A stretch of 64,000 nt of DNA, taken from positions 7,068,001 through 7,132,000 of the forward strand of contig CDPCPM010000239.1 of assembly GCA_976551045.1 (NCBI GenBank). Direction: 5' to 3'. Source of the stretch: Glaucostegus cemiculus (Eukaryota). Positions 1-64,000 of this stretch are shown here, piece by piece. Numbering within the stretch: position 1 is the first letter of the stretch; each line of letters begins with the position of its first letter. The translations under genes were made by a program, and so were the position numbers. The notes beneath the pieces were generated by a model, which was not told where the DNA came from, ran no database searches, and saw nothing but the letters and a program-made list of their open reading frames with translations.

Positions 1-799
1 GCATTTCTCAAATGTGTAGCCTCTTTGTAACTGAAAAAAGCATCAATTTGGGTTCAAGCGTCAGATTTTCGTCAAGAAGATTTGGTTTTACTGCAGTTTA
101 CAACAAAGCGTACAACATTGTTCTTAGAAAAAGCTAGTTCTTTATTGATTAGTCCCTCCTTTACATACTGATAAATTGAAATTGTAGTGATCAACTTTTT
201 TCATGGAGTATTGTCATAACAAATTTATGGATTTACCAATCTCGTTCATCTTTAATCAGTTAATGTGACTGCTTAAAAAGATATTGTTATCTTAAATCAC
301 AGTGAACAGGTTACAGTCTGAGAGCAGGGTCTTCAGTCAACTGAAATTGTAGATAAGATCTATATGTTCAAAACCATTTTCACATTTGAGGTTTGGTTTC
401 TCTGTTTAAGATTGTGGTAGTCTTTTAGTGGTTTGCTTATTCCCATTTCTGTCATTACTCATGAAGGAAGGAGTGAATCCTAATGATTTCCCACTAAGTC
501 CAGTAGCACTACGGTTTAAAGCCTGGAAAATCGGACAAAATCTTGATGTTATAAGTACTGTTAGCTTTTTCCAAGGGAGCTCCCCTGGGGGAGAATCTTT
601 CTCCCATGGTTGTATTTAAAACAAGAGGGCATTGTTTTTAGAGATAGGAATTTTAAAGGGAACCTGACGGGTAAGTTTTTTATTCAAAAAGGGGTAAGCT
701 TAATTATACACAGATGACTGTATGTCTCTGTGATCTATACTAGACATAACCAAGACCACACCAAGGAGACTGAATATCCTTAAGTTAGGAAGATACTGA

Positions 800-1247
800 T
801 TTCAAGATAGTGCTAGAATGATCCCAGATATGAAGGAGTCATCAAATGAGAAAGGTTTAAACAGATTAGGTCTAAATACTTTGGAGTTTAGTGGAACTGG
901 ATGTGATCTTATTGAAATATATAGAGAAAAGTATAAGGGCTTTTCCTTCTGTGTGGATCAAGAACTAGAGAAAGGTGTTCAGAAGGGATGGCCTATTTAG
1001 GACAGAAATGAGGAGGAACTTCTTCTGTGAGCGGAATTTTCCCTCTCAGAGAGACTTGGAAGCTGGCCTGTTAAATATATTCAAAGTTGACATCATTCTG
1101 TCTTTTGACTTTGTGGGTACCAATAGTTAGGCAGGAAAATGGAGGTGAAGCTAAGGATCAGATCACCCATGACTCTAAATGAAAGGTGAAAGCAAGTTCA
1201 AGGGACCATTTTGACTACCACTGCTTTCAGTTCTTATATTCTTATGA
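800..1247 (+). mobile_element. CR1 LINE 3' fragment (decayed)
   Basis: ORF 818-1000 MIPDMKESSNEKGLNRLGLNTLEF..G.DLIEIY matches the CR1 ORF2 C-terminal motif seen in other copies here (YEERL..LGLFSLE.RRLRGDLIEVYK); ends in a TTCTTAT-type tail. Confidence 0.75.
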
Positions 1248-2793
1248 AAGTAACCTCCACTAGAGATTCAAGCCTGAATTTTGACTTGGACTTATAAAGG
1301 CTACAAACGATTCTTGGTTTATTTTGAAGCCTTATTATAAAAGTAGGGCTTTAGCCAACACGCTAGAGACTTCCAGCCCTCTGAGGGGAAGAGGGTGTCA
1401 GGGTTTCCTAAATTTGGATGGTGTGGCATTCCCCAGATGCAGAAGAAACAAGCAAGCTCATCTTGGAATGTGTCAGAATCTAGGGCCTGTTACGTTTAAA
1501 CCCCATCGTTCCTCATTTCCAAACTTAAATCGCGGCTGAATTTTCCCTGGGCTGCCGTGGTGGATGCATTCCCTTGAAGTTACCAACCGTCAGGCCAGTT
1601 GTTTTTTTGCAGTACAAATGGCACGTAGCGTGAAACAAAACACACTTGTGTACACTCAACTCTTCAGCATAAATATCCAACTTTGCTTCATATGAAGCAA
1701 ACCATATTTTTTAAGCTGCTGTACACAGTTACAGGTCATTCAATTAAAAGATGCATTTGCAATAGTTCCTTCTAACAAGAGAGTTACTGCCACAATGCTG
1801 CTATAGGCTTTCAACTGCTGAATAATGGCACTGCGTGATATCGACTGAAAACTCAAAGGATGAATACCACACATGCTGCCTGGGCAGCCATTGTAACATC
1901 CTGTTAATAGGGAAAATTCTGGGAAGTGACAAGTCGTCATTGAGTCACTGAATTATATCAACATGTTTCCATGTTGCTGGATGTGCCAAGGGAATGAAAT
2001 GGCATTCTTTGGAACACAATAACTATTCTTTTATAATAATGGTAATTTAAAAGAAAAGTTCAGAACCTGATTGAGTGCACAAAAAGCTCTCTTCTGTTTC
2101 CAATATAAATTGTTAATCCTGTTCTTTCTGTATAGTAATCAGTAGTAGCTTCCTATTTCTTTCAGATATGGATTGAGCGAGGAATCAAAATACAAAATAA
2201 ATTAAGTACATATTACAGCACCACTTAAAATATCCAAAATATGCAAACTTAATGAAATCAAAGGTTTATAGATGAAACCAAATATTTTCAGTTCTTTCAA
2301 AAGAGAATTAATTGTAGTCTCCACTGAGATTGGATCTTGGTCAGATCATTCAAAGAAGTGTGAACACTTCTCTTCTCCATATTATAAAATTCTCTGGAGG
2401 CACTGATGCAATAAGGACAATACCAGAGCCATGATATTAACTCTAAATCGACGAGATGAACAGTCTGGGTCTCTCGTCACTTGAAGGTGTCATAGTGGAG
2501 GTCCTTACAACTGAGTAGTTTTGGTAAGAGTTGAGATGAAGAGTGTTTCCATTTGTGATAAACAACACAAGTAGAAGTCAGCAGTTCTTTATCACAGAAC
2601 AGTGGGAGGGTGGACTCACAGTGTTTTGATACATTTAGATGCCAACAAGATGACAATATGAAATAAGAAAATGTGGGGTAACCTAAGGTAAAATGGAAGC
2701 TGGATCGTGTGGAGCATAAAAGGCCTGTCATTGCAACAGGATAAACAAACATTTTCCCAAATATTACTTGACTCCAGCTCAATCATCGAGTGA

Positions 2794-2812
2794 AGCACCA
2801 CCTGGTGGGCTG
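2794..2812 (-). promoter_or_regulatory. candidate CTCF binding site
   Basis: Minus strand reads CAGCCCACCAGGTGGTGCT, close to the CTCF consensus CCACCAGG(G/T)GGCGC; lies in non-repetitive sequence. Motif match only. Confidence 0.45.
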
Positions 2813-3344
2813 AACTAGTAACAAAACCAAACTGAATGTACCATATATACTGAGTGCTCTTTACAGAACAAGGAAAACAACTATATAATTTAATTTTTAC
2901 TATATAACAAATTTTAAAGCATGTGTTCCCATCAATAGAAGGGTCAATTGTTACTGTAAGTTCACAGCAAGCGTTGTGTGTTAGCTGGGGTCATCTGCGA
3001 GATTTCCTGTGCAACAAATTTGGGGTTGTGTTCCTCTTCGGTACTGATGTAAAAGTGTACCACCTGGACTCGAGACATGATCCCAGCATCTCTGTTCACT
3101 TCCTGTGGGGATCTGCTTTGGGTTGGAACATCTGTCCGCACAAACTCCGGAGACTTGTATGAAGCTCACAGAGTAAACAGCATGCACAGTAGTAAAAAAT
3201 TACAACAATAAATACAATGTCAAGCACAAAACAGCAGAATGGTGCAAAGATTGTCCATTGGTAATCTTCATTTTCATCTTATTAACTTCATCTTCAAGCG
3301 GGTTTCTTGTTAATCGCACAGAGTGGAAACGACTTTGAAAATGT

Positions 3345-4832
3345 CATGAAGTTATAGAATCATACCGCACCAAAACAGGTGCTTCAGCCCAGCTCGTCCA
3401 TGCCGACTGAGATGCCTATTTACACAAATTCCATTTTCCTGCATTATGCCCATTTCCCTCTGTTCCTTTCCTATCCATGTGCTGGGCAAAATGCATCTGC
3501 CTTTACCACCCCCTCTGGCAGCTTGTTCCATCTGCCCACCACCCTCTGTGTGAAAAGCTTGGCACTCAGATCTCCTTTAAATATTTCCCCTCTCACCTTT
3601 AAACCATGCCATCAGTTTTAGACTTCTTTACCCCTGGAAAAAGACTGTGACCATCTACACCATCTATACCCCTCATAATTTTATAAGCCGTTATAAGGTC
3701 ACCCCTCAGTCTCCTGTGCTCCAGTGAGAACAATCTCAGTCTATCCAATCTCTCCTTGTAACTAAAACCCTCCATTCCAGGCAACAAAACAGAGACACAG
3801 TGGATCAGCTTATTACATCTTCTCCCCTTCCCCCACCCACTACCTTTCCCCCTCACCCGGACTCACCTATCTCCTGATCTCCCCTATCCCCTGCTTGCGT
3901 GCGCTCCTCCCCCTCCCCCCACTTTCTTATTCTGGCCTCTGCTCTCTTCCTTTCCAGTCCCGATGAAAGGTCTTGGGCTGAAACTTCAACTGTTTATTTC
4001 CCTCCATGGATGCTGCCTGACCTGCTGAGTTCCTCCAGCACTTTTTGTGTATTATTCCAGGCAACAATATGGTGAATCTCTCCTTCACTCTTCCTGGCCT
4101 TGCCATATCCTTTCTAGAGTGTAATGACCAGAACTGCACACACTATTCCAAGTGTGACTGAACCAGTGTCTTGTACACCTGAAATGTGATGTCACAGCTC
4201 TTACATTCAATACCCCTGCTTATGAGGGCAAGCAAACTAAATGTCTTCTTCACTCCCCAGTCCAATTGTTCACCATCTTCAGGACACTATGACCTTGTGC
4301 TCCAGAGTCCCTCTGTACATCAATGCTTCTAAGGTCTCTGCCATTTACTGTATATGTTCAACCATTATAGGACGAACCAAAATACTTCACCTCACACTTG
4401 TTGGATTAGATTTCATCTTCCACCACTCTGCCCAACTTTCCAGATGATCTATATCCCTTTGTTTCCTTAAGCAATCATTCTTGGTATCTGCATCTTCATG
4501 TGGTCAGCAAACTTACATATCAGACAACAGACATTCTCATCCAAGTCACTTATATATAGGACAAACAACAAAGGTTCCAGCACTGATCCCTGCAGTATAA
4601 CACTGGTTATATACTTGCAATCAGAAAACCAACCCTCCACACTATCATCTACTTCCTATCAACAAGCCAACTTTGGATCCAGTTTGCCAATGCACCTTGG
4701 ACCTCATGTGCTCTAACTTTCTTGATCCAGCCTACTGTGTCAGACGTTGTCAAAAGCCTTGCTAAAGTCCTTGTATGCCATGCCTACTGCCTTGTCTTCA
4801 TCAATTTTCTTAGTACCTTCTCAGAAAAACTT
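3345..4832 (-). mobile_element. CR1 (HER1-like) LINE, 5'-truncated, interrupted by a PLE insertion at 3788-4053
   Basis: ORF 3599-3856 LPGMEGFSYKERLDRLRLFSLEHRRLRGDLITAYKIMRGID and ORF 3927-4139 QFWSLHSRKDM..RVKERFT; TAGAATCATA tail at the left end. Confidence 0.9.
3788..4053 (+). mobile_element. Penelope-like element 3' terminus (pseudo-LTR) with degenerate hammerhead motif
   Basis: Pyrimidine-rich tract, then CAGTC-CCGATGA-AAGGTCTTGGGCT-GAAAC-TTC-AACTG (3955-3992), then the shared tail GATGCTGCCTGACCTGCTGAGTTCCTCCAGCA. Flanked by the 14-bp direct repeat ATTCCAGGCAACAA (3774-3787, 4054-4067). Confidence 0.75.
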
Positions 4833-5315
4833 AATTAGATTTGTGGTAAACAAAAATCAATACTTGCCAGCTCTCCTGTCAAAAATCTGAAACTTCTTAG
4901 CCATGGCAGATTTGCATAGTGTGGAGACACTGTTTTCAGAGGGTTGTTTGTTGGTTTAGGATCTCTGAAAGGAATTAGAACATTTTGGCCTAAAGTGTTT
5001 GAAATGTGGTATGGCGTCAATACCATTGAGGTATGGTAAACCTGAATGGTCAATACCATTCAGGTAAGAGCCAAACTTACATGGATTTGCTGTACATCTA
5101 AGACTTATTGAGTGACTTACCTGTCACAACATTTGTAGAATTTGACAGCAGGACACTGGAATTGAAGAATTCATTCATTTCACTGGGGATTCGGCCTTTA
5201 GGACAGGTGTTACTTTAATTATTTTACTATTTTAGTTTAATGATTTTTTAACATTTGATCTTTTAACAAACATTTTAAAAATATTTACTTGTAATTATTT
5301 ACATCAATAGATACT

Positions 5316-6405
5316 CATAGATTCATAGTGTTATAAAACACAGGAACAGGCCATTTAGCCTAACTCATCCATGCCAAACAAGATGCCAATCTAACCTTAT
5401 CTCATTTGCCTGCATTTGGCCCATACCCTTCAAAACCTTTCCTATCCATGTCCCTGTCCAAATGTTTTTTAAACCTTGTAATTGTACTTGCCTCTACTAC
5501 TTTTACTGACAACTTGTTCCACATACCCACCAACTGCTGTGTGAAAAACTTCCCCCTCAGATCCCCTTTAAATCTTTGCCCTCACACCTTACACCTATGC
5601 CCTTTAGTTTTTAGACTTCCATATGCTGGGAAAAAGACTGTGACTATCTACACCCTCATAATTTATAAACCCACATAAGATCACCCCTCAGCCTCCTTCA
5701 CTGCAGAATAGGAGTCACAACCTATCCAATCTTTTCTTATAACTCAATTCCTCCAGTCTGAGCAACATCCTTGTGAATCTTTTCTGCACCCTCTCTAATT
5801 TATTCATACCTTTCCTATAGTGTGGTGACCAGAACTGTACACAATACACCAAGTGCAGCCTAACCGATATTTTGTAAAACTGTAACATGACATCCCAACT
5901 CTTGTACTCAATGTTACAGCTGATGAAGGCAAGCATGCCATATGCCTTCTTCACCACGTTCAGGGAACTAGGTACTTACCCCTGGTCACTCTGTTCAGCA
6001 ACACTCCCCAGGGCCCTCCTATTCACTGTGTATGTCATGGTCAAAATGACATGGTCACTTGCCAAAATGAGTCGATTCACACTTATCTGAGTTAAATTCC
6101 ATCTGCCATTCCTTTAGTCCACTTGCCCAGTTGATCCTGTTGTAACTTTAGACGACCTTCTTCACTGTCCGCCACACCACCGATTTTGGTGTCATCTGCA
6201 AACTTACGAACCATGCCACCTACATTGTCATCAAAATCATTCATATATATGACAAGCAACAGGGGAGCCAGCACTGATCCCTACAGCACACCACTGATCA
6301 CAGAACTCCATTATGAAAAGCAATCCTCACTACCACCTCTGTCTTTACCACCAAGCCAATTTTGTATCCAGTCACCTAGCTCACTCTGGATGCCATATGT
6401 TCTAA
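5316..6405 (-). mobile_element. CR1 LINE, 5'-truncated, RT C-terminal half
   Basis: ORF 6092-6274 LAPLLLVIYMNDFDDNVGGMVRKFADDTKIGG (RT FADD motif) and ORF 5715-5957 VRLHLVYCVQFWSPHYRKGMNKLERVQKRFTRML. Confidence 0.95.
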
Positions 6406-8387
6406 ATATCCCTAAATATCAAAGACATATTGAAACCATCAACAAATCTCATCGCTTTGCCAGAACCCAGTGCTCTAACTCCAGCTTCGCCTTCTGTCAG
6501 GGGAATTCTGCCCTATGTCACCTGAGGCTCAGTCACTGCTGAGATCCTGTTGTTGGGTGTGAAGGTCAGTGAGATCAGTCCTCCACATCCATCCCAAGTG
6601 AGTGCAGGCAGGTGAGGACTGCAGGTTGTGACAGTTGGCAATGAGCCATGTCCAGGAACTCATACTCTTGTGAGAAACAAACAGGAACAGGTGATGTTCA
6701 ACCAGCAAGTTGTGTGCTCATTTCAAACGTTCATCTGTTTTTCACTTATTTACTTCAGTCCATTACTTATGTGGACACTGCTTATTGATTCATTCTCACT
6801 TGAATTTGTGTTGTTGTGTTTGCAAGTCAGTTAAAACATCCACTGTTAATTAGTTTCTTGCATGACCATGTTAAAGATATCCAGTTGCCAGCTAATTGTT
6901 GCTTTGATGAATTTATTCTATTGGCAAGTAGCTGACCAGAATGATACATCTGCTGTAGCTACCCAAATAACTTCTTAGATTTCATGCAGCTTCTTTGTTA
7001 CAGCTGAAATGAAAAATGGAAGTGCATCAGGACACCTGACAAAGTTTCAAATGGCTCTAGCCTCTGGAAGTCAATAGCGCAGTAACAATAGATCTAAGTT
7101 GGATTTAAAAAAATATATGTTTTATATCTTTACCCATTCAATGTAATATAACTTCAGCCAACAAGGTTTTGTGGAATTTAAAACATAAAAATTATGAGGC
7201 CATCCTATAGTGTATGATAAAAATATAAAAGAAAATCTGACAGACTTAGATACTATGCTTTAATATTCTAAAATAGAGAATAACAGATAGAAACTCAAGC
7301 TATTTGGTGCCGGGTTCATCTGGAACTGTAGGAACTCTTTCCAGTCTCTAAAATACCCTCATGACTATTAATTGTAGTTAGCCTCAGGGATTAAACAGCA
7401 ATAAGAGCTTCAGTTTTGTCTGTTCTATGACATGCATCAACAGTAATGTTTAGAAACATCTGGTGTGGTGAACTTCTCATCCACAGTATGAATGCACACC
7501 AAGATCTCCTGCAAAAAATCTGTAGAAGGGAGAAAAGGAGATCAGAGAGAGCACTATAATCGTTTGCACATAGAATTGGTTGCTAAACCAGGATCTGTTT
7601 GGTTCCCCCAGGGGGGTTACATGAAATTTTCACTGCCACATCATTCTGCACTGATCACCAGGAAAGGTATCAGACCCAGGAGGTAATTTACCAAGACATC
7701 CACAGAACATCTTCATAAAAGACTGCCATGGAGGTGAAGGCAAATGGGTGGGAAAGGAGATGTGGCCACCTTCTGGGTGTGTAGTTAACAACACTCCCCC
7801 CACTCCATGGTGACCTGACCGATCAAGTCCTGTGTCACTTCTAGCCCTGTTTCACTGTGGGCTGTGGGACGATCGAGGGGGAGTAGAGTTTTCTGTTCTG
7901 ATACAATTTGTACAAATAGGCTCCGAGCAATGAAGTGACAACCACAGATGTGCTTTGCACTGTATTGACCATTGAAAACTAAGGCTGGATGATGCTGTGC
8001 AAAAGACATCAATATCACAGTATCGATCTTTTAACTGATGTTTTGCTTGAGCTCTTGGATTTTTATGTTGAATAAAAGTCATGGGTTATACCAAAATCTC
8101 CTGGCAGTGGAGGAAATGTGTGGAATACACTTCATAATGTGACAAGGTTCATGGCTGATGTTGGGAAATTATCAGTTGTGCGAAAGTAAACCACATACAG
8201 AAGTGTGTCAGACAGTCTCCACTGGGTGAGTTTTAACCCAGAAATGATTGCTGGCACAACCAGGGTAAATGAACCTTTGCATTATTTCCACATGATCCAA
8301 TTTGTAATATAACATGTCCAATTCAAGCAAGGCAACAGGAGAAATGCTGGTTTCATGTTAGGTCATATGGAATTTAACTTAGACAAG

Positions 8388-8667
8388 TGTACCACTGTTG
8401 AAGGTGCTGCTTTTTGGATGAGGTGTTAAACTGGCACCCCATCTGCTCACTCAGGAGGGTGTTAAAGATTCTATGGCACTGTTTCAAACAAGCACAGGGG
8501 AGCTGCCTGTAGTCTCCAGTCTCCTAACTCAAAACCGTTAAAAATACAGACCATCTGGTCATTATTGCATCACTAATTATGGGAGCTTGCTGCCAGCAAA
8601 TTGGCTGCCAGGTTTCCAAAGTTGCAATAGTGACTTTACTTCAAAAGCTGTGCACCGCCTTTGATAT
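8388..8667 (+). mobile_element. Deu-domain SINE (SacSINE1/AmnSINE-like), 3' end displaced by a CR1 insertion
   Basis: GGATGAGGTGTTAAAC..CCCATCTGC..TCAGG..AAAGAT..ATGGCACT..GGGAGCTTGCTG..AAATTGGCTGCC matches the Deu domain as I recall it; apparent tail resumes at about 9121-9158. Confidence 0.7.
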
Positions 8668-8669
8668 AA

Positions 8670-9121
8670 AATCATAGAATCATACAGCATGGAAACAGGC
8701 TATTTGGTCCAACTCATCCATACTGACCAGTGGGCATTCTTCCATATTAATCCCATCTCCCACCACTTGGTCCATTGCCCTCTATGCCTAAGCGATTCAA
8801 ATGCTCATCTAGACACTTCTTAAATGTTGTCAGCAACCCAGCTTCAACCACTGTCTCCAGCAACAGCCCTCTGGGTAAAGAAGGTCCCTTCATATCCCTT
8901 TTAAATCTCTCCCTCCTTATCCTAAATCTATGTTCACTCATCTTATCTGCATCTGACATCAGAAAAAAGTTTCTTGCAGTCTCCCATATATGTACCTCAG
9001 TCATGTTCCCTCTTAACCTGCTCCACTGCAAGGAGAACAGATTTAGCTTTTCTAATCTTTCCTCATAACTGAATTGTTCCATCCCAGATAACATCCTGGT
9101 GAATCTCCTTTGCACCCTCTC
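8670..9121 (-). mobile_element. CR1 LINE 3' fragment
   Basis: ORF 8747-9139 ERVQRRFTRMLSGMEQFSYEERLEKLNLFSL..RLRGNMTEV; ATCATAGAATCATA tail. Confidence 0.92.
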
Positions 9122-9739
9122 TGATGAGTGATGCATCAATGGAAGTCTTTTATTTTTAGACTAAAAAGTGAACTGGAAGCATGAACTTCACTCAAAATCA
9201 GCCACATTCTCCAATGTTTTAATCGCCACAGTTACTTTCTACTCTATGTTTGCATTTACAAGCCTTTGAGGAAGATCTTATAATTAAATTTTAATTTAGG
9301 TGCAAGAATACATTAAAAGTATATACATTTTTTTCAATGTAAATGAAGAAACTGAGTAGTGAAACTAATAAATGTTTCCTATTATAATGTTAGTCTTTCG
9401 GTGACTGAAAATCAAATTATTCACTGGATATGGATTTAAACTCTTGTACTAAAAATGCTCATATTGTTCCAATAAACCCACTTTAAACTGTATTAATAAA
9501 TGTGATCCAATTTACCTAAATACATCAAGGATATTCTTTAATGCAAATAAAATGGCAATGATGTTCCATCACGCTGTCTAATTGTACCAATTAAAGGAGG
9601 ATTTTGTTTAGTGAAAGGAAATTTCGTATCAATGAAAGATTGAATAAATGTTTCAGTGCCAAAATAAGCTTCAATGTAGTGCTCAAAATGGTAGTTCTGT
9701 CTCTTGCAGCTTTAATATATGGTCAGGGTTTGTGGGAGA

Positions 9740-10150
9740 AATATGAAAGACCTTTAGGAATGTTCTTGAATTTCTTCAGGAAGGGAGCTGGAGGGTTAAC
9801 TTTTGTTCTGCCAATGGCTGAGGGCTCTCCATGTATGGTGATGTTCGGGATGCGGCAATCTAATTATACTTTGTTCCTCAAAGGCACTAGACTAGGGCTG
9901 AAGTCATGGTTGCTCACTTCTGCCATTTATTTCTGCTTTTCACTTCTTCTGTTTGTGCTTGGATGCTTGTAGTCTTGTACTCTTGTAATGCAGATAAAGG
10001 CTGTAATCTCTTGGGTGGGCAGGGCTGCGGAACTCTGCTTTTAGGAGTCTGGGTTCTCCATGATATCATGCTACAATAAAGATTTCTGAAGCAGATGCCT
10101 GCCAAGTCCATGTGATACTTTTCCGCAACAGGGTTGATTGTGGACAATTG
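9740..10150 (-). mobile_element. RTE-clade LINE fragment (old, frameshifted)
   Basis: Minus-strand peptides CFRNLYCSMISW and DCRIPNITIHGEPSAIGRT resemble the RTE C-terminal motifs RCLRRIL.ISW and D.RIPK.ILYGEL..G.R. Confidence 0.55.
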
Positions 10151-11479
10151 CTGATTTGACTCATTTATTTTATTTAAACAGGATCAAGATTACAAAAATC
10201 TCCATATTGTGATACCAAATGATGATTTTCAATGCTCAATGCTTCCACCTCCTCCATTTCCCAACCCTCCACCTCTTCCACTTCCTTCTATCTTCTTTCC
10301 CTCCTACCCTCTCCCTCACCTTCCCTCTACCTCAGACACTTATTTCTCTCGGAACCACTTTATTTTGCAAGGATGCTTGAAGACCTTTTGGTTCATGTAT
10401 CCTGACAAAATAGAATTCAGATTAATTATTTGAGGTGTTTTGAGTCTCCTGATGTGCTAAGTAGTCTCCTGTCTATTAAACTAAAGCTTGGATAATATGC
10501 TTTTTTCCTTCTCATTTCTTCAGGCCATGAATTTCAATGTTCTTCAATTACTGAAATCAGTGGTGTGAATGTTGTGTTCTTTCTATTAATTTCACTGAAA
10601 TCAATATGACATTCTAAATTTCCATCCCTCTTTCTTCAGTGTGGTGATGAGTAAGTGGATTTCGATTTTGTTATTCCAACCACAGTAATGAAGTTTTTGG
10701 GGATATTGTTTAACTTGATTATAGAGGATCCACGGCAACAATATATGTTTACTGAATAGGCTCATCTTCTCCCAATTTAAATTTGTCAATACTTGAGGTA
10801 CTGGACTTAGTTTCACATGTTATATGGAGCAGTTGGAGATGCCGGGGCTGGTCTCCACAGTAAAGAACAAGTTAAGGGAATGGTCATTTAGCATCAGCAA
10901 ACACGACCAACTGCTGGAGGACAGAGGGACAGAGAGAGAAAGAGACAAAGTAAACGGGGAGAATTTGTATGAGCTGACACAAGGATGGATTTGTATCCAC
11001 TGACACAGGGGCCAATAGCCAAACATCACAGCTTAAGAAAGAAAAGACAATTGAGAAAAAATGATGGGAGCAGGTTGATTATAACATGTATCCTTTGAGT
11101 GTTAGCTCAAACACTGACAGCAGCAAACATGGGCATATATCGCACTATGTATCAATAATAAATTTAGTCATTAGCTGTGGCCCTGGCAAAGTCCATTGCA
11201 GAGTACCAGAATTCCCTTCCAGTTTGAGTTCTTAATCTTAGTCTTCCACTTGACCTGTCTCCAAGCTGCTCAATAAATTTCCTTTAATTCCACAAGATAT
11301 ATTTTTAGCTCTTATATAGAGCTTTATTGAATGAGTTCTGGATGTCTTCATGAATTCTGTCCTCAGGCATCCTCTTGTTTACTGCTTTGGTGACTCAGAC
11401 AGATACTGTCTCAAACATAGACTGCTCTTAAACATCAACCTAATTATCTTAAATTTCTCTAAGTGCTCAGGCCTTCATT

Positions 11480-11700
11480 ATAGATGCCAATAACTTCCCC
11501 ACACCAGATGTTAGTTTAATAGTTTACAATTTTCTGATTTCTGTCTCATAAACATTTCTTAAATAATAAATAGATTTGCAATCCAAAGGGATATTATCTG
11601 AATAGAGAGAACTCTGGAAGATTATGGCTAAATTACCAACACTTTTTTCCTCTAGTTCCTTCAAAAAAAAATTCAGTGCCAAGGGATTTGTCAGTTATTA
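11480..11700 (-). mobile_element. old CR1 fragment (N-terminal RT region)
   Basis: Similar to the CR1 segment at 52.7-52.9 kb (TTCCCCAC..GATGTTAG..TTAAATA..TGGAAGATTATG). Confidence 0.45.
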
Positions 11701-13196
11701 ATCCCAATATAAATTCCAGCCCAGTTTATGTCCATATCTAGTTTTTGATTCATTACTAGTTTCTCCAGAATGTCACATACATAGTCTTCTTCCATTGACA
11801 CAAGTTTCCTAGTTCCTTATTTCCTTATATTCATTTGCGAAGTTGGCTGCATCAGTACTTAAAGGTCCTAGAACACCCTCAGGCTGCGGAAGTGTAGAAT
11901 CACAGAATCAGAGGATAGTTACTGCATCATTCAGCTTAGGAAGTCCACACCGGCTTTGTGTGAGAGTAATGCAGGTAGACCCCTTCCCCCAACCTCTACT
12001 CACTGCCCTGTGGTTCAGTGACCTAAACAAGGTAGAAAAGGTAAGTAACGTTGTTGAGATTATAAAATCATTCCTTTTTCTCCCTCATACAGCTGAAGCT
12101 CACAACATACTGGGAGAAGCAAGGCAGAAATCAAAGACTGAAAGCCAACTACACGAATGCATGGAGTAGACAGCCAAACACAACATCTGCTCCAACGTTA
12201 TATGGGTAACACGTATCCAACTCTATGACATGTGCATCTTCCTCATGCTGCTGGATGTGGTTCACGTGGTTCATCTCGTGCAGAAAGTTGGGTGCATTTA
12301 GACATTGGTGTATGTGATGAATACTTCTAGTCCACATCAAGGATCATCAGTTGCAATGCCAGGGTCAGTCACACAGCATGTCTGGCAATGAATGAAAATG
12401 GTCATTGTCAGGAAGATTCTCCTCTTTGGATACATGGTGCCAGAACTCTGACCATGACCAACTTTCAACTGGAGCCGGATTCAGGGTAATCCATGGTTAC
12501 GTGGGTGTGCACAATTCATTGCTGACTTCAGACATCACGGGCTTGTATAGTTCTCAGTGTGATGGTATCTTCAGGATACGATCGAATGCCAGTGTCACAT
12601 GGCAACCACTGCAGTGCAGCCTGATTGAGGCAGAAACATTTTCCAGAGTCACCTTGACTACTCCTTCATTTTATTATTTTTGTAAGACATGTTTCTGTTA
12701 ATCTTAACGCTTATTCGGGATTCTTTATTCTCTATTTTATCTGTTGCTGCAGTTTTTTTGAATTTAACATTCTCTGTCCACTTCTTTTCCTTTTCTCTTT
12801 AACTTTACATGTCCAGATTTTGCAGAACATATTGAAACATGCAGATCCCAGAGCTGTAGTCAATAGTTCAAAACTGTTCTTCTGAATGCATTTCAAACAG
12901 ATCCAAAGTTGGGACAATTCCTCACCACTTACACCAGGGAACCTGAATGCTAATTACATACCAGGTTGGACCTTTGAAATCCTCCAGTGATTTCAAAGGA
13001 AAGGAATAGAGGTAATTTGAGATTTGTTTTATTTGTTCCTGTGCACTTAAACGTTTATGTCTTTTAAGTGTTTTCTATTTATTTTTTGATTATTTTTATT
13101 GTTTTAATAGAATTTGTTAGATTGTGAATGCCTGAATATTTTTTAAAAGGTAGAAATATTCATCAACATTCATAGTTAATGAGAAAAAGGAATAGT

Positions 13197-13358
13197 CTGC
13201 AGTCATTGGAAATCTGAAATAAAAACATAAAGCCTTGGGAATACCAAGAAGACCAGACAGCATTCATGGAGAGATGAAAGATCACCAACCAAAGTGTTGA
13301 GTTTCTCTCACAGTAGATGCTACCTGATCTGCTGGATATTTCCAGCATTTACTGTTCT
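13197..13358. mobile_element. fold-back PLE tail element (older subfamily)
   Basis: Left arm GGAAATCTGAAATAAAAAC..CAGACAGCAT is the reverse complement of the PLE tail; right arm GATGCTACCTGATCTGCTGGATATTTCCAGCAT is the forward tail. Confidence 0.6.
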
Positions 13359-13825
13359 TAATCCCCATTTACTGTTACTTTAACAGCTGTGGGCAAGTGA
13401 TTGACCAGCTGTCAACATTTATTTCACCATTCCTTTGTGATTAGGGCTTTTTTTTTAACTGGTCCAATATTCAAATGATCCTATTAATCTTGAAAAAGGC
13501 CCTGAAGACATGCAAAGCCTCATTGTATAGCGCCAAGACTGATCTGAGGTCTTCTGTTCTATGTATGTCCTCTGTTGTGTGAGTCTGGGAGAAAAGAAAA
13601 TTTCATTCCGCCACGTGTTTTTATAGCATGGATGAATGACAATAAAGTAACTTGAACTTGAAGTATATGTTCCAGCTGGGAGAGCAGCACTAGTTAATTT
13701 TGGACAATAAGTGGTTAACAGTGAGCTTGGGGCTCTCCACCAACTGGTTACTGTGTTTATATCTATCATTGACCATGGCTGCACTAATTGGTAAGTAGAC
13801 CACTTTCTTCTTAAGACTGAACATT

Positions 13826-14352
13826 AGACCATAGAACATAGATACTTACAGCACAATTCAGACCCTTCTGCCCACAAAGCTGTGCCGAACATGTCCCCAC
13901 ACTATTAGTCTACATAGCCTTCTATCTTATTTACCTCCATGTACCTATCCAACAGTCTCTTGAAAGACCCTATCGTATCTGCCTCCACCACCATTTCTGG
14001 CAGTCTATTCCACTCACTCACCACTCTCTGAGTAAAAGACTTACCCCTAACATCTCCCCTATATCTTCTCCCCAGCACCTTAAACCTATGTCCTCTTGTG
14101 GCTACCATTTCAGCCCTGGGGAAAAGCCTCTGACTATCTACCCTATCAATACCTCTCATCATCTTATACACCTCAATCAGGTCCCCCCTCATCCTCCTTC
14201 TCTCCAAGGAGAAAAGGCCGAGTGCCAGCAACTTGCTCTCATAAGGCATGCTCCTCATTCCAGGCTGCATCCTCATAAACCTCCTCTGCACCCTCTCTAT
14301 AGCTTCCACATCCTTCCTGCAGTGAGGCAACCAGAAATGAACACAACACTCT
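13826..14352 (-). mobile_element. young CR1 LINE 3' fragment
   Basis: ORF 13905-14468 is uninterrupted across the element: ECCVHFWLPHCRKDVEAIERVQRRFMRM..LGLFSLERRRMRGDLIEVYKMMRGIDRVD..FTQRVVSEWNRLP; CATAGA-repeat tail. Confidence 0.95.
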
Positions 14353-15654
14353 ATGTTGGCACTGTATTGGGCTAAATTCTTACCTAGGCACCGATTATTT
14401 GCAGGTTTACCTGTTAATTGCTTTTGATTTAGTTCAGTTTGTCCACCTCTACCTTCAAAACTAAACAACCAAAATCTAGAATGTTGGTAACTGATAAATA
14501 TTTATTTTTCAAAGTCAAAGTTGAATTCAGTCATACTCTGATCACTGTTCTCTTATTTTACTTAATTAACTATATCTGGCTGTTATAATAACCCACCCTT
14601 TTATTAATTCAATAAGATAGTACCACTAACTTTCACAACAAAAACTCAAGACATTCTAATGTAAGTCAGTCTGCTCCTCCCAATATAAATGTAAAATAAC
14701 GTCTCCTGTTAAAACAATGTTGATTTGCTGCAAACTTATTTAATCTCTGAATTAATACATTCTGCCACTCGTGGCTGCTGTCAATGGGCCCTGTTGATAA
14801 TTTATATTACTTTTAAGTCCTTTCTCATTCAAGGATCTAATTATCTTCCCTCATCTTATTATTTTATTCATAAGGCTATCTCAATTCCTCAACCAGTTTC
14901 CTTATTTTGTTTTCTGAGAAACTTGACCAAAATATTGATCAGTCTCTGGAACAGTAAATAGAAGTCAGCGAGGTGTGGAAATGAATATTTATTTTGTGGG
15001 ACCACTGCTATGGAGGAGTCAGATAGTGACATGCTATAGATTGGACTTTGTTCACTCTGTGCAGTGAAAGGCCTTTCTTTGGCATGTCCCATAATGACAG
15101 AGTGTGCATAGGAACAGAGGTAGGTTGCAGTTCAGGTTCATGGGTCACAGCAGGAAGTTGAAGGGAAAGGTCAAGGTAGTGAAGAATGGGCAAAGTCAGG
15201 GGAGAGAAATTGGTTCCCCAAAGAGACAATTTCAGGGTGATAGTTAAAGGGTTATGATTGGCTATTGGGTAATAGTTGGGGTTACAATTAGGTGCCAGGC
15301 TCAGGCTCATGATCTTCAAAGGTAAGGGTCTTGCACAGGGACCCAACAAGTTGCCTTCCCTTGGGCAAAATATATTAATAGGGACTGACCTGATAAATCG
15401 TCACAAGTCTGGACTTCATGATCCACACCCAATGTATCAGTTGTTATAATGAAACAAGCCAGACAATGTCAAAGCTTTCTTCTGCAAAGGTGGGCCACTA
15501 TCATCCATTGCCCCTCTTGGAAGAGGCCCTTTGATGAATCAGTGCATCAGATGCACAGAGAACCGAAGAAACAAAATGTGATCTCCGCACAGAATGCAGC
15601 AAGCCCACATTTCTTTGCCATTTTTTCATGGAAATTTGATCAAGTGCATGACAT

Positions 15655-15901
15655 TACCATCGAGGATGAGGTACAGGAGCCTGAAGACCCACACTGAATG
15701 ATTTAGCAACAGCTTCTTTCCCTCTGCCATCAGATTTCTGAATGTTTCATGAACCCATGAACACCACTTGGTTATTCCTTTTCTCTTGCACTATTTATTT
15801 ATTTTGTAATTTCTGGTAATTTCATGTCTTTGCACCATGCTGCTGCCTCAAAACAACAAATTTCATGACATATAAGTCAGTGATAATAAACCTGATTCTG
15901 A
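15655..15901 (+). mobile_element. Rex1/Babar-type LINE 3' end
   Basis: GAGGTACAGGAGCCTGAAGACCCACAC..AACAGCTTCTT..AATAAACCTGATTCTGA; same sequence as the 3' end of the element at 55.4-56.7 kb. Confidence 0.8.
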
Positions 15902-15987
15902 CATTAGTATTGTGCAATGCCGCCAAATTTTAGAATTCTTCAATCTCAACCATGTAACTCAAAATTATGAGTAACCTAGAGCCATGA

Positions 15988-16105
15988 CAGGTCTAATGAA
16001 ATGTCATTAACTTGAAACATTAATTCTGTCCTTCTCAATAATGCCTAACTTGCTGAGTATTTCCAGCATTTTCTGTTTTTCATTTCAGAATTCTAGAATT
16101 TGCAA
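15988..16105 (+). mobile_element. old PLE tail with hammerhead remnant
   Basis: CAGGT-CTAATGA-AATGTCATTAACTT-GAAAC-ATT-AATTCTG followed by TGCTGAGTATTTCCAGCATTTTCTGTTTTTCATTTCAGA. Confidence 0.55.
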
Positions 16106-16764
16106 AATGTTCCTTTCTGACCACTCCTTATGCATGGATCTGTTTCTATCTCACACTTCAACTCAAGGAATCTGAGCTGGAACATCAAAAGGCATTGATA
16201 TTTCCTGCAGATGTGGACATCTGGAACAGATGTAGTCAACAAGCTGCTACATATCACAGTCCCAACACACTGACTGCACCACTATATTTAATTTTATTTA
16301 TTTTGCATATTAGTTTAATTTAATTTTAGATTTAATAAATGTACATGAAGTAGATTATATTTATGAGATGAATTTACTATGATTTCATGTTAATTTATAA
16401 CTAATGTGCCTTAATTTTTGTTTAATGTTTTCAGTATCCTCTTAATTCTTATTAATTAATCATTTATGCCAAATTGTTACATAAAGCATTTTGAAACCCT
16501 TTATGTTGGCATCACCACTGAATTTATTTCTCTTGAGACTAAAGTTATTTACTAAATTTGTGTATTTTCATATTTATCATTGCAATATATTATTAAGCGT
16601 CTCATTTGCCCTTTACACTGAACTCCCACTCTCAAAATATCTTTTAACTCACATGCAGGATATGGACATTGTTGGCCCACCAATCTCATTCCGAATTGCC
16701 GTTGGGTGGTAATAGTGAGCTGTGGTCTTGAGATGGAGGCATTTCCATAGGATTATTTATTAAG

Positions 16765-16915
16765 AATACTTTCACTTAGATAGAACCTGACACACCCTTT
16801 TTGGGATGTTCCAAAGCACTTTACAGCCAAAGAGCTGTTTTTGAAGTATTCTCACTATTATAATTGAAGATAAACTGCATTCATTCAGTGCACAGTAATC
16901 TCCCACAAACATTGC
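16765..16915 (-). mobile_element. Deu-domain SINE 3' fragment
   Basis: CCAAAGCACTTTACAGCCAA..TTTTGAAGT..TCCCACAAAC is the reverse complement of the Deu-SINE 3' region. Confidence 0.55.
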
Positions 16916-17819
16916 ATGCTTTAGAAGAAAGAAATGACCAACTGGCTCTCAAACCTTCCCTGTCATTCAATAAAGTCATAGCTTAATGACTGTAACCCAA
17001 CTCTGCCTTCCCATCTACCACTAATAATCTGAAATGTCCATCTGTACTAATACGATATCTCTTACACTGAGTTTTTATTTTCTGCAAGGATTAGGAGTGA
17101 TATTTAATTCAAGAGTTCTTTGGATTTGATTGAAAATTTCCAATATTTTCAGGGATAACTAACAACGATAAGCAGAATAATGAATGAACAGCATCTGAGG
17201 TTCTTTCCAACTTCAAACACAAACACAAGGTCTGCATCACAAAACAGCCCTTTTGGCTCCACTGGTTCATGCCCATGTACATGCCCATTTCATCTCTCCT
17301 CTTCTAATCCAACCACATATTCTTATTTTACTTCTCACACTATATATTTATGTCCTAAAATACATCCATGCTGCCACTACAACCATACAGTGAACAAAGA
17401 GACTTGCTACAGTGAGCTACATACAGAATGGGCATATTGACTTTGATTAAAAAAAACTGAACCACTCCTAGAATTATGTTCACTTCATAGACAGTTCACG
17501 CAATGAAGAACATTTATTTAAAATAATGTGGTTTAAATCATTCATTAATTTGTTTATTTTAATTAGGTTCACGATACACTAAAATAACCACCCAGTAATT
17601 TACAATGATGCGGTCAACACAAATACTGCAGTGACCTGTTTTAACTACTGTTTTTCCCTAGAGAAAATGTGATAACATTGCTCCTCATCAGCCTCCTCTC
17701 AAAATGATGATATATTTTCAAACTACCATAAAAAGCTCAAGATTAATCATTCTCAAACAGGACTGAATCTTCCCTGGTGTTGCTCACAACAGGTCATTCC
17801 ATTCACTCCCCGTCATACT

Positions 17820-18350
17820 GAGATCACTCCCATCATACAGGAGATATATCCACTTCCTGTTCTTTTCATCTTTTGCTCACATTGTTTTTCTATTGTTGGC
17901 TCCATTCTCCTCACAATACCTTTGTTCCTTACCCACATTTAACTTTTCCATTTGTTTCATGCTTCTTTTCTTGTTCTTACTTCCCTGATAAGTCTTCTAT
18001 CTTCCCCTCAGCCTAATTCCCTCCATTCACACTGTTACTTATTTTCATTTAACTTCTATTAAACCTTACATTTCTCTTCCATTGCCTTTCCTAGTCCTCT
18101 ATCTATCTGTCTATCTATCTTTTTGTCTTCCTTTCTTTGAGCAAACCTCTGTTCACTGCCTCACTTTTCATTTCACATCATTGTCTATCTCCTTGTCCCT
18201 TTCAACAGCTGACATCCATCCATCCGTATCCAGTGTTTCTATGTTTTCAATGACCTAAAATGTTAAACCTTTTTCTCTTTCCTCAGATGCTGCCTGACCT
18301 GTTGAATATTTAAGCTCTTCCTACTATTATTTCAGATTTCCAGCATCTTT
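17820..18350 (+). mobile_element. old PLE 3' region
   Basis: Long CT-rich tract with (CTAT)n, ending CAGATGCTGCCTGACCTGTTGAATATT..TTTCAGATTTCCAGCATC. Confidence 0.6.
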
Positions 18351-18955
18351 CTTGTTTGCTCTCCACATTCCTCCTCTGAGTCTTCCGTCCTACATAATTT
18401 TCATAACCTTTTTGTTCCCTCACAGTTTAAACTATGTCCTATATTGACTGAGCTCAATAAAGCACATCATTGTTATGACATATAAGCAGTCTGGTCAGCT
18501 TTTGTAGTGGTCAGAACATTTGTGATGTGTAATTTCTACCCAGAAGCTGCGTGATACATCCTGTGATAGTTTTACCAAGTAAATATGAAGTTTCCAAATG
18601 GTGCAAACCTGCTGAAGAAAGCCAGCTTTACGTGAATGGAGGCAGGAATCGTAAAGATACAAAGAAAACCTCATTATTTGGGGTGGAATGAAACCCGCTG
18701 TCCATCTTCAACTGCTGAATTTTCAGGGATTGTAATTTATACTCTGACAATGGTGGATAGGTTGGATATTGCTGAAAAACAAACACCTCTGATTGATGCA
18801 TACTATTATTATTGTGCCACTCAGCATGCAATATAACATGGACAAAATATCTCATGCATTGCAAAATGCTGCAAGTTTCTTTCCCACTTCTACTCTTCCA
18901 AAACTGTCTTCACACAACAGTATATGATAGTTAAACTCATTTTTAAAGTTGCACT
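18050..18955. repeat. segment paralogous to 54458-56780 (left part direct, right part inverted)
   Basis: 18394-18483 aligns with 55353-55436 on the same strand (CTCACAGTTTAA..GTCCTATATTG). 18588-18955 aligns with the reverse complement of 54458-54880 (CAACTGCTGAATTTTCAGGGATT identical). Confidence 0.85.
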
Positions 18956-19307
18956 TTGTTTATTAAATGGCTAATAAACACGCCAAGGAAGGTTAACCTT
19001 GGTAATTATAGTTTAAATGTGTATTTAACATCATAATAATTATTACTGGTTGTCAGTTTCCAAAGTTTTCCCTAATGTTTCCTTGGTCTTTCTCGATTAA
19101 TCCAATGTATCTTTTTGCATCTCCTTCTGCACTTTATTTGACATTGATTTGACCCATTTAAATTCACCATCTGGCTTTTAAACTGTGTTGTTGATCGAGG
19201 TCCAAGACCCACAGTGCATCATTACCATATTGAGCTTTGTGAAAACAACTCTTTAATGCTTAAGTAAGACCAACAGATAAAGCCTGTGATTCCCACTCTG
19301 GCAAAAT

Positions 19308-19398
19308 AATTAACCACTTAAAAAGGTAAGTGGTTAATTTACTTGTTAAATAATAATTAACAAGTAAATTAACCACTTACCTTTTTAATCAGTGGTTA
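19308..19398. repeat. perfect inverted repeat (32-bp arms, 7-nt loop) with a nested 13-bp hairpin
   Basis: 19318-19349 TTAAAAAGGTAAGTGGTTAATTTACTTGTTAA is the exact reverse complement of 19357-19388. Also 19308-19320 pairs with 19327-19339. Confidence 0.97.
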
Positions 19399-19570
19399 TG
19401 ACCCCATTCGAATGAATGTGGTCACCCTACTAACGCCCTCTTTATATTGGAGTTTCACTGAACTCAGCAGAGTGTTAACTTGTCTCTGATGTAAATTTTT
19501 GATGGCTAGGCAGGGGAGATGGAAATGAGCTGATCTGTGAAGGGCATGTTGCTGGTGGTACTCTGCAGAT

Positions 19571-19817
19571 GGGTGGCACGATAGCGTAGCGGTTAGTGCG
19601 ACGCTGTTACAGCGCCAGCGATCGGGGTTCGATTCCTGTCACTGACTGTAAGGAGTTTGTACGTTCTCCCGTGTCTGCGTGGGTTTCCTCCGGGTGCTCT
19701 GGTTTCCTCCCACATTCTAAAAAAGACGTACGAATAGGTTAATTTGTGGGTTTAAAATGGGCGGTACGGACTCGTTGGGCCGAAAGGGCCTGTTACCACG
19801 CTGTCAATAAAAAAAAA
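19571..19817 (+). mobile_element. tRNA-derived V-SINE (HE1-like), CR1-tailed subfamily, young
   Basis: A box TAGCGTAGCGG; B box GGTTCGATTCC (19626-19636); V domain GTTCTCCCGTGTCTGCGTGGGTTTCCTCCGGGTGCTC; tail TGGGCCGAAAGGGCCTGTT plus A-rich end; many CpGs retained. Confidence 0.92.
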
Positions 19818-19849
19818 TATGGCTCAGTAAATCTGAAGCCATGGTCATC

Positions 19850-20175
19850 AGTCATCTCCAAAGGGAGCACCTGGGTTCAATGCTGACCTCAGATGCTGAC
19901 TTAATGGAGTCTGCATTTTCTCCCTGTGACTGTGTGCCTTTCCTTCAGTGCTGTGATTTCCTTCTGCACCTCAAAGGCATGCTGATAGCCATGTTGGCTA
20001 CTGTTAATTGCCAACACTGTTGGCAAGTGATGAGAGGACCAAAGGAGAGGTGATGGTCATGTGAGAGGGAATTTGTTGCAAACTTACAGAGAAATAAAAG
20101 GGGATTGAGATTGATGGGATTGCTCTGATGGGAGCCAGCATGGATCTGATGTGTTCCATGGGCTTCTTCTGTGTC
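19850..20175 (+). mobile_element. old V-SINE copy
   Basis: CTGGGTTCAAT..GGAGTCTGCATTTTCTCCCTGTGACTGTGTG..TTTCC, a diverged V domain. Confidence 0.6.
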
Positions 20176-20189
20176 TTCAACAGTTAATT

Positions 20190-20615
20190 AACACACTCCC
20201 AGACAATTATCAGACTCTGAAAACAGGTCTTCTATTACTGAGCTCAGTAAGACTGAAGCAAGGAGAACAGAGAAAATAGTTCAAGAATATTCTCAGAGGC
20301 TTCTTGAATAAATGTAACATCTCCACATTTACTTGTGGGAATCTCCGACCTATGACCACTCACAATGGAGAAGAAGCATCCAGGATGGCAGTGGAAACCT
20401 TGAATGTCTTCTTTGGGAGATGACAGAAGCCCCATAAAAATGATGGAAAGAGAGCCCCATCTCCCACACTACTGACTTACTCACCCAGAGAGCATCAAGC
20501 TCCTCCTGCCCAACTGTGACAGAGTCTGCACTTCTCACATCAACCACCTGAGAGCTCATAGAACTGAAGCGAAGGACATCACCCTTGATCTCTGAGGTAC
20601 TATTTAAAAAGAAGA
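20190..20615 (+). mobile_element. RTE-clade LINE 3' fragment
   Basis: Frameshifted peptides like KQVFY.EL, RK.FKNILRG.LNKCNIST and WRRSIQDG resemble the RTE ORF C-terminus; ends in an AAGAAG tail. Confidence 0.65.
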
Positions 20616-22312
20616 AAACTAATTGTAAGTGAAGAGAACAAAGCCTAATGTTTAAAACTGTGGGAATTAAACAGGTAAACGCAGTGCAGCAATAAATCAA
20701 CAGTAAGTATCATGACACAGTGCTCTGAATTTTTAATTGTGAGAAGAACTACATTTTACAGAAGTGACCTTCCCCTGTCATACCCAACATAAATCACTCG
20801 TGCCAATCCCTTTCTACATGAAATATAATGAATCACTTCTTCATTTGAGGAGTTCAGCAGTTAACTTCTTGAGATTATTCTTGAACTGCTTCACGTTAAC
20901 TACCACCGGAACATCTTTTGTGCTTTGAGTGTGACCGCTAATTGTATGCTAATATTGGCTTTGCTCAGAAATTTGTCCTTTAATGTTAGGGTTAAACATT
21001 ATCTGCATATTCTACTCCACTTCCAATTTTTGATTACCTTAACTTAAATTCAAAGGCAGCGTACACTGCAATAGCCACACATTGTACATTGAATGTTAGT
21101 TACTGAGGACCGTCTCTAGTTTCCAGCTATCATCTTTCACTTCCAGACTTTAATACACAGCTTACAAATAATTAATTGAAAGTATGGACGAATTTCTTGT
21201 TTTCTGTTAGTTCTAAGTCTTTCACGATTCAGTAATATAAATCTCATCTGAGGCTTGTTTTTGGCACCAGAAGATTTGTGTCACATTTCCTTTGGAGAGA
21301 AAAAAAGTTTAAATTTTATTGTTGCACTATGATGCATTTTGAAGCTCTAATAAATGACTTATAGCAACATTCCATTTGTGTAACAATTTCATTTGTAGCA
21401 GATTGAATTCTGAATTCTTTGAAATGAAAACTGAGGCACAGTCTGCAAGTGTAATATTGTTAAGTAAAAATTTCCATTTTTCAAGTGCCAAGAAGGGTCC
21501 TTTATGAATACATTAATGTAAACTATACAAGACAGATCCACAGGACAAGAGAGCAGGATATAGTACAAAATATTGCAGAAATGGTGACTTGTGTCATGTA
21601 ACAGGTTGCCAATATCTGTATGATTTCAGAATGTAGTGAAAAATTGATGGAAAATGATGCAAGGGATATGAGTTTTTTTATATAGATTTTTAGTGAAAAA
21701 ACTGGATAAATATAATATGCGAAAAACTGTTTTTTCTCTGCTATACTTGAACAGACAACAATTAATGGGATCTCTTGCAGTGGTTTTGATCACGATTGGA
21801 AAAGTGGGGTGGTCTGATTGGAATTTCCATTTATTTCCGCCTTACTGTCCCGATTTTCTTTATTTTGTTTTGCAGGACTTTAAAAGACTGTTGGTAGGGT
21901 TAGAGGGTGTGTCTTTAAGTCACTACAGGCATCATGATTATGGAAAAGAAACTCAAGTGCAGAAAAATTAATGCATACTGCTTTAGTCCAGTCCTTCCCA
22001 CCATCCAGGTCTCCAAAACTCTCCTTTCACTGGAATCCACATTTATTTGAATTTCTTTTGATTTCGGACCATCGTGAACTCAAATTCAGCTGCTGTTTGG
22101 GCACCATCTGAGCCAGTTGGTTTCTGTTATTGCATCCAATACGTGGATGCACATTACAGCAAGGGAAAGTCATCTGCTCATGGGACACTGCCAATATATT
22201 GGGAAAAAAATGTTGTGTAGGCAGATTGTGATGCCAATCAGAGGCAAAGGTGATCATAACATGATGAGATTTTACATTAAGTTTGGAAATGATTCAGTTC
22301 AATTTGAAATTT

Positions 22313-22563
22313 GGGCAGCACGATAGCGTAGCGGTTAGTGCGACGCTGTTACAGCGCCAGTGACTGGGGTTCGATTCCCGTCGCTGACTGTAAGGAGTTT
22401 GTACATTCTCCCGTGTCTGTGTGGGATTCCTCCAGGTGCTCCGGTTTCCTCCCACATTCTAAAGACGTACGGGAAGGTTAATTTGGGGGTTTAACATGGG
22501 CGGCGCGGACTCGTTGAGGCGAAAGGGCCTGTGACCACGCTGTAAATAAAATTTAAAAAAAAA
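22313..22563 (+). mobile_element. tRNA-derived V-SINE (HE1-like), CR1-tailed subfamily
   Basis: Near-identical to 19571-19817, with A/B boxes, V domain and GCGAAAGGGCCTGT tail. Confidence 0.92.
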
Positions 22564-22794
22564 TCAGGGTCTTAAGTCAAAACCAAGCCACAAAGCTCTG
22601 AGACATAAGGTGGCTATGATAGACTGGGTTAACCCCAAATAATAATAAAAATAATAATACATTGACATGTATGACAGTTATTAAAGAATTAATATACAAT
22701 TTTCAATAAATATATACCCCAATAGGAAATGTGACCCAGCTGCAACTAACAAGAGAATTTATAGGTAGGTCAAGCAGCATCTGTGGAAGTCCAT

Positions 22795-23810
22795 AACCAT
22801 GATTTGGATGAGAGGACCAAGTATCTTATATCTACGTCTGCTGATGAAACAACAATGGGTGCATGTATGTGTTGGGAGAAGGATACAAAGAAACTTCAGG
22901 GGGATACAGACACACTAAATGAATGGGTGAGGATGTGGAAGATAGAATATAACGTGGTGATACATCCGGTCATCTATTTTGGTGGAAAACAAAATGAGAA
23001 GTTGTTTTTTTTATTGGTAAGAGGTTAACAGATATTATTGTTCAGAGGGTTATTGTTGCCTCTGAGTCACTGGTAGTTAATATTCAGGTACAGCAAGTAA
23101 TGAGGAAGGCAAATGTTATGTTGGTTATTATTGTAAGAAGATTTGAATAGAAGAGTAAAGACATCTTTGTGGAATTATACAAAGACCAGGTCTTCCATCT
23201 CTTGCCTAAGGAGGAATAAACTATGACAGAGGGAGTGCAGCAAATGTTCACCAGTTTGCTTATTGGGATGAGTTTTTCCATTTGAGGATAGATTAAACAG
23301 ATTCAAGTTCAGAAAAATGAGAAACATGAAATTCTTACAGAGCTTGATAGGGTTGAGGTAAGAATAATGTTTCCCCTGGCTGTGTTGTCTAGAACCAAAT
23401 GTCACATGAAAGATGTAGACCATTCAGACTGAGATAAGATGAAATTTCTTGCCAATGGGCAGAGAATTTTTAGAATTCTCTCCCCAAGTGGACTGTGATG
23501 GCTGAGCTGTGAAGTATACTCACAATAGACAATTTCTGAAAGATCGAGGAATTGAGCGTTATGGGGAGCTGGCATAGAAGAGGAGTTGAGGCCAGAATAG
23601 ATCAGACGTGACCACATTGAATAGCGGAGCAGGCCTGAGGGACCTGTCAGCCAACTCCTTCTCCATTTTCTCGTGTTCTTATGATAGATTTTTGGCTAAA
23701 CTTTGGTCAAAGGTATGGAGTTAGTGCAGGAAAGTGGTGCTGAGGTAAAACCTTAGCCAGGACAGAACATGCATGAGGAGCTGAATGCTTCTATTTCTAA
23801 TGTTTTCTTA
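22795..23810 (+). mobile_element. old CR1 LINE fragment(s)
   Basis: ORF 22783-23028 DLDERTKYLISTSADETTMG..LQGDTDTLNEWVRMWKIEYNV (decayed FADD region), followed by CR1 3' UTR-like ends. Confidence 0.8.
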
Positions 23811-24829
23811 TTCTCTGTACAGGTTAAACAGTTACCTGTTTAAATGTTTTTCACTTCTGGGAGAGCAGCTGTTAACTGAATCATTAACTTCTTGCCTCCC
23901 CTCAGATACCACATGACTAGCTGTAAGATTGCAGCATGTTAATTTGTTTTTTTGATCTGAATATCAAGGTAGCCACGTTCAGCTCAAAAGGTTGTACAAT
24001 AAGTTAATTCATTAGTGCACCATTGAAAGTCTGCTTTACTTCTAAGGGAACCTCTTGAGAATAACTGTGTGTACCATTATATCCAAACCTGAGGCCTTTT
24101 ATGTGAAATATAAGATTTGGTCACACATTAGCCACAGACGAGCAGCCAAATAAGTAAAAACCAACTTTCAAAGGACTGAAGAGATTCTTTGAATTGAAGA
24201 TTGTGTACCAGGAGGAACTGGTGTTTTGATTCTGATCTCAAGTGATGATATTCTTTAATATCGCATGTCACTGAAAACCTCATTGTCAAATGCATGGATA
24301 TTTGACCACTGGGCATAAAAGAGTATACAGTATATCACCTTAACAAGCAGCGCATCCATATTCGACGCACTCATGAGTTAATTGCAGGTGATCGGGAGCT
24401 GTGCTTTTACTTTGCAGAAGCTCCATTTTGTGACTCATACTGAGATCTGCAGTGATATCCATCATTTCTGGGATTGTAAATATGATCTACTTGCACTCAG
24501 CACATTTTCTTCTGGCTCCTTTGTTTTGCTGATTATGTATTTTCATTAGCTTTTCCAAGAATTCAGCATTTTGCATTTATTTCTGATCACACGATATCCC
24601 AAAACACTTCACTCACTGTTGTTCCTTCATCACCACTGAAGCACCCTCTGGAGTTCATTACCAAAGAACCATGTGGGCACCATTGCCAGCAGTCTTTGGT
24701 AACTCAAGTCAATGTCTATTTACTTCCTTTTCCTGGGGAACTAGGGATGGGCAATGACTGTTGTCACTGTTGACAATGACTACATTCTTTAAGCAAACAA
24801 TTTAAACAATTTGCAAGGAAATTCGTTAG

Positions 24830-25020
24830 ATATTTATGCTCAATAAAACACCAGGAAAGTGATGGTGAGAAAATTGAGGGATCAGCATTGTCCAAGATAT
24901 CAGAAGAACACCACTCATCCTTTTCAGAAGTGCCACTTCATCTTTTATGTCCACTTGAGAGGACAGACAGCTTTTGATGCCGCCATTTACTGAAGAAGTG
25001 TTTATAGTCTCACAACACAG
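24830..25020 (-). mobile_element. Deu-domain SINE fragment
   Basis: Reverse complement CTCTCAAGTGGACATAAAAGATG..GGCACT..ATCCCTCAA matches the Deu core seen at 8.45 kb. Confidence 0.6.
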
Positions 25021-25644
25021 ATGTTGGGGATTGAAGTGCTTTATCAATGGTTTTGTATGAATGCTGTTTGGGTTACGTTGAAGATGCCTATTTAATTATT
25101 ACTAAAATTATCAGTAAACATTGCTGTATTGTTCATTGCACTCTGCAACAGGATCTTTCGATGAACCATTATTTTCCTCACTCTGGAAGCAAAATAGCAG
25201 AGTAATTGCTTTCCAGAGTCTGAACATTATTTTCAGTACACCCTATGGCTTCACACTAGAATTGACCAGCGCTTCATATTGTCCTTTAATCTAAGTCTTC
25301 CTATGCTTTACGATTTTTTTCATGTAATTCTGAACATTTTTACCCATGCCTTTTGTACGCCACATGATTTCACTTCCACACTGAACAACCAACACAAATA
25401 GATCCACTTCAGTGGAAGGTGACACCTTGTCCACAGTCTCATCATGTTGCTATATACAGATGACAAAATGGATGCAAACACACAGGTAGCAAATATCCAC
25501 AGTCTTTGATCATCTGCTCCTGCCTTCTACTTTTCATTGGGGGAAAACTGTACCCCAAATGGGGTACATCACCTGACGTGTAGCTGCTCTGTATATTTAT
25601 AAACAGCTTGTGAACATCAATGACAATGTTACCGATTTTTGGTT

Positions 25645-25955
25645 AATTCTTAATTGTCCCTGAACTGAGGAGGCATTTAAGAGTCACTTAAGTTGTTGGG
25701 TCCAGAGTCACATACAGTTAAGGCTGAGTAAAGATGAGAGAGTTCCTTCTCTGAGGACATCAATGAATCAAAGTTTTTTTATGACAATCCAATAGTTTCA
25801 TGGTCACCATGGAGACAGGTTTTTAATTCCAGAGTTATTGACTTACTTGAATTACATTCGCCAGTTGTTATGGTGGGTTTTGAACTCATGACTCATGATT
25901 AATGGTCCCGAACTCTGACAACTAGTCCAGTAAACTGAACTACAAAGCTATACTA
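25645..25955 (-). mobile_element. tRNA-derived SINE with L2-type tail
   Basis: Minus strand: ACTGGACTAG..GAGTTCAAAACCCACCA (B-box-like)..GGTGACCATGAAACTATTGGATTGTC..GTGACTCTGGACCCA..GGGACAATTA. A more decayed relative lies at about 50.4-50.7 kb. Confidence 0.5.
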
Positions 25956-28469
25956 CCAGCTCAATAAAACTGCAGCTGGTTTCTGGAACGTTGTGTCCCA
26001 CTGTCCTCCATTGGTCACCTGTACCATCCAACGTGTCAGACGTAAGGTTGCATCAAAAAACCTGGGAGCAGCAACATCCCATGTTTGTCACATCACTCGG
26101 CCATTTTGCATCCCTGCCAGTTGGTGGAGTGTTCCCTCATCCCCTTTGGCCGACCTTGGCACCTCCAGCGATGTAAAATGGAGAGAGTCCGAGCTACTGA
26201 ATCTACCCCTGAATTCCATCCACATCAACAACTCCATAAAGCTAGTGTTGATTTCTCATAACATGAGTAGCTCGACTTAAACTGTTTCCAGTCAGGTGTT
26301 GCATGGTATGCTCCTGACCAATTCAGATGTGCTAACCACTTGTGCCATTGTGTTATGGTTCAATGTCACAATACTAACATTTGTTCCTTGTTCATGTCTG
26401 GAGGCAGGCTGATGGATCTAAACATTGCATCTGCTCCCACTTTGCACAGCATTCCCCCGCATTCTCTAATAAGACTGTTACAACAACGATAATAAAACAG
26501 CATGTACATAAGTTAAGTGATTCATCTGTGCTTGTTATAATTTCAATGAACATCTCCTTAGTTAAAGTTAAGAACCCATGAAGGCTTGAGGCTCAGATGT
26601 CAATAAGAGAAAAAACAGAGCATGAAAAAAAAGGTAAATTAAGGTAGTGATTAATTTTAATCATAGTGATTTACTTTCAAAACCTAAAAGGAACTCCATG
26701 CTTTGACACCTCAGGAAAAGAATTAGAAAAGTAGACAATTCATGTTTGGATCACTTTTGTATGTTGGAAGAACAAGAGTAGCCTGATTGGCTGGGTGGCA
26801 ACTCTATTTGAAGGCAGACTCAAAGCTGCTTAAAATGACTTTACACTCTGTAAGTAGGCATTGTAATATCCAAGTGATAAATTTGATTCTTTAACTTTAC
26901 CTCTGCTACAATAGACACTCCAGAATGATGCTTTTGTACAACCAGATAAACCAGCAGAAAACAGGCTTGAGAAAGAAATGTTTTTTTCCTTTGTCCCCAG
27001 GTACATGAGCTCTACACTTTATATTTGATTAAATTTAAGTCTGCTTGCTTCATCTGTTCCTTTTTCTGTGTGCCATTCTTCAAAATGATGTGATTTTGGG
27101 TTGCAATATTTTTAGACTATATTCTTGCAGTCACTGAGATGAGATAAGTCCCACCAAAACTGAACTGAATTGCTCTATTATTGTCAGAACTGTTTCTCTC
27201 ATGGAAAATATGCTCATATGAGATGTGATAATGTAACATTAGGGTTCAACTCTCACGTGCCACTGGAGTATGTGGTGACAGTCTGGCAGCCTTTGGACAA
27301 AACATGAGGTAGAGTAGAGAATAAAGCTGAACAGATGAGCTTTAAGGAAGCAGGTGAGTATCATATGGTGGTGAACTATAACCCAAGGAATCTCAAAGCA
27401 GCTGAAGTAGAAATGGTATCTGCAATGGGCAAAATGTGTAGTCTTCAGAGTCAGAATGTAGTAGAAATGAGGATAAGAAAAACAGAAAGAATGATATACA
27501 TCTCTAACGTTGAAATGACTTCTGTCCATATGGAATATTACCCCAAATTCAACCTTACATAAAGTGGCTTAAGCGACTGAGAATTCTTCAGCACAGTAAG
27601 AACAATAGGAAGGACACACTCATAAAAAGTGTTAGTCACAATCCTTAATATTTGTTTCTGTTGCAACATTGGGACAAATCTGTTCCATCGGTTCATCTGA
27701 TCATAGACGTTTGGTGACCTTTCTCCATTTCCTTTAATAGTCTCATCTAACAACAGTCTGTCAGTCTCAGATAGTTGACCCAGCAGCAACTGGTATTGGT
27801 GGAAGGAGGTTCATTATTTCTATTTTGTTCTGTCTGTGGAAGTGTTTTCTAATTTCACTCTTGAACGGTCTGGTTCTAATTTTTAACTTATGACCTAAAC
27901 TCATTAACCAATGCAAATAGTTTGTTTTCTTTCCATTTAATTAAGTTCGCTTAATATCTTGAAAACTCTGATTAAATCATCCTTCAATATTCCAAATAAC
28001 AGGCAATAGATCCCTGCAACCTTTCCTTGTAACAGAGATCAGCCATCACTCAGGTATGTTTATGAAGTACCTCTTCCAGTACATCCTTCCTGCTCAGAAA
28101 TGCTCACAGTTCTCCAGAGGTGATCTGATTAGGATTTTGCACAGCTGAAGCTTAGTTTCCACTTCCTTCTGTCTGGGGGTTGCCCCATAGATAAAAAGCC
28201 AACATTGTCTTGGACATTTGATGATTCTTCCATACCTGCCCCTGACATATTTCTCACTCTCGTTTGGTCTCCTCTGAGTTATTTTACAGTAGTATTTGAT
28301 TTTATCCAAACTGAATGACCTCAAGTTTTCCTATTCTACATAAAAACAAAAGAAAAATAATCAGAATTTGGCCACTCTGCCCTTGCTTTAACAGTCAATA
28401 AGATCATGGCTGATCTTTACCTTTGTACCATTTTCCTCAACAAGCCTCATACTCCTTTCCAAAAATCTA

Positions 28470-29389
28470 TTCAGAATCAGAATCAGAATCAGTTTTATTG
28501 TCACAACCATATACATACATAGGATGCATAGGAGCGAGATACCGTCCTCCTCAGGTGCTCGTCCCATAAAATAACATAACAACCAACAGAGACACACATA
28601 CACACTTGACAGAATAAACATTACAAAACATTAAACATTAAAAGCTATGGAAGTTAAAATTAAATTAGTACGCAGATTAAATTAAAAATGGCCAGTAAAT
28701 AAATAAATAGTTATTAAAGTGAACGGGCTGGTGTTGGGCATTTAAAGTGCTGGTGCATTTCTGTGCACCTAGCATCTCTTAGTGTTAACAAAGGAAGATG
28801 GAGGGATGAGAGAGTTTGCAGTTCTGATGGCTTGCGGAAAGAAGCTATTGTTCAGCCTGGTCGTTCTTGCCCTGATACATTTAAGCCTCCTCCCTGATGG
28901 CAAAATTGTAAAGAGGTGGTGGGAGGGGTGAGAAGGGTCGGCCATTATGCTTTTGGTCTTCCTCACACAACGGTCTTTGTATATGTCTGCAAGTGATGGA
29001 AGCGAGACACCTATGATCCACTCCGCAGACCTAACTATCTTCTGGAGGGACTTCCGCCCAGCAGCTGAGCAGCTTCCAAACCAAACAGTGATACATTGAG
29101 TTAGGATGCTCTCAATGGTCCCCCTATAGAAGGTTTTCATGACGGAGGGATGGGAGTTCGCTTTCCTCAGTCTCCGCAGGAAGTAGAGGCATTTCTGAGC
29201 TTTCTTCGTGAGGGCCATAATGTTAGTGGACCAGGTCAGGTCGTTGGTGATGTGCACCCCCAGGAACTTGGTGCTGCGTACTTGTTCCACAGCAGACCCG
29301 TTGATGGTCAGCGGAGCGTGCACATGGTGACCCCTCCTAAAATCCACTATCATCTCCTTGGTTTTATCCACATTCAAGGAGAGGTTTGT
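28470..29389 (-). mobile_element. Rex1/Babar-type LINE, 5'-truncated, intact RT C-terminal reading frame
   Basis: ORF 28769-29377 (202 aa) NVDKTKEMIVDFRR..KFLGVHITNDLTWS..LYFLRRLRK..FYRGTIESILT..RTTRLNNSFFPQAIR; (ATTCTG)n tail at 28470-28492; inserted in a CR1 3' end. Confidence 0.95.
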
Positions 29390-29431
29390 CTTGACTATAC
29401 TCAGTGATTGAGCCTACCCAGGTTGAACCCA

Positions 29432-29603
29432 GCGTTCAAGAAGCTCTTAGATCGGCACATGAATGTGAAGGAAATGGTAGGATATGGAAATTGTGTAGGC
29501 AGAAGGGATTAGTTTAGTTGGGCATTTAATTACTGATGCAATTGGTTTGGCACAACATTGTGGGCCAAAGGGCCTGTTCCTGTACTGTACTGTTCTATGT
29601 TCT
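29432..29603 (+). mobile_element. CR1 3' end
   Basis: TTCAAGAAGCTCTTAGATCGGCACATG..GTGGGCCAAAGGGCCTGTTCCTGTACTGTACTGTTCTATGTTCT. Confidence 0.85.
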
Positions 29604-30185
29604 TTTGGGTAGAGAATGCTAAAGATTCACTACTCTCTGGATGAAGAAATCTCTTCTCACAAGATCACAGAAAAGTAGGAGCAAGAGTAGGCCACCTGAC
29701 CCCTCAAGCCAGTCCCGCCATTCAATATGATCATGACTGATTTGCTCCATCAATTCCACCTCTGTTGCCAGATTCCATTGTCCTCAGTCCCCCAATCTTT
29801 CAAAAGTGTATCCATTTCAACTTTATATATTTCAAAGGAGCTAACCTCCAATACGTTCGGGGAAGAGTGTTCCAGAAATTCACCACTCTCAGTGAGGAGA
29901 AACTTCTACGGGTCTCAGTTTTAAATAACCAGCCCCTTATCTTGAAACTATGTCTCTATGTTCAATATTCTCCCAGGAGTGAAAGCGTTTTTTCATTTCG
30001 AGAATAACTTACCTTTGGTTCTTCTTACCAAAGTGCATAACCCCTCACTTCTCCACATTAAACTGCCAAATCTTTACTCACTCCCTATCTCATTACAGAC
30101 GCCATGCCCTCATCACAACTTGCCCCTCCTCGTTCCAGTTCTGAATGGCCAATCTCTTATTTTGAAACTGTGACCACTGGTGAAA

Positions 30186-31090
30186 TAGTCATGGAGCCTC
30201 TGAGTTGTACAACATAGAATCAGGCCCTTTGGCCCACCGTGCCTATGCTGACCAGCATGCCTATCCATACTAATTCCACTTGCCTGCATTAACTCCACAT
30301 CTCTCCATGCCCTGCTCATTCAAGTACCTGTCCAGCTGCTTCTTATCTGTTGTTACTGTTCCTGTCTCCACAGCTTCCATTTGCAGCTCATTCCAGATAA
30401 CAACTACTCTTTGTGTGAAAAATTTGCGCCTCAGATCCCCTACAACTTCCTCCCTCTCACCTTAAACCGACATCCTCTAGTTATCGACACCTCTACCACG
30501 GGAAACAGACACTGATATCTACTCTATCTATGTCTCTCATAATTTTATATACCTCTATGATGTCACCCCGCCCCAGCTTCCTTTGTTCCAGGCAAAACAG
30601 ACCCAGCCTATCCAGCCTATCCCTGTAAATAAAACCCTCCAGTCCAGGCAATATCCTTGTGAATCTTTTCTGCACCCTCTCTTGACTAAGCACACATTTT
30701 CTGTAGTGTGGCAACCAGAACTGTAAACAATACTCCAAGTGCAGCCTAACTAACATTTTGTACAACTGTAGCATCATATCCCAACCCTTGTACTCAGTGA
30801 CTCAACTGACAAAGGCAAGCATTTTGTATGTCTTCTTCACCACACAATCTACCTGTGTTACCACATTCAAGGAACTACGTACTTGAAGCCCCTAGTCTCT
30901 ATGTTGAACAACACTCCCAGGGCCTTGGCAATCACTGTATATGTCCTGACTTTGTCTAACTTCCCAAAATTCATCATTTTGCACTTTTCTGAGTTAAATT
31001 CCATCTGCCATTCTCCTGCCCAGCTCCCAAGTTGATCTAGATCTTGTTGTAACCTTAGACAATCTTCTTCACTGTCCACTATATCACCGA
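30186..31090 (-). mobile_element. CR1 LINE fragment
   Basis: ORF 30867-31079 DSEEDCLRLQQDLDQLGSWAGEWQMEFNSEKCK and ORF 30493-30777 [37 protein letters not shown]. Confidence 0.95.
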
Positions 31091-31889
31091 AGTTCTAAAT
31101 ATCCACTAAAGGGAAACATCACCCTTGCACATTTTGTACAGTCCAGTAATCTCCTCTCTTATTATTCCAAACTCTAGCACTTTTACTGTAGGCCCAGTCT
31201 GCTTATCCTCTCCTCACAGGGCAACCCCTTCCCAACCACCATCCCCATCCCAGGAGCACTGAAGTCCAGATCACTTTCTAAAATTATGTTTCCATTGATA
31301 CTTTGTGTCATTGCCAAACTTGGATAAGTTGAGGCCTCAACACAGACTCTTGTGAAACCCCACCAGCCATGTCTTGCCACTCAGAATGTTATCACTGCTA
31401 CCCGTTTCCTATCACTCAAGCTGACTCTAACCTGGTCAATAATTTGTATTCAGATGAATAAGCTCTAATTTTTGTTTGTAGTTTCTTGTGAGCTTTCTGG
31501 AAGTCCATTGATGTAAGTTTTCCCTGTTCTCAACTTTACCCACCTTTTCTAAAAGTTGACGAGACATATATTCCTATTCTTCTAATTCCTAGTCGACTCT
31601 CTCTGATGAGCTGGAAATTTTCATGGTGCTCAATCATTCTGCCCTTGATTATACACTCTATTATATCCTGCCAACATCCATTAGATCAACTGGTCAACGA
31701 TTCCCTAATTTTCATTTCTTACCTTCTTTTCAATAGCAGAGTGATTTGCATTACTTCCCAGTGATAGATTTAACACAATTCATAATACAATGATATGTTA
31801 CCAAATTGTGGAAAGATTAATTATTGAACTAATTTCTCCACAATTTATAATATGCTTAAATAAAAAAAAAGGAATGCTTAATAATAATG

Positions 31890-32400
31890 AGCAGAAAACA
31901 GAGAACAGGAATAAATTAGTCTTTTTCAGGATTGCTGCAAGAATCAATACTTGGACTTCAGCTATGTGGAATCCATATCATTGACTTAGATGAGGGAACT
32001 GATTGTAATGTATGCAAGTGTGTTGATGACACAATGAGACTGCAAATGGTTAGGAGCAGGTTGAGTGGATGACTAGGAAAGTAGCAGGTGGAATATTGTG
32101 AAAGTGTGTGTTTAGCAGAATGAATGGACATTTCTAAAGGCTGGGGGAGAACTATATATTTGGATGCAGAAGGGTGTTTGAGTAACCTTATGTGTGAAGC
32201 ATGTGGAACGTTATATCTTGAGAACAGCAATGTAAGAGGAAGACAAATGGTTTCCAAGCCTTTATTTCAAGAAGATAGAAGTATAAAAGTAAAGAGATGT
32301 ACTGCAATTATCCAGTTGATTTGTGTGTCCGTTCTTGGATTGCATTGCAAGGTTTTGAACTTCTTATGTTTGCCAAGGAAGAGGTTTAAAAAAAGTATTT
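31890..32400 (+). mobile_element. very old CR1 RT fragment
   Basis: TATCATTGACTTAGATGAGGGAACTGATTGTAATGTATGCAAGTGTGTTGATGACAC (decayed INDLDEG..KFADDT). Confidence 0.55.
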
Positions 32401-32519
32401 TTTATTTACTGATACTTTGGAATTTGCTTCTGAAACTTTTTGGCAAATGTAAAAGTAACTGGTACTTGCTTTTTATAAAATATCTCCAATGCTTGACAGT
32501 GAAGTTGCACGTAGGTCAT

Positions 32520-32815
32520 GGGCAGGCATGGTAGTGTAGCGTTTAGCATAACGCTATTACAGCGCCAGTGACCCAGGTTCAATTCCCACCACTGTCTGTA
32601 AGGAGGTTGTACGTTCTCCCCATGCATGCATGGGTTTCCTCTGGGTGTTCTGGCTTCCTCTCACATTCCAAAAATGTACTGGTTAGGAAGTTGTGGGCAT
32701 GCTATGTTGGCACAGGAAGCGTGGTGACACTTATGGGCTGCCCCTAGAACATTCTATGCAAATGATGCATTTCACTGTGTGTTTCGATGTACATGTCACT
32801 AATAAAGATATCTTA
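32520..32815 (+). mobile_element. V-SINE, second subfamily with non-CR1 tail
   Basis: tRNA head and V domain, then GGAAGTTGTGGGCATGCTATGTTGGC..GATGCATTTCACTGTGTGTTTCGATGTACATGTCACTAATAAAG. Confidence 0.9.
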
Positions 32816-33829
32816 TTAACCCATCAATGTAAATTTTTTAAGGTTCTAAATAGTGATCATACTATGGCAGTCAAGGTGGAGATGATTGTAATTCCTCTGT
32901 CAATTAAGTATGGCGTCCATATTGCTATATGGAACTGCTTAACATAATGGAAATAACTTATACTTAACTATTTTTCACCCAATGTACATCCAGAAAAAAA
33001 TGCAGAAGATTTTCTGCGGTATCTGTTTCCTGTCTTCTTTCATACACTATTTTCTGAATACATTTATTTTGTTTCCTTGGAGATCTGACTGCCATGAACT
33101 ATATGACCCACCACGCCTCCTATTCAACTACTAACACATTACTGTCAATAAACACATTGTTTTTGTCAGAGAGTCCCTGTGTTAACCCATAAAGGAAAGT
33201 CCACAGGCCAGATGCTAAGATGCAAAACAAAGATTAATACTTACATTACTTCCCTTTCCAGATGGTCTGAATTTTCACTTCTGCTGAGGAGAAGGTGCAA
33301 AGATTCAGAGGGAGAAATGAAGGGATTCTTCAGGAATGTGCCCAGAACATTTGGAATTTTCTTAGTAGGCTGCATAATACCCCAAGGTCCTCTGAACTGA
33401 ACACATATTTAAAACTAAATCCAGTACTTACCTCACAAATAATGTCATAGTTTCAAAGAAAGTTGGAAGGAGCGCTTGAAATGAAAGAGGAGACTATTGT
33501 TCCACTTTGCCATAAATCCTAGTCCTTTGGTTGAGACCTTATTTCACTTGATCTTTCCTTGCTAAACCCACTTAAGACCAGCGACCTGCCACAATTATGA
33601 ATTAAATAATTAATCATTCTTTTGCTTATATATTACATACTGGGGCAAAAACTATCCAAGAGGTCAACAAAAAAATCTGTAAGAGCTGAAAACTTTAAAT
33701 AAGGAGAAGCATTGCCAAAAATGTCCGTCAGTGTCTGAGCTGAGAAAGGATCATCTCCAAACATTTTCTGTTCTCACTATACTGTTTTATGAGCAGAATC
33801 AATGTAAGAGTAACCTAGATAGCCCAACA

Positions 33830-35330
33830 CCCTTATCCTCTCCTCACTTTACAGAAAATCCTTACCTTTCTGAATCTTACCCAGCTCCCTTTTGAACATT
33901 ACAATTGACTCTGTCTCCACTACTTTCCCTGATTATCTCTAATAGTGCATTTCAGACCCTAACAGCTCACTGTGTAAAACAGGTTTTCTTTTGTCACTTT
34001 TCATCCTGTTACCTATCACCTCTATTCTGCATCTCATAGCTTTACCACTTTCACTCCACCTGCTGAGTTTGTCTGCTTCAGGATTTTAAGTGTCTCTTAT
34101 CAGATTCCCTTGCAACCTCCTCTGTCCCAAGAAGGACAACCTCAGCTACATCATCAAAGACCCTCGTTCTTGGAATCACTTTGGAAAATCTCTACTGCAC
34201 CCTGTCAAAACACTTACTTCTTTCCCAAAGTATGTTACACGGAACTGGACAAAATATTCCAGTGGTGGTCAAGCCAGTGTTTAATGAAGGTTCATCATGA
34301 CTTCTTTGCTCTTGTACTTACTGTTTCATTAGAAAGCCCAGGATCCAGTACATCTCGCCAGTTTCTCAACCTGAATTGCCACTTTCAGCAATCTGTGAGC
34401 ATATACCCCAGATGTACCTTGTCTTGTGCCCTGGTAGAATCGTGTCCTCTGGTTTACATTGCCTCTCCTCACTCTTCCTACCAAAAAAGAACACTACATT
34501 TGTCTGTAGTAAATTTCATCTGCCACCTATCCACCCACTCCACCACTTTGTGTGTATCTCTTTATAGTTCATTATATCTTCAAGTATTTTGTCATCTTCA
34601 GGTTGGGAAATTGTGCCCTACACTCCCAAGTCTAACTTATTAGTGTATATTAAAAAAAGGTCTGTCCTCTAGAAAATCCCAACCAATACCTTCCTGCTTC
34701 AATGCAAAAAAAGAACAATATTTCACTGCTGCTCCCTGTTTCCTCTTCCTTAGCCAATTTTCTATCCTTGCTGATACAGTCCCCTTTATTCCATGTCCTT
34801 CAATCTTGGTCACAAGCCTATTATGTAACACCTTATCAATTGCTTTTTGCAAGTCCATATATGCCACATCAACCATCATTATCTCACACACCCTCTCTGC
34901 TACTTCATCAAGTTAATGAGACACAATTTGGCTTTAATGAACCCATGTTGGCTTTCTGTAAACAATCCACAGCTACTTCTATCTCTTGCTATTATTTCTA
35001 GAACTTAGCTAACAAGATGAAACTGATTGGTACCTTGTTAACAAGGATGTAACTTCTGCCACTTTCAGGTCTTTAGCCATCACCCTGAACTCTTAGAAGT
35101 TTGGAAAACATGGCTGGGGCTGCTGTAATCAGCTCCCTTACTTTCCCGACAACCTAGATGCATCTCATCTGGACCTGGTGGCTTATCCAATTTAATTGTA
35201 GCAATCCTTTCCAGTGCCACCTCTTTATTTTTTATTTTTACTCCATCCAGTGTTATTTATTAAGACTCTGGCAGCGTTTGCCTTCTCGGTAAATATTGAT
35301 GTGGAGTTCTCATTTGGTAGTTCAGCCTCT
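33830..35330 (-). mobile_element. old CR1 LINE spanning RT domain
   Basis: ORF 34640-34891 VDVAYMDLQKAIDKVLHNRLVTKIEGHGIKG..WLRKRKQ (CR1 RT motif D.VY.DF.KAFDKV.H.RL). Confidence 0.85.
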
Positions 35331-38300
35331 ATGAGTAAATTTCCTTTTCTTCTCTGATTCACACTAAATCTCCCTTTATCCCCCCCCCTTTCCTTTCCAG
35401 ATGGCTATAGAATATGTATGTTTTTTTCTGTCCTTCTGATCCTTCCTTATGCTCTCTCTTTGTTTACTTTTATTTTCCTTTATTATTCCATATACAGTTT
35501 TGAATTTCTTTTCAAGCTTCTATGCTACAGACTTGTTCACCATTCTTCTCCATGGACCCCAATATCTCCTCTCAATCTTATGTGGAAGTTTCAGAACTGG
35601 AAAAGGTCAGTGCAGTCCAATATGGAACAGATTTCAATGTTTCTAGAACCATGTCTAGTATAAAATAGTAACCAATCTTTTCATTGCTCTTTAGTTATCC
35701 ATGTGTGTTATATCAGTGTTATTGCCAAGGAATTCATCTGCAATTTTTATTAAGCATCAGCCACTTTAGGAGCCTGTTCATAATGTGTCTCTTATACATT
35801 AGGAACAATGACAAGGCATTAGTAGGAAACTTCCAGCCACTGAATGAACTTGACAGTTCATGTGTTCTTCCTGCATATTTTCTGAATTATAATGTTTTTC
35901 ACAAAAATGTTTTTATTGTAAAGTATGAAACAAATTCAAATGCCACAATGCTGCAATATTAAATAATCATCACAGTAAATCAACATCAGCAACAAATCAA
36001 TTTATTCTTTATTTTACAAAGATATTCTGGAATAGGTCAATTTACTTAAGAAAGAAAAATACATTACTGATCTGCCATTTCCTTAGAAAAGAGAACTATC
36101 AAATATTAATAATATTATTCATATTTTCTTGACTGGTGTTCAGAATAAAATAATGTCACTTCTTTTATTAAAGGTAGGCAAGGACTCATGGATCTGCAAA
36201 ACTTATGTTACCAAAAGTGTTTTGGTTTCCTTATAATTCCTGTGGCATATGTTTGGCATTAATAAGCAGATGATATGTAAAAAAAAGTCAATGTGTTTAT
36301 CCAGCCCTCAGCTGTCTGATCAACCTGAACAGCTGAGATGCTTTGCCAAACAAAAGAGAAACAAAGACGGGATTCAGGATTGCTAATGTGATCAAGCTTC
36401 CTTCATACGTGAGTCAAATCTGTCAGCCAATCTGACTAATGTTGTTAAACAATTTTTGTGGTTAGCAGGACTGGAATTAGTGCTGATGCTCCATGATGTA
36501 ATGCTAACACTCACTGATAAGTCTCACAGATCAGGAATGTTGAGAAATACAATGAATATGAATTAACATTGTGTCAGAAAAGCATCAAATCAGCATTTTT
36601 AACAAATACATGAAAAGGAAACCAGATTAGACAGAAATTTTAGATTAAAATGATTGAAGCCACTTGGATATTTGTAGGTTTCCTTTGATCTTGAGAAAAG
36701 TCGATACTGAAGAAACCAGTGTCTGCATTATGATAACACATCAATTTAAACTGTGAGGATCATCATCCTAAACAGATATATATTGTTTCTCCTGAAAATA
36801 CATCCCTTTGTTTAGTTTCCTGGTACCCTTCCACTTTTGCCTGAAGTTCTTTCAGTTATGATTGCCTAAAAATAGTCCTTCCATTGCTGAGTGTTAAAAT
36901 CTGGGCTTGCTTACAAAAGGATGAACACATTTGCAAGAAGACATATTTCCCAGTACAACTCACAAAGGCCTGGCATCCATTCATTTCCTCTTGCACATAG
37001 TGGCTTGTGATTTTCTGTTCTCTGAGGGTGTAATATAAACGCAAGCTGTTGTTATCCTTCTGTTAGTAATTTGATCTGTTAATGAATTTGTATAAGAAGT
37101 TTTAACCAAAATGGTGTGGTATTTTTGGTATCTTCTGAGTATTTGGAATCAGATAGTTAGCATTCAACGTAGTCAGCAGCCATCAACTTATATTAGTTTG
37201 GGTTTAATCACTGGAATCTGGTTGGTCCAAGTTTGGTCGATTGGGTAGAAGTGAAGAGGGTCCTTACAGATATGAGGTAGAGTTACTGCTTGGTGTTCCA
37301 GTTTTTCTAGAGCAAAAGAGCATGTAATTTTGAGAACAAATTAAGTTCAGTGCAAATTAAGCTTCCTTGTTATTTTGTGATAGAACATTGCACTAAAAGC
37401 CTGCCCTACCCACAAAAACAATCACATTTCAATGAGTGGTTTAGTCATCATTAAAATTTGCTCAAATGACACCTATTTGCAGACCTGAGAGGCTCTAAAA
37501 ATTAAATTGGCTTCTCTAGATGTAAGAACACTTTGAACCATTTTAACCATTAAGTATAACCAAATAGCACTATCAATAATTCTGTATAACCTTTAGATGT
37601 CGGTTTTAAATATCTTAAGATCAAGTTACTTGTGAGTGGTGGAATTGACATATATGAAAGCATTGAATGCACTCTGCAGTTGTGAAATTGTGTTGTGTTC
37701 TTTCCTCAAGCTTCATTCCATTGAATTTAATAGTGGTAGAGGCAGTGTACAAACAACCATTTAATATATTTAGCAATATCAACACAAGATGAATTTCCAG
37801 GCAATGACATAAAATGCTTATTTTCTTCTGCAAATGTATTTTCAGCTGCATTAATCAGATGGCACAAGAGCTATCACCACTGTGTTTTACAAATAAAATA
37901 ATCTTTTCCAAATGTGAATTTTAATATTTTATTTCACAGTTTACTTCAGTATTTTGGGGGTGAACAAATAGTTCCATACAGTTATACATTTATAAATAGA
38001 ATCAAATGGCAAAACCAAGTTTGAACATTTAAACATCTTTGTTGAGACAAGGTAGTTCACATCAATATTCTACAAGGTTCTAAGGACAAAACTTAGACCT
38101 CCAAAATATTCTCTTTTACCATAGTATAGTGAGAGGTGGTTCACTGGATTTACAAACACCCCAAGTTTCAGTTGGTAGAACAAATATGATTGTGGCTATG
38201 TCTGTTGTACTAAGTGGCAAAATAGCCTGTCTGGAATCTCCCTTGAAATCATCCTGGGTCTACTTTATCTATGCCAGAATGGTGTAAAATATCTTCGCAT

Positions 38301-38492
38301 TTCAAGTTGACTAGTGTCTGGTTCTACTACCTAGAATTTCATCTATTGTCCTCAGTACCCAAAGAGTATTTCTTCAGTGAGGTCCCACTGTGAGCTGGTA
38401 GCCTGCTCCCTTAACAGACAATGATGATTGTTTATGCTCATGCCCTTGTCATTTCAAAGCCAATTACTGCTTGTAAATTACATTTGGAAGTA

Positions 38493-39092
38493 ATAGAACC
38501 ACAGAACAATATAGCACAATGTTGTGGCGTCCATCAAACCTCACACTATCTAACTCTTTCCTCCCACATATCCCTCTATCCCACATTCCTCCATATGCCT
38601 ATCCAACAATCTCTTGAACCTGTCCAATGTATCTGCCTCCACCACGACCCCAGGCAGCGCATTCCATGCACCAACCATTCTCTTGGTGAAAAACCTCCCT
38701 CTGACATCTCCCCTGAACTTTCCACCCAATTCCTTAAAGCTATGCCCTCTTGTCTTGAGCATCTGTGCCCTGGGAAGGAAGCGCTGGCTGTCAACTCTAT
38801 CTATTCCTCTCAATATTTTATACACCTCTATCAAGTCTCCTCTCATCCTCCTCCTCTCCAATGAGTAAAGCCTTAGCACCTTAAGCCTCTCCTCATATTC
38901 CATACCATCTAATCCAGGCAACATCCTAGTAAGTCACCTCTGTACCCTCTCCAATGCCTCCACATCCTTCCTATAATGCGGCAACCAGAACTGAACACAG
39001 TACTCTAAGCATGGTCTAACTAGAGTTTAGTAAAGCTGCATCATCACTTTGCAGCTCTTAAACTCAATCCCATGATTTATAAAAGCTAACAT
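38493..39092 (-). mobile_element. young CR1 3' fragment
   Basis: ORF 38550-38924 MLPGLDGMEYEERLKVLRLYSLERRRMRGDLIEVYKILRGID..FFTKRMVGAWNALP, no stops. Confidence 0.95.
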
Positions 39093-39790
39093 ATTTAACA
39101 TAAAATACACAATATGAAGGCTGGTTCTTGTTTGTATTAATGGTTACTACTTTATGCCCTCTGATTATGACTGCTATTCCAGAACAATGGTTCAATGTTC
39201 TTTGCATTGAATTCTATTAGGCATGATGCTCTGAATATGCAAGAGTGGTTGATCAATCTATGACATGTCCTATGCTGTATACACACTATAAAATATATTT
39301 CCCATCGAATAAGATATATTGTTTCTAGATCTACAAATATGAGATCAAAAGACTTAAGGCACAACATTAGTTCTGGCAATGGAAACAAGGTACCTGGTAC
39401 CTGAAGAAGTAGCTCTCCTCATGATTGGTTCTCAGTCTGCTTGATTTCAACAGAGGCTGGTTTTCTCATTTTCCAATGGCCAAATTCTTCCTCAGAACCC
39501 TGAGGAATATTGATGTGAACTACCTTGCCTCAACAAAGATGTTTGAATGTTCAAACTTGGTTTTGCCATTTGTTTCTATTTATAAATGTATAACCGTATG
39601 GAGCCATTTGTTCACACCCAAGATACTGAAGTAAACCGTGAAGTAAAATATTAAAATTCAAGACTTTTGAGCTCTAACTGTTCAATAATTTATCCTCCAA
39701 AGAGTCGTAGTTAGTCAATCAAATAGTATTTAACTGTTGCATAGGAGGCTGCCAACCATCATTCTACTGGTAAGGATAGTAGTTGAGATT

Positions 39791-39806
39791 GGGGGGGGGG
39801 GGGGGG
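39791..39806 (+). repeat. G16 homopolymer
   Basis: 16 consecutive G. Confidence 0.9.
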
Positions 39807-39859
39807 AAAGCTATTTCAAAATCTACCACAGGCATCCTTGGTTCCAGTGGCCTCCCTTC

Positions 39860-40110
39860 AGTATTGAATGGTTCCCTTGTACGATAAGATGGACTCTTGA
39901 CCTCACAATCTACCTCGTTATGATCTTGCACCTTATTGTCTCCCTGCACTGCACTTCCTCTGTAGCTGTGACACTTTACTCTGTATTCTGTATTCTCTAA
40001 CCTTGTACTACCTCAATGTACTGTGTGATGAATTGATCTGTATGAACGGTATGCAAGACAAGGTTTTCACTGGACCTTGGTACAAGTGACATTATTAAAC
40101 CAATTCCAAT
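39860..40110 (+). mobile_element. LINE 3' UTR, probably Rex1-type
   Basis: Ends TTTTCACTGGACCTTGGTACAAGTGACATTATTAAACCAATTCCAAT (stem-loop, AATAAA-like signal, short tandem tail), as in the other Rex-type tails here. Confidence 0.55.
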
Positions 40111-41149
40111 TATACTCTGACACTGTTATAGTGGGAAAAAGGGCAATCACAAATCCATGGGGTTCAATTGAGCTTGGATTTTATTTGGGCAATTACACAG
40201 TAAAAATAAATCTCAGTCAGCCCAGGAATTCCTCATGGATACAGAGTTCAGTACAAATTTCAAGTTCTTAGACTTTCCATGCTATATTTCACCACAGCCT
40301 CCAATGCCAACTTTGTCCAAGCCCACAGATAAAGTCATAGGGTTATACTGCACAGAAACAGACTCTTTGACCCACAGTGTTCATGTCAACCATTAAGTAC
40401 CCTATACACTTTTCTTATTTTTCCTCTTGCATCCCCATCAACTTTCCCCACACACTCCCCCTCATAATCATACTCCAACTATCCCACCAAAATCTCCTGC
40501 CACTAACCTAAAGCAGGGCCAACAAACCTACCAACATTTTTGGCATGAGGAATTTAAGCTCCCCAGGGAAGCCACATGACCACAGATATTATTTCAGTCA
40601 TGGCCTTGGCCCTTTTCATTCCCATTGTGGCCCAAATGTTCTGTCTAGCCTTTACTTCCCTTTATCTCCTCTCCTTGCAAAGCTGGGAATAATCTGTTGG
40701 TAGTTGAAAAGTCAGCTCTCCCAGAGCTACCATTTGGCCAAGTATCCAACCATGTTTAGTCGTAACTACAATGCACATGTCATTAACCTTAGTACAAGCC
40801 ATTGGTGGCCACTTCATTATGGAATTGTTCAGCTTACAAAGCTGTGGCCAAAGCCCATCCATAAAGCCATCACTCATAATGAGGTCCATTAATTGCTCAT
40901 GATTGCCACAAATCCAATTGAAGGAATCTCACTTGAAACATAAGATTCCCAACAATGCATCTGGCACCCAGAGTTCAATTTGAAGACTCCCATTCAAAGC
41001 AAAATTAGGTCTCATTCATCATCCAAAAATTGACTGCAGTAATGAAATGATATTTGTTGTCTCCTTCAAGCACAAATAATTGCTCTGTTGATTCAAATGA
41101 ATTTTAATATAAGCTGATAAAAATAAAACCTATACAAGAATTGAGGTCC

Positions 41150-41430
41150 CATTTTTTAAACTTATTTAGGATCTGATCATCACTGGGAGGTAAGAATTTA
41201 TTGGCTGCCTTTGAGAAGGAGGTGGTGAGCTGCCTTCTTGAATTGCTGCCGTCCTTGTTGTGATAAGTTTCCAAGTCATGATAGTGGGCAACTTGGAAAG
41301 GAACCTACAGTTGGTGGTGCTCCCATGCACCTAAAGCCCTTGTCTTTGCTGGCAGTGATCACAGGTTTGAGAATGCAAATATAAGAAGGTAACTACAGTG
41401 CACTTTGCAGGTAGAACACACCACACAGTG
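41150..41430 (-). mobile_element. L2-clade LINE 3' end
   Basis: CTTTGAGAAGGAGGTGGTGAGCTGCCTTCTTGAA is the reverse complement of the 3' end seen at 47.87 kb and 63.16 kb. Confidence 0.65.
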
Positions 41431-41576
41431 TTGGGGGCTATTATTTGTAGAATCACAGAGGATCTCTTGTTGGTGTCCTGACCAATATTAATCCCACCAA
41501 GATCATCACAAAAATAGATTGTCACCTTGCTCATTGTGGGATCATGCTATATACATTCTTAACATCATAGTAATGG

Positions 41577-42403
41577 TGTTACGAAACCAGCAACAAAAGA
41601 AGCACACCAAGTCTTACTTCAGTGTTAAAACTACTTTATTAATAACTACATCCGATAATATGCAAAATAAGAATAAAAAGTTAGTATATTAGTACACAAT
41701 AAAATGTTAAAATCTTAAACTATAACCCCAAAACTACTCGTTGTGTGTGTGCGGCAAGTTCCTAAACTCCAAGTCCAGGAATTGGTTCTTAAAGTTCAGT
41801 TCAGTAAGCCGTAAGATGACACGAATAAAGGCTTCTTCACAAGCACTGTCCACCGAAGACAAAACATAGATATAGAGAGAGATTAGAGAGGAATCACGAA
41901 ATCCGAATGTTCCACTCGGAACTCAAACGACACTTCAGGGCTTACTCGGTTGTGACTTTCTCACCCTGAAAACTCCTTGATCGTGACTGTCCATGCAAAT
42001 ACCTGTGTTCTTCTACAGGTTAGCAGCAAAGTGAATTCCGTCACTTTGTTCCACAGTATCTGCCACTCTGAAGAGCATCCAAAACGTGGTTGTTCACGCA
42101 AACACCTGTGTCCTTCTACAGGTTACCGACAAAGTGAACTCCACTGGACTACTCCAGAAATCCATCCACGGATTTTAGTGACAAACACAGTTACTGTCCT
42201 TCATCCATCGACAGAAACAAAACAGGCTGCCATCTCCTTCTTCTCTCTTTCCATCTGTCTGTCTCTCTCTCTCTCCTATCTTTTTTCTCTCTTGTAATGA
42301 CCTCATCACGTTAGTCTTATCTTCTGTTGACATAATACGTTGCACACACACACAATGTCCCATCTTAAAGGGATATTTGCCTATAGTAAGCTACTTCGTA
42401 ACA
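41577..42403 (-). mobile_element. solo LTR (827 bp) inserted in a Deu-SINE
   Basis: TGTTACGAA...TTCGTAACA termini (9-bp inverted, TG..CA); exact 4-bp TSD ATGG (41573-41576, 42404-42407); AATAAA on the minus strand near 41635; internal about 40-bp direct repeat (about 42001 and 42104). Confidence 0.88.
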
Positions 42404-42624
42404 ATGGCTTTACATTCAAACCACTTCTTTTGCTTTAAGGTGCTTTGTGTCATTATGAGATCATGTAAGACAAAAGAGGATTGTGAGCTTCTCTTTTTTT
42501 ATTCCTTCCTTCATAAAATTTTGATTCAACTTCACCCCCAACAAATAATCAGTTATTTGTGTGAGGCCACATTTCAAATATTGTGTTCAGTTATGGTTAC
42601 CCTGCTATAGGAAAGACATCACCT

Positions 42625-43025
42625 TGTCACAATGTTGATTGAAGAGCAAGATCACAGAGAACCCAAATGCAGCCCACTGGTACAAGACTGGAGTCAGGAT
42701 ACTTCCTCAGGACCAAACACATACAGCAACTGGAAGGAAATCTTGCCTCAGAGGTCTGAGTAGCAATCCCAACAGAAACTGAATCTTCAAGCAAGAATCA
42801 AGAACACAGGGCTGCTCTAGAGTAGAGCACTCTAAGCAGCAAGGAGCTGACATATACCCAAAGGTTGACCAATACTCTGGCCACTAGTGCTAGAGAAACC
42901 CAGGTACTTATGCTAGACCCCTGATGGGGCTCAGCATAATGCAATCAGTCCAGCATGGAATCCATTTGCTGTAAAACAAGGCATCTAAGGAGCCAAATCA
43001 AGGGCCAGTACTCAGAATCATGACA
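42625..43025. mobile_element. second solo LTR (401 bp) inserted in a CR1
   Basis: TGTCA...TGACA termini. It interrupts CR1 sequence that reads TATAGGAAAGACATCAC | TAAGCTGGAAAGAGTGCAG across the gap; imperfect TSD CACCT/CACT. Confidence 0.7.
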
Positions 43026-43520
43026 CACTAAGCTGGAAAGAGTGCAGAGGAGATTTACAAGGACATTGCCGGCACTCAAGGGACTGAGTGGCTGAGCGAG
43101 TTGGGACTTTTTTCATTGGAGTGTAGGAGACTGAGGGGTGATCTTATAGAGGTGTATAAAATCATGGGGGGATAGATAGGGTCAATGCGTACAGTCCTTT
43201 TCCCACGGTGGAGGAATCAAGAACTAGAGGGCATAGGTTTAAGAAGAGAGATTTAGTAGGAACCTGAAGGGCAACCTTTTCACCCATAGAGTGGTCAGTA
43301 GATGGAATGAGCTGCCAGAGGAAGTGGTTGATGCAGGTACATTAACAACATTTAAAAGGTACTTAGACAGGTACATAGATCAGAAAGGTTTAGAGGGATG
43401 TGTGCCAAACATGAGCAAATGGGATTAGTTTAGATGGAACTAGTTAAGATGGAAATCTTGGTTGGCATGGACAAGTTGGGTTGAAGGGTCCATTTCCATG
43501 CTGTATGATTCTATGACTCC
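43026..43520 (+). mobile_element. CR1 3' fragment (5' part at about 42555-42624)
   Basis: AAGCTGGAAAGAGTGCAGAGGAGATTTACAAGG..GAGACTGAGGGGTGATCTTATAGAGGTGTATAAA..CTGTATGATTCTATGACTC tail. Confidence 0.92.
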
Positions 43521-44829
43521 AAGACTCTAAAATCGGTTAAAGATTTATAAGAACCCAGAAAATGCAAGAGCTGGAAGTTCCTGGTGATTTTACCTCTGCT
43601 TGTGCTTCACATAACTGACTGAGATTCCTGCAGCTCATGTTGCTGGCCAGTAAAATGATTAAGAAATTGTAAGCAAAAGATTTGCTTTCATTCTTATAAA
43701 TAATCATCCAAGAAATGATAGCGATTACATTACAGCAACAAAATCTGGATCATGATTTACTGCTGGCTTGCTTGTGACTGACATTAATGTTTGTGGTTAT
43801 AAAATATATGACCAATTATTTATTTTAGTTACACTGTGTTATAGTTAATTAAAGCTCATTTCTGTCCGACCATTGACTTATATCACTATATTTATTCAAG
43901 GCTTTATATGGCATATAGTTATGATTGAAATAGTGAATATTTAATTTGATTACATTAAATCTAGTTATAGACTGGAAGATTTGAAATTGTAGCTGATATT
44001 TAGGCATTAGGGCTTTAGTTAAATAACTGGATTTTTGTTTTACAAATTTCTCCAAATCTCGACTTTTTTTTTTGTGGATATTGGTTACAGAAAGAAGTAC
44101 TTTATTCAGCCTGATCCAGAAGCCCATTTCTTTATAGTAGTCTGCCTATTTTTTTCATTATGTACTGGAATTTAATATTTGTAGGGAAGGGTGTGTGGTG
44201 AGTCAAAGTTAAATTGCTTTCTTTATATAACATGGGATTCCATGATTCTTCCCAAGGCTTGTCTATTCAATTTCCCTTGAAAATCAGAAATGGTGACTGT
44301 GATTGTCGGATATTTTCTTTCAGGCAGAAGGTGAAAGTATCGAAAATATATTTTCTGCAAATGTCATTTCTGCCTTTCCAATTTAGTTAAAAATGGGCAA
44401 ATACAGAAGTTGGCTGTTTCAAGTATTTCAGTCCCCTTTCTGATGTGATTGTCATGGTTTTATTTGGGTCTGAGTTTGCTTTAGTTTCTCTGTCCTGCTT
44501 AACATTCTGTTGAAGTGCTTTTTGATAAGTCACAGCAGCTGGAGAATAATTGGTGAAAAGCATCAAATTTAAGTGTATTCTTTTACTTCTGCCAGAGATG
44601 TAAACATTGTTCACATAGGGGACATGGTGTACGCATGACTGGTTGTCCCAAGTAGGTGATGGTGGATACTCTTCCTAAGCTACTGTAGTCTTGGTGATGA
44701 TGCTCCAGAAATGATCAAGCTACTCATCTCTCCAGGCCATACAACTATACGATATCTAGTCCCTGTATGTCATTAGAATTTAAATAGCCATCTTCTACAA
44801 TTGTCTCTCATCTGTTATATTGGAAGCAT

Positions 44830-45165
44830 ACCACATGGAGATTAACTCTACAGCCCAATGAGTCTGCACTGAGCATCAACCACTGAGTTACACTAATCCT
44901 ACTTTAATCCCATTTTTTATATTGCCCCTACATTCCCATCGACTCCCTCCAGATCCTATCACTCACTGACACACCGGTAGCAGGTAACACTGCGCCCAAT
45001 TAAACTATCAACCAGCACGTCCTTGGGATGTGGGAAAAATACAGAGCATCTGGGTGATACCCATGTGGTTACAGGGAGACCATACAAACTCCACACAGGC
45101 AGAACCCAAGGTCAGGATTCAGCCCAGGTCTCTGTTGCTGTGAGGCACTGGTGCCATTGTGCTAC
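44830..45165 (-). mobile_element. old V-SINE
   Basis: GGATGTGGGA..ACAGAGCATCTGG..ACCCATGTGGTTACAGGGAGA..TACAAACTCCACACAG, the reverse complement of the V domain and tRNA head. Confidence 0.7.
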
Positions 45166-46194
45166 TTTTGGAATTTTTTTTGCAATTCTTGATTAAAATA
45201 GAGCAGAATCCATAGACTACAAGTCAACCTCTTGGTACCTCAAGTATTTTGTTAAAATTTTCTTGTCAACTTTCCCAGATTATTTAAGTACCAGATGAAA
45301 TAGGCACAGAGCTCAACACAATGAAAAAAAAACCTTAAGAGTCATTCAAAGTGAATTCCCTAATTGAAATTTATTAAGCTTCATCTCTTTTCCTGAGCAC
45401 TGCTTAATGTTAATTAGCAGCAGTTTCACAGTGCCTACCTTCACATCCAAATAACTGCGCTGAACTCTCCTAGACTTATTACACTTAAGATTCATAAAGC
45501 CATTTGACTGAAGTAAAACTTTCATCCCGTCAGTTTGTCTCAGAGTGAGCCCAAGCCCTAGAGGGAAAAAGGCAACCTGCAGTGTCACCTACTCTTCTGC
45601 TAAAGTAATTAAAATGGGGCAGAAGCCAAATCTGCTTGAGGCATATTTTAGTACATGTTCCATACCTACTCTAAGTCTCATCACTTCCAAGATTTCCATT
45701 TAACTAATGAAGATAGACATCAAAATGGATGAGTCCATTCACAAAGGATCAAAACAGCAATCTCTCATTATATTAGAAATGAAATTGTGTCTTTTATGGA
45801 CGTAAGAAATGCCTGTCAATGTAGCTGAAGGTTATCTCTGCAATTGTAACAATCTCAGTCAGCAGTTATTCTTCATGTTGCTGAGATATTTCTATATAAA
45901 AGACCAGTTAATGATTTATAGCAGAACATATTATACTTTTAAGACTGCAAAAAAGAGCTTTGATGCTGTTTTGTTTTTATCTAAGCTTTCAACAAAATAC
46001 AAACTAATACGCCACAATTTTCATGGCTTCTGGCTAACTTGAAATTAAAATCAGAACTACAACCAACTTTGATGAAACAAATAAAATAGCCAGTCATCCA
46101 AAATAATCTGCTTGATTGCAGGTCATTGTTGAGTTAGATAATCTTTGGGTAATTACTGTGGACATCATTGAATAAACAGTAATAATCTCTAGAT

Positions 46195-46495
46195 GGCGAC
46201 GGCACGGTAGCATAGTGGTTAACATAACGCTTTACAGCATCAGCAACCTGGGTTCAAATCCAGCCACTGACTGTAAAGAGTTTGTATGTTCTCCCCATGT
46301 CTGCATGGGTTTCCTCTGGGTGCTCCAGTTTCCTCTCACATTCCAAAGATGTACAGGTTAGGAAGTTCTGGGCATGCTATGTTGGCGCCGGAAGCATGGC
46401 GACAATTGCGGGCTGCCCCCCAAAATCACTACGCAAAAGATGTATTTCACTGTGTGTTTCGATGTGCATGTGACTAATAAAGATCTTATCTTATC
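46195..46495 (+). mobile_element. V-SINE, second subfamily
   Basis: Same structure as 32520-32815; (CTTAT)n end. Confidence 0.92.
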
Positions 46496-47754
46496 CAGTT
46501 GGAAAAGACAATGTGGATCTTGGCCTCGGAGAGCTTTTACATCAGCTGTGATGCATCTTGGCTTATCCAAATGTGTGTGTGCAACTAAAGTTGCAAAGCT
46601 GCTCCAGATTAAGATCCAATTTTTTATTGCCTTCTCTAAAGGACCAGTATGACTGTGTTGGCATCCTTCTTAGTCAAGGAGATGGGGGTTGGAATTGTCC
46701 TTCTCAAGAGTCATGCAGGGAACACCAAATGCTTAGCCCCTTTATGCACAGGACAGATCTGAACAGAGTGTAGTGATGACCAAAGAAAAGGGATATGGGA
46801 AATTATAGAGTCATAGAGCAATACAGCACAGATCCAGGCCCTTCGGCCCACCGAGACCATGCTGACCATGGTGCCCACCCAGCTAGTCCCAATTTCCTGC
46901 GTTCAGCCCATATCTCTGCGAGCCCCACCTCTCCTTGAGCCTATCCATTCAAAATTCCTCACTTTCAAAGCATTTTGCTAAAATCTGAGCTCGTATTTGA
47001 GGGATGTATTAAGTCACATTTATTGATAAATTACCTTCCTGAATCTTCCTCGGTGGAAGCTCAACTCTATTGATCTGCACTGGACCTTTTAAGTTCGCAT
47101 TTCCCCAGCAGTCCAGTTGATTTTCCAACAGTCTGTGGTGAGAGATGCTGGAGATGGGTCTAGGCAGATCACACCATCAATCTTAGAGATTCTTTACAGA
47201 TGATCTCAGTGGAACCCACACTGTACAACCCTGTTTACCCTGACAGCACCTTCCTGTCCTGTGACCTACTATTTACAAGGTCAAAAGCAACACGTGCATA
47301 GGAAAGTCACGTTCTACATACTCCCCTCAAAAAATCCCACCTTGTGAATATATAAACATATGAATTAGGAGCAGAAGTAGGTCACACTTTCCCTCAAGCC
47401 TGGTCTGTCAGTTAATAAGATCATGGCTAATCTGATTTTAAATCAAGTCTGCATTCCTATCTATCCATGGGAACCTTCCCCACCCTCAGTTATCAAGGAT
47501 ATATCGAACTCTGTCCTAAGGATTTTCAGAATCCTTTCTTCCACTGTCCTTTAAGGAAGAGAGCCCCAAAGATCCACAATACTGAGAGAAAAAGAAGCAG
47601 TTACCTCATTTCTGCCTTAAATGGGTGCCCTCTTATTTATGAACTGTATCCCTTGGTTCTGGGTTCTCCTACCAGAGGAAATGCTCCAAATCAGTTGTTC
47701 AAGACCGATCCAGATCTTTTACTTTTCAATCAAACTGCCACCCCCTAACTCTTC

Positions 47755-48270
47755 TAAACCCTGGTAGACTTGGAAATAGATCACTGGCCCTTTATCAGCG
47801 TTGGACCTAAACCATGAACTCCCTACCCAAAAGCACAATGGGAGTACCTTCACCAGAAGGACTGTAACAGTTAAAGAGGGTGTCTCACCACTACCTTTTC
47901 TCAAGGGCAATTAATGGTGGAAAATAAGACAAGATATTTTTATTAGTCACATGTACAACAAAACACACAGCGAAATACATCTTTTGCGTAGAATGTGCTG
48001 GGGGCAGCCTGCAAGTGTCACCGTGCTTTCAACACCAACATGGCATGTCCACAACTTCCTAACCCGTATGTCTATGGAATGTGGGAGGAAACCGGAGCAC
48101 CCGGAGGAAACCCACGCAGACACGGGGAGAATGTACAAACTCCTTACAGGCAGCGGCGGGAATTGAACCTGGGTCACTGGTGCTGTAATAGTATTACGCT
48201 AACCGCTACACTACCGTGCCTGCCCAAAATGTCGGTCCAGCCAATGACACCCACATTCCAAAAATGAATA
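47755..48270 (+). mobile_element. L2-clade 3' end interrupted by a V-SINE
   Basis: GACTTGGAAATAGATC..CTCACCACTACCTTTTCTCAAGGGCAATTA | SINE | CCAGCCAATGACACCCACATTCC. Confidence 0.7.
47924..48225 (-). mobile_element. V-SINE, second subfamily
   Basis: Reverse complement of the 32.5/46.2 kb SINEs, including an intact V domain (GGGAGGAAACCGGAGCACCCGGAGGAAACCCACGCAGACACGGGGAGAA). Confidence 0.93.
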
Positions 48271-48559
48271 GAGAAAAGGTCACCTCACAATTTTCCATTC
48301 TCGACAGACAACAGAACTAAGAATTAATATCTTGCTGCTGATGTTCAAATGACTTGCATTAATTGAAGCAAATAGATTTGCAGCCCCAGAGGAAACATTA
48401 CAAAGCAACTATAGGTTGGAGAGTGGGTACAGTAGGAGTCTTCATCAGATCATCCTTTTTTTATCTTGGTCTTTATGTCTGTGCTCACCAAGACAAATTT
48501 GTTAACTGAGGACAAAACCTGAGAGCCTCGACCATTTTAATGACTGGAGTAAATTTATC

Positions 48560-49145
48560 AAGACACAAGAGACTGCGGATGCTGATCTTCGGAGGAAGAC
48601 ACAATCTGCTGGAGGAACTCAGTGGATTGAGCGGCATCTGTGGGAGGAGAGGAATTGTTGACGTTTTGGGTCAAAACCATGCATCAGGACTGAGAGTGGA
48701 GAGGGAAGAAAGCTGGTATAAAGAGGAGAGGGGGAGTAATAAGACAGGGGCCAGTAGGTGATTGGTGGACAGACGAAGGGTGAAGGATGATTGGCCGGTG
48801 GGGGCAGGAGGGGAGGGAGGGGTGGGCGGTGGCGGAGGGGGTGGATTTGGGAGACAGAGGCAGGTGGATGATCGGTGGAAAACAAAAAGAAAGAAAAGGC
48901 AGAAGGTACCAGGTGGGGGTAGGGCAGCTGTCTCCACATTCACCCTCCCTTCCCCCTACCTGGTTCCATCTGTCCACCATCCTGCTCCCTTCCTTTGCCA
49001 CCTATTACCTACTAGCCCTTGTCACACCCCTCCCCACCTCACCTTTATACTCCACTCTCAGTCCTGATCCTGGGTCTCGACAAATTCCTCCACTCCCCTT
49101 CCCTCCCACAGATTCTTCTCCTACTGAGATCCTCCAGCAGTTTGC
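48560..49145. mobile_element. PLE with inverted (head-to-head) pseudo-LTR arms
   Basis: About 48560-48930 is a minus-strand PLE end (hammerhead remnant 48655-48692); about 48940-49145 is a plus-strand copy of the same sequence (CTCCACTCTCAGTCCTGAT on both arms). Confidence 0.8.
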
Positions 49146-51054
49146 TGAAGTCAGTTTACAAATGATAACATAGCTCTGTCATAACCTCTCAAGGTTTAAT
49201 ATCTCCTGATGTTTCTTTGACTCAAAATATCCTTTTTTTCCCCCACAGATGCTGCCTGACCTATTGAGTGTTATTTCATTATTCTCTGTTTACTAACTTT
49301 AGAAATAGAAAAAACAGAAAATGCTGGAACCACTCAACATTTTCTGTTTTTATTTCAGATTTCCAGCATCTGTTTGTTTTAGTTTGTTTATTTACTTTTT
49401 ATTTCCTTACTTACAAGTTAATTCTAATGGAGAGACAATGACCTGGATTGTATTTTGCTATTAATCTACTTTATGTCCTAACCTCAATGATTTTTTTTTA
49501 AAGTCATCAGATTTGTGATTGTGTAGACCTGAGGCACTGGTCAAAAGCTGCCATGAAAAAGAAATGCTTGGGACATAAATGAAAGGCACAGGACCTGAGA
49601 GACAGCAGCAGCAGGCGTATGTGCTGAAGGATGAGTGATGGAGCCCATTGTGCATGGAGGCTGAAGACTCCGATGTTGTGTTTGCTAAACTGGAAATATG
49701 AGTTTCAGGAAAGGAATTCCAATATTCCTTCCCTAGAACTGTCTTTTATGTTTTTCTCATATGTTATAAATTTCAATTTTGTAATACTTCTTGACAGTTC
49801 TGTACATTGAGAGTTGTTGAAAAAGACCATAACTGGAGCAAGATCTGGTCAACAGCAGGTAATATTTTATGAAACACATTTTACAGATTCCAGTCAGAGA
49901 ATTCAGTTGCTTGGGGGAAACTGAATGCAGCCAGAATTCAGAATTACACACCATCTGTTGGGGATGGACACAGATTGGATTTTTCACGCTGTGTCTTGAT
50001 TTTTATATTGATTATTATTTCTAATGGGAAAGGTAAAAATCCAATCATATTGAGCAGAGGTTTCAGGCTGGGATCTACACAGGTATTTGTGAAATGTATC
50101 TCCTTTTGCGTCAAATCAAATTTATCCCTTAATTTAGTTTCCTTGTGAATTCTGAATTCTATACACTTTGTTATATGTGCTGACATTTTTTTTGCTTTCT
50201 TGCTTGTAACTTCTGTTACTAATAGGATGTATCTTCTGAAACAGAATCAATTTCTTTTAAGGGTATACCATCTTCCTGAAGTTAGAGTACTTGACTCAGT
50301 GTCAGTACTGGAGGAATAATGTTCAATAGTAAATTCCATATTCCATGTTGCTAATCCTCAGGAGCAGATATCACTGTCAATTTTGTCTTTTATTGCCAAT
50401 CTAGTTTTACTGAGAAGATCATGGTGGACCACCTGCTTGAAAGCAGATCGATTCAATCAGATCTTTGATACAAGCCACATATAGGCTAGATCGAGTAAGT
50501 CTGCAGGTTTACTTAAGATCAATTCTGACCCTGTTGCTCACTTTTACAGATGCACTTTTTACATTTCCAAATTTAAAAAAAAGAGTCTGAATAAAAATTA
50601 ACAAGAAATTAAGTCTCAAATTGAATTTATACTTCGGGATTTCCAATCCAGATTTCAACATAGGTGGCCCAGCATCAAGATCTCTACCTAGTACTGTAAG
50701 GTGTTATTTAATTCAGGGGCAACTTCAGCATAATTAATGTTTGAGATTTTACCAAGAAATTTAAATCCCAGGGGAATGTTGTTGAAGGGTGTGATTTTAG
50801 TGAGTGCCACTGAGTCAACTGTTGTGGTTGAGAAGAGGGGACAGGGAGAGACTGGCGATTCAAAGATCAGGTGCCATAGTCGGTCACACAGCCAGGCAGC
50901 CAAGGTTCTAACATTGAGACAACACCCTCAGAAAGCACTGGAGTCATGCTTACTGTAACTCAGGTCAACCAGTGTGGTTGTAACCGCCGTTAATGACACT
51001 CATTGGAGACTTGAGAAAACAATCGGTCACTGACACTACAAGAGCAGCAATACA

Positions 51055-51850
51055 AACATAAGAACAGAAGAAATAGATGTTGGAGTAGGCCCCTTTAAGC
51101 CTGCCCCGCTTTGTATTGAAATCTTCTACCTCAGTGTAATTTTCCTTCACTGGATCTGTATTCTGTGATTCCTTTGGTATTCAGAAATCTTTTGATCTCT
51201 GATTTGAATGAACTCAGCAACTAAACCTCCACAGCCCTCCAGAGTTGAGAAATTCAAAGATTCTCCACCATCTTTCTCCTCTTCTTGGCCCTAAATCGCC
51301 GACCTATTATTCCAAAATTGATACCTTGTTCTAGACTTCTTAACCTGGAGAAACATCATTCCTGCATCTTGCCTGATAAGCCCTATGAGAACATTATAAT
51401 TTCAATTCAGGCCTAGTCTACTTAATCCATCCTCATTCTATAAACTCGACATCCCAGAAATTAGTCTGGTGAATTCTCACTGCACTTCCTCCAAAGAAAG
51501 TTCACCCTTTTTTAGGTAAGGAGGCCAAAATGGCACATGATACTCCATGTGTGATCTCATAAAGGCCATATATAATTGCAGGAGTACATCTGTGTTCAAA
51601 TCATATTGCAATAAAGGCTAACATACCATCTGCCTTCCTAATCACTTACAACACATGGTGTCCTTTCCTGACATCCAGGTACCTCCGAGAAGCTAATCTT
51701 TCACCATTTAAAGAATTCTTTGCCTTTCTCTTCAGAATATCACATTTTTCCATATTTTATGTGCCATGTTCTTGCTCACTCAGCTTGTCTACATTCCCTT
51801 GTATTTTCTTTACATTCTATACTCACAATCATATTGAGTTTTGCATTATC
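51055..51850 (-). mobile_element. old CR1 3' fragment
   Basis: AACATAAGAACAGAAGAAATAG tail; AGTCTGGTGAA..CTGCAC; TAAAGGCTAACATACCATCTGCCTTCCTAAT (KKA.GMLAFI on the minus strand). Confidence 0.8.
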
Positions 51851-51900
51851 AACAAACATGAAAATATGACATTTGCTGCCTCAGGAAAATTATTGAAACA

Positions 51901-52188
51901 GGTGCAACAGTTAGCGTAACACTATTATAGCGCCAGCGACCTGGGTTCAATTCCGGCCACTGTCTGTAAGGAGTTTGTATGTTCTCCCCGTGTCTGCCTG
52001 GGTTTCCTCTGGGTGCTCCAGTTTCCTCCCACATTCCAAACTCGTATGGGTTAGGAGCTGTGGGCATGCTATGTTGGCACAGGAAGCATGGCAACACTTG
52101 CGGGCTGTTCCTAGAACACTCTACGCAAAAGATGCATTTCACTGTGTGTTTCGATGTACATATGACTAATAAAGATATTTTATCTTAT
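51901..52188 (+). mobile_element. V-SINE, second subfamily
   Basis: Same head, V domain and tail as the 32.5 and 46.2 kb copies. Confidence 0.92.
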
Positions 52189-52237
52189 ATCCAGGGCCCA
52201 AGCACCAATCACAACAATACCCCTGTCAGCCTACGAA

Positions 52238-52395
52238 AGAACACAAGGGACAGAGAATGCTGGAATCTGGAACAAACAAACGACCTTCTGGAGGAACTCA
52301 GCAGGTCAGGCAGCATCTGCAGAGGGAAATGGACAGCCGATGTTTTGGGTCGAAACCTTTCATCTGATGCCACCTGACCTGCTGAGTTCATCAAG
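52238..52395 (-). mobile_element. PLE terminus with hammerhead remnant and short inverted arm
   Basis: Minus strand 52366-52334 reads CAGATGA-AAGGTTTCGACCC-AAAAC-ATC-GGCTG, then the PLE tail; flips to the plus strand at about 52366. Confidence 0.75.
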
Positions 52396-52399
52396 TGGG

Positions 52400-52950
52400 T
52401 TATATTTTGCTCCTTATTCTGGGACCTTATTAAAAACCCTCTGATAATCCAAACACTCCACATCCACTGGTTTCCCCTTATCTATTGAATTACAATATCC
52501 TCAAAAAATTCCAATAGATTAGGAAAACATGATTTTCCATGCTGATGAAGGGTCTCGACCCAAAACGTCAACTGTTTATTCCCCTCCATAGATGCTGCCT
52601 GACCTGCTGAGTTCCTCCACACATTTTGTGTGTATGACTCAATCCTATGATTGTTTTCAAGGTGTTCTGTTATTACAGCCTTCATTTCAGATCCTAAAAC
52701 TGCCCTACTGTTGACGCTTTGCCAACAGGTCAGTGGTTCACTGATTTCTTGTTCCCTCCTTTATTAAATAGTGGAATTACATTCACTATCTTCCAGTCCA
52801 CATGAACAATTCCAAAACCTATAGAATTGTGGAAGATAATAACCAGTCTGTTCACTTTTTCTATAGCCACCTCTTTCAAAACTCTGGGGTGCAAATCATC
52901 AGGTACTTGGAATTCATCAACCTCTAGTCTCACTGGCTTCTCTTGTGTTA
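52400..52950 (-). mobile_element. CR1 RT N-terminal fragment interrupted by a PLE end
   Basis: ORF 52730-52969 PDDLHPRVLKEVAIE..LVIIFHNS..G.VHVDWKIVNVIPLFNKGG; KSCFPNLLEFFED in ORF 52482-52685. Confidence 0.9.
52542..52574 (+). ncRNA. minimal type-I hammerhead ribozyme motif (5' stem I lost, CpG-decayed) in PLE end 52542-52633
   Basis: CTGATGA-A-GGGTC-TC-GACCC-AAAAC-GTC-AACTG: intact CUGAUGA box, perfect stem II and GUC triplet. The two deviations from GAAAC and GACTG are both CpG>CpA changes. Confidence 0.7.
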
Positions 52951-53739
52951 CCTCTTTCCTTTTTTGCAAATACTTTGAAAGGTATTAAGGTAGATCAGCA
53001 GTGGCTATTACCTTAAAGAACCTCAAACAACTCTCCCCTCATAGCTTCATTGTTTCCTTTGTTTAGATTTTCTTTGATGCTGAAAACCTCCAGTACCCTC
53101 ATTGTATGTGTCAAATGAACCTTTCTAGTCAACCCACCTTGGAAATCCATACCTTTGATCTTAACTGCTCTATTAGGCAGGTGATTGAAGCTCTCTTTTA
53201 TCATGTATTCATTTATTTGCATATGTTTCAGGGCTTCACTTAATAGGTGCACGAGGAAACTATTGACTGAATATTTGAAGCCCCATTATTTTTCATTGGA
53301 CAGAATTGCCTAGTGAGACTACATCTGAAGCACTGTCATCAGGTTTTGTATCCATACCTACGGATGGATACACTTGCATTGTTGGAGCTGGAGTGTAGCT
53401 TACACTAGATTTAGTCTGAGATGAAAGGGTTGTCCAAGGAGGTTGATGAAATGAGATTATGCTAGGAGCATACAAGAATGATAGATGGTTTCATTGTGAC
53501 AAAACAGATTCCAGGGTGAAGTAGATGCTGAGAGACTGCTTCTTCTAGAAGGAGAATCCGACACTAAAGGCAATCTCAAAGGTCAACCATTCAGGACTGA
53601 GCTGAGAGTTGTAAGTTGTCAGAACTGTTCACCCCAGGATAATTCTCTTTCCTCATTTCTACAAGAAATCAAGATGATGGATGTTTTATGAATGTTTTTC
53701 TTTCAGAATATCTGCATAGGAGTGAAGACCACATTGTTT

Positions 53740-54010
53740 TTATTCTGTCTTCAATGCGGCAACAATCCCAAGATATATCACAGAGGTTTTACCAAATTAG
53801 ACACTAGAGTGCAAAGATGGCTTAAAGCTGGGTGAAAAAGAAGGGTTTTGAGGAACATCTTCGAAAGAGAATTCGAAAGACACAGAGGTCTCGAAAGGAA
53901 ATTCCAGTGCTTAAGACAGAGGCATCAGTCATGGACCAATTAAAATTGGCATACAGTATATAGGAGGCTAGAATTTCAGAGTCTTGCAGTGTTAGAAGAA
54001 GTTAGGGAGA
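53740..54010 (-). mobile_element. old L2 3' end
   Basis: ATCCCAAG..TCACAG..GGTTTTGAGGAACATCTT..GGAAATTCCAGTGCTTA..GAGGCTAGAATT pattern; strongly diverged. Confidence 0.45.
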
Positions 54011-54887
54011 GAATAATTTTCTGCTACAAACATATATTTGAGTCTTCTGAACAAAGAATACATGAGCAGTAAAGTGATGACATTATCTAAGTCATATGGG
54101 AAATAGCAGTGCATGCCTGGTCATGCAGTCTTGGCCTACAGCCATTTACAATTGTAAATGTTAGATTGTTTGACTTATCTTGGGGTCAAACAGTGTTCTA
54201 TTTGCTTCAGAAGTATGAAAAGATCATTATTACAATAGCGTTATGATTAATTGCTATTATTCACTGCTTGTCACAATGGATATATAAGGATCCTAATGCA
54301 ATCCAGCAATCTTATTAGTACTTGAAGAAATTGTTACAAAGCATGTTTTTCCTTTATTTTCTAGATGATTGTCATAGCTTGAACTCTTGCTGTATGACAT
54401 TTGTACCAAAGGTTTACTGTGAAATTCGAGCATGAAGCTCTACTTATTTCAAGGCTTTGCAATTAAAAATATGCTTACCTTGGAGTGTGACATGCTGTTG
54501 GGTGAAATTAACTCTAGATCAGTGGAAGCGTATAGGAAACTTGTAGCAGTTTACAATGCGTGCAATATATCTTCCTTAGCATGCTGATGTGCACAACACA
54601 AATAGCATGCATCAATCGCAGGATGTGACATTTTAGCAATATCAGATCTATGATTCTACATCCACTGTTGGCAGAGTATAAACTGTAATCCCTGAAAATT
54701 CAGCAGTTGGGGTATGGGGTGTAGCTGGACCTTTGTTGGTCAGCATCTTTGGAGACATGGCAGCAGGATTAAAGCTGCAGGACACAGAAGAGATTTGGTT
54801 ATATCTTTATCATAATTCATGTCTTCATTCTAGACTCAGAGATGACTTCTCTTTGGAAGGTCTTTGCCATTCAGGACCTTGCTAGTT

Positions 54888-54929
54888 CTAACTTCTGTTG
54901 AACCTTTCACTCTCCCTTGCCTGTCCTAG

Positions 54930-54992
<63 letters not shown>

Positions 54993-55210
54993 TCTATCTA
55001 TCCCCCTTTTGTCTTCTTTCCTCGGCACCTCCTCTCTTCTCCACCTCTAATCTTTAACCTCACACCATTCAATTCCAATCACTCACCCATCCTTACTTAG
55101 TGTTTCTCTGCCTTCATTGCCTCGAAATATACTCACTTTTCTCCTTGAATGCTGCCTGACCTGCTGAGTATTTCTAGCCCTTTCTGCTTTCATTTCAGAC
55201 TTCCAACATC
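54888..55210 (+). mobile_element. PLE 3' region, paralogous to 18050-18350
   Basis: AACTTCTGTTGAACCTT..CCTAGT..TTTTGTCTTC..ATGCTGCCTGACCTGCTGAGTATTT..TTTCAGACTTCCAACATC. Confidence 0.7.
54931..55001 (+). repeat. compound tetranucleotide microsatellite (TGTC)n(TATC)n
   Basis: Read directly; a short version exists at about 18098-18120. Confidence 0.95.
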
Positions 55211-55436
55211 TATACTAGGGATTATTGTAGGGACATGTTCGGCACAGCTTTGTGGGCCGAAGGACATGAACTGTGCTGTAGTTTTTCTATGTTCTAAGTT
55301 TTTCTATGCTTTTTGCTTTCACATTTTATTTCCTCTGAACGTTCATCTCTGAATAACTTGCATAATCTTCTGTCCTCTCACAGTTTAACCTATGGTCCTA
55401 TATTGGCTGTGCTAAACACATTGTTGCTGCCATATA

Positions 55437-56750
55437 TCAGAATCAGAATAAGGTTTATTATCACTGTTTTATATGACGTGAAATTTGTTGGTTTGTGGCA
55501 GCCAGCACAGTGCAAGGCATAAAAATTACTATAAATTAAAAAATAAATAAATAGTGCTAAATAAAGGACTAATGAGGTAGTGTTCATGGATTCATGGACC
55601 ATACGGAAATCGGATGGTAGAGGGGAAGAAGCTGTTCCTAAATCATTGAATGTGGGTCTTTAGGCTCCTGTACCTCCTCCTATGGCAGCACTGAGAAGAG
55701 GCATGTCCCGAATGGTGAGGGTCCTTGGTGCTGGATGCCACCTTCTTCAGGTACCACCTGTTGAAGATGTCCTTGATGGTGGGGAGGGTTGTGCCCGTGA
55801 TGGAGCTGGCTGAGTCTACAACCCTCTGCAGCCCCTTGCGATCCTGTGCATTGGAGCCTCCATACGAGGTGGTGATGCAACCAGTCAGAACGCTCTCCAC
55901 TGTACATCTATGGAAATTCGCAAGAGCCTTTGGTGGCGTACCAAATCTCCTCAAACTCCCAACAAAGTAGAGCTGCTGGCATGCCTTCTTGGTGATTACA
56001 TGAATGTGTTGGACCTAGGATAAATCCTCTGAGATTTTGATACCCAGGAACTTGAAGCTGCTCACCCTTTCCACTGCTGATCCCTCAGTGAAGACTGGTG
56101 TGTGTTCTCCCAACTTCCCCTTCCTGAAGTCCACAGTCAATTCCTTGGTCCTGCTGATGCTGAGTGTAAGGTTATTGTGATACCAGTCAACCAGCCGATC
56201 TATCTCACTCCTGTACACCTTCTCATCACCATCTGAGAGTTTACCAACAACAGTAGTGTCATCTGCAAATTTATTGCTGGCGTTTGAATTGTGCTTAGCC
56301 ACACAGTCATGAATGTATAGAGAGTAGTGCAGTGGGCTCAGCACACATCCTTGAGGTGCACATGTGTTAATTGTCAACAAGGAGATGTTATTACCAGTCT
56401 GCACTGACTGTGGTCTCCTGATAAGGAAGTTGAGGATCCAGTTGCACAGAAAGGTACAGAGGCCCAGGTTTTGAAGCTTGGTTGTTAATACTGAGGGGAT
56501 GATGGTGTTGAAAGTTGAGCTGTAATCAATAATAAGCAGCCTGATGTATGTTTTGCTCCAAAGCAGAGTGGAGAGCCAGTGAGACTGCATCTGCTGTAGA
56601 CCTGTTGTGGTGTTTGGCGAATTGAGCGTGTCTAGGTCCTTGCTCAGGCAGGAGTCAATCCTAGCCATAACCAGCCACTTAAAGCACTTCATCAGTGCAG
56701 ATGAAAGTGCTACCGAGATAGTCATTGAGGCAGCTCACCCTGCTCTTCTT
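55437..56750 (-). mobile_element. Rex1/Babar-type LINE, 5'-truncated, frameshifted RT
   Basis: ORF 56015-56725 RLLIIDYSSTFNTIIP..APQGCVLSPLHYSLYIHDC..KFADDTTVVG..KELTVDFRK; ORF 55643-55954; (TTCTGA)n tail at the left end. Confidence 0.95.
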
Positions 56751-57114
56751 TCTGTCAGCCTTTATTGTGATCTGAGAACACAATAGGGCCAATGAATAAA
56801 TGCAACTATCTCCAGCTCAATTATCGTTGCAGCACCTTGGCCTGCTGCATCATGATGCTGGTACATGTAACTAGATTTCCAATTCAGAAGCACATTAAGT
56901 CACTCCATTCCTTTGCAGCACCTCATTTGAAGCATTCTGAGCGGGAAGTTAGAACAATCTGCCCAAGCAAGTCCATCATTCTATGGTCCTGGGGCAATTA
57001 GGTATGCAGGGTGCTGTGCTGGGCTGGTACCCTAACAAAATGAAATCCCATCCTTAATTTCAATCCTTCAGTCCCCACAGCCCTCAGGATGACTCAATCA
57101 CCATCCCCTTCCCT

Positions 57115-57152
57115 ACACGCGCGCGCGAGCGCACACACACACACACACACAC
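57115..57152 (+). repeat. (CG)n(CA)n alternating purine-pyrimidine tract
   Basis: ACACGCGCGCGCGAGCGCACACACAC... Confidence 0.9.
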
Positions 57153-58084
57153 AACTACACACCAATCTTCTCCTGCCATTCCAAATTAGGTCCACCCTTA
57201 CTCAACCTTTTATTCAGTTCAAAAACCTCTGAGCTTCCCTAAGTCTGAAACAGAGGGGCCAATATCCAAAGCTCCATCCTGGTCACCACAACTCACCCCA
57301 CTCCAATTACTGACTTGATTGCTGACTGTAGCCCAGGTCCCAGCTAGGCATACAACCACTCCAATCAGACCCAAACACCTTTGGCCACTGGCACTGCAGA
57401 AAGTTGTAGTGGTGGTCTTGTGGTTGAAACAGTTGCTGGCATGCCACCACTATGGCCATCTAGCACACAATTCAGGTGCACAAGAATTTCTAAACCACAA
57501 AATCCCATGCAAAATAACATCAACAAATAGCATGGCTTACAACCTGCTGCCGGTGAGAAAAGGAAATGACTCTTCCTGCTGATGTTAAAGAAAGCTTCCT
57601 ACCTTGGCCTTGATGTGAGATCTTGCACTTTCCTGATACCTGTTGTTCAAGAGATCCCTGGCACTTCACATTAGTGATGACATCTATCTGATTGAATTGG
57701 CAAACACATTAATGATAGACAGGAAAGCAGCAACTAAACTTTAATTAATTTTTAAAGTGTTAAGTGGGTTAAGGTAGGACTGGTGTAAATGGGAAGTTGA
57801 TGGTGGTTGAGGTCACAGTGAGCCAAAGGGTTTGTTTCCACACTTAATCTCTCTGTAACTCTGTGACTGTTAATATAAAAATGGAAACCCATGCATATGA
57901 TTAAAGTAGAAGGTGAAATATTGTAAACTTAATTTTAAAACTGTATTTTGATGTCTCTTTTCTGTGGAAATTATTGAAGGCAACTATCATCCACATTCAC
58001 ATATTTTTATTCAGGCCGAATGGTTTACTGAACAATAATTGACAGGGTGCGTGGGAAAACTGAAATCATATAGGTCCCCATTGA

Positions 58085-58617
58085 GCATGAACTTAGAATG
58101 CTAAGTAGAGTTTTGGTCTCTTTACCTATGCAGGATACATTTGCCTTCGAGGGATTACAGTGAAGACTCACCAGACTGGTCCCACAGATGGCAGGTTTGC
58201 TGCATGATTAGAGACTGTGTAGACAGGCCGTGTATTCTTTTAAATTCAGAAGAATAAGCAGTGTTCTCATTGAAACTAGCAGAATTCTGACAGGGTTTGA
58301 CAGGAAGGGTGCAGGAAGGGTATTTCCACTGGCTGGGGAGCCTAGAACCGAGGGGGTCACAAGGGTAGGCAATTTAGAACTGAAATGAGGACTAATTTCT
58401 TTAAAAAGGGTAGAGATTGTTTGAAATTCTCCACCAGCCCAAGGGCAGTGCATGCTTAGTCACTGAGTTCATTCAAAACTAAGACTGCTAGATGTTTGAA
58501 TATTAAAGGAATCAAGGGATAGAGGGAGGGATGGTGCAGGAAAATGGAACTGGGGTAGAAGATCATAAATGTTTGAGCAGGCTCAAAGAGTCAGATGGCC
58601 TACTCCAACTCCTATGG
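58085..58617 (+). mobile_element. old CR1 3' fragment
   Basis: TTTTGGTCTCTTTACCT..AGACTCACCAGACTGGTCCC..AGAAGAATAAG..TCTCATTGAAAC..TGGCCTACTCC. Confidence 0.8.
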
Positions 58618-58940
58618 ACCTTCACCTCCTATCAGGTTCGATCACCTGCAGCCCTTTGTTGTCCTTTGTCGCTATTTCCACTCTCCCCTTCTCCATCTGC
58701 CTGTCACCCCTCCTCACCTGGATCCACCTATTGCTTGCCAGCTCTTGCTCCACCCCACCCCTTCAGTTTTTTTAACACTGGCTATCTCCCCTCCATCTTT
58801 CCGCCCAGATGAGGGGTCTCGACCGGAAATTTTGACTGTCTGTTTTCCTCCATAAACACAGCCCAACCCGATGAGTCCCTCCAGCACATTGATTTTTGTG
58901 CTAGATTCCAGCATCTGCAGTCTGTTGTGTTGCCATGTAA
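58618..58940 (+). mobile_element. PLE 3' terminus with hammerhead remnant
   Basis: CT-rich tract, CCGCC-CAGATGA-GGGGTCTCGACCG-GAAAT-TTT-GACTG (58801-58838), tail CTAGATTCCAGCATCTGCAGTC. Confidence 0.75.
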
Positions 58941-59446
58941 TTTCTGTGTTATTTTTAGTAGTACTATATTAATACCCCAGAATATGTGAGGTCCTTTGGT
59001 TCACTAACTGCAGGTTGTCAATTTCTGTGCTCACCTGAACATATAAGACGATCCCAAGGCTTCTTTCATTTCCATGTATTAATGGTGGTGCACTCCAGTG
59101 GAGGTTCTCCCCAGGTTACGACAGGATTCCGACGCTGTGAATTGTTTGTAATCCAAACAGTGCGTAAGTCAGAAATGCGGCCACAGACTGAGTTCCCACT
59201 CAGCGAAGATGCCTACAGCCACACAGCACCCAGCATCGTACTGGTCTCCCAAATGCTTATTCGTATGTGTGGCTCTATACAAGTCAGGCATGCATAAGCC
59301 TGAGAGGAACTGTAGTTCTCTCTGATTGCCACTGCAAAAACCGAGCCCATAATTCAAAGTGCCCTACAATCCACTACTGTCCACTTTAATTTTAAATTCT
59401 GAATGCCATGCTCATCGTTGAGGCACGGAGGCCTTGCACAAATAAA

Positions 59447-59586
59447 GAACATGATGCTGGAGGAACTCAGCAGGCCAGGCAGCATCCATGGAGAAAAGCA
59501 GTCAGGACCTGAAATATTGGCCTGCTGAGTTCCTCCAGCATCTTGTTTTTTCATTTAGATTCCAGCATCTGCAGTCCTTTGTTTCT
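59447..59586. mobile_element. 140-bp fold-back PLE-tail element with 14-bp flanking direct repeat
   Basis: GATGCTGGAGGAACTCAGCAGGCCA ... TGGCCTGCTGAGTTCCTCCAGCATC perfect inverted arms; CTTGCACAAATAAA at 59433-59446 and 59587-59600. Confidence 0.85.
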
Positions 59587-61619
59587 CTTGCACAAATAAA
59601 AATTGAGCCTGGAGTAGATTTGATAATGTTGTTGACATTTTTGAGATTATACACAACATTTATTATATCCCACATGTTAGATGCACTGTGTGGTGTGCAC
59701 ATGTTGGAAGGTCAAAGGTTTAATATGTAGTTTGCAATGATTTGGCTTGACTCAAGCCATTAATGCCTGGAACAGGGAAATTCACACATGATTCTCAGTG
59801 ATAAATGCATCCAATTACATCTGAAGGAATAAGTTTGCCTGGGCAATAGGCATAGAACAGGAACCAGCTTCAAAGAGATAGCATTGCCAACAGAGGTTGG
59901 TTGAATGAGGTGTCCAAGCATAGCCATATCCTCACAAGGGCAGGAGTTTTCAAGATGGAGAAAAAATTGTCTGGCCAAACTTTTCACTAGTGGTTCTCCA
60001 GAGGTGAAGGCTTCAGAACCTCTTCTACTGCCCTCAGACTTTTCCACTTGGGAAAAGTTCATTGTGTCATCTTCAATTACAATTTGCAGCAAAACATGAT
60101 GGGTTAATAAAGAAAACAAGTTCAATATTGAAGTACATTCTGCTTGTTCAAAAGAAAACAAGCGAATTAGGTCATTGCGTTTTTTTAATCTGTTTATCTA
60201 ATCTGATCATTTTACAGTGTTAAAGTAAAGAACCAATCCAGAAATACAGAAAGATAAACCCAAAGTATTTCAATGAATAAAATATCAAGAGAAGAAAAAT
60301 TGTATGAGACTGAGTAATGGAGGAAATGCGGAAGATTGAAGTGATGCATAATTTATAGAGTTTCCTTTGATTAGTTTTACTCTGTTTGTGCAGCATTGAC
60401 AGTAATAAGCTAATTTCTAAGAAGTCAAAACAGCAACTAATTTACATTTATGTAAATATCACAGCCCATTGTTGTTAAACAATGGGAAATCAAAAGAATG
60501 TTCATTAATCACAGTGCAAAGAATGACTTGATGTGAGACTGTGAGTTATTAACAAATGGCATGTTCATCTGCTTAAGGGAGACTCCTTGGCTGAAATTTA
60601 TTTGTTTTCATGATACAAATAAATTACAATAGTGGGCAGAGGAAATTGACATGGAAATGTTAGAGCCACTGTTATAAATATCACTTAGCACAATTTCAAA
60701 AATACCTGACTAAAGATGCATTTTATTCTGAATTTTTCCTTCCCTCTTACCAACCCACATGGAGTCCACCAACACACTTTCTCTTCTCATTAAGGCACAA
60801 TGTTGCCTGGTATTAGCTGCCCTGGTGTGCCTCCAATTTGCAGTTGTCCTTCCTTAGCTATTCAGCTTCAAACATCTGCAGATGCACCATATCAAATCGT
60901 ACACAGCAGAAGAAAAGGCTCCTTAAAGTAATTATACATATCGTATTAAATAGTCACACCAGCAAAGAGACACATAGCGATAAAAGGGGAAGACGGGATG
61001 AGTGGACACACTACAAATCGAAATGTGGTAATAAATTATTATAGTGCACAAAAGAAATGACAATAGCTCTCAAACTGAAAGTGTTTACACCAGATAAACA
61101 AGCTCATTGTTGACACAGATAAACAGGAACATTGGGCACATTGAACTAGAAGGATACCGTGAACAGCCTGAGCCATCACAACAAATATAACATGGCAGAA
61201 CTCATGTTTCTGATAGCTTATTGCCCAAAGTTACATCAGCTAAACCGGACACCTCCTGAAAGATTCCAGGTGACAGTATCCTTTTCTCTTCTATGTGCTT
61301 TGGTAGTTCTGACGGATGTGTATTAAACTTGTCTGCAGTGTATCAGTGAAACTGGTTAGCCTAGATACAGATTTCAAAATCAACTCTCCTGAATGAATTG
61401 CGTTTGGGAGAAGAAAGATTAGTCGTCTCTGTAATTCTATCAAATATAACATCTTAATCTTACCTAGCACAATTCACTTCTGTGGTTTGTGCATGGTTGC
61501 CTTTTGATGCTCTAATATGTGAAATGGATTTAATTGCTCTTAGAACCCTCATCAATGTAGCTGCCATGGCAATGGCACCACTGGCAGAATGCCCTCGCCA
61601 ATACAGCAAAGGTAGCTGA

Positions 61620-63230
61620 TTCCAGAAGTGGTTTTGCCAAGACTGCTTATCTCCAGACCTCACTACAGCCTGAGTTCATTCACGAGCAGTACAGCTGAGT
61701 TCCAGAAGCGAGATGTTGGTGACTGCACTCGAGAGGAAGGCAACATACGGCTGAGTGTAGAAGCAAACAGCTATGCATCAGTCAATGGGCATCAAGGGGA
61801 AAACACTTCGCTGGCTGGAGTGAAACTGCGCATGAAAGAACTTGGCAGTGGTTACTGGCCTTTCATCGTCCCAGTCCCAGGTTGTTGTTGCTGGAGCAGC
61901 ATCCAGCCACCTGCAACTGCTTCAGGGATGGCCTTCCTTCCAACGAAGGTCAGAGGGGACGTGTGCTGATGAACGCAGAATCTTCAATTCCATTTGTATC
62001 ATTTTCCGATAAACAAGCAGACCATTTCTGCCCCAGGTAAGTCCAGAAAGCATTCAAACATGGGCTGACATATCATCTCCCTGCCATGCATGAGGTGGAA
62101 CAATAGTGAGTGAGTAGAGCTCAGTCACCCAGGTTCATTGCTGACCTCTGGCATTGTGTGGAGTTTGCACATTCTCGGTGGTCACGTGAGTTATCTCAGA
62201 CTATATTTCTTTTCTTCTCTCTCAACTTGCACTAGCGTCATTATGTTTATTTTGTCATGTGAGTTATGTATAATTTATGTTAATTTAAGTTTACATATGT
62301 TAACTTATGTTTGTCATGTTTGTAATATACTGTGCTGCTGCTGCTAAAAGCTAATTTTCATGGCACTAATACCTTGTGTCTGTGTGCCTATGACAATAAA
62401 TGAACCTGAACTTGAGTTCACCAGTTTTCCCCCATATTCTAAATTCGTGCAGGTTGGTACGTTAACTGTCCACTGTCAATCATCCCAAGGTGATTAGCAG
62501 AATCTGCAGAGAGAGGGGAAATTAGTGGAGGAATGGGATTGCTCAGTGAGTGGCATTGACACCATGAGCTGCAATAGCATCCTTTGATGTCATTAGGAAG
62601 CCCAGAAATACAAGTGTCAGTCTATAAGGGTCTCCTCTAAAATATTTAAGAATATCATCATGTCTATCCCTCTCTCCCCAGATTTGATGCTCAGTAGCAT
62701 TACCACTTTGGGGGATCACCATTGCCCAGAAGATTAACTGAATCAGCCTGTGGCTACTGTGGTATCCCAGTGTGAACGACTCACCTCCTGACTCCAAAGA
62801 GACTTTACATCAGTAAACCAGGAATGCAATAAAGTAATCTTCTTTTGCCTGGATGTGTGCAGCTCCCACAACACTCTAAGAGGTTAGCACATCCAGGTTA
62901 ATGCACTTACTTGATTAACTGCCTATTTCTCCTTAGTACTAAGTCCTTCACCACTGCTACACTTGGTTACGGTGTATACAGTCTACAAAGTGCGTTACTA
63001 CTTTGTTAAGACTCTTTTGCAAGGTCCTCCAAAAGTCGTTCACACCATCCTAATTTGGAAATATTGCAGTTCGTTCATTGCTGCTGCATCTAAATCCTGA
63101 AGCACCCAACTCAGCAACTCTGTGAGAGCACCTACACCAGACTGAAGGCTGTGATCCAAGAAGGGCACTCACCACCACTGACTGAGGGTGGTCATGAAGT
63201 TCTAGCCTTGATGGGAATGTCCGCATCCTA
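61620..63230 (+). mobile_element. old L2/CR1-group LINE in two pieces (about 61620-62075 and 62705-63230), separated by younger insertions
   Basis: Frameshifted RT peptides PDLT.A, VTAL, SMGIKGKTLRWLE, CADE and TWAD; later LGITI.QKIN and AWMCAAPTTL; 3' end like that at 47.8 kb. Confidence 0.7.
62192..62415 (+). mobile_element. Rex1-type 3' UTR inserted in an old V-SINE (about 62085-62590)
   Basis: Reverse complement of 63262-63480; ends GACAATAAATGAACCTGAACTTGA. Confidence 0.8.
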
Positions 63231-63261
63231 TATAGGAACTGAAGTACAATGCGATCCTTTT

Positions 63262-63733
63262 GTTTAAGTTCAAATTCAAGTTTGTTTTTGTCATAGGCAT
63301 ACGTACACAAGGTACAAATGCCATGAAAATTAGCCTTTTGCAGCAGCAGCACAGGACATTACAGGATGAGGACAAACATAAGTTAACATAAAAAAAATAC
63401 ATAACTTACACATGCACAAAATGAACATGACACTAGTGCAAACTGAGAGAGAGAAATAAAAGAAACATAGTCTAAGATAGTGACAGGGTTTTTCAGGTCG
63501 GCTCAAAAACCCTTTGGCAGTGGGGAAGAAGCTGCTGTTGAACCTTCAGGTGTGGGTTTTCAGGCTCCTGTACCTCCTGCCTGATGGCAGTATCGAGAAG
63601 AGGGCACGGCCCAGATGGAGGGGGTCCCTGATGATAGACGCTGTCTTCCTGAAACATCGCCTCATATAGATATCCTTGACAGTGGGGAGAGCTGTACCCG
63701 TGATGGATCTGGCTGAGTCCACCACTCAGTTCA
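63262..63733 (-). mobile_element. Rex1/Babar-type LINE 3' fragment
   Basis: Homologous to 55.6-55.83 kb (GGCTCCTGTACCTCCT..GATGGCAG); (AACTTG)-type tail. Confidence 0.9.
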
Positions 63734-64000
63734 GCATGCAAGCTGTATTAGCCAATGGCAACATCATTTCCTCTTCTAAAGTCTGAGGGAAGTATTCAAG
63801 ATGCGAATCAAAACAGCTGCAGTCTGCCATTGGTTCAGTGGAAAATCAGTCTGGATTTTGTCCATAAGTCTATAGAGTTGTTCTTGAACATATGACTCTT
63901 CAGCAAACAGAGTAGCAGGCACACTACAACTGAGCCATTGCTAATGACTGAATTGCTTAATTGAGTCAGAAATTACTGGAAAAAGCATGAGCAAAATCAC

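Follow-up and report, generated by a model that had tools for sequence, protein, structure and literature searches.

A short motif at 52542-52574 of a 64,000-nucleotide stretch of the Glaucostegus cemiculus genome (hereafter the window) resembles a hammerhead ribozyme (HHR) and raises the question of whether it can cut, to what kind of element it belongs, and whether cutting had any part in the spread of its relatives. An initial description made from the letters alone (the sequence-only reading) had assigned the motif to a ribozyme-processed family belonging to the Penelope-like elements (PLEs). We put at about 0.88 the probability that the copy at 52533-52631 is a pLTR stub of an abundant, likely extinct Neptune-like Penelope, that its hammerhead is dead as predicted, and that it was made by the mechanism proposed below.

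The copy at 52533-52631

The motif and the stub that contains it are delimited as follows:

52533..52631, plus strand: subfamily A stub, a 5'-truncated pLTR whose start lies about 9 nt upstream of core C3 (-9) and whose 3' end is the short one (about +90)
52542..52574, plus strand: decayed minimal hammerhead (min-HHR) within the stub, read from the sequence, with stem I pairing computed

The CUGAUGA box is intact (52542-52548) and is followed by an extra A, the 4-bp stem II with its CUCG loop is kept, and both the ACGU palindrome and the GUC triplet (ending at 52569) are intact. However, sequence reading reveals G12A at 52562 and G1.1A at 52570, two G-to-A changes that fall on CpG sites of the family consensus, and folding leaves the 5' strand of stem I (52537-52541) unpaired, with zero stem I pairs formed. 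The copy thus lacks G12 and a formed stem I, the marks of a functional hammerhead. G12 is the catalytic base in established hammerhead chemistry. Because G12 and stem I are both lost, the copy is predicted to be dead, and it is very likely inactive as a ribozyme. Its folding energy does not differ significantly from that of shuffles (z -0.36), nor does that of one intact copy (z -0.91). A script search for a target-site duplication (TSD) around the copy found none. When PLE pieces were compared with the 64-kb window by tblastn there was no match, leaving the window without a PLE ORF remnant; its copies are stubs, not whole elements. The copy at 52533-52631 is debris, one worn and broken stub of a very abundant PLE family.

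Other element ends in the window

To locate element ends, both in the window and in a genomic sample, we used a profile trained on copies drawn arbitrarily from the genome. The window holds 16 ends, or about 12 insertions if four head-to-head pairs are counted once, a density higher than the one copy per 10 kb first estimated. The copies originally listed (3955-3992 plus, 48655-48692 minus, 52334-52366 minus, 52542-52574 plus, 58801-58838 plus, and a broken one near 49059 plus) were all recovered at these places and on these strands, with the common tail seen downstream of each. Except where other evidence is given, the following features rest on the profile and on subfamily assignment:

3774..4069, plus strand: subfamily A insertion flanked by a 16-bp TSD (3774-3789 and 4054-4069, 1 mismatch)
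13189..13369, unstranded: head-to-head pair of the older subfamily B
15982..16112, plus strand: subfamily B end with a decayed core
18251..18348, plus strand: subfamily B end without the 5' core box
22765..22788, minus strand: short tail fragment (profile search)
48556..48700, minus strand: subfamily C end with an A9C core, G12A and a long tail
49053..49144, plus strand: broken subfamily C end
49217..49269, plus strand: degraded end, weakly assigned to subfamily B
52241..52426, unstranded: fold-back stub, a minus copy with a U4A core (52241-52367) head-to-head with a short plus tail (52365-52426)
55117..55214, plus strand: subfamily B end without the 5' core box
58798..58935, plus strand: end with a U4A core, mutated stem III and a long tail
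59433..59594, unstranded: palindromic fold-back made up of a minus (59442-59503) and a plus (59518-59587) tail of subfamily D, flanked by an 8-bp direct repeat (59433 and 59587)

The HHR of the subfamily A insertion (3955-3992) shows U4C and a mutated stem III, and the end at 48556-48700 appears to be the left arm of a head-to-head pair with 49053-49144. The core variant U4A marks the copies at 52366 and 58801; at 48692 and 49059 position 9 is C instead. For five of the seven units tried, a TSD search in the window found none.

The window is AT-rich and CpG-depleted (GC 39.9%, CpG o/e 0.22) and contains two other dispersed repeat families. Family 1 (3340-4260, 5310-5960, 13840-14360, 30290-30850, 38560-39120), one copy of which (3340-4260) encloses the subfamily A insertion, may represent LINE 3' ends, which it resembles; family 2 (19570-19720, 22310-22470, 32520-32820, 46210-46500, 47920-48230, 51900-52190) may be SINE-like. 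On the minus strand, a stop-free frame of 145 aa at 59763-60197 is unlike the surrounding repeats and may be a host exon. Plastid and miRNA matches returned by an Rfam scan of the window were rejected as fold-back artefacts, the plastid ones arising from the 59433-59594 palindrome.

Identity, abundance and fold of the motif

The consensus joined from the window copies has 68 exact matches in the genome (29 forward, 39 reverse), compared with 0 for the same pattern written backwards, and a chance motif was rejected; the consensus nevertheless blends several subfamilies. A generic min-HHR core pattern gave 20,238 genome matches against 496 for its backwards control, with several families pooled, and a 32-nt piece of the tail gave 8,287. 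In 100 arbitrary 10-kb stretches (1 Mb, from large contigs) the profile detected 210 element ends, with 0 in the reversed stretches, which extrapolates to about 6x10^5 ends in the 2.85-Gb genome. Note however that motif counts overstate ribozyme numbers, since a canonical core is kept in just 2 of the 105 sampled copies that cover the core (about 2%). The statement that no single copy is intact is correct within the window; elsewhere in the genome intact copies exist.

The CUGANGA and GAAA boxes and the NUH triplet occur in type-I order at the level of the family, but not in the 52542 copy or in the U4A and A9C lineages. The ACGU palindrome of stem III and the extra A after A9 are, allowing for CpG decay, the majority state in all four subfamily clusters described below. 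Stem II, originally drawn as 5 bp around a 2-nt loop, closes 4 bp only, around CUCG. With this correction the motif is what it had been taken for, a minimal type-I hammerhead whose palindromic stem III has no loop, and it is a fresh instance of the known min-HHR of PLEs. Support for this identity comes from copy number, core boxes and context, and not from folding energy; the Rfam scan found no hammerhead family in the window at E<=1. Tail folding compared with shuffles ranged from z +1.1 to -1.7 in 20 copies, with one copy at -2.6, and we claim no conserved tail structure.

Link to Penelope-like elements

Ends of GIY-YIG ORFs were found upstream of intact motifs. A search with an EN piece gave 53,870 first-look candidates, from which 150 were scored, 40 loci (39 distinct) were fetched and the frames of 20 were read. 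In 37 of the 39 distinct EN loci an HHR lies downstream of the EN ORF end on the same strand, at a distance of 235-598 nt. Typically it sits about 300-400 nt past the stop of an ORF encoding RT and GIY-YIG, and is followed by a tail with two preferred ends. These RT fragments and EN ORF ends bear out the proposed PLE link. Eight long copies contain RT motifs, a C-X4-C-X2-C linker and EN in order, all of them frameshifted, and ordered RT and EN motifs were read in loci L084, L077, L080, L094 and L099. With Pfam, 6 of 9 fragments matched RVT_1 (best E 7.6e-7) or GIY-YIG (best E 8.9e-4), all below the curated cut-offs; the initial 97-aa EN piece had no Pfam match, and a PDB search with an RT fragment returned 0 matches. 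Among the 120 matches listed, the closest RT relatives are batoid (stingray, manta) proteins at 76-78% identity, and no named PLE reference protein is found. Three of the ray and skate records containing the PLE RT fragment (P0001, P0004, P0008) carry names of host genes (kinase-domain, chitinase-domain and nicotinamide riboside kinase isoforms) and are either annotation artefacts or exonised copies.

The strict C-X4-C-X2-C linker is present in 18 of the 39 decayed EN loci; with looser patterns, CxxC before the YIG motif occurs in 27 and the histidines in 33 and 34. By the definition given in the accessible text of PMC8557442, this linker would make the family Neptune-like, an assignment by motif. 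The longest open frame among the 20 EN loci read is 353 aa, and neither an intact ORF nor a pLTR-ORF-pLTR tandem was found or verified among the loci read. The family is likely extinct, although scoring covered 150 of 53,870 EN candidates and the reading of frames 20. A candidate full-length layout is provided by L081 (G000:C43:11427600-11433400), where one direct and one inverted pLTR end lie 2.95 kb upstream of the point at which the ORF ends; the near-full-length L084 had no pLTR match upstream. The 3' ends are bimodal, at about +90-105 and about +125-135 from C3, and 54 of the 210 sampled ends form head-to-head pairs (27 pairs). In subfamily A copies, the ATG in the HHR core opens only a short frame.

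Subfamilies, covariation and inherited core variants

Clustering on downstream sequence alone of the 206 ends that reach the tail, 105 of which cover the core, defined four clusters: A (27 copies), B (43), C (23) and D (12). Stem covariation, which had been proposed as a check, is present between them. Of 33 ungapped B copies, 18 have U-A as the first pair of stem I, whereas the other three clusters show C-G or its CpG product; the pair at the base of stem II is G-U or A-U in B and G-C in the others. These changes are compensatory, and within the PLE clan they would amount to about two independent events. In a set of 21 hand-picked rows, 83% of cells are paired, with 12 double changes, a count that includes two misaligned rows and leans towards structure since the selection patterns for these rows already fixed the stems. 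We also observed a G for C just 5' of the core, which breaks stem I pair 1, in seven loci (L002, L006, L007, L020, L021, L027, L029) and in 3 of 19 unselected subfamily A copies; among near relatives of the 52533-52631 copy it may denote another sub-lineage or a query bias.

Many lesions had been attributed to CpG decay. In subfamily A, divergence is indeed 39% at CpG positions compared with 11% in the non-CpG tail and 12.5% in the non-CpG core. Core and tail diverge by 9.9% vs 17.8% in B and by 6.2% vs 18.8% in D; this lower core divergence is not simple neutral decay, and may come from mixed subfamilies and from CpG sites within the tail figure. The attribution probably fails for U4A (52366, 58801) and A9C (48692, 49059), which are likely to be inherited variants. 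C at position 9 occurs in 18 of 23 cluster C copies and in just one of the 39 A and D copies combined (p=3e-10). U4A occurs in 10 of 27 subfamily A copies and is tied to a downstream diagnostic (7/9 vs 0/13, p=2e-4). Since the window copies carrying the two variants belong to different subfamilies, the joined consensus mixes lineages. Each variant has its own flanks. A single pattern frame applied genome-wide matched 1,320 canonical, 1,042 U4A and 380 A9C sequences, and EN was found upstream in 3 of 25 A9C and 3 of 25 U4A copies. A tree built from 48 long copies after removal of the HHR put A, C and D each on one side of a branch, and U4A copies were clustered but paraphyletic.

A search of the open literature turned up no direct account of hammerheads with U4A or A9C. 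Such core variants may already be described by Lunse et al. (2017), whose subject is reportedly dimeric variants of PLE hammerheads. Changes in the hammerhead core usually cut activity strongly (PMC3088659, as far as its available text goes), and the spread of two large sub-lineages with altered catalytic cores suggests that cutting may not have been needed.

Copy ends and the proposed mechanism

The 5' ends of copies were examined in 127 non-B matches of at least 30 bits, taken from the 1-Mb sample and from 26 of 30 tail-selected loci (four duplicates were dropped). Ends fall at -10 to +9, the foot of stem I, in 41 of the 89 matches that reach +10, or about 2-3% per nt. At +22 to +29, which includes the cut site (+28), the count is 5 of 105 (0.6% per nt), and further upstream the rate is 0.3-0.7%. 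In a boundary control confined to A-type copies, none of 252 long copies, with or without added mutation, was falsely cut at the stem I foot. Because 5' ends pile up at the stem I foot and not at the cut site, the description of the family as ribozyme-processed is unsupported. In the anole Poseidon element PAc, the sole PLE tested biochemically, reverse transcription begins within the RNA at two sites in the tail, the substrate is mainly uncleaved RNA, and insertion is not impaired in HHR mutants, according to the available text of PMC11167929. The 5'-end pattern fits this internal start on an uncleaved template, and from it we infer that the stubs, which look like cDNA of uncleaved RNA, originated in the same manner.

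In the mechanism we propose, the element protein would nick DNA and start reverse transcription inside the RNA, at tail position about +95 or about +130 from C3. RT would then copy back through the uncleaved hammerhead, very often stopping at the foot of stem I. Stubs would consequently be cDNA that begins at the internal start and reaches back either to the 5' end of the RNA or to a point at the hairpin foot where RT stops, and the products would be 100-140 nt long and frequently joined head-to-head. A promoter internal to the pLTR is known from Drosophila Penelope (PMC2377424, in the portion available). In the masters of lineages A, B and D, selection probably maintained the hammerhead as a weak ribozyme assisted by dimer formation or by protein; the inserted copies would decay, mainly at CpG sites, without function.

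Could cleavage, carried out as a dimer, have made the RNA ends used for retrotransposition? We regard this as unlikely. Canonical cores with compensatory stem changes in lineages A, B and D would agree with it, as would the dimer fold allowed by the palindromic stem III, the weak cleavage of a trematode min-HHR as dimer or trimer (reported in the available part of PMC4209133), and the presence in this genome of an unrelated family with the same architecture and wholly different, still complementary stems. However, the cut site has no excess of 5' ends, the U4A and A9C lineages are abundant, and the anole insertions cited above were unaffected by HHR mutants. Furthermore, in secondary-structure calculations on an intact A copy the designed dimer hammerhead reached only -19.3 kcal/mol, compared with -34.9 kcal/mol for the duplex that competes with it, a stability deficit of about 15 kcal/mol that is consistent with the weak min-HHR activity in PMC4209133. 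Selection may instead have kept mainly a rod-shaped hairpin, as a protein-binding, transcript-start or RT-stop landmark, and not catalysis, with the hammerhead vestigial in at least two lineages; this is a possible reading that we hold only tentatively and at less than even odds. Monomers of intact A, U4A and B copies have as their MFE structure a single rod, an inactive fold with core G5-G8 paired to 15.2-17; in A and U4A it leaves U4 and A9 unpaired. The base of this rod is where the 5' ends map, and the linkage of U4A and A9C to flanking diagnostics, together with their clustering in the HHR-free tree, points the same way. The rod is absent from lineage D (N7=A), however, and the A9C copy tested folds differently, while unpaired core bases are otherwise retained across lineages. 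Altered cores also need not mean lost function: a U4C variant from a viroid does suffice in vivo despite being weak in vitro (PMC3088659, available text), the extra A in the A9C lineage might replace the role of A9, and canonical masters could supply protein or cleavage in trans.

Two further explanations concern the nature of the copies themselves. Most are just 100-150 nt long and many share a nearly identical 5' start, as a non-autonomous element of its own (SINE-like or a retrozyme) would produce; but long copies are continuous with the ORF, the 5'-truncation gradient is smooth, the U4A and A9C lineages each include EN-bearing copies, and copies are dispersed, with no tandem arrays seen in the loci read. 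We therefore rejected an independent element in favor of truncated PLE ends and consider it very improbable. That the 52533-52631 copy was exapted as a host regulatory ribozyme has a negligible probability and was likewise rejected, given its G12A change and loss of stem I; its lesions are typical CpG products, and we found no point in support. The internal-start origin of the stubs from uncleaved RNA is our preferred reading. A wider proposal, which we consider doubtful, is that the fossil record of this vertebrate PLE clan documents cleavage as dispensable, with U4A and A9C lineages amplified to at least tens of thousands from uncleaved templates and the conserved rod foot acting as transcript start or RT stop.

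A second hammerhead family in the genome

A different hammerhead family occurs in a tandem array near a contig end (G000:C4:8001-18000, with matches continuing to about 40 kb) with a period of 1.1-1.35 kb. Its units carry an identical, intact-core min-HHR with a 5-bp stem I, a 4-bp stem II and a 6-nt loop. The array is interleaved with telomere-like minisatellites and includes one run of the vertebrate telomere repeat (6839-7000); it looks like a young, subtelomeric, retrozyme-like array. An HHR of this second family was also observed on the minus strand at G000:C1:9826500-9832500, about 1 kb downstream of a frameshifted PLE ORF with RT and GIY-YIG that is just 32-47% identical to the PLE family of 52533-52631. 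Copies like it are spaced 55-90 kb apart over C1:9.83-10.48 Mb.

Significance and comparison with known systems

The copy at 52533-52631 matters little by itself, being one broken stub among several hundred thousand. The role of PLE hammerheads has been called unclear (PMC8557442, in its accessible text), and the family as a whole is a natural experiment on what they are for, with canonical, U4A and A9C lineages side by side and with insertion ends numerous enough to map the limits of the RNA template to the nucleotide. The core-variant lineages and the 5'-end pattern are a modest addition to an otherwise known PLE min-HHR.

The comparisons that follow refer to the accessible portions of the papers cited. 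The min-HHRs of PLEs described by Cervera and De la Pena (2014, PMC4209133) share with the present motif the core boxes, the extra nucleotide between 9 and 10.1, a short stem I, the palindromic 15.2-16.2 stem without loop 3, and the position in the pLTR. In both cases copies are mostly single and dispersed and several subfamilies coexist in a genome. Stem II, however, is 4-5 bp here and 7-8 bp in the trematode families, and the abundance here (about 6x10^5 ends and 20,238 intact-core matches, families pooled) greatly exceeds the 4,000 motifs given for the coelacanth and the 9,000 for the frog. In what was accessible of that paper we found no description of U4A or A9C lineages, and in the accessible supplement no shark or skate terms; the open literature yielded no direct report of shark PLE hammerheads.

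Neptune EN+ PLEs (PMC8557442) have the same single ORF with RT and C-terminal GIY-YIG, the CX2-5CxxC linker, a CCHH-type EN, an inverted 5'-truncated partner, an optional tail and an HHR in the pLTR, and the head-to-head layout observed here matches both that account and PMC3846280. The present family differs in that its clade was set by motif and in the absence of an intact ORF among the loci read. It resembles anole PAc (PMC11167929) in having two 3' ends about 100-135 nt downstream of the HHR, a bimodal pattern that matches the two internal RT starts and the optional tail (30-40 nt) of PAc, and in copies apparently derived from uncleaved RNA. PAc, however, belongs to the Poseidon clade and its ORF begins inside the HHR, whereas here the core ATG leads nowhere comparable in subfamily A. 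Finally, non-LTR retrozymes (bioRxiv 10.64898/2026.07.22.740005) also carry a type-I HHR derived from PLE pLTRs. Retrozymes form tandem arrays. The PLE copies studied here are dispersed and contiguous with ORF ends, and across the window and the 1-Mb sample they occur singly or in head-to-head pairs; it is the separate HHR family on contig C4 that better fits the tandem description of retrozymes.
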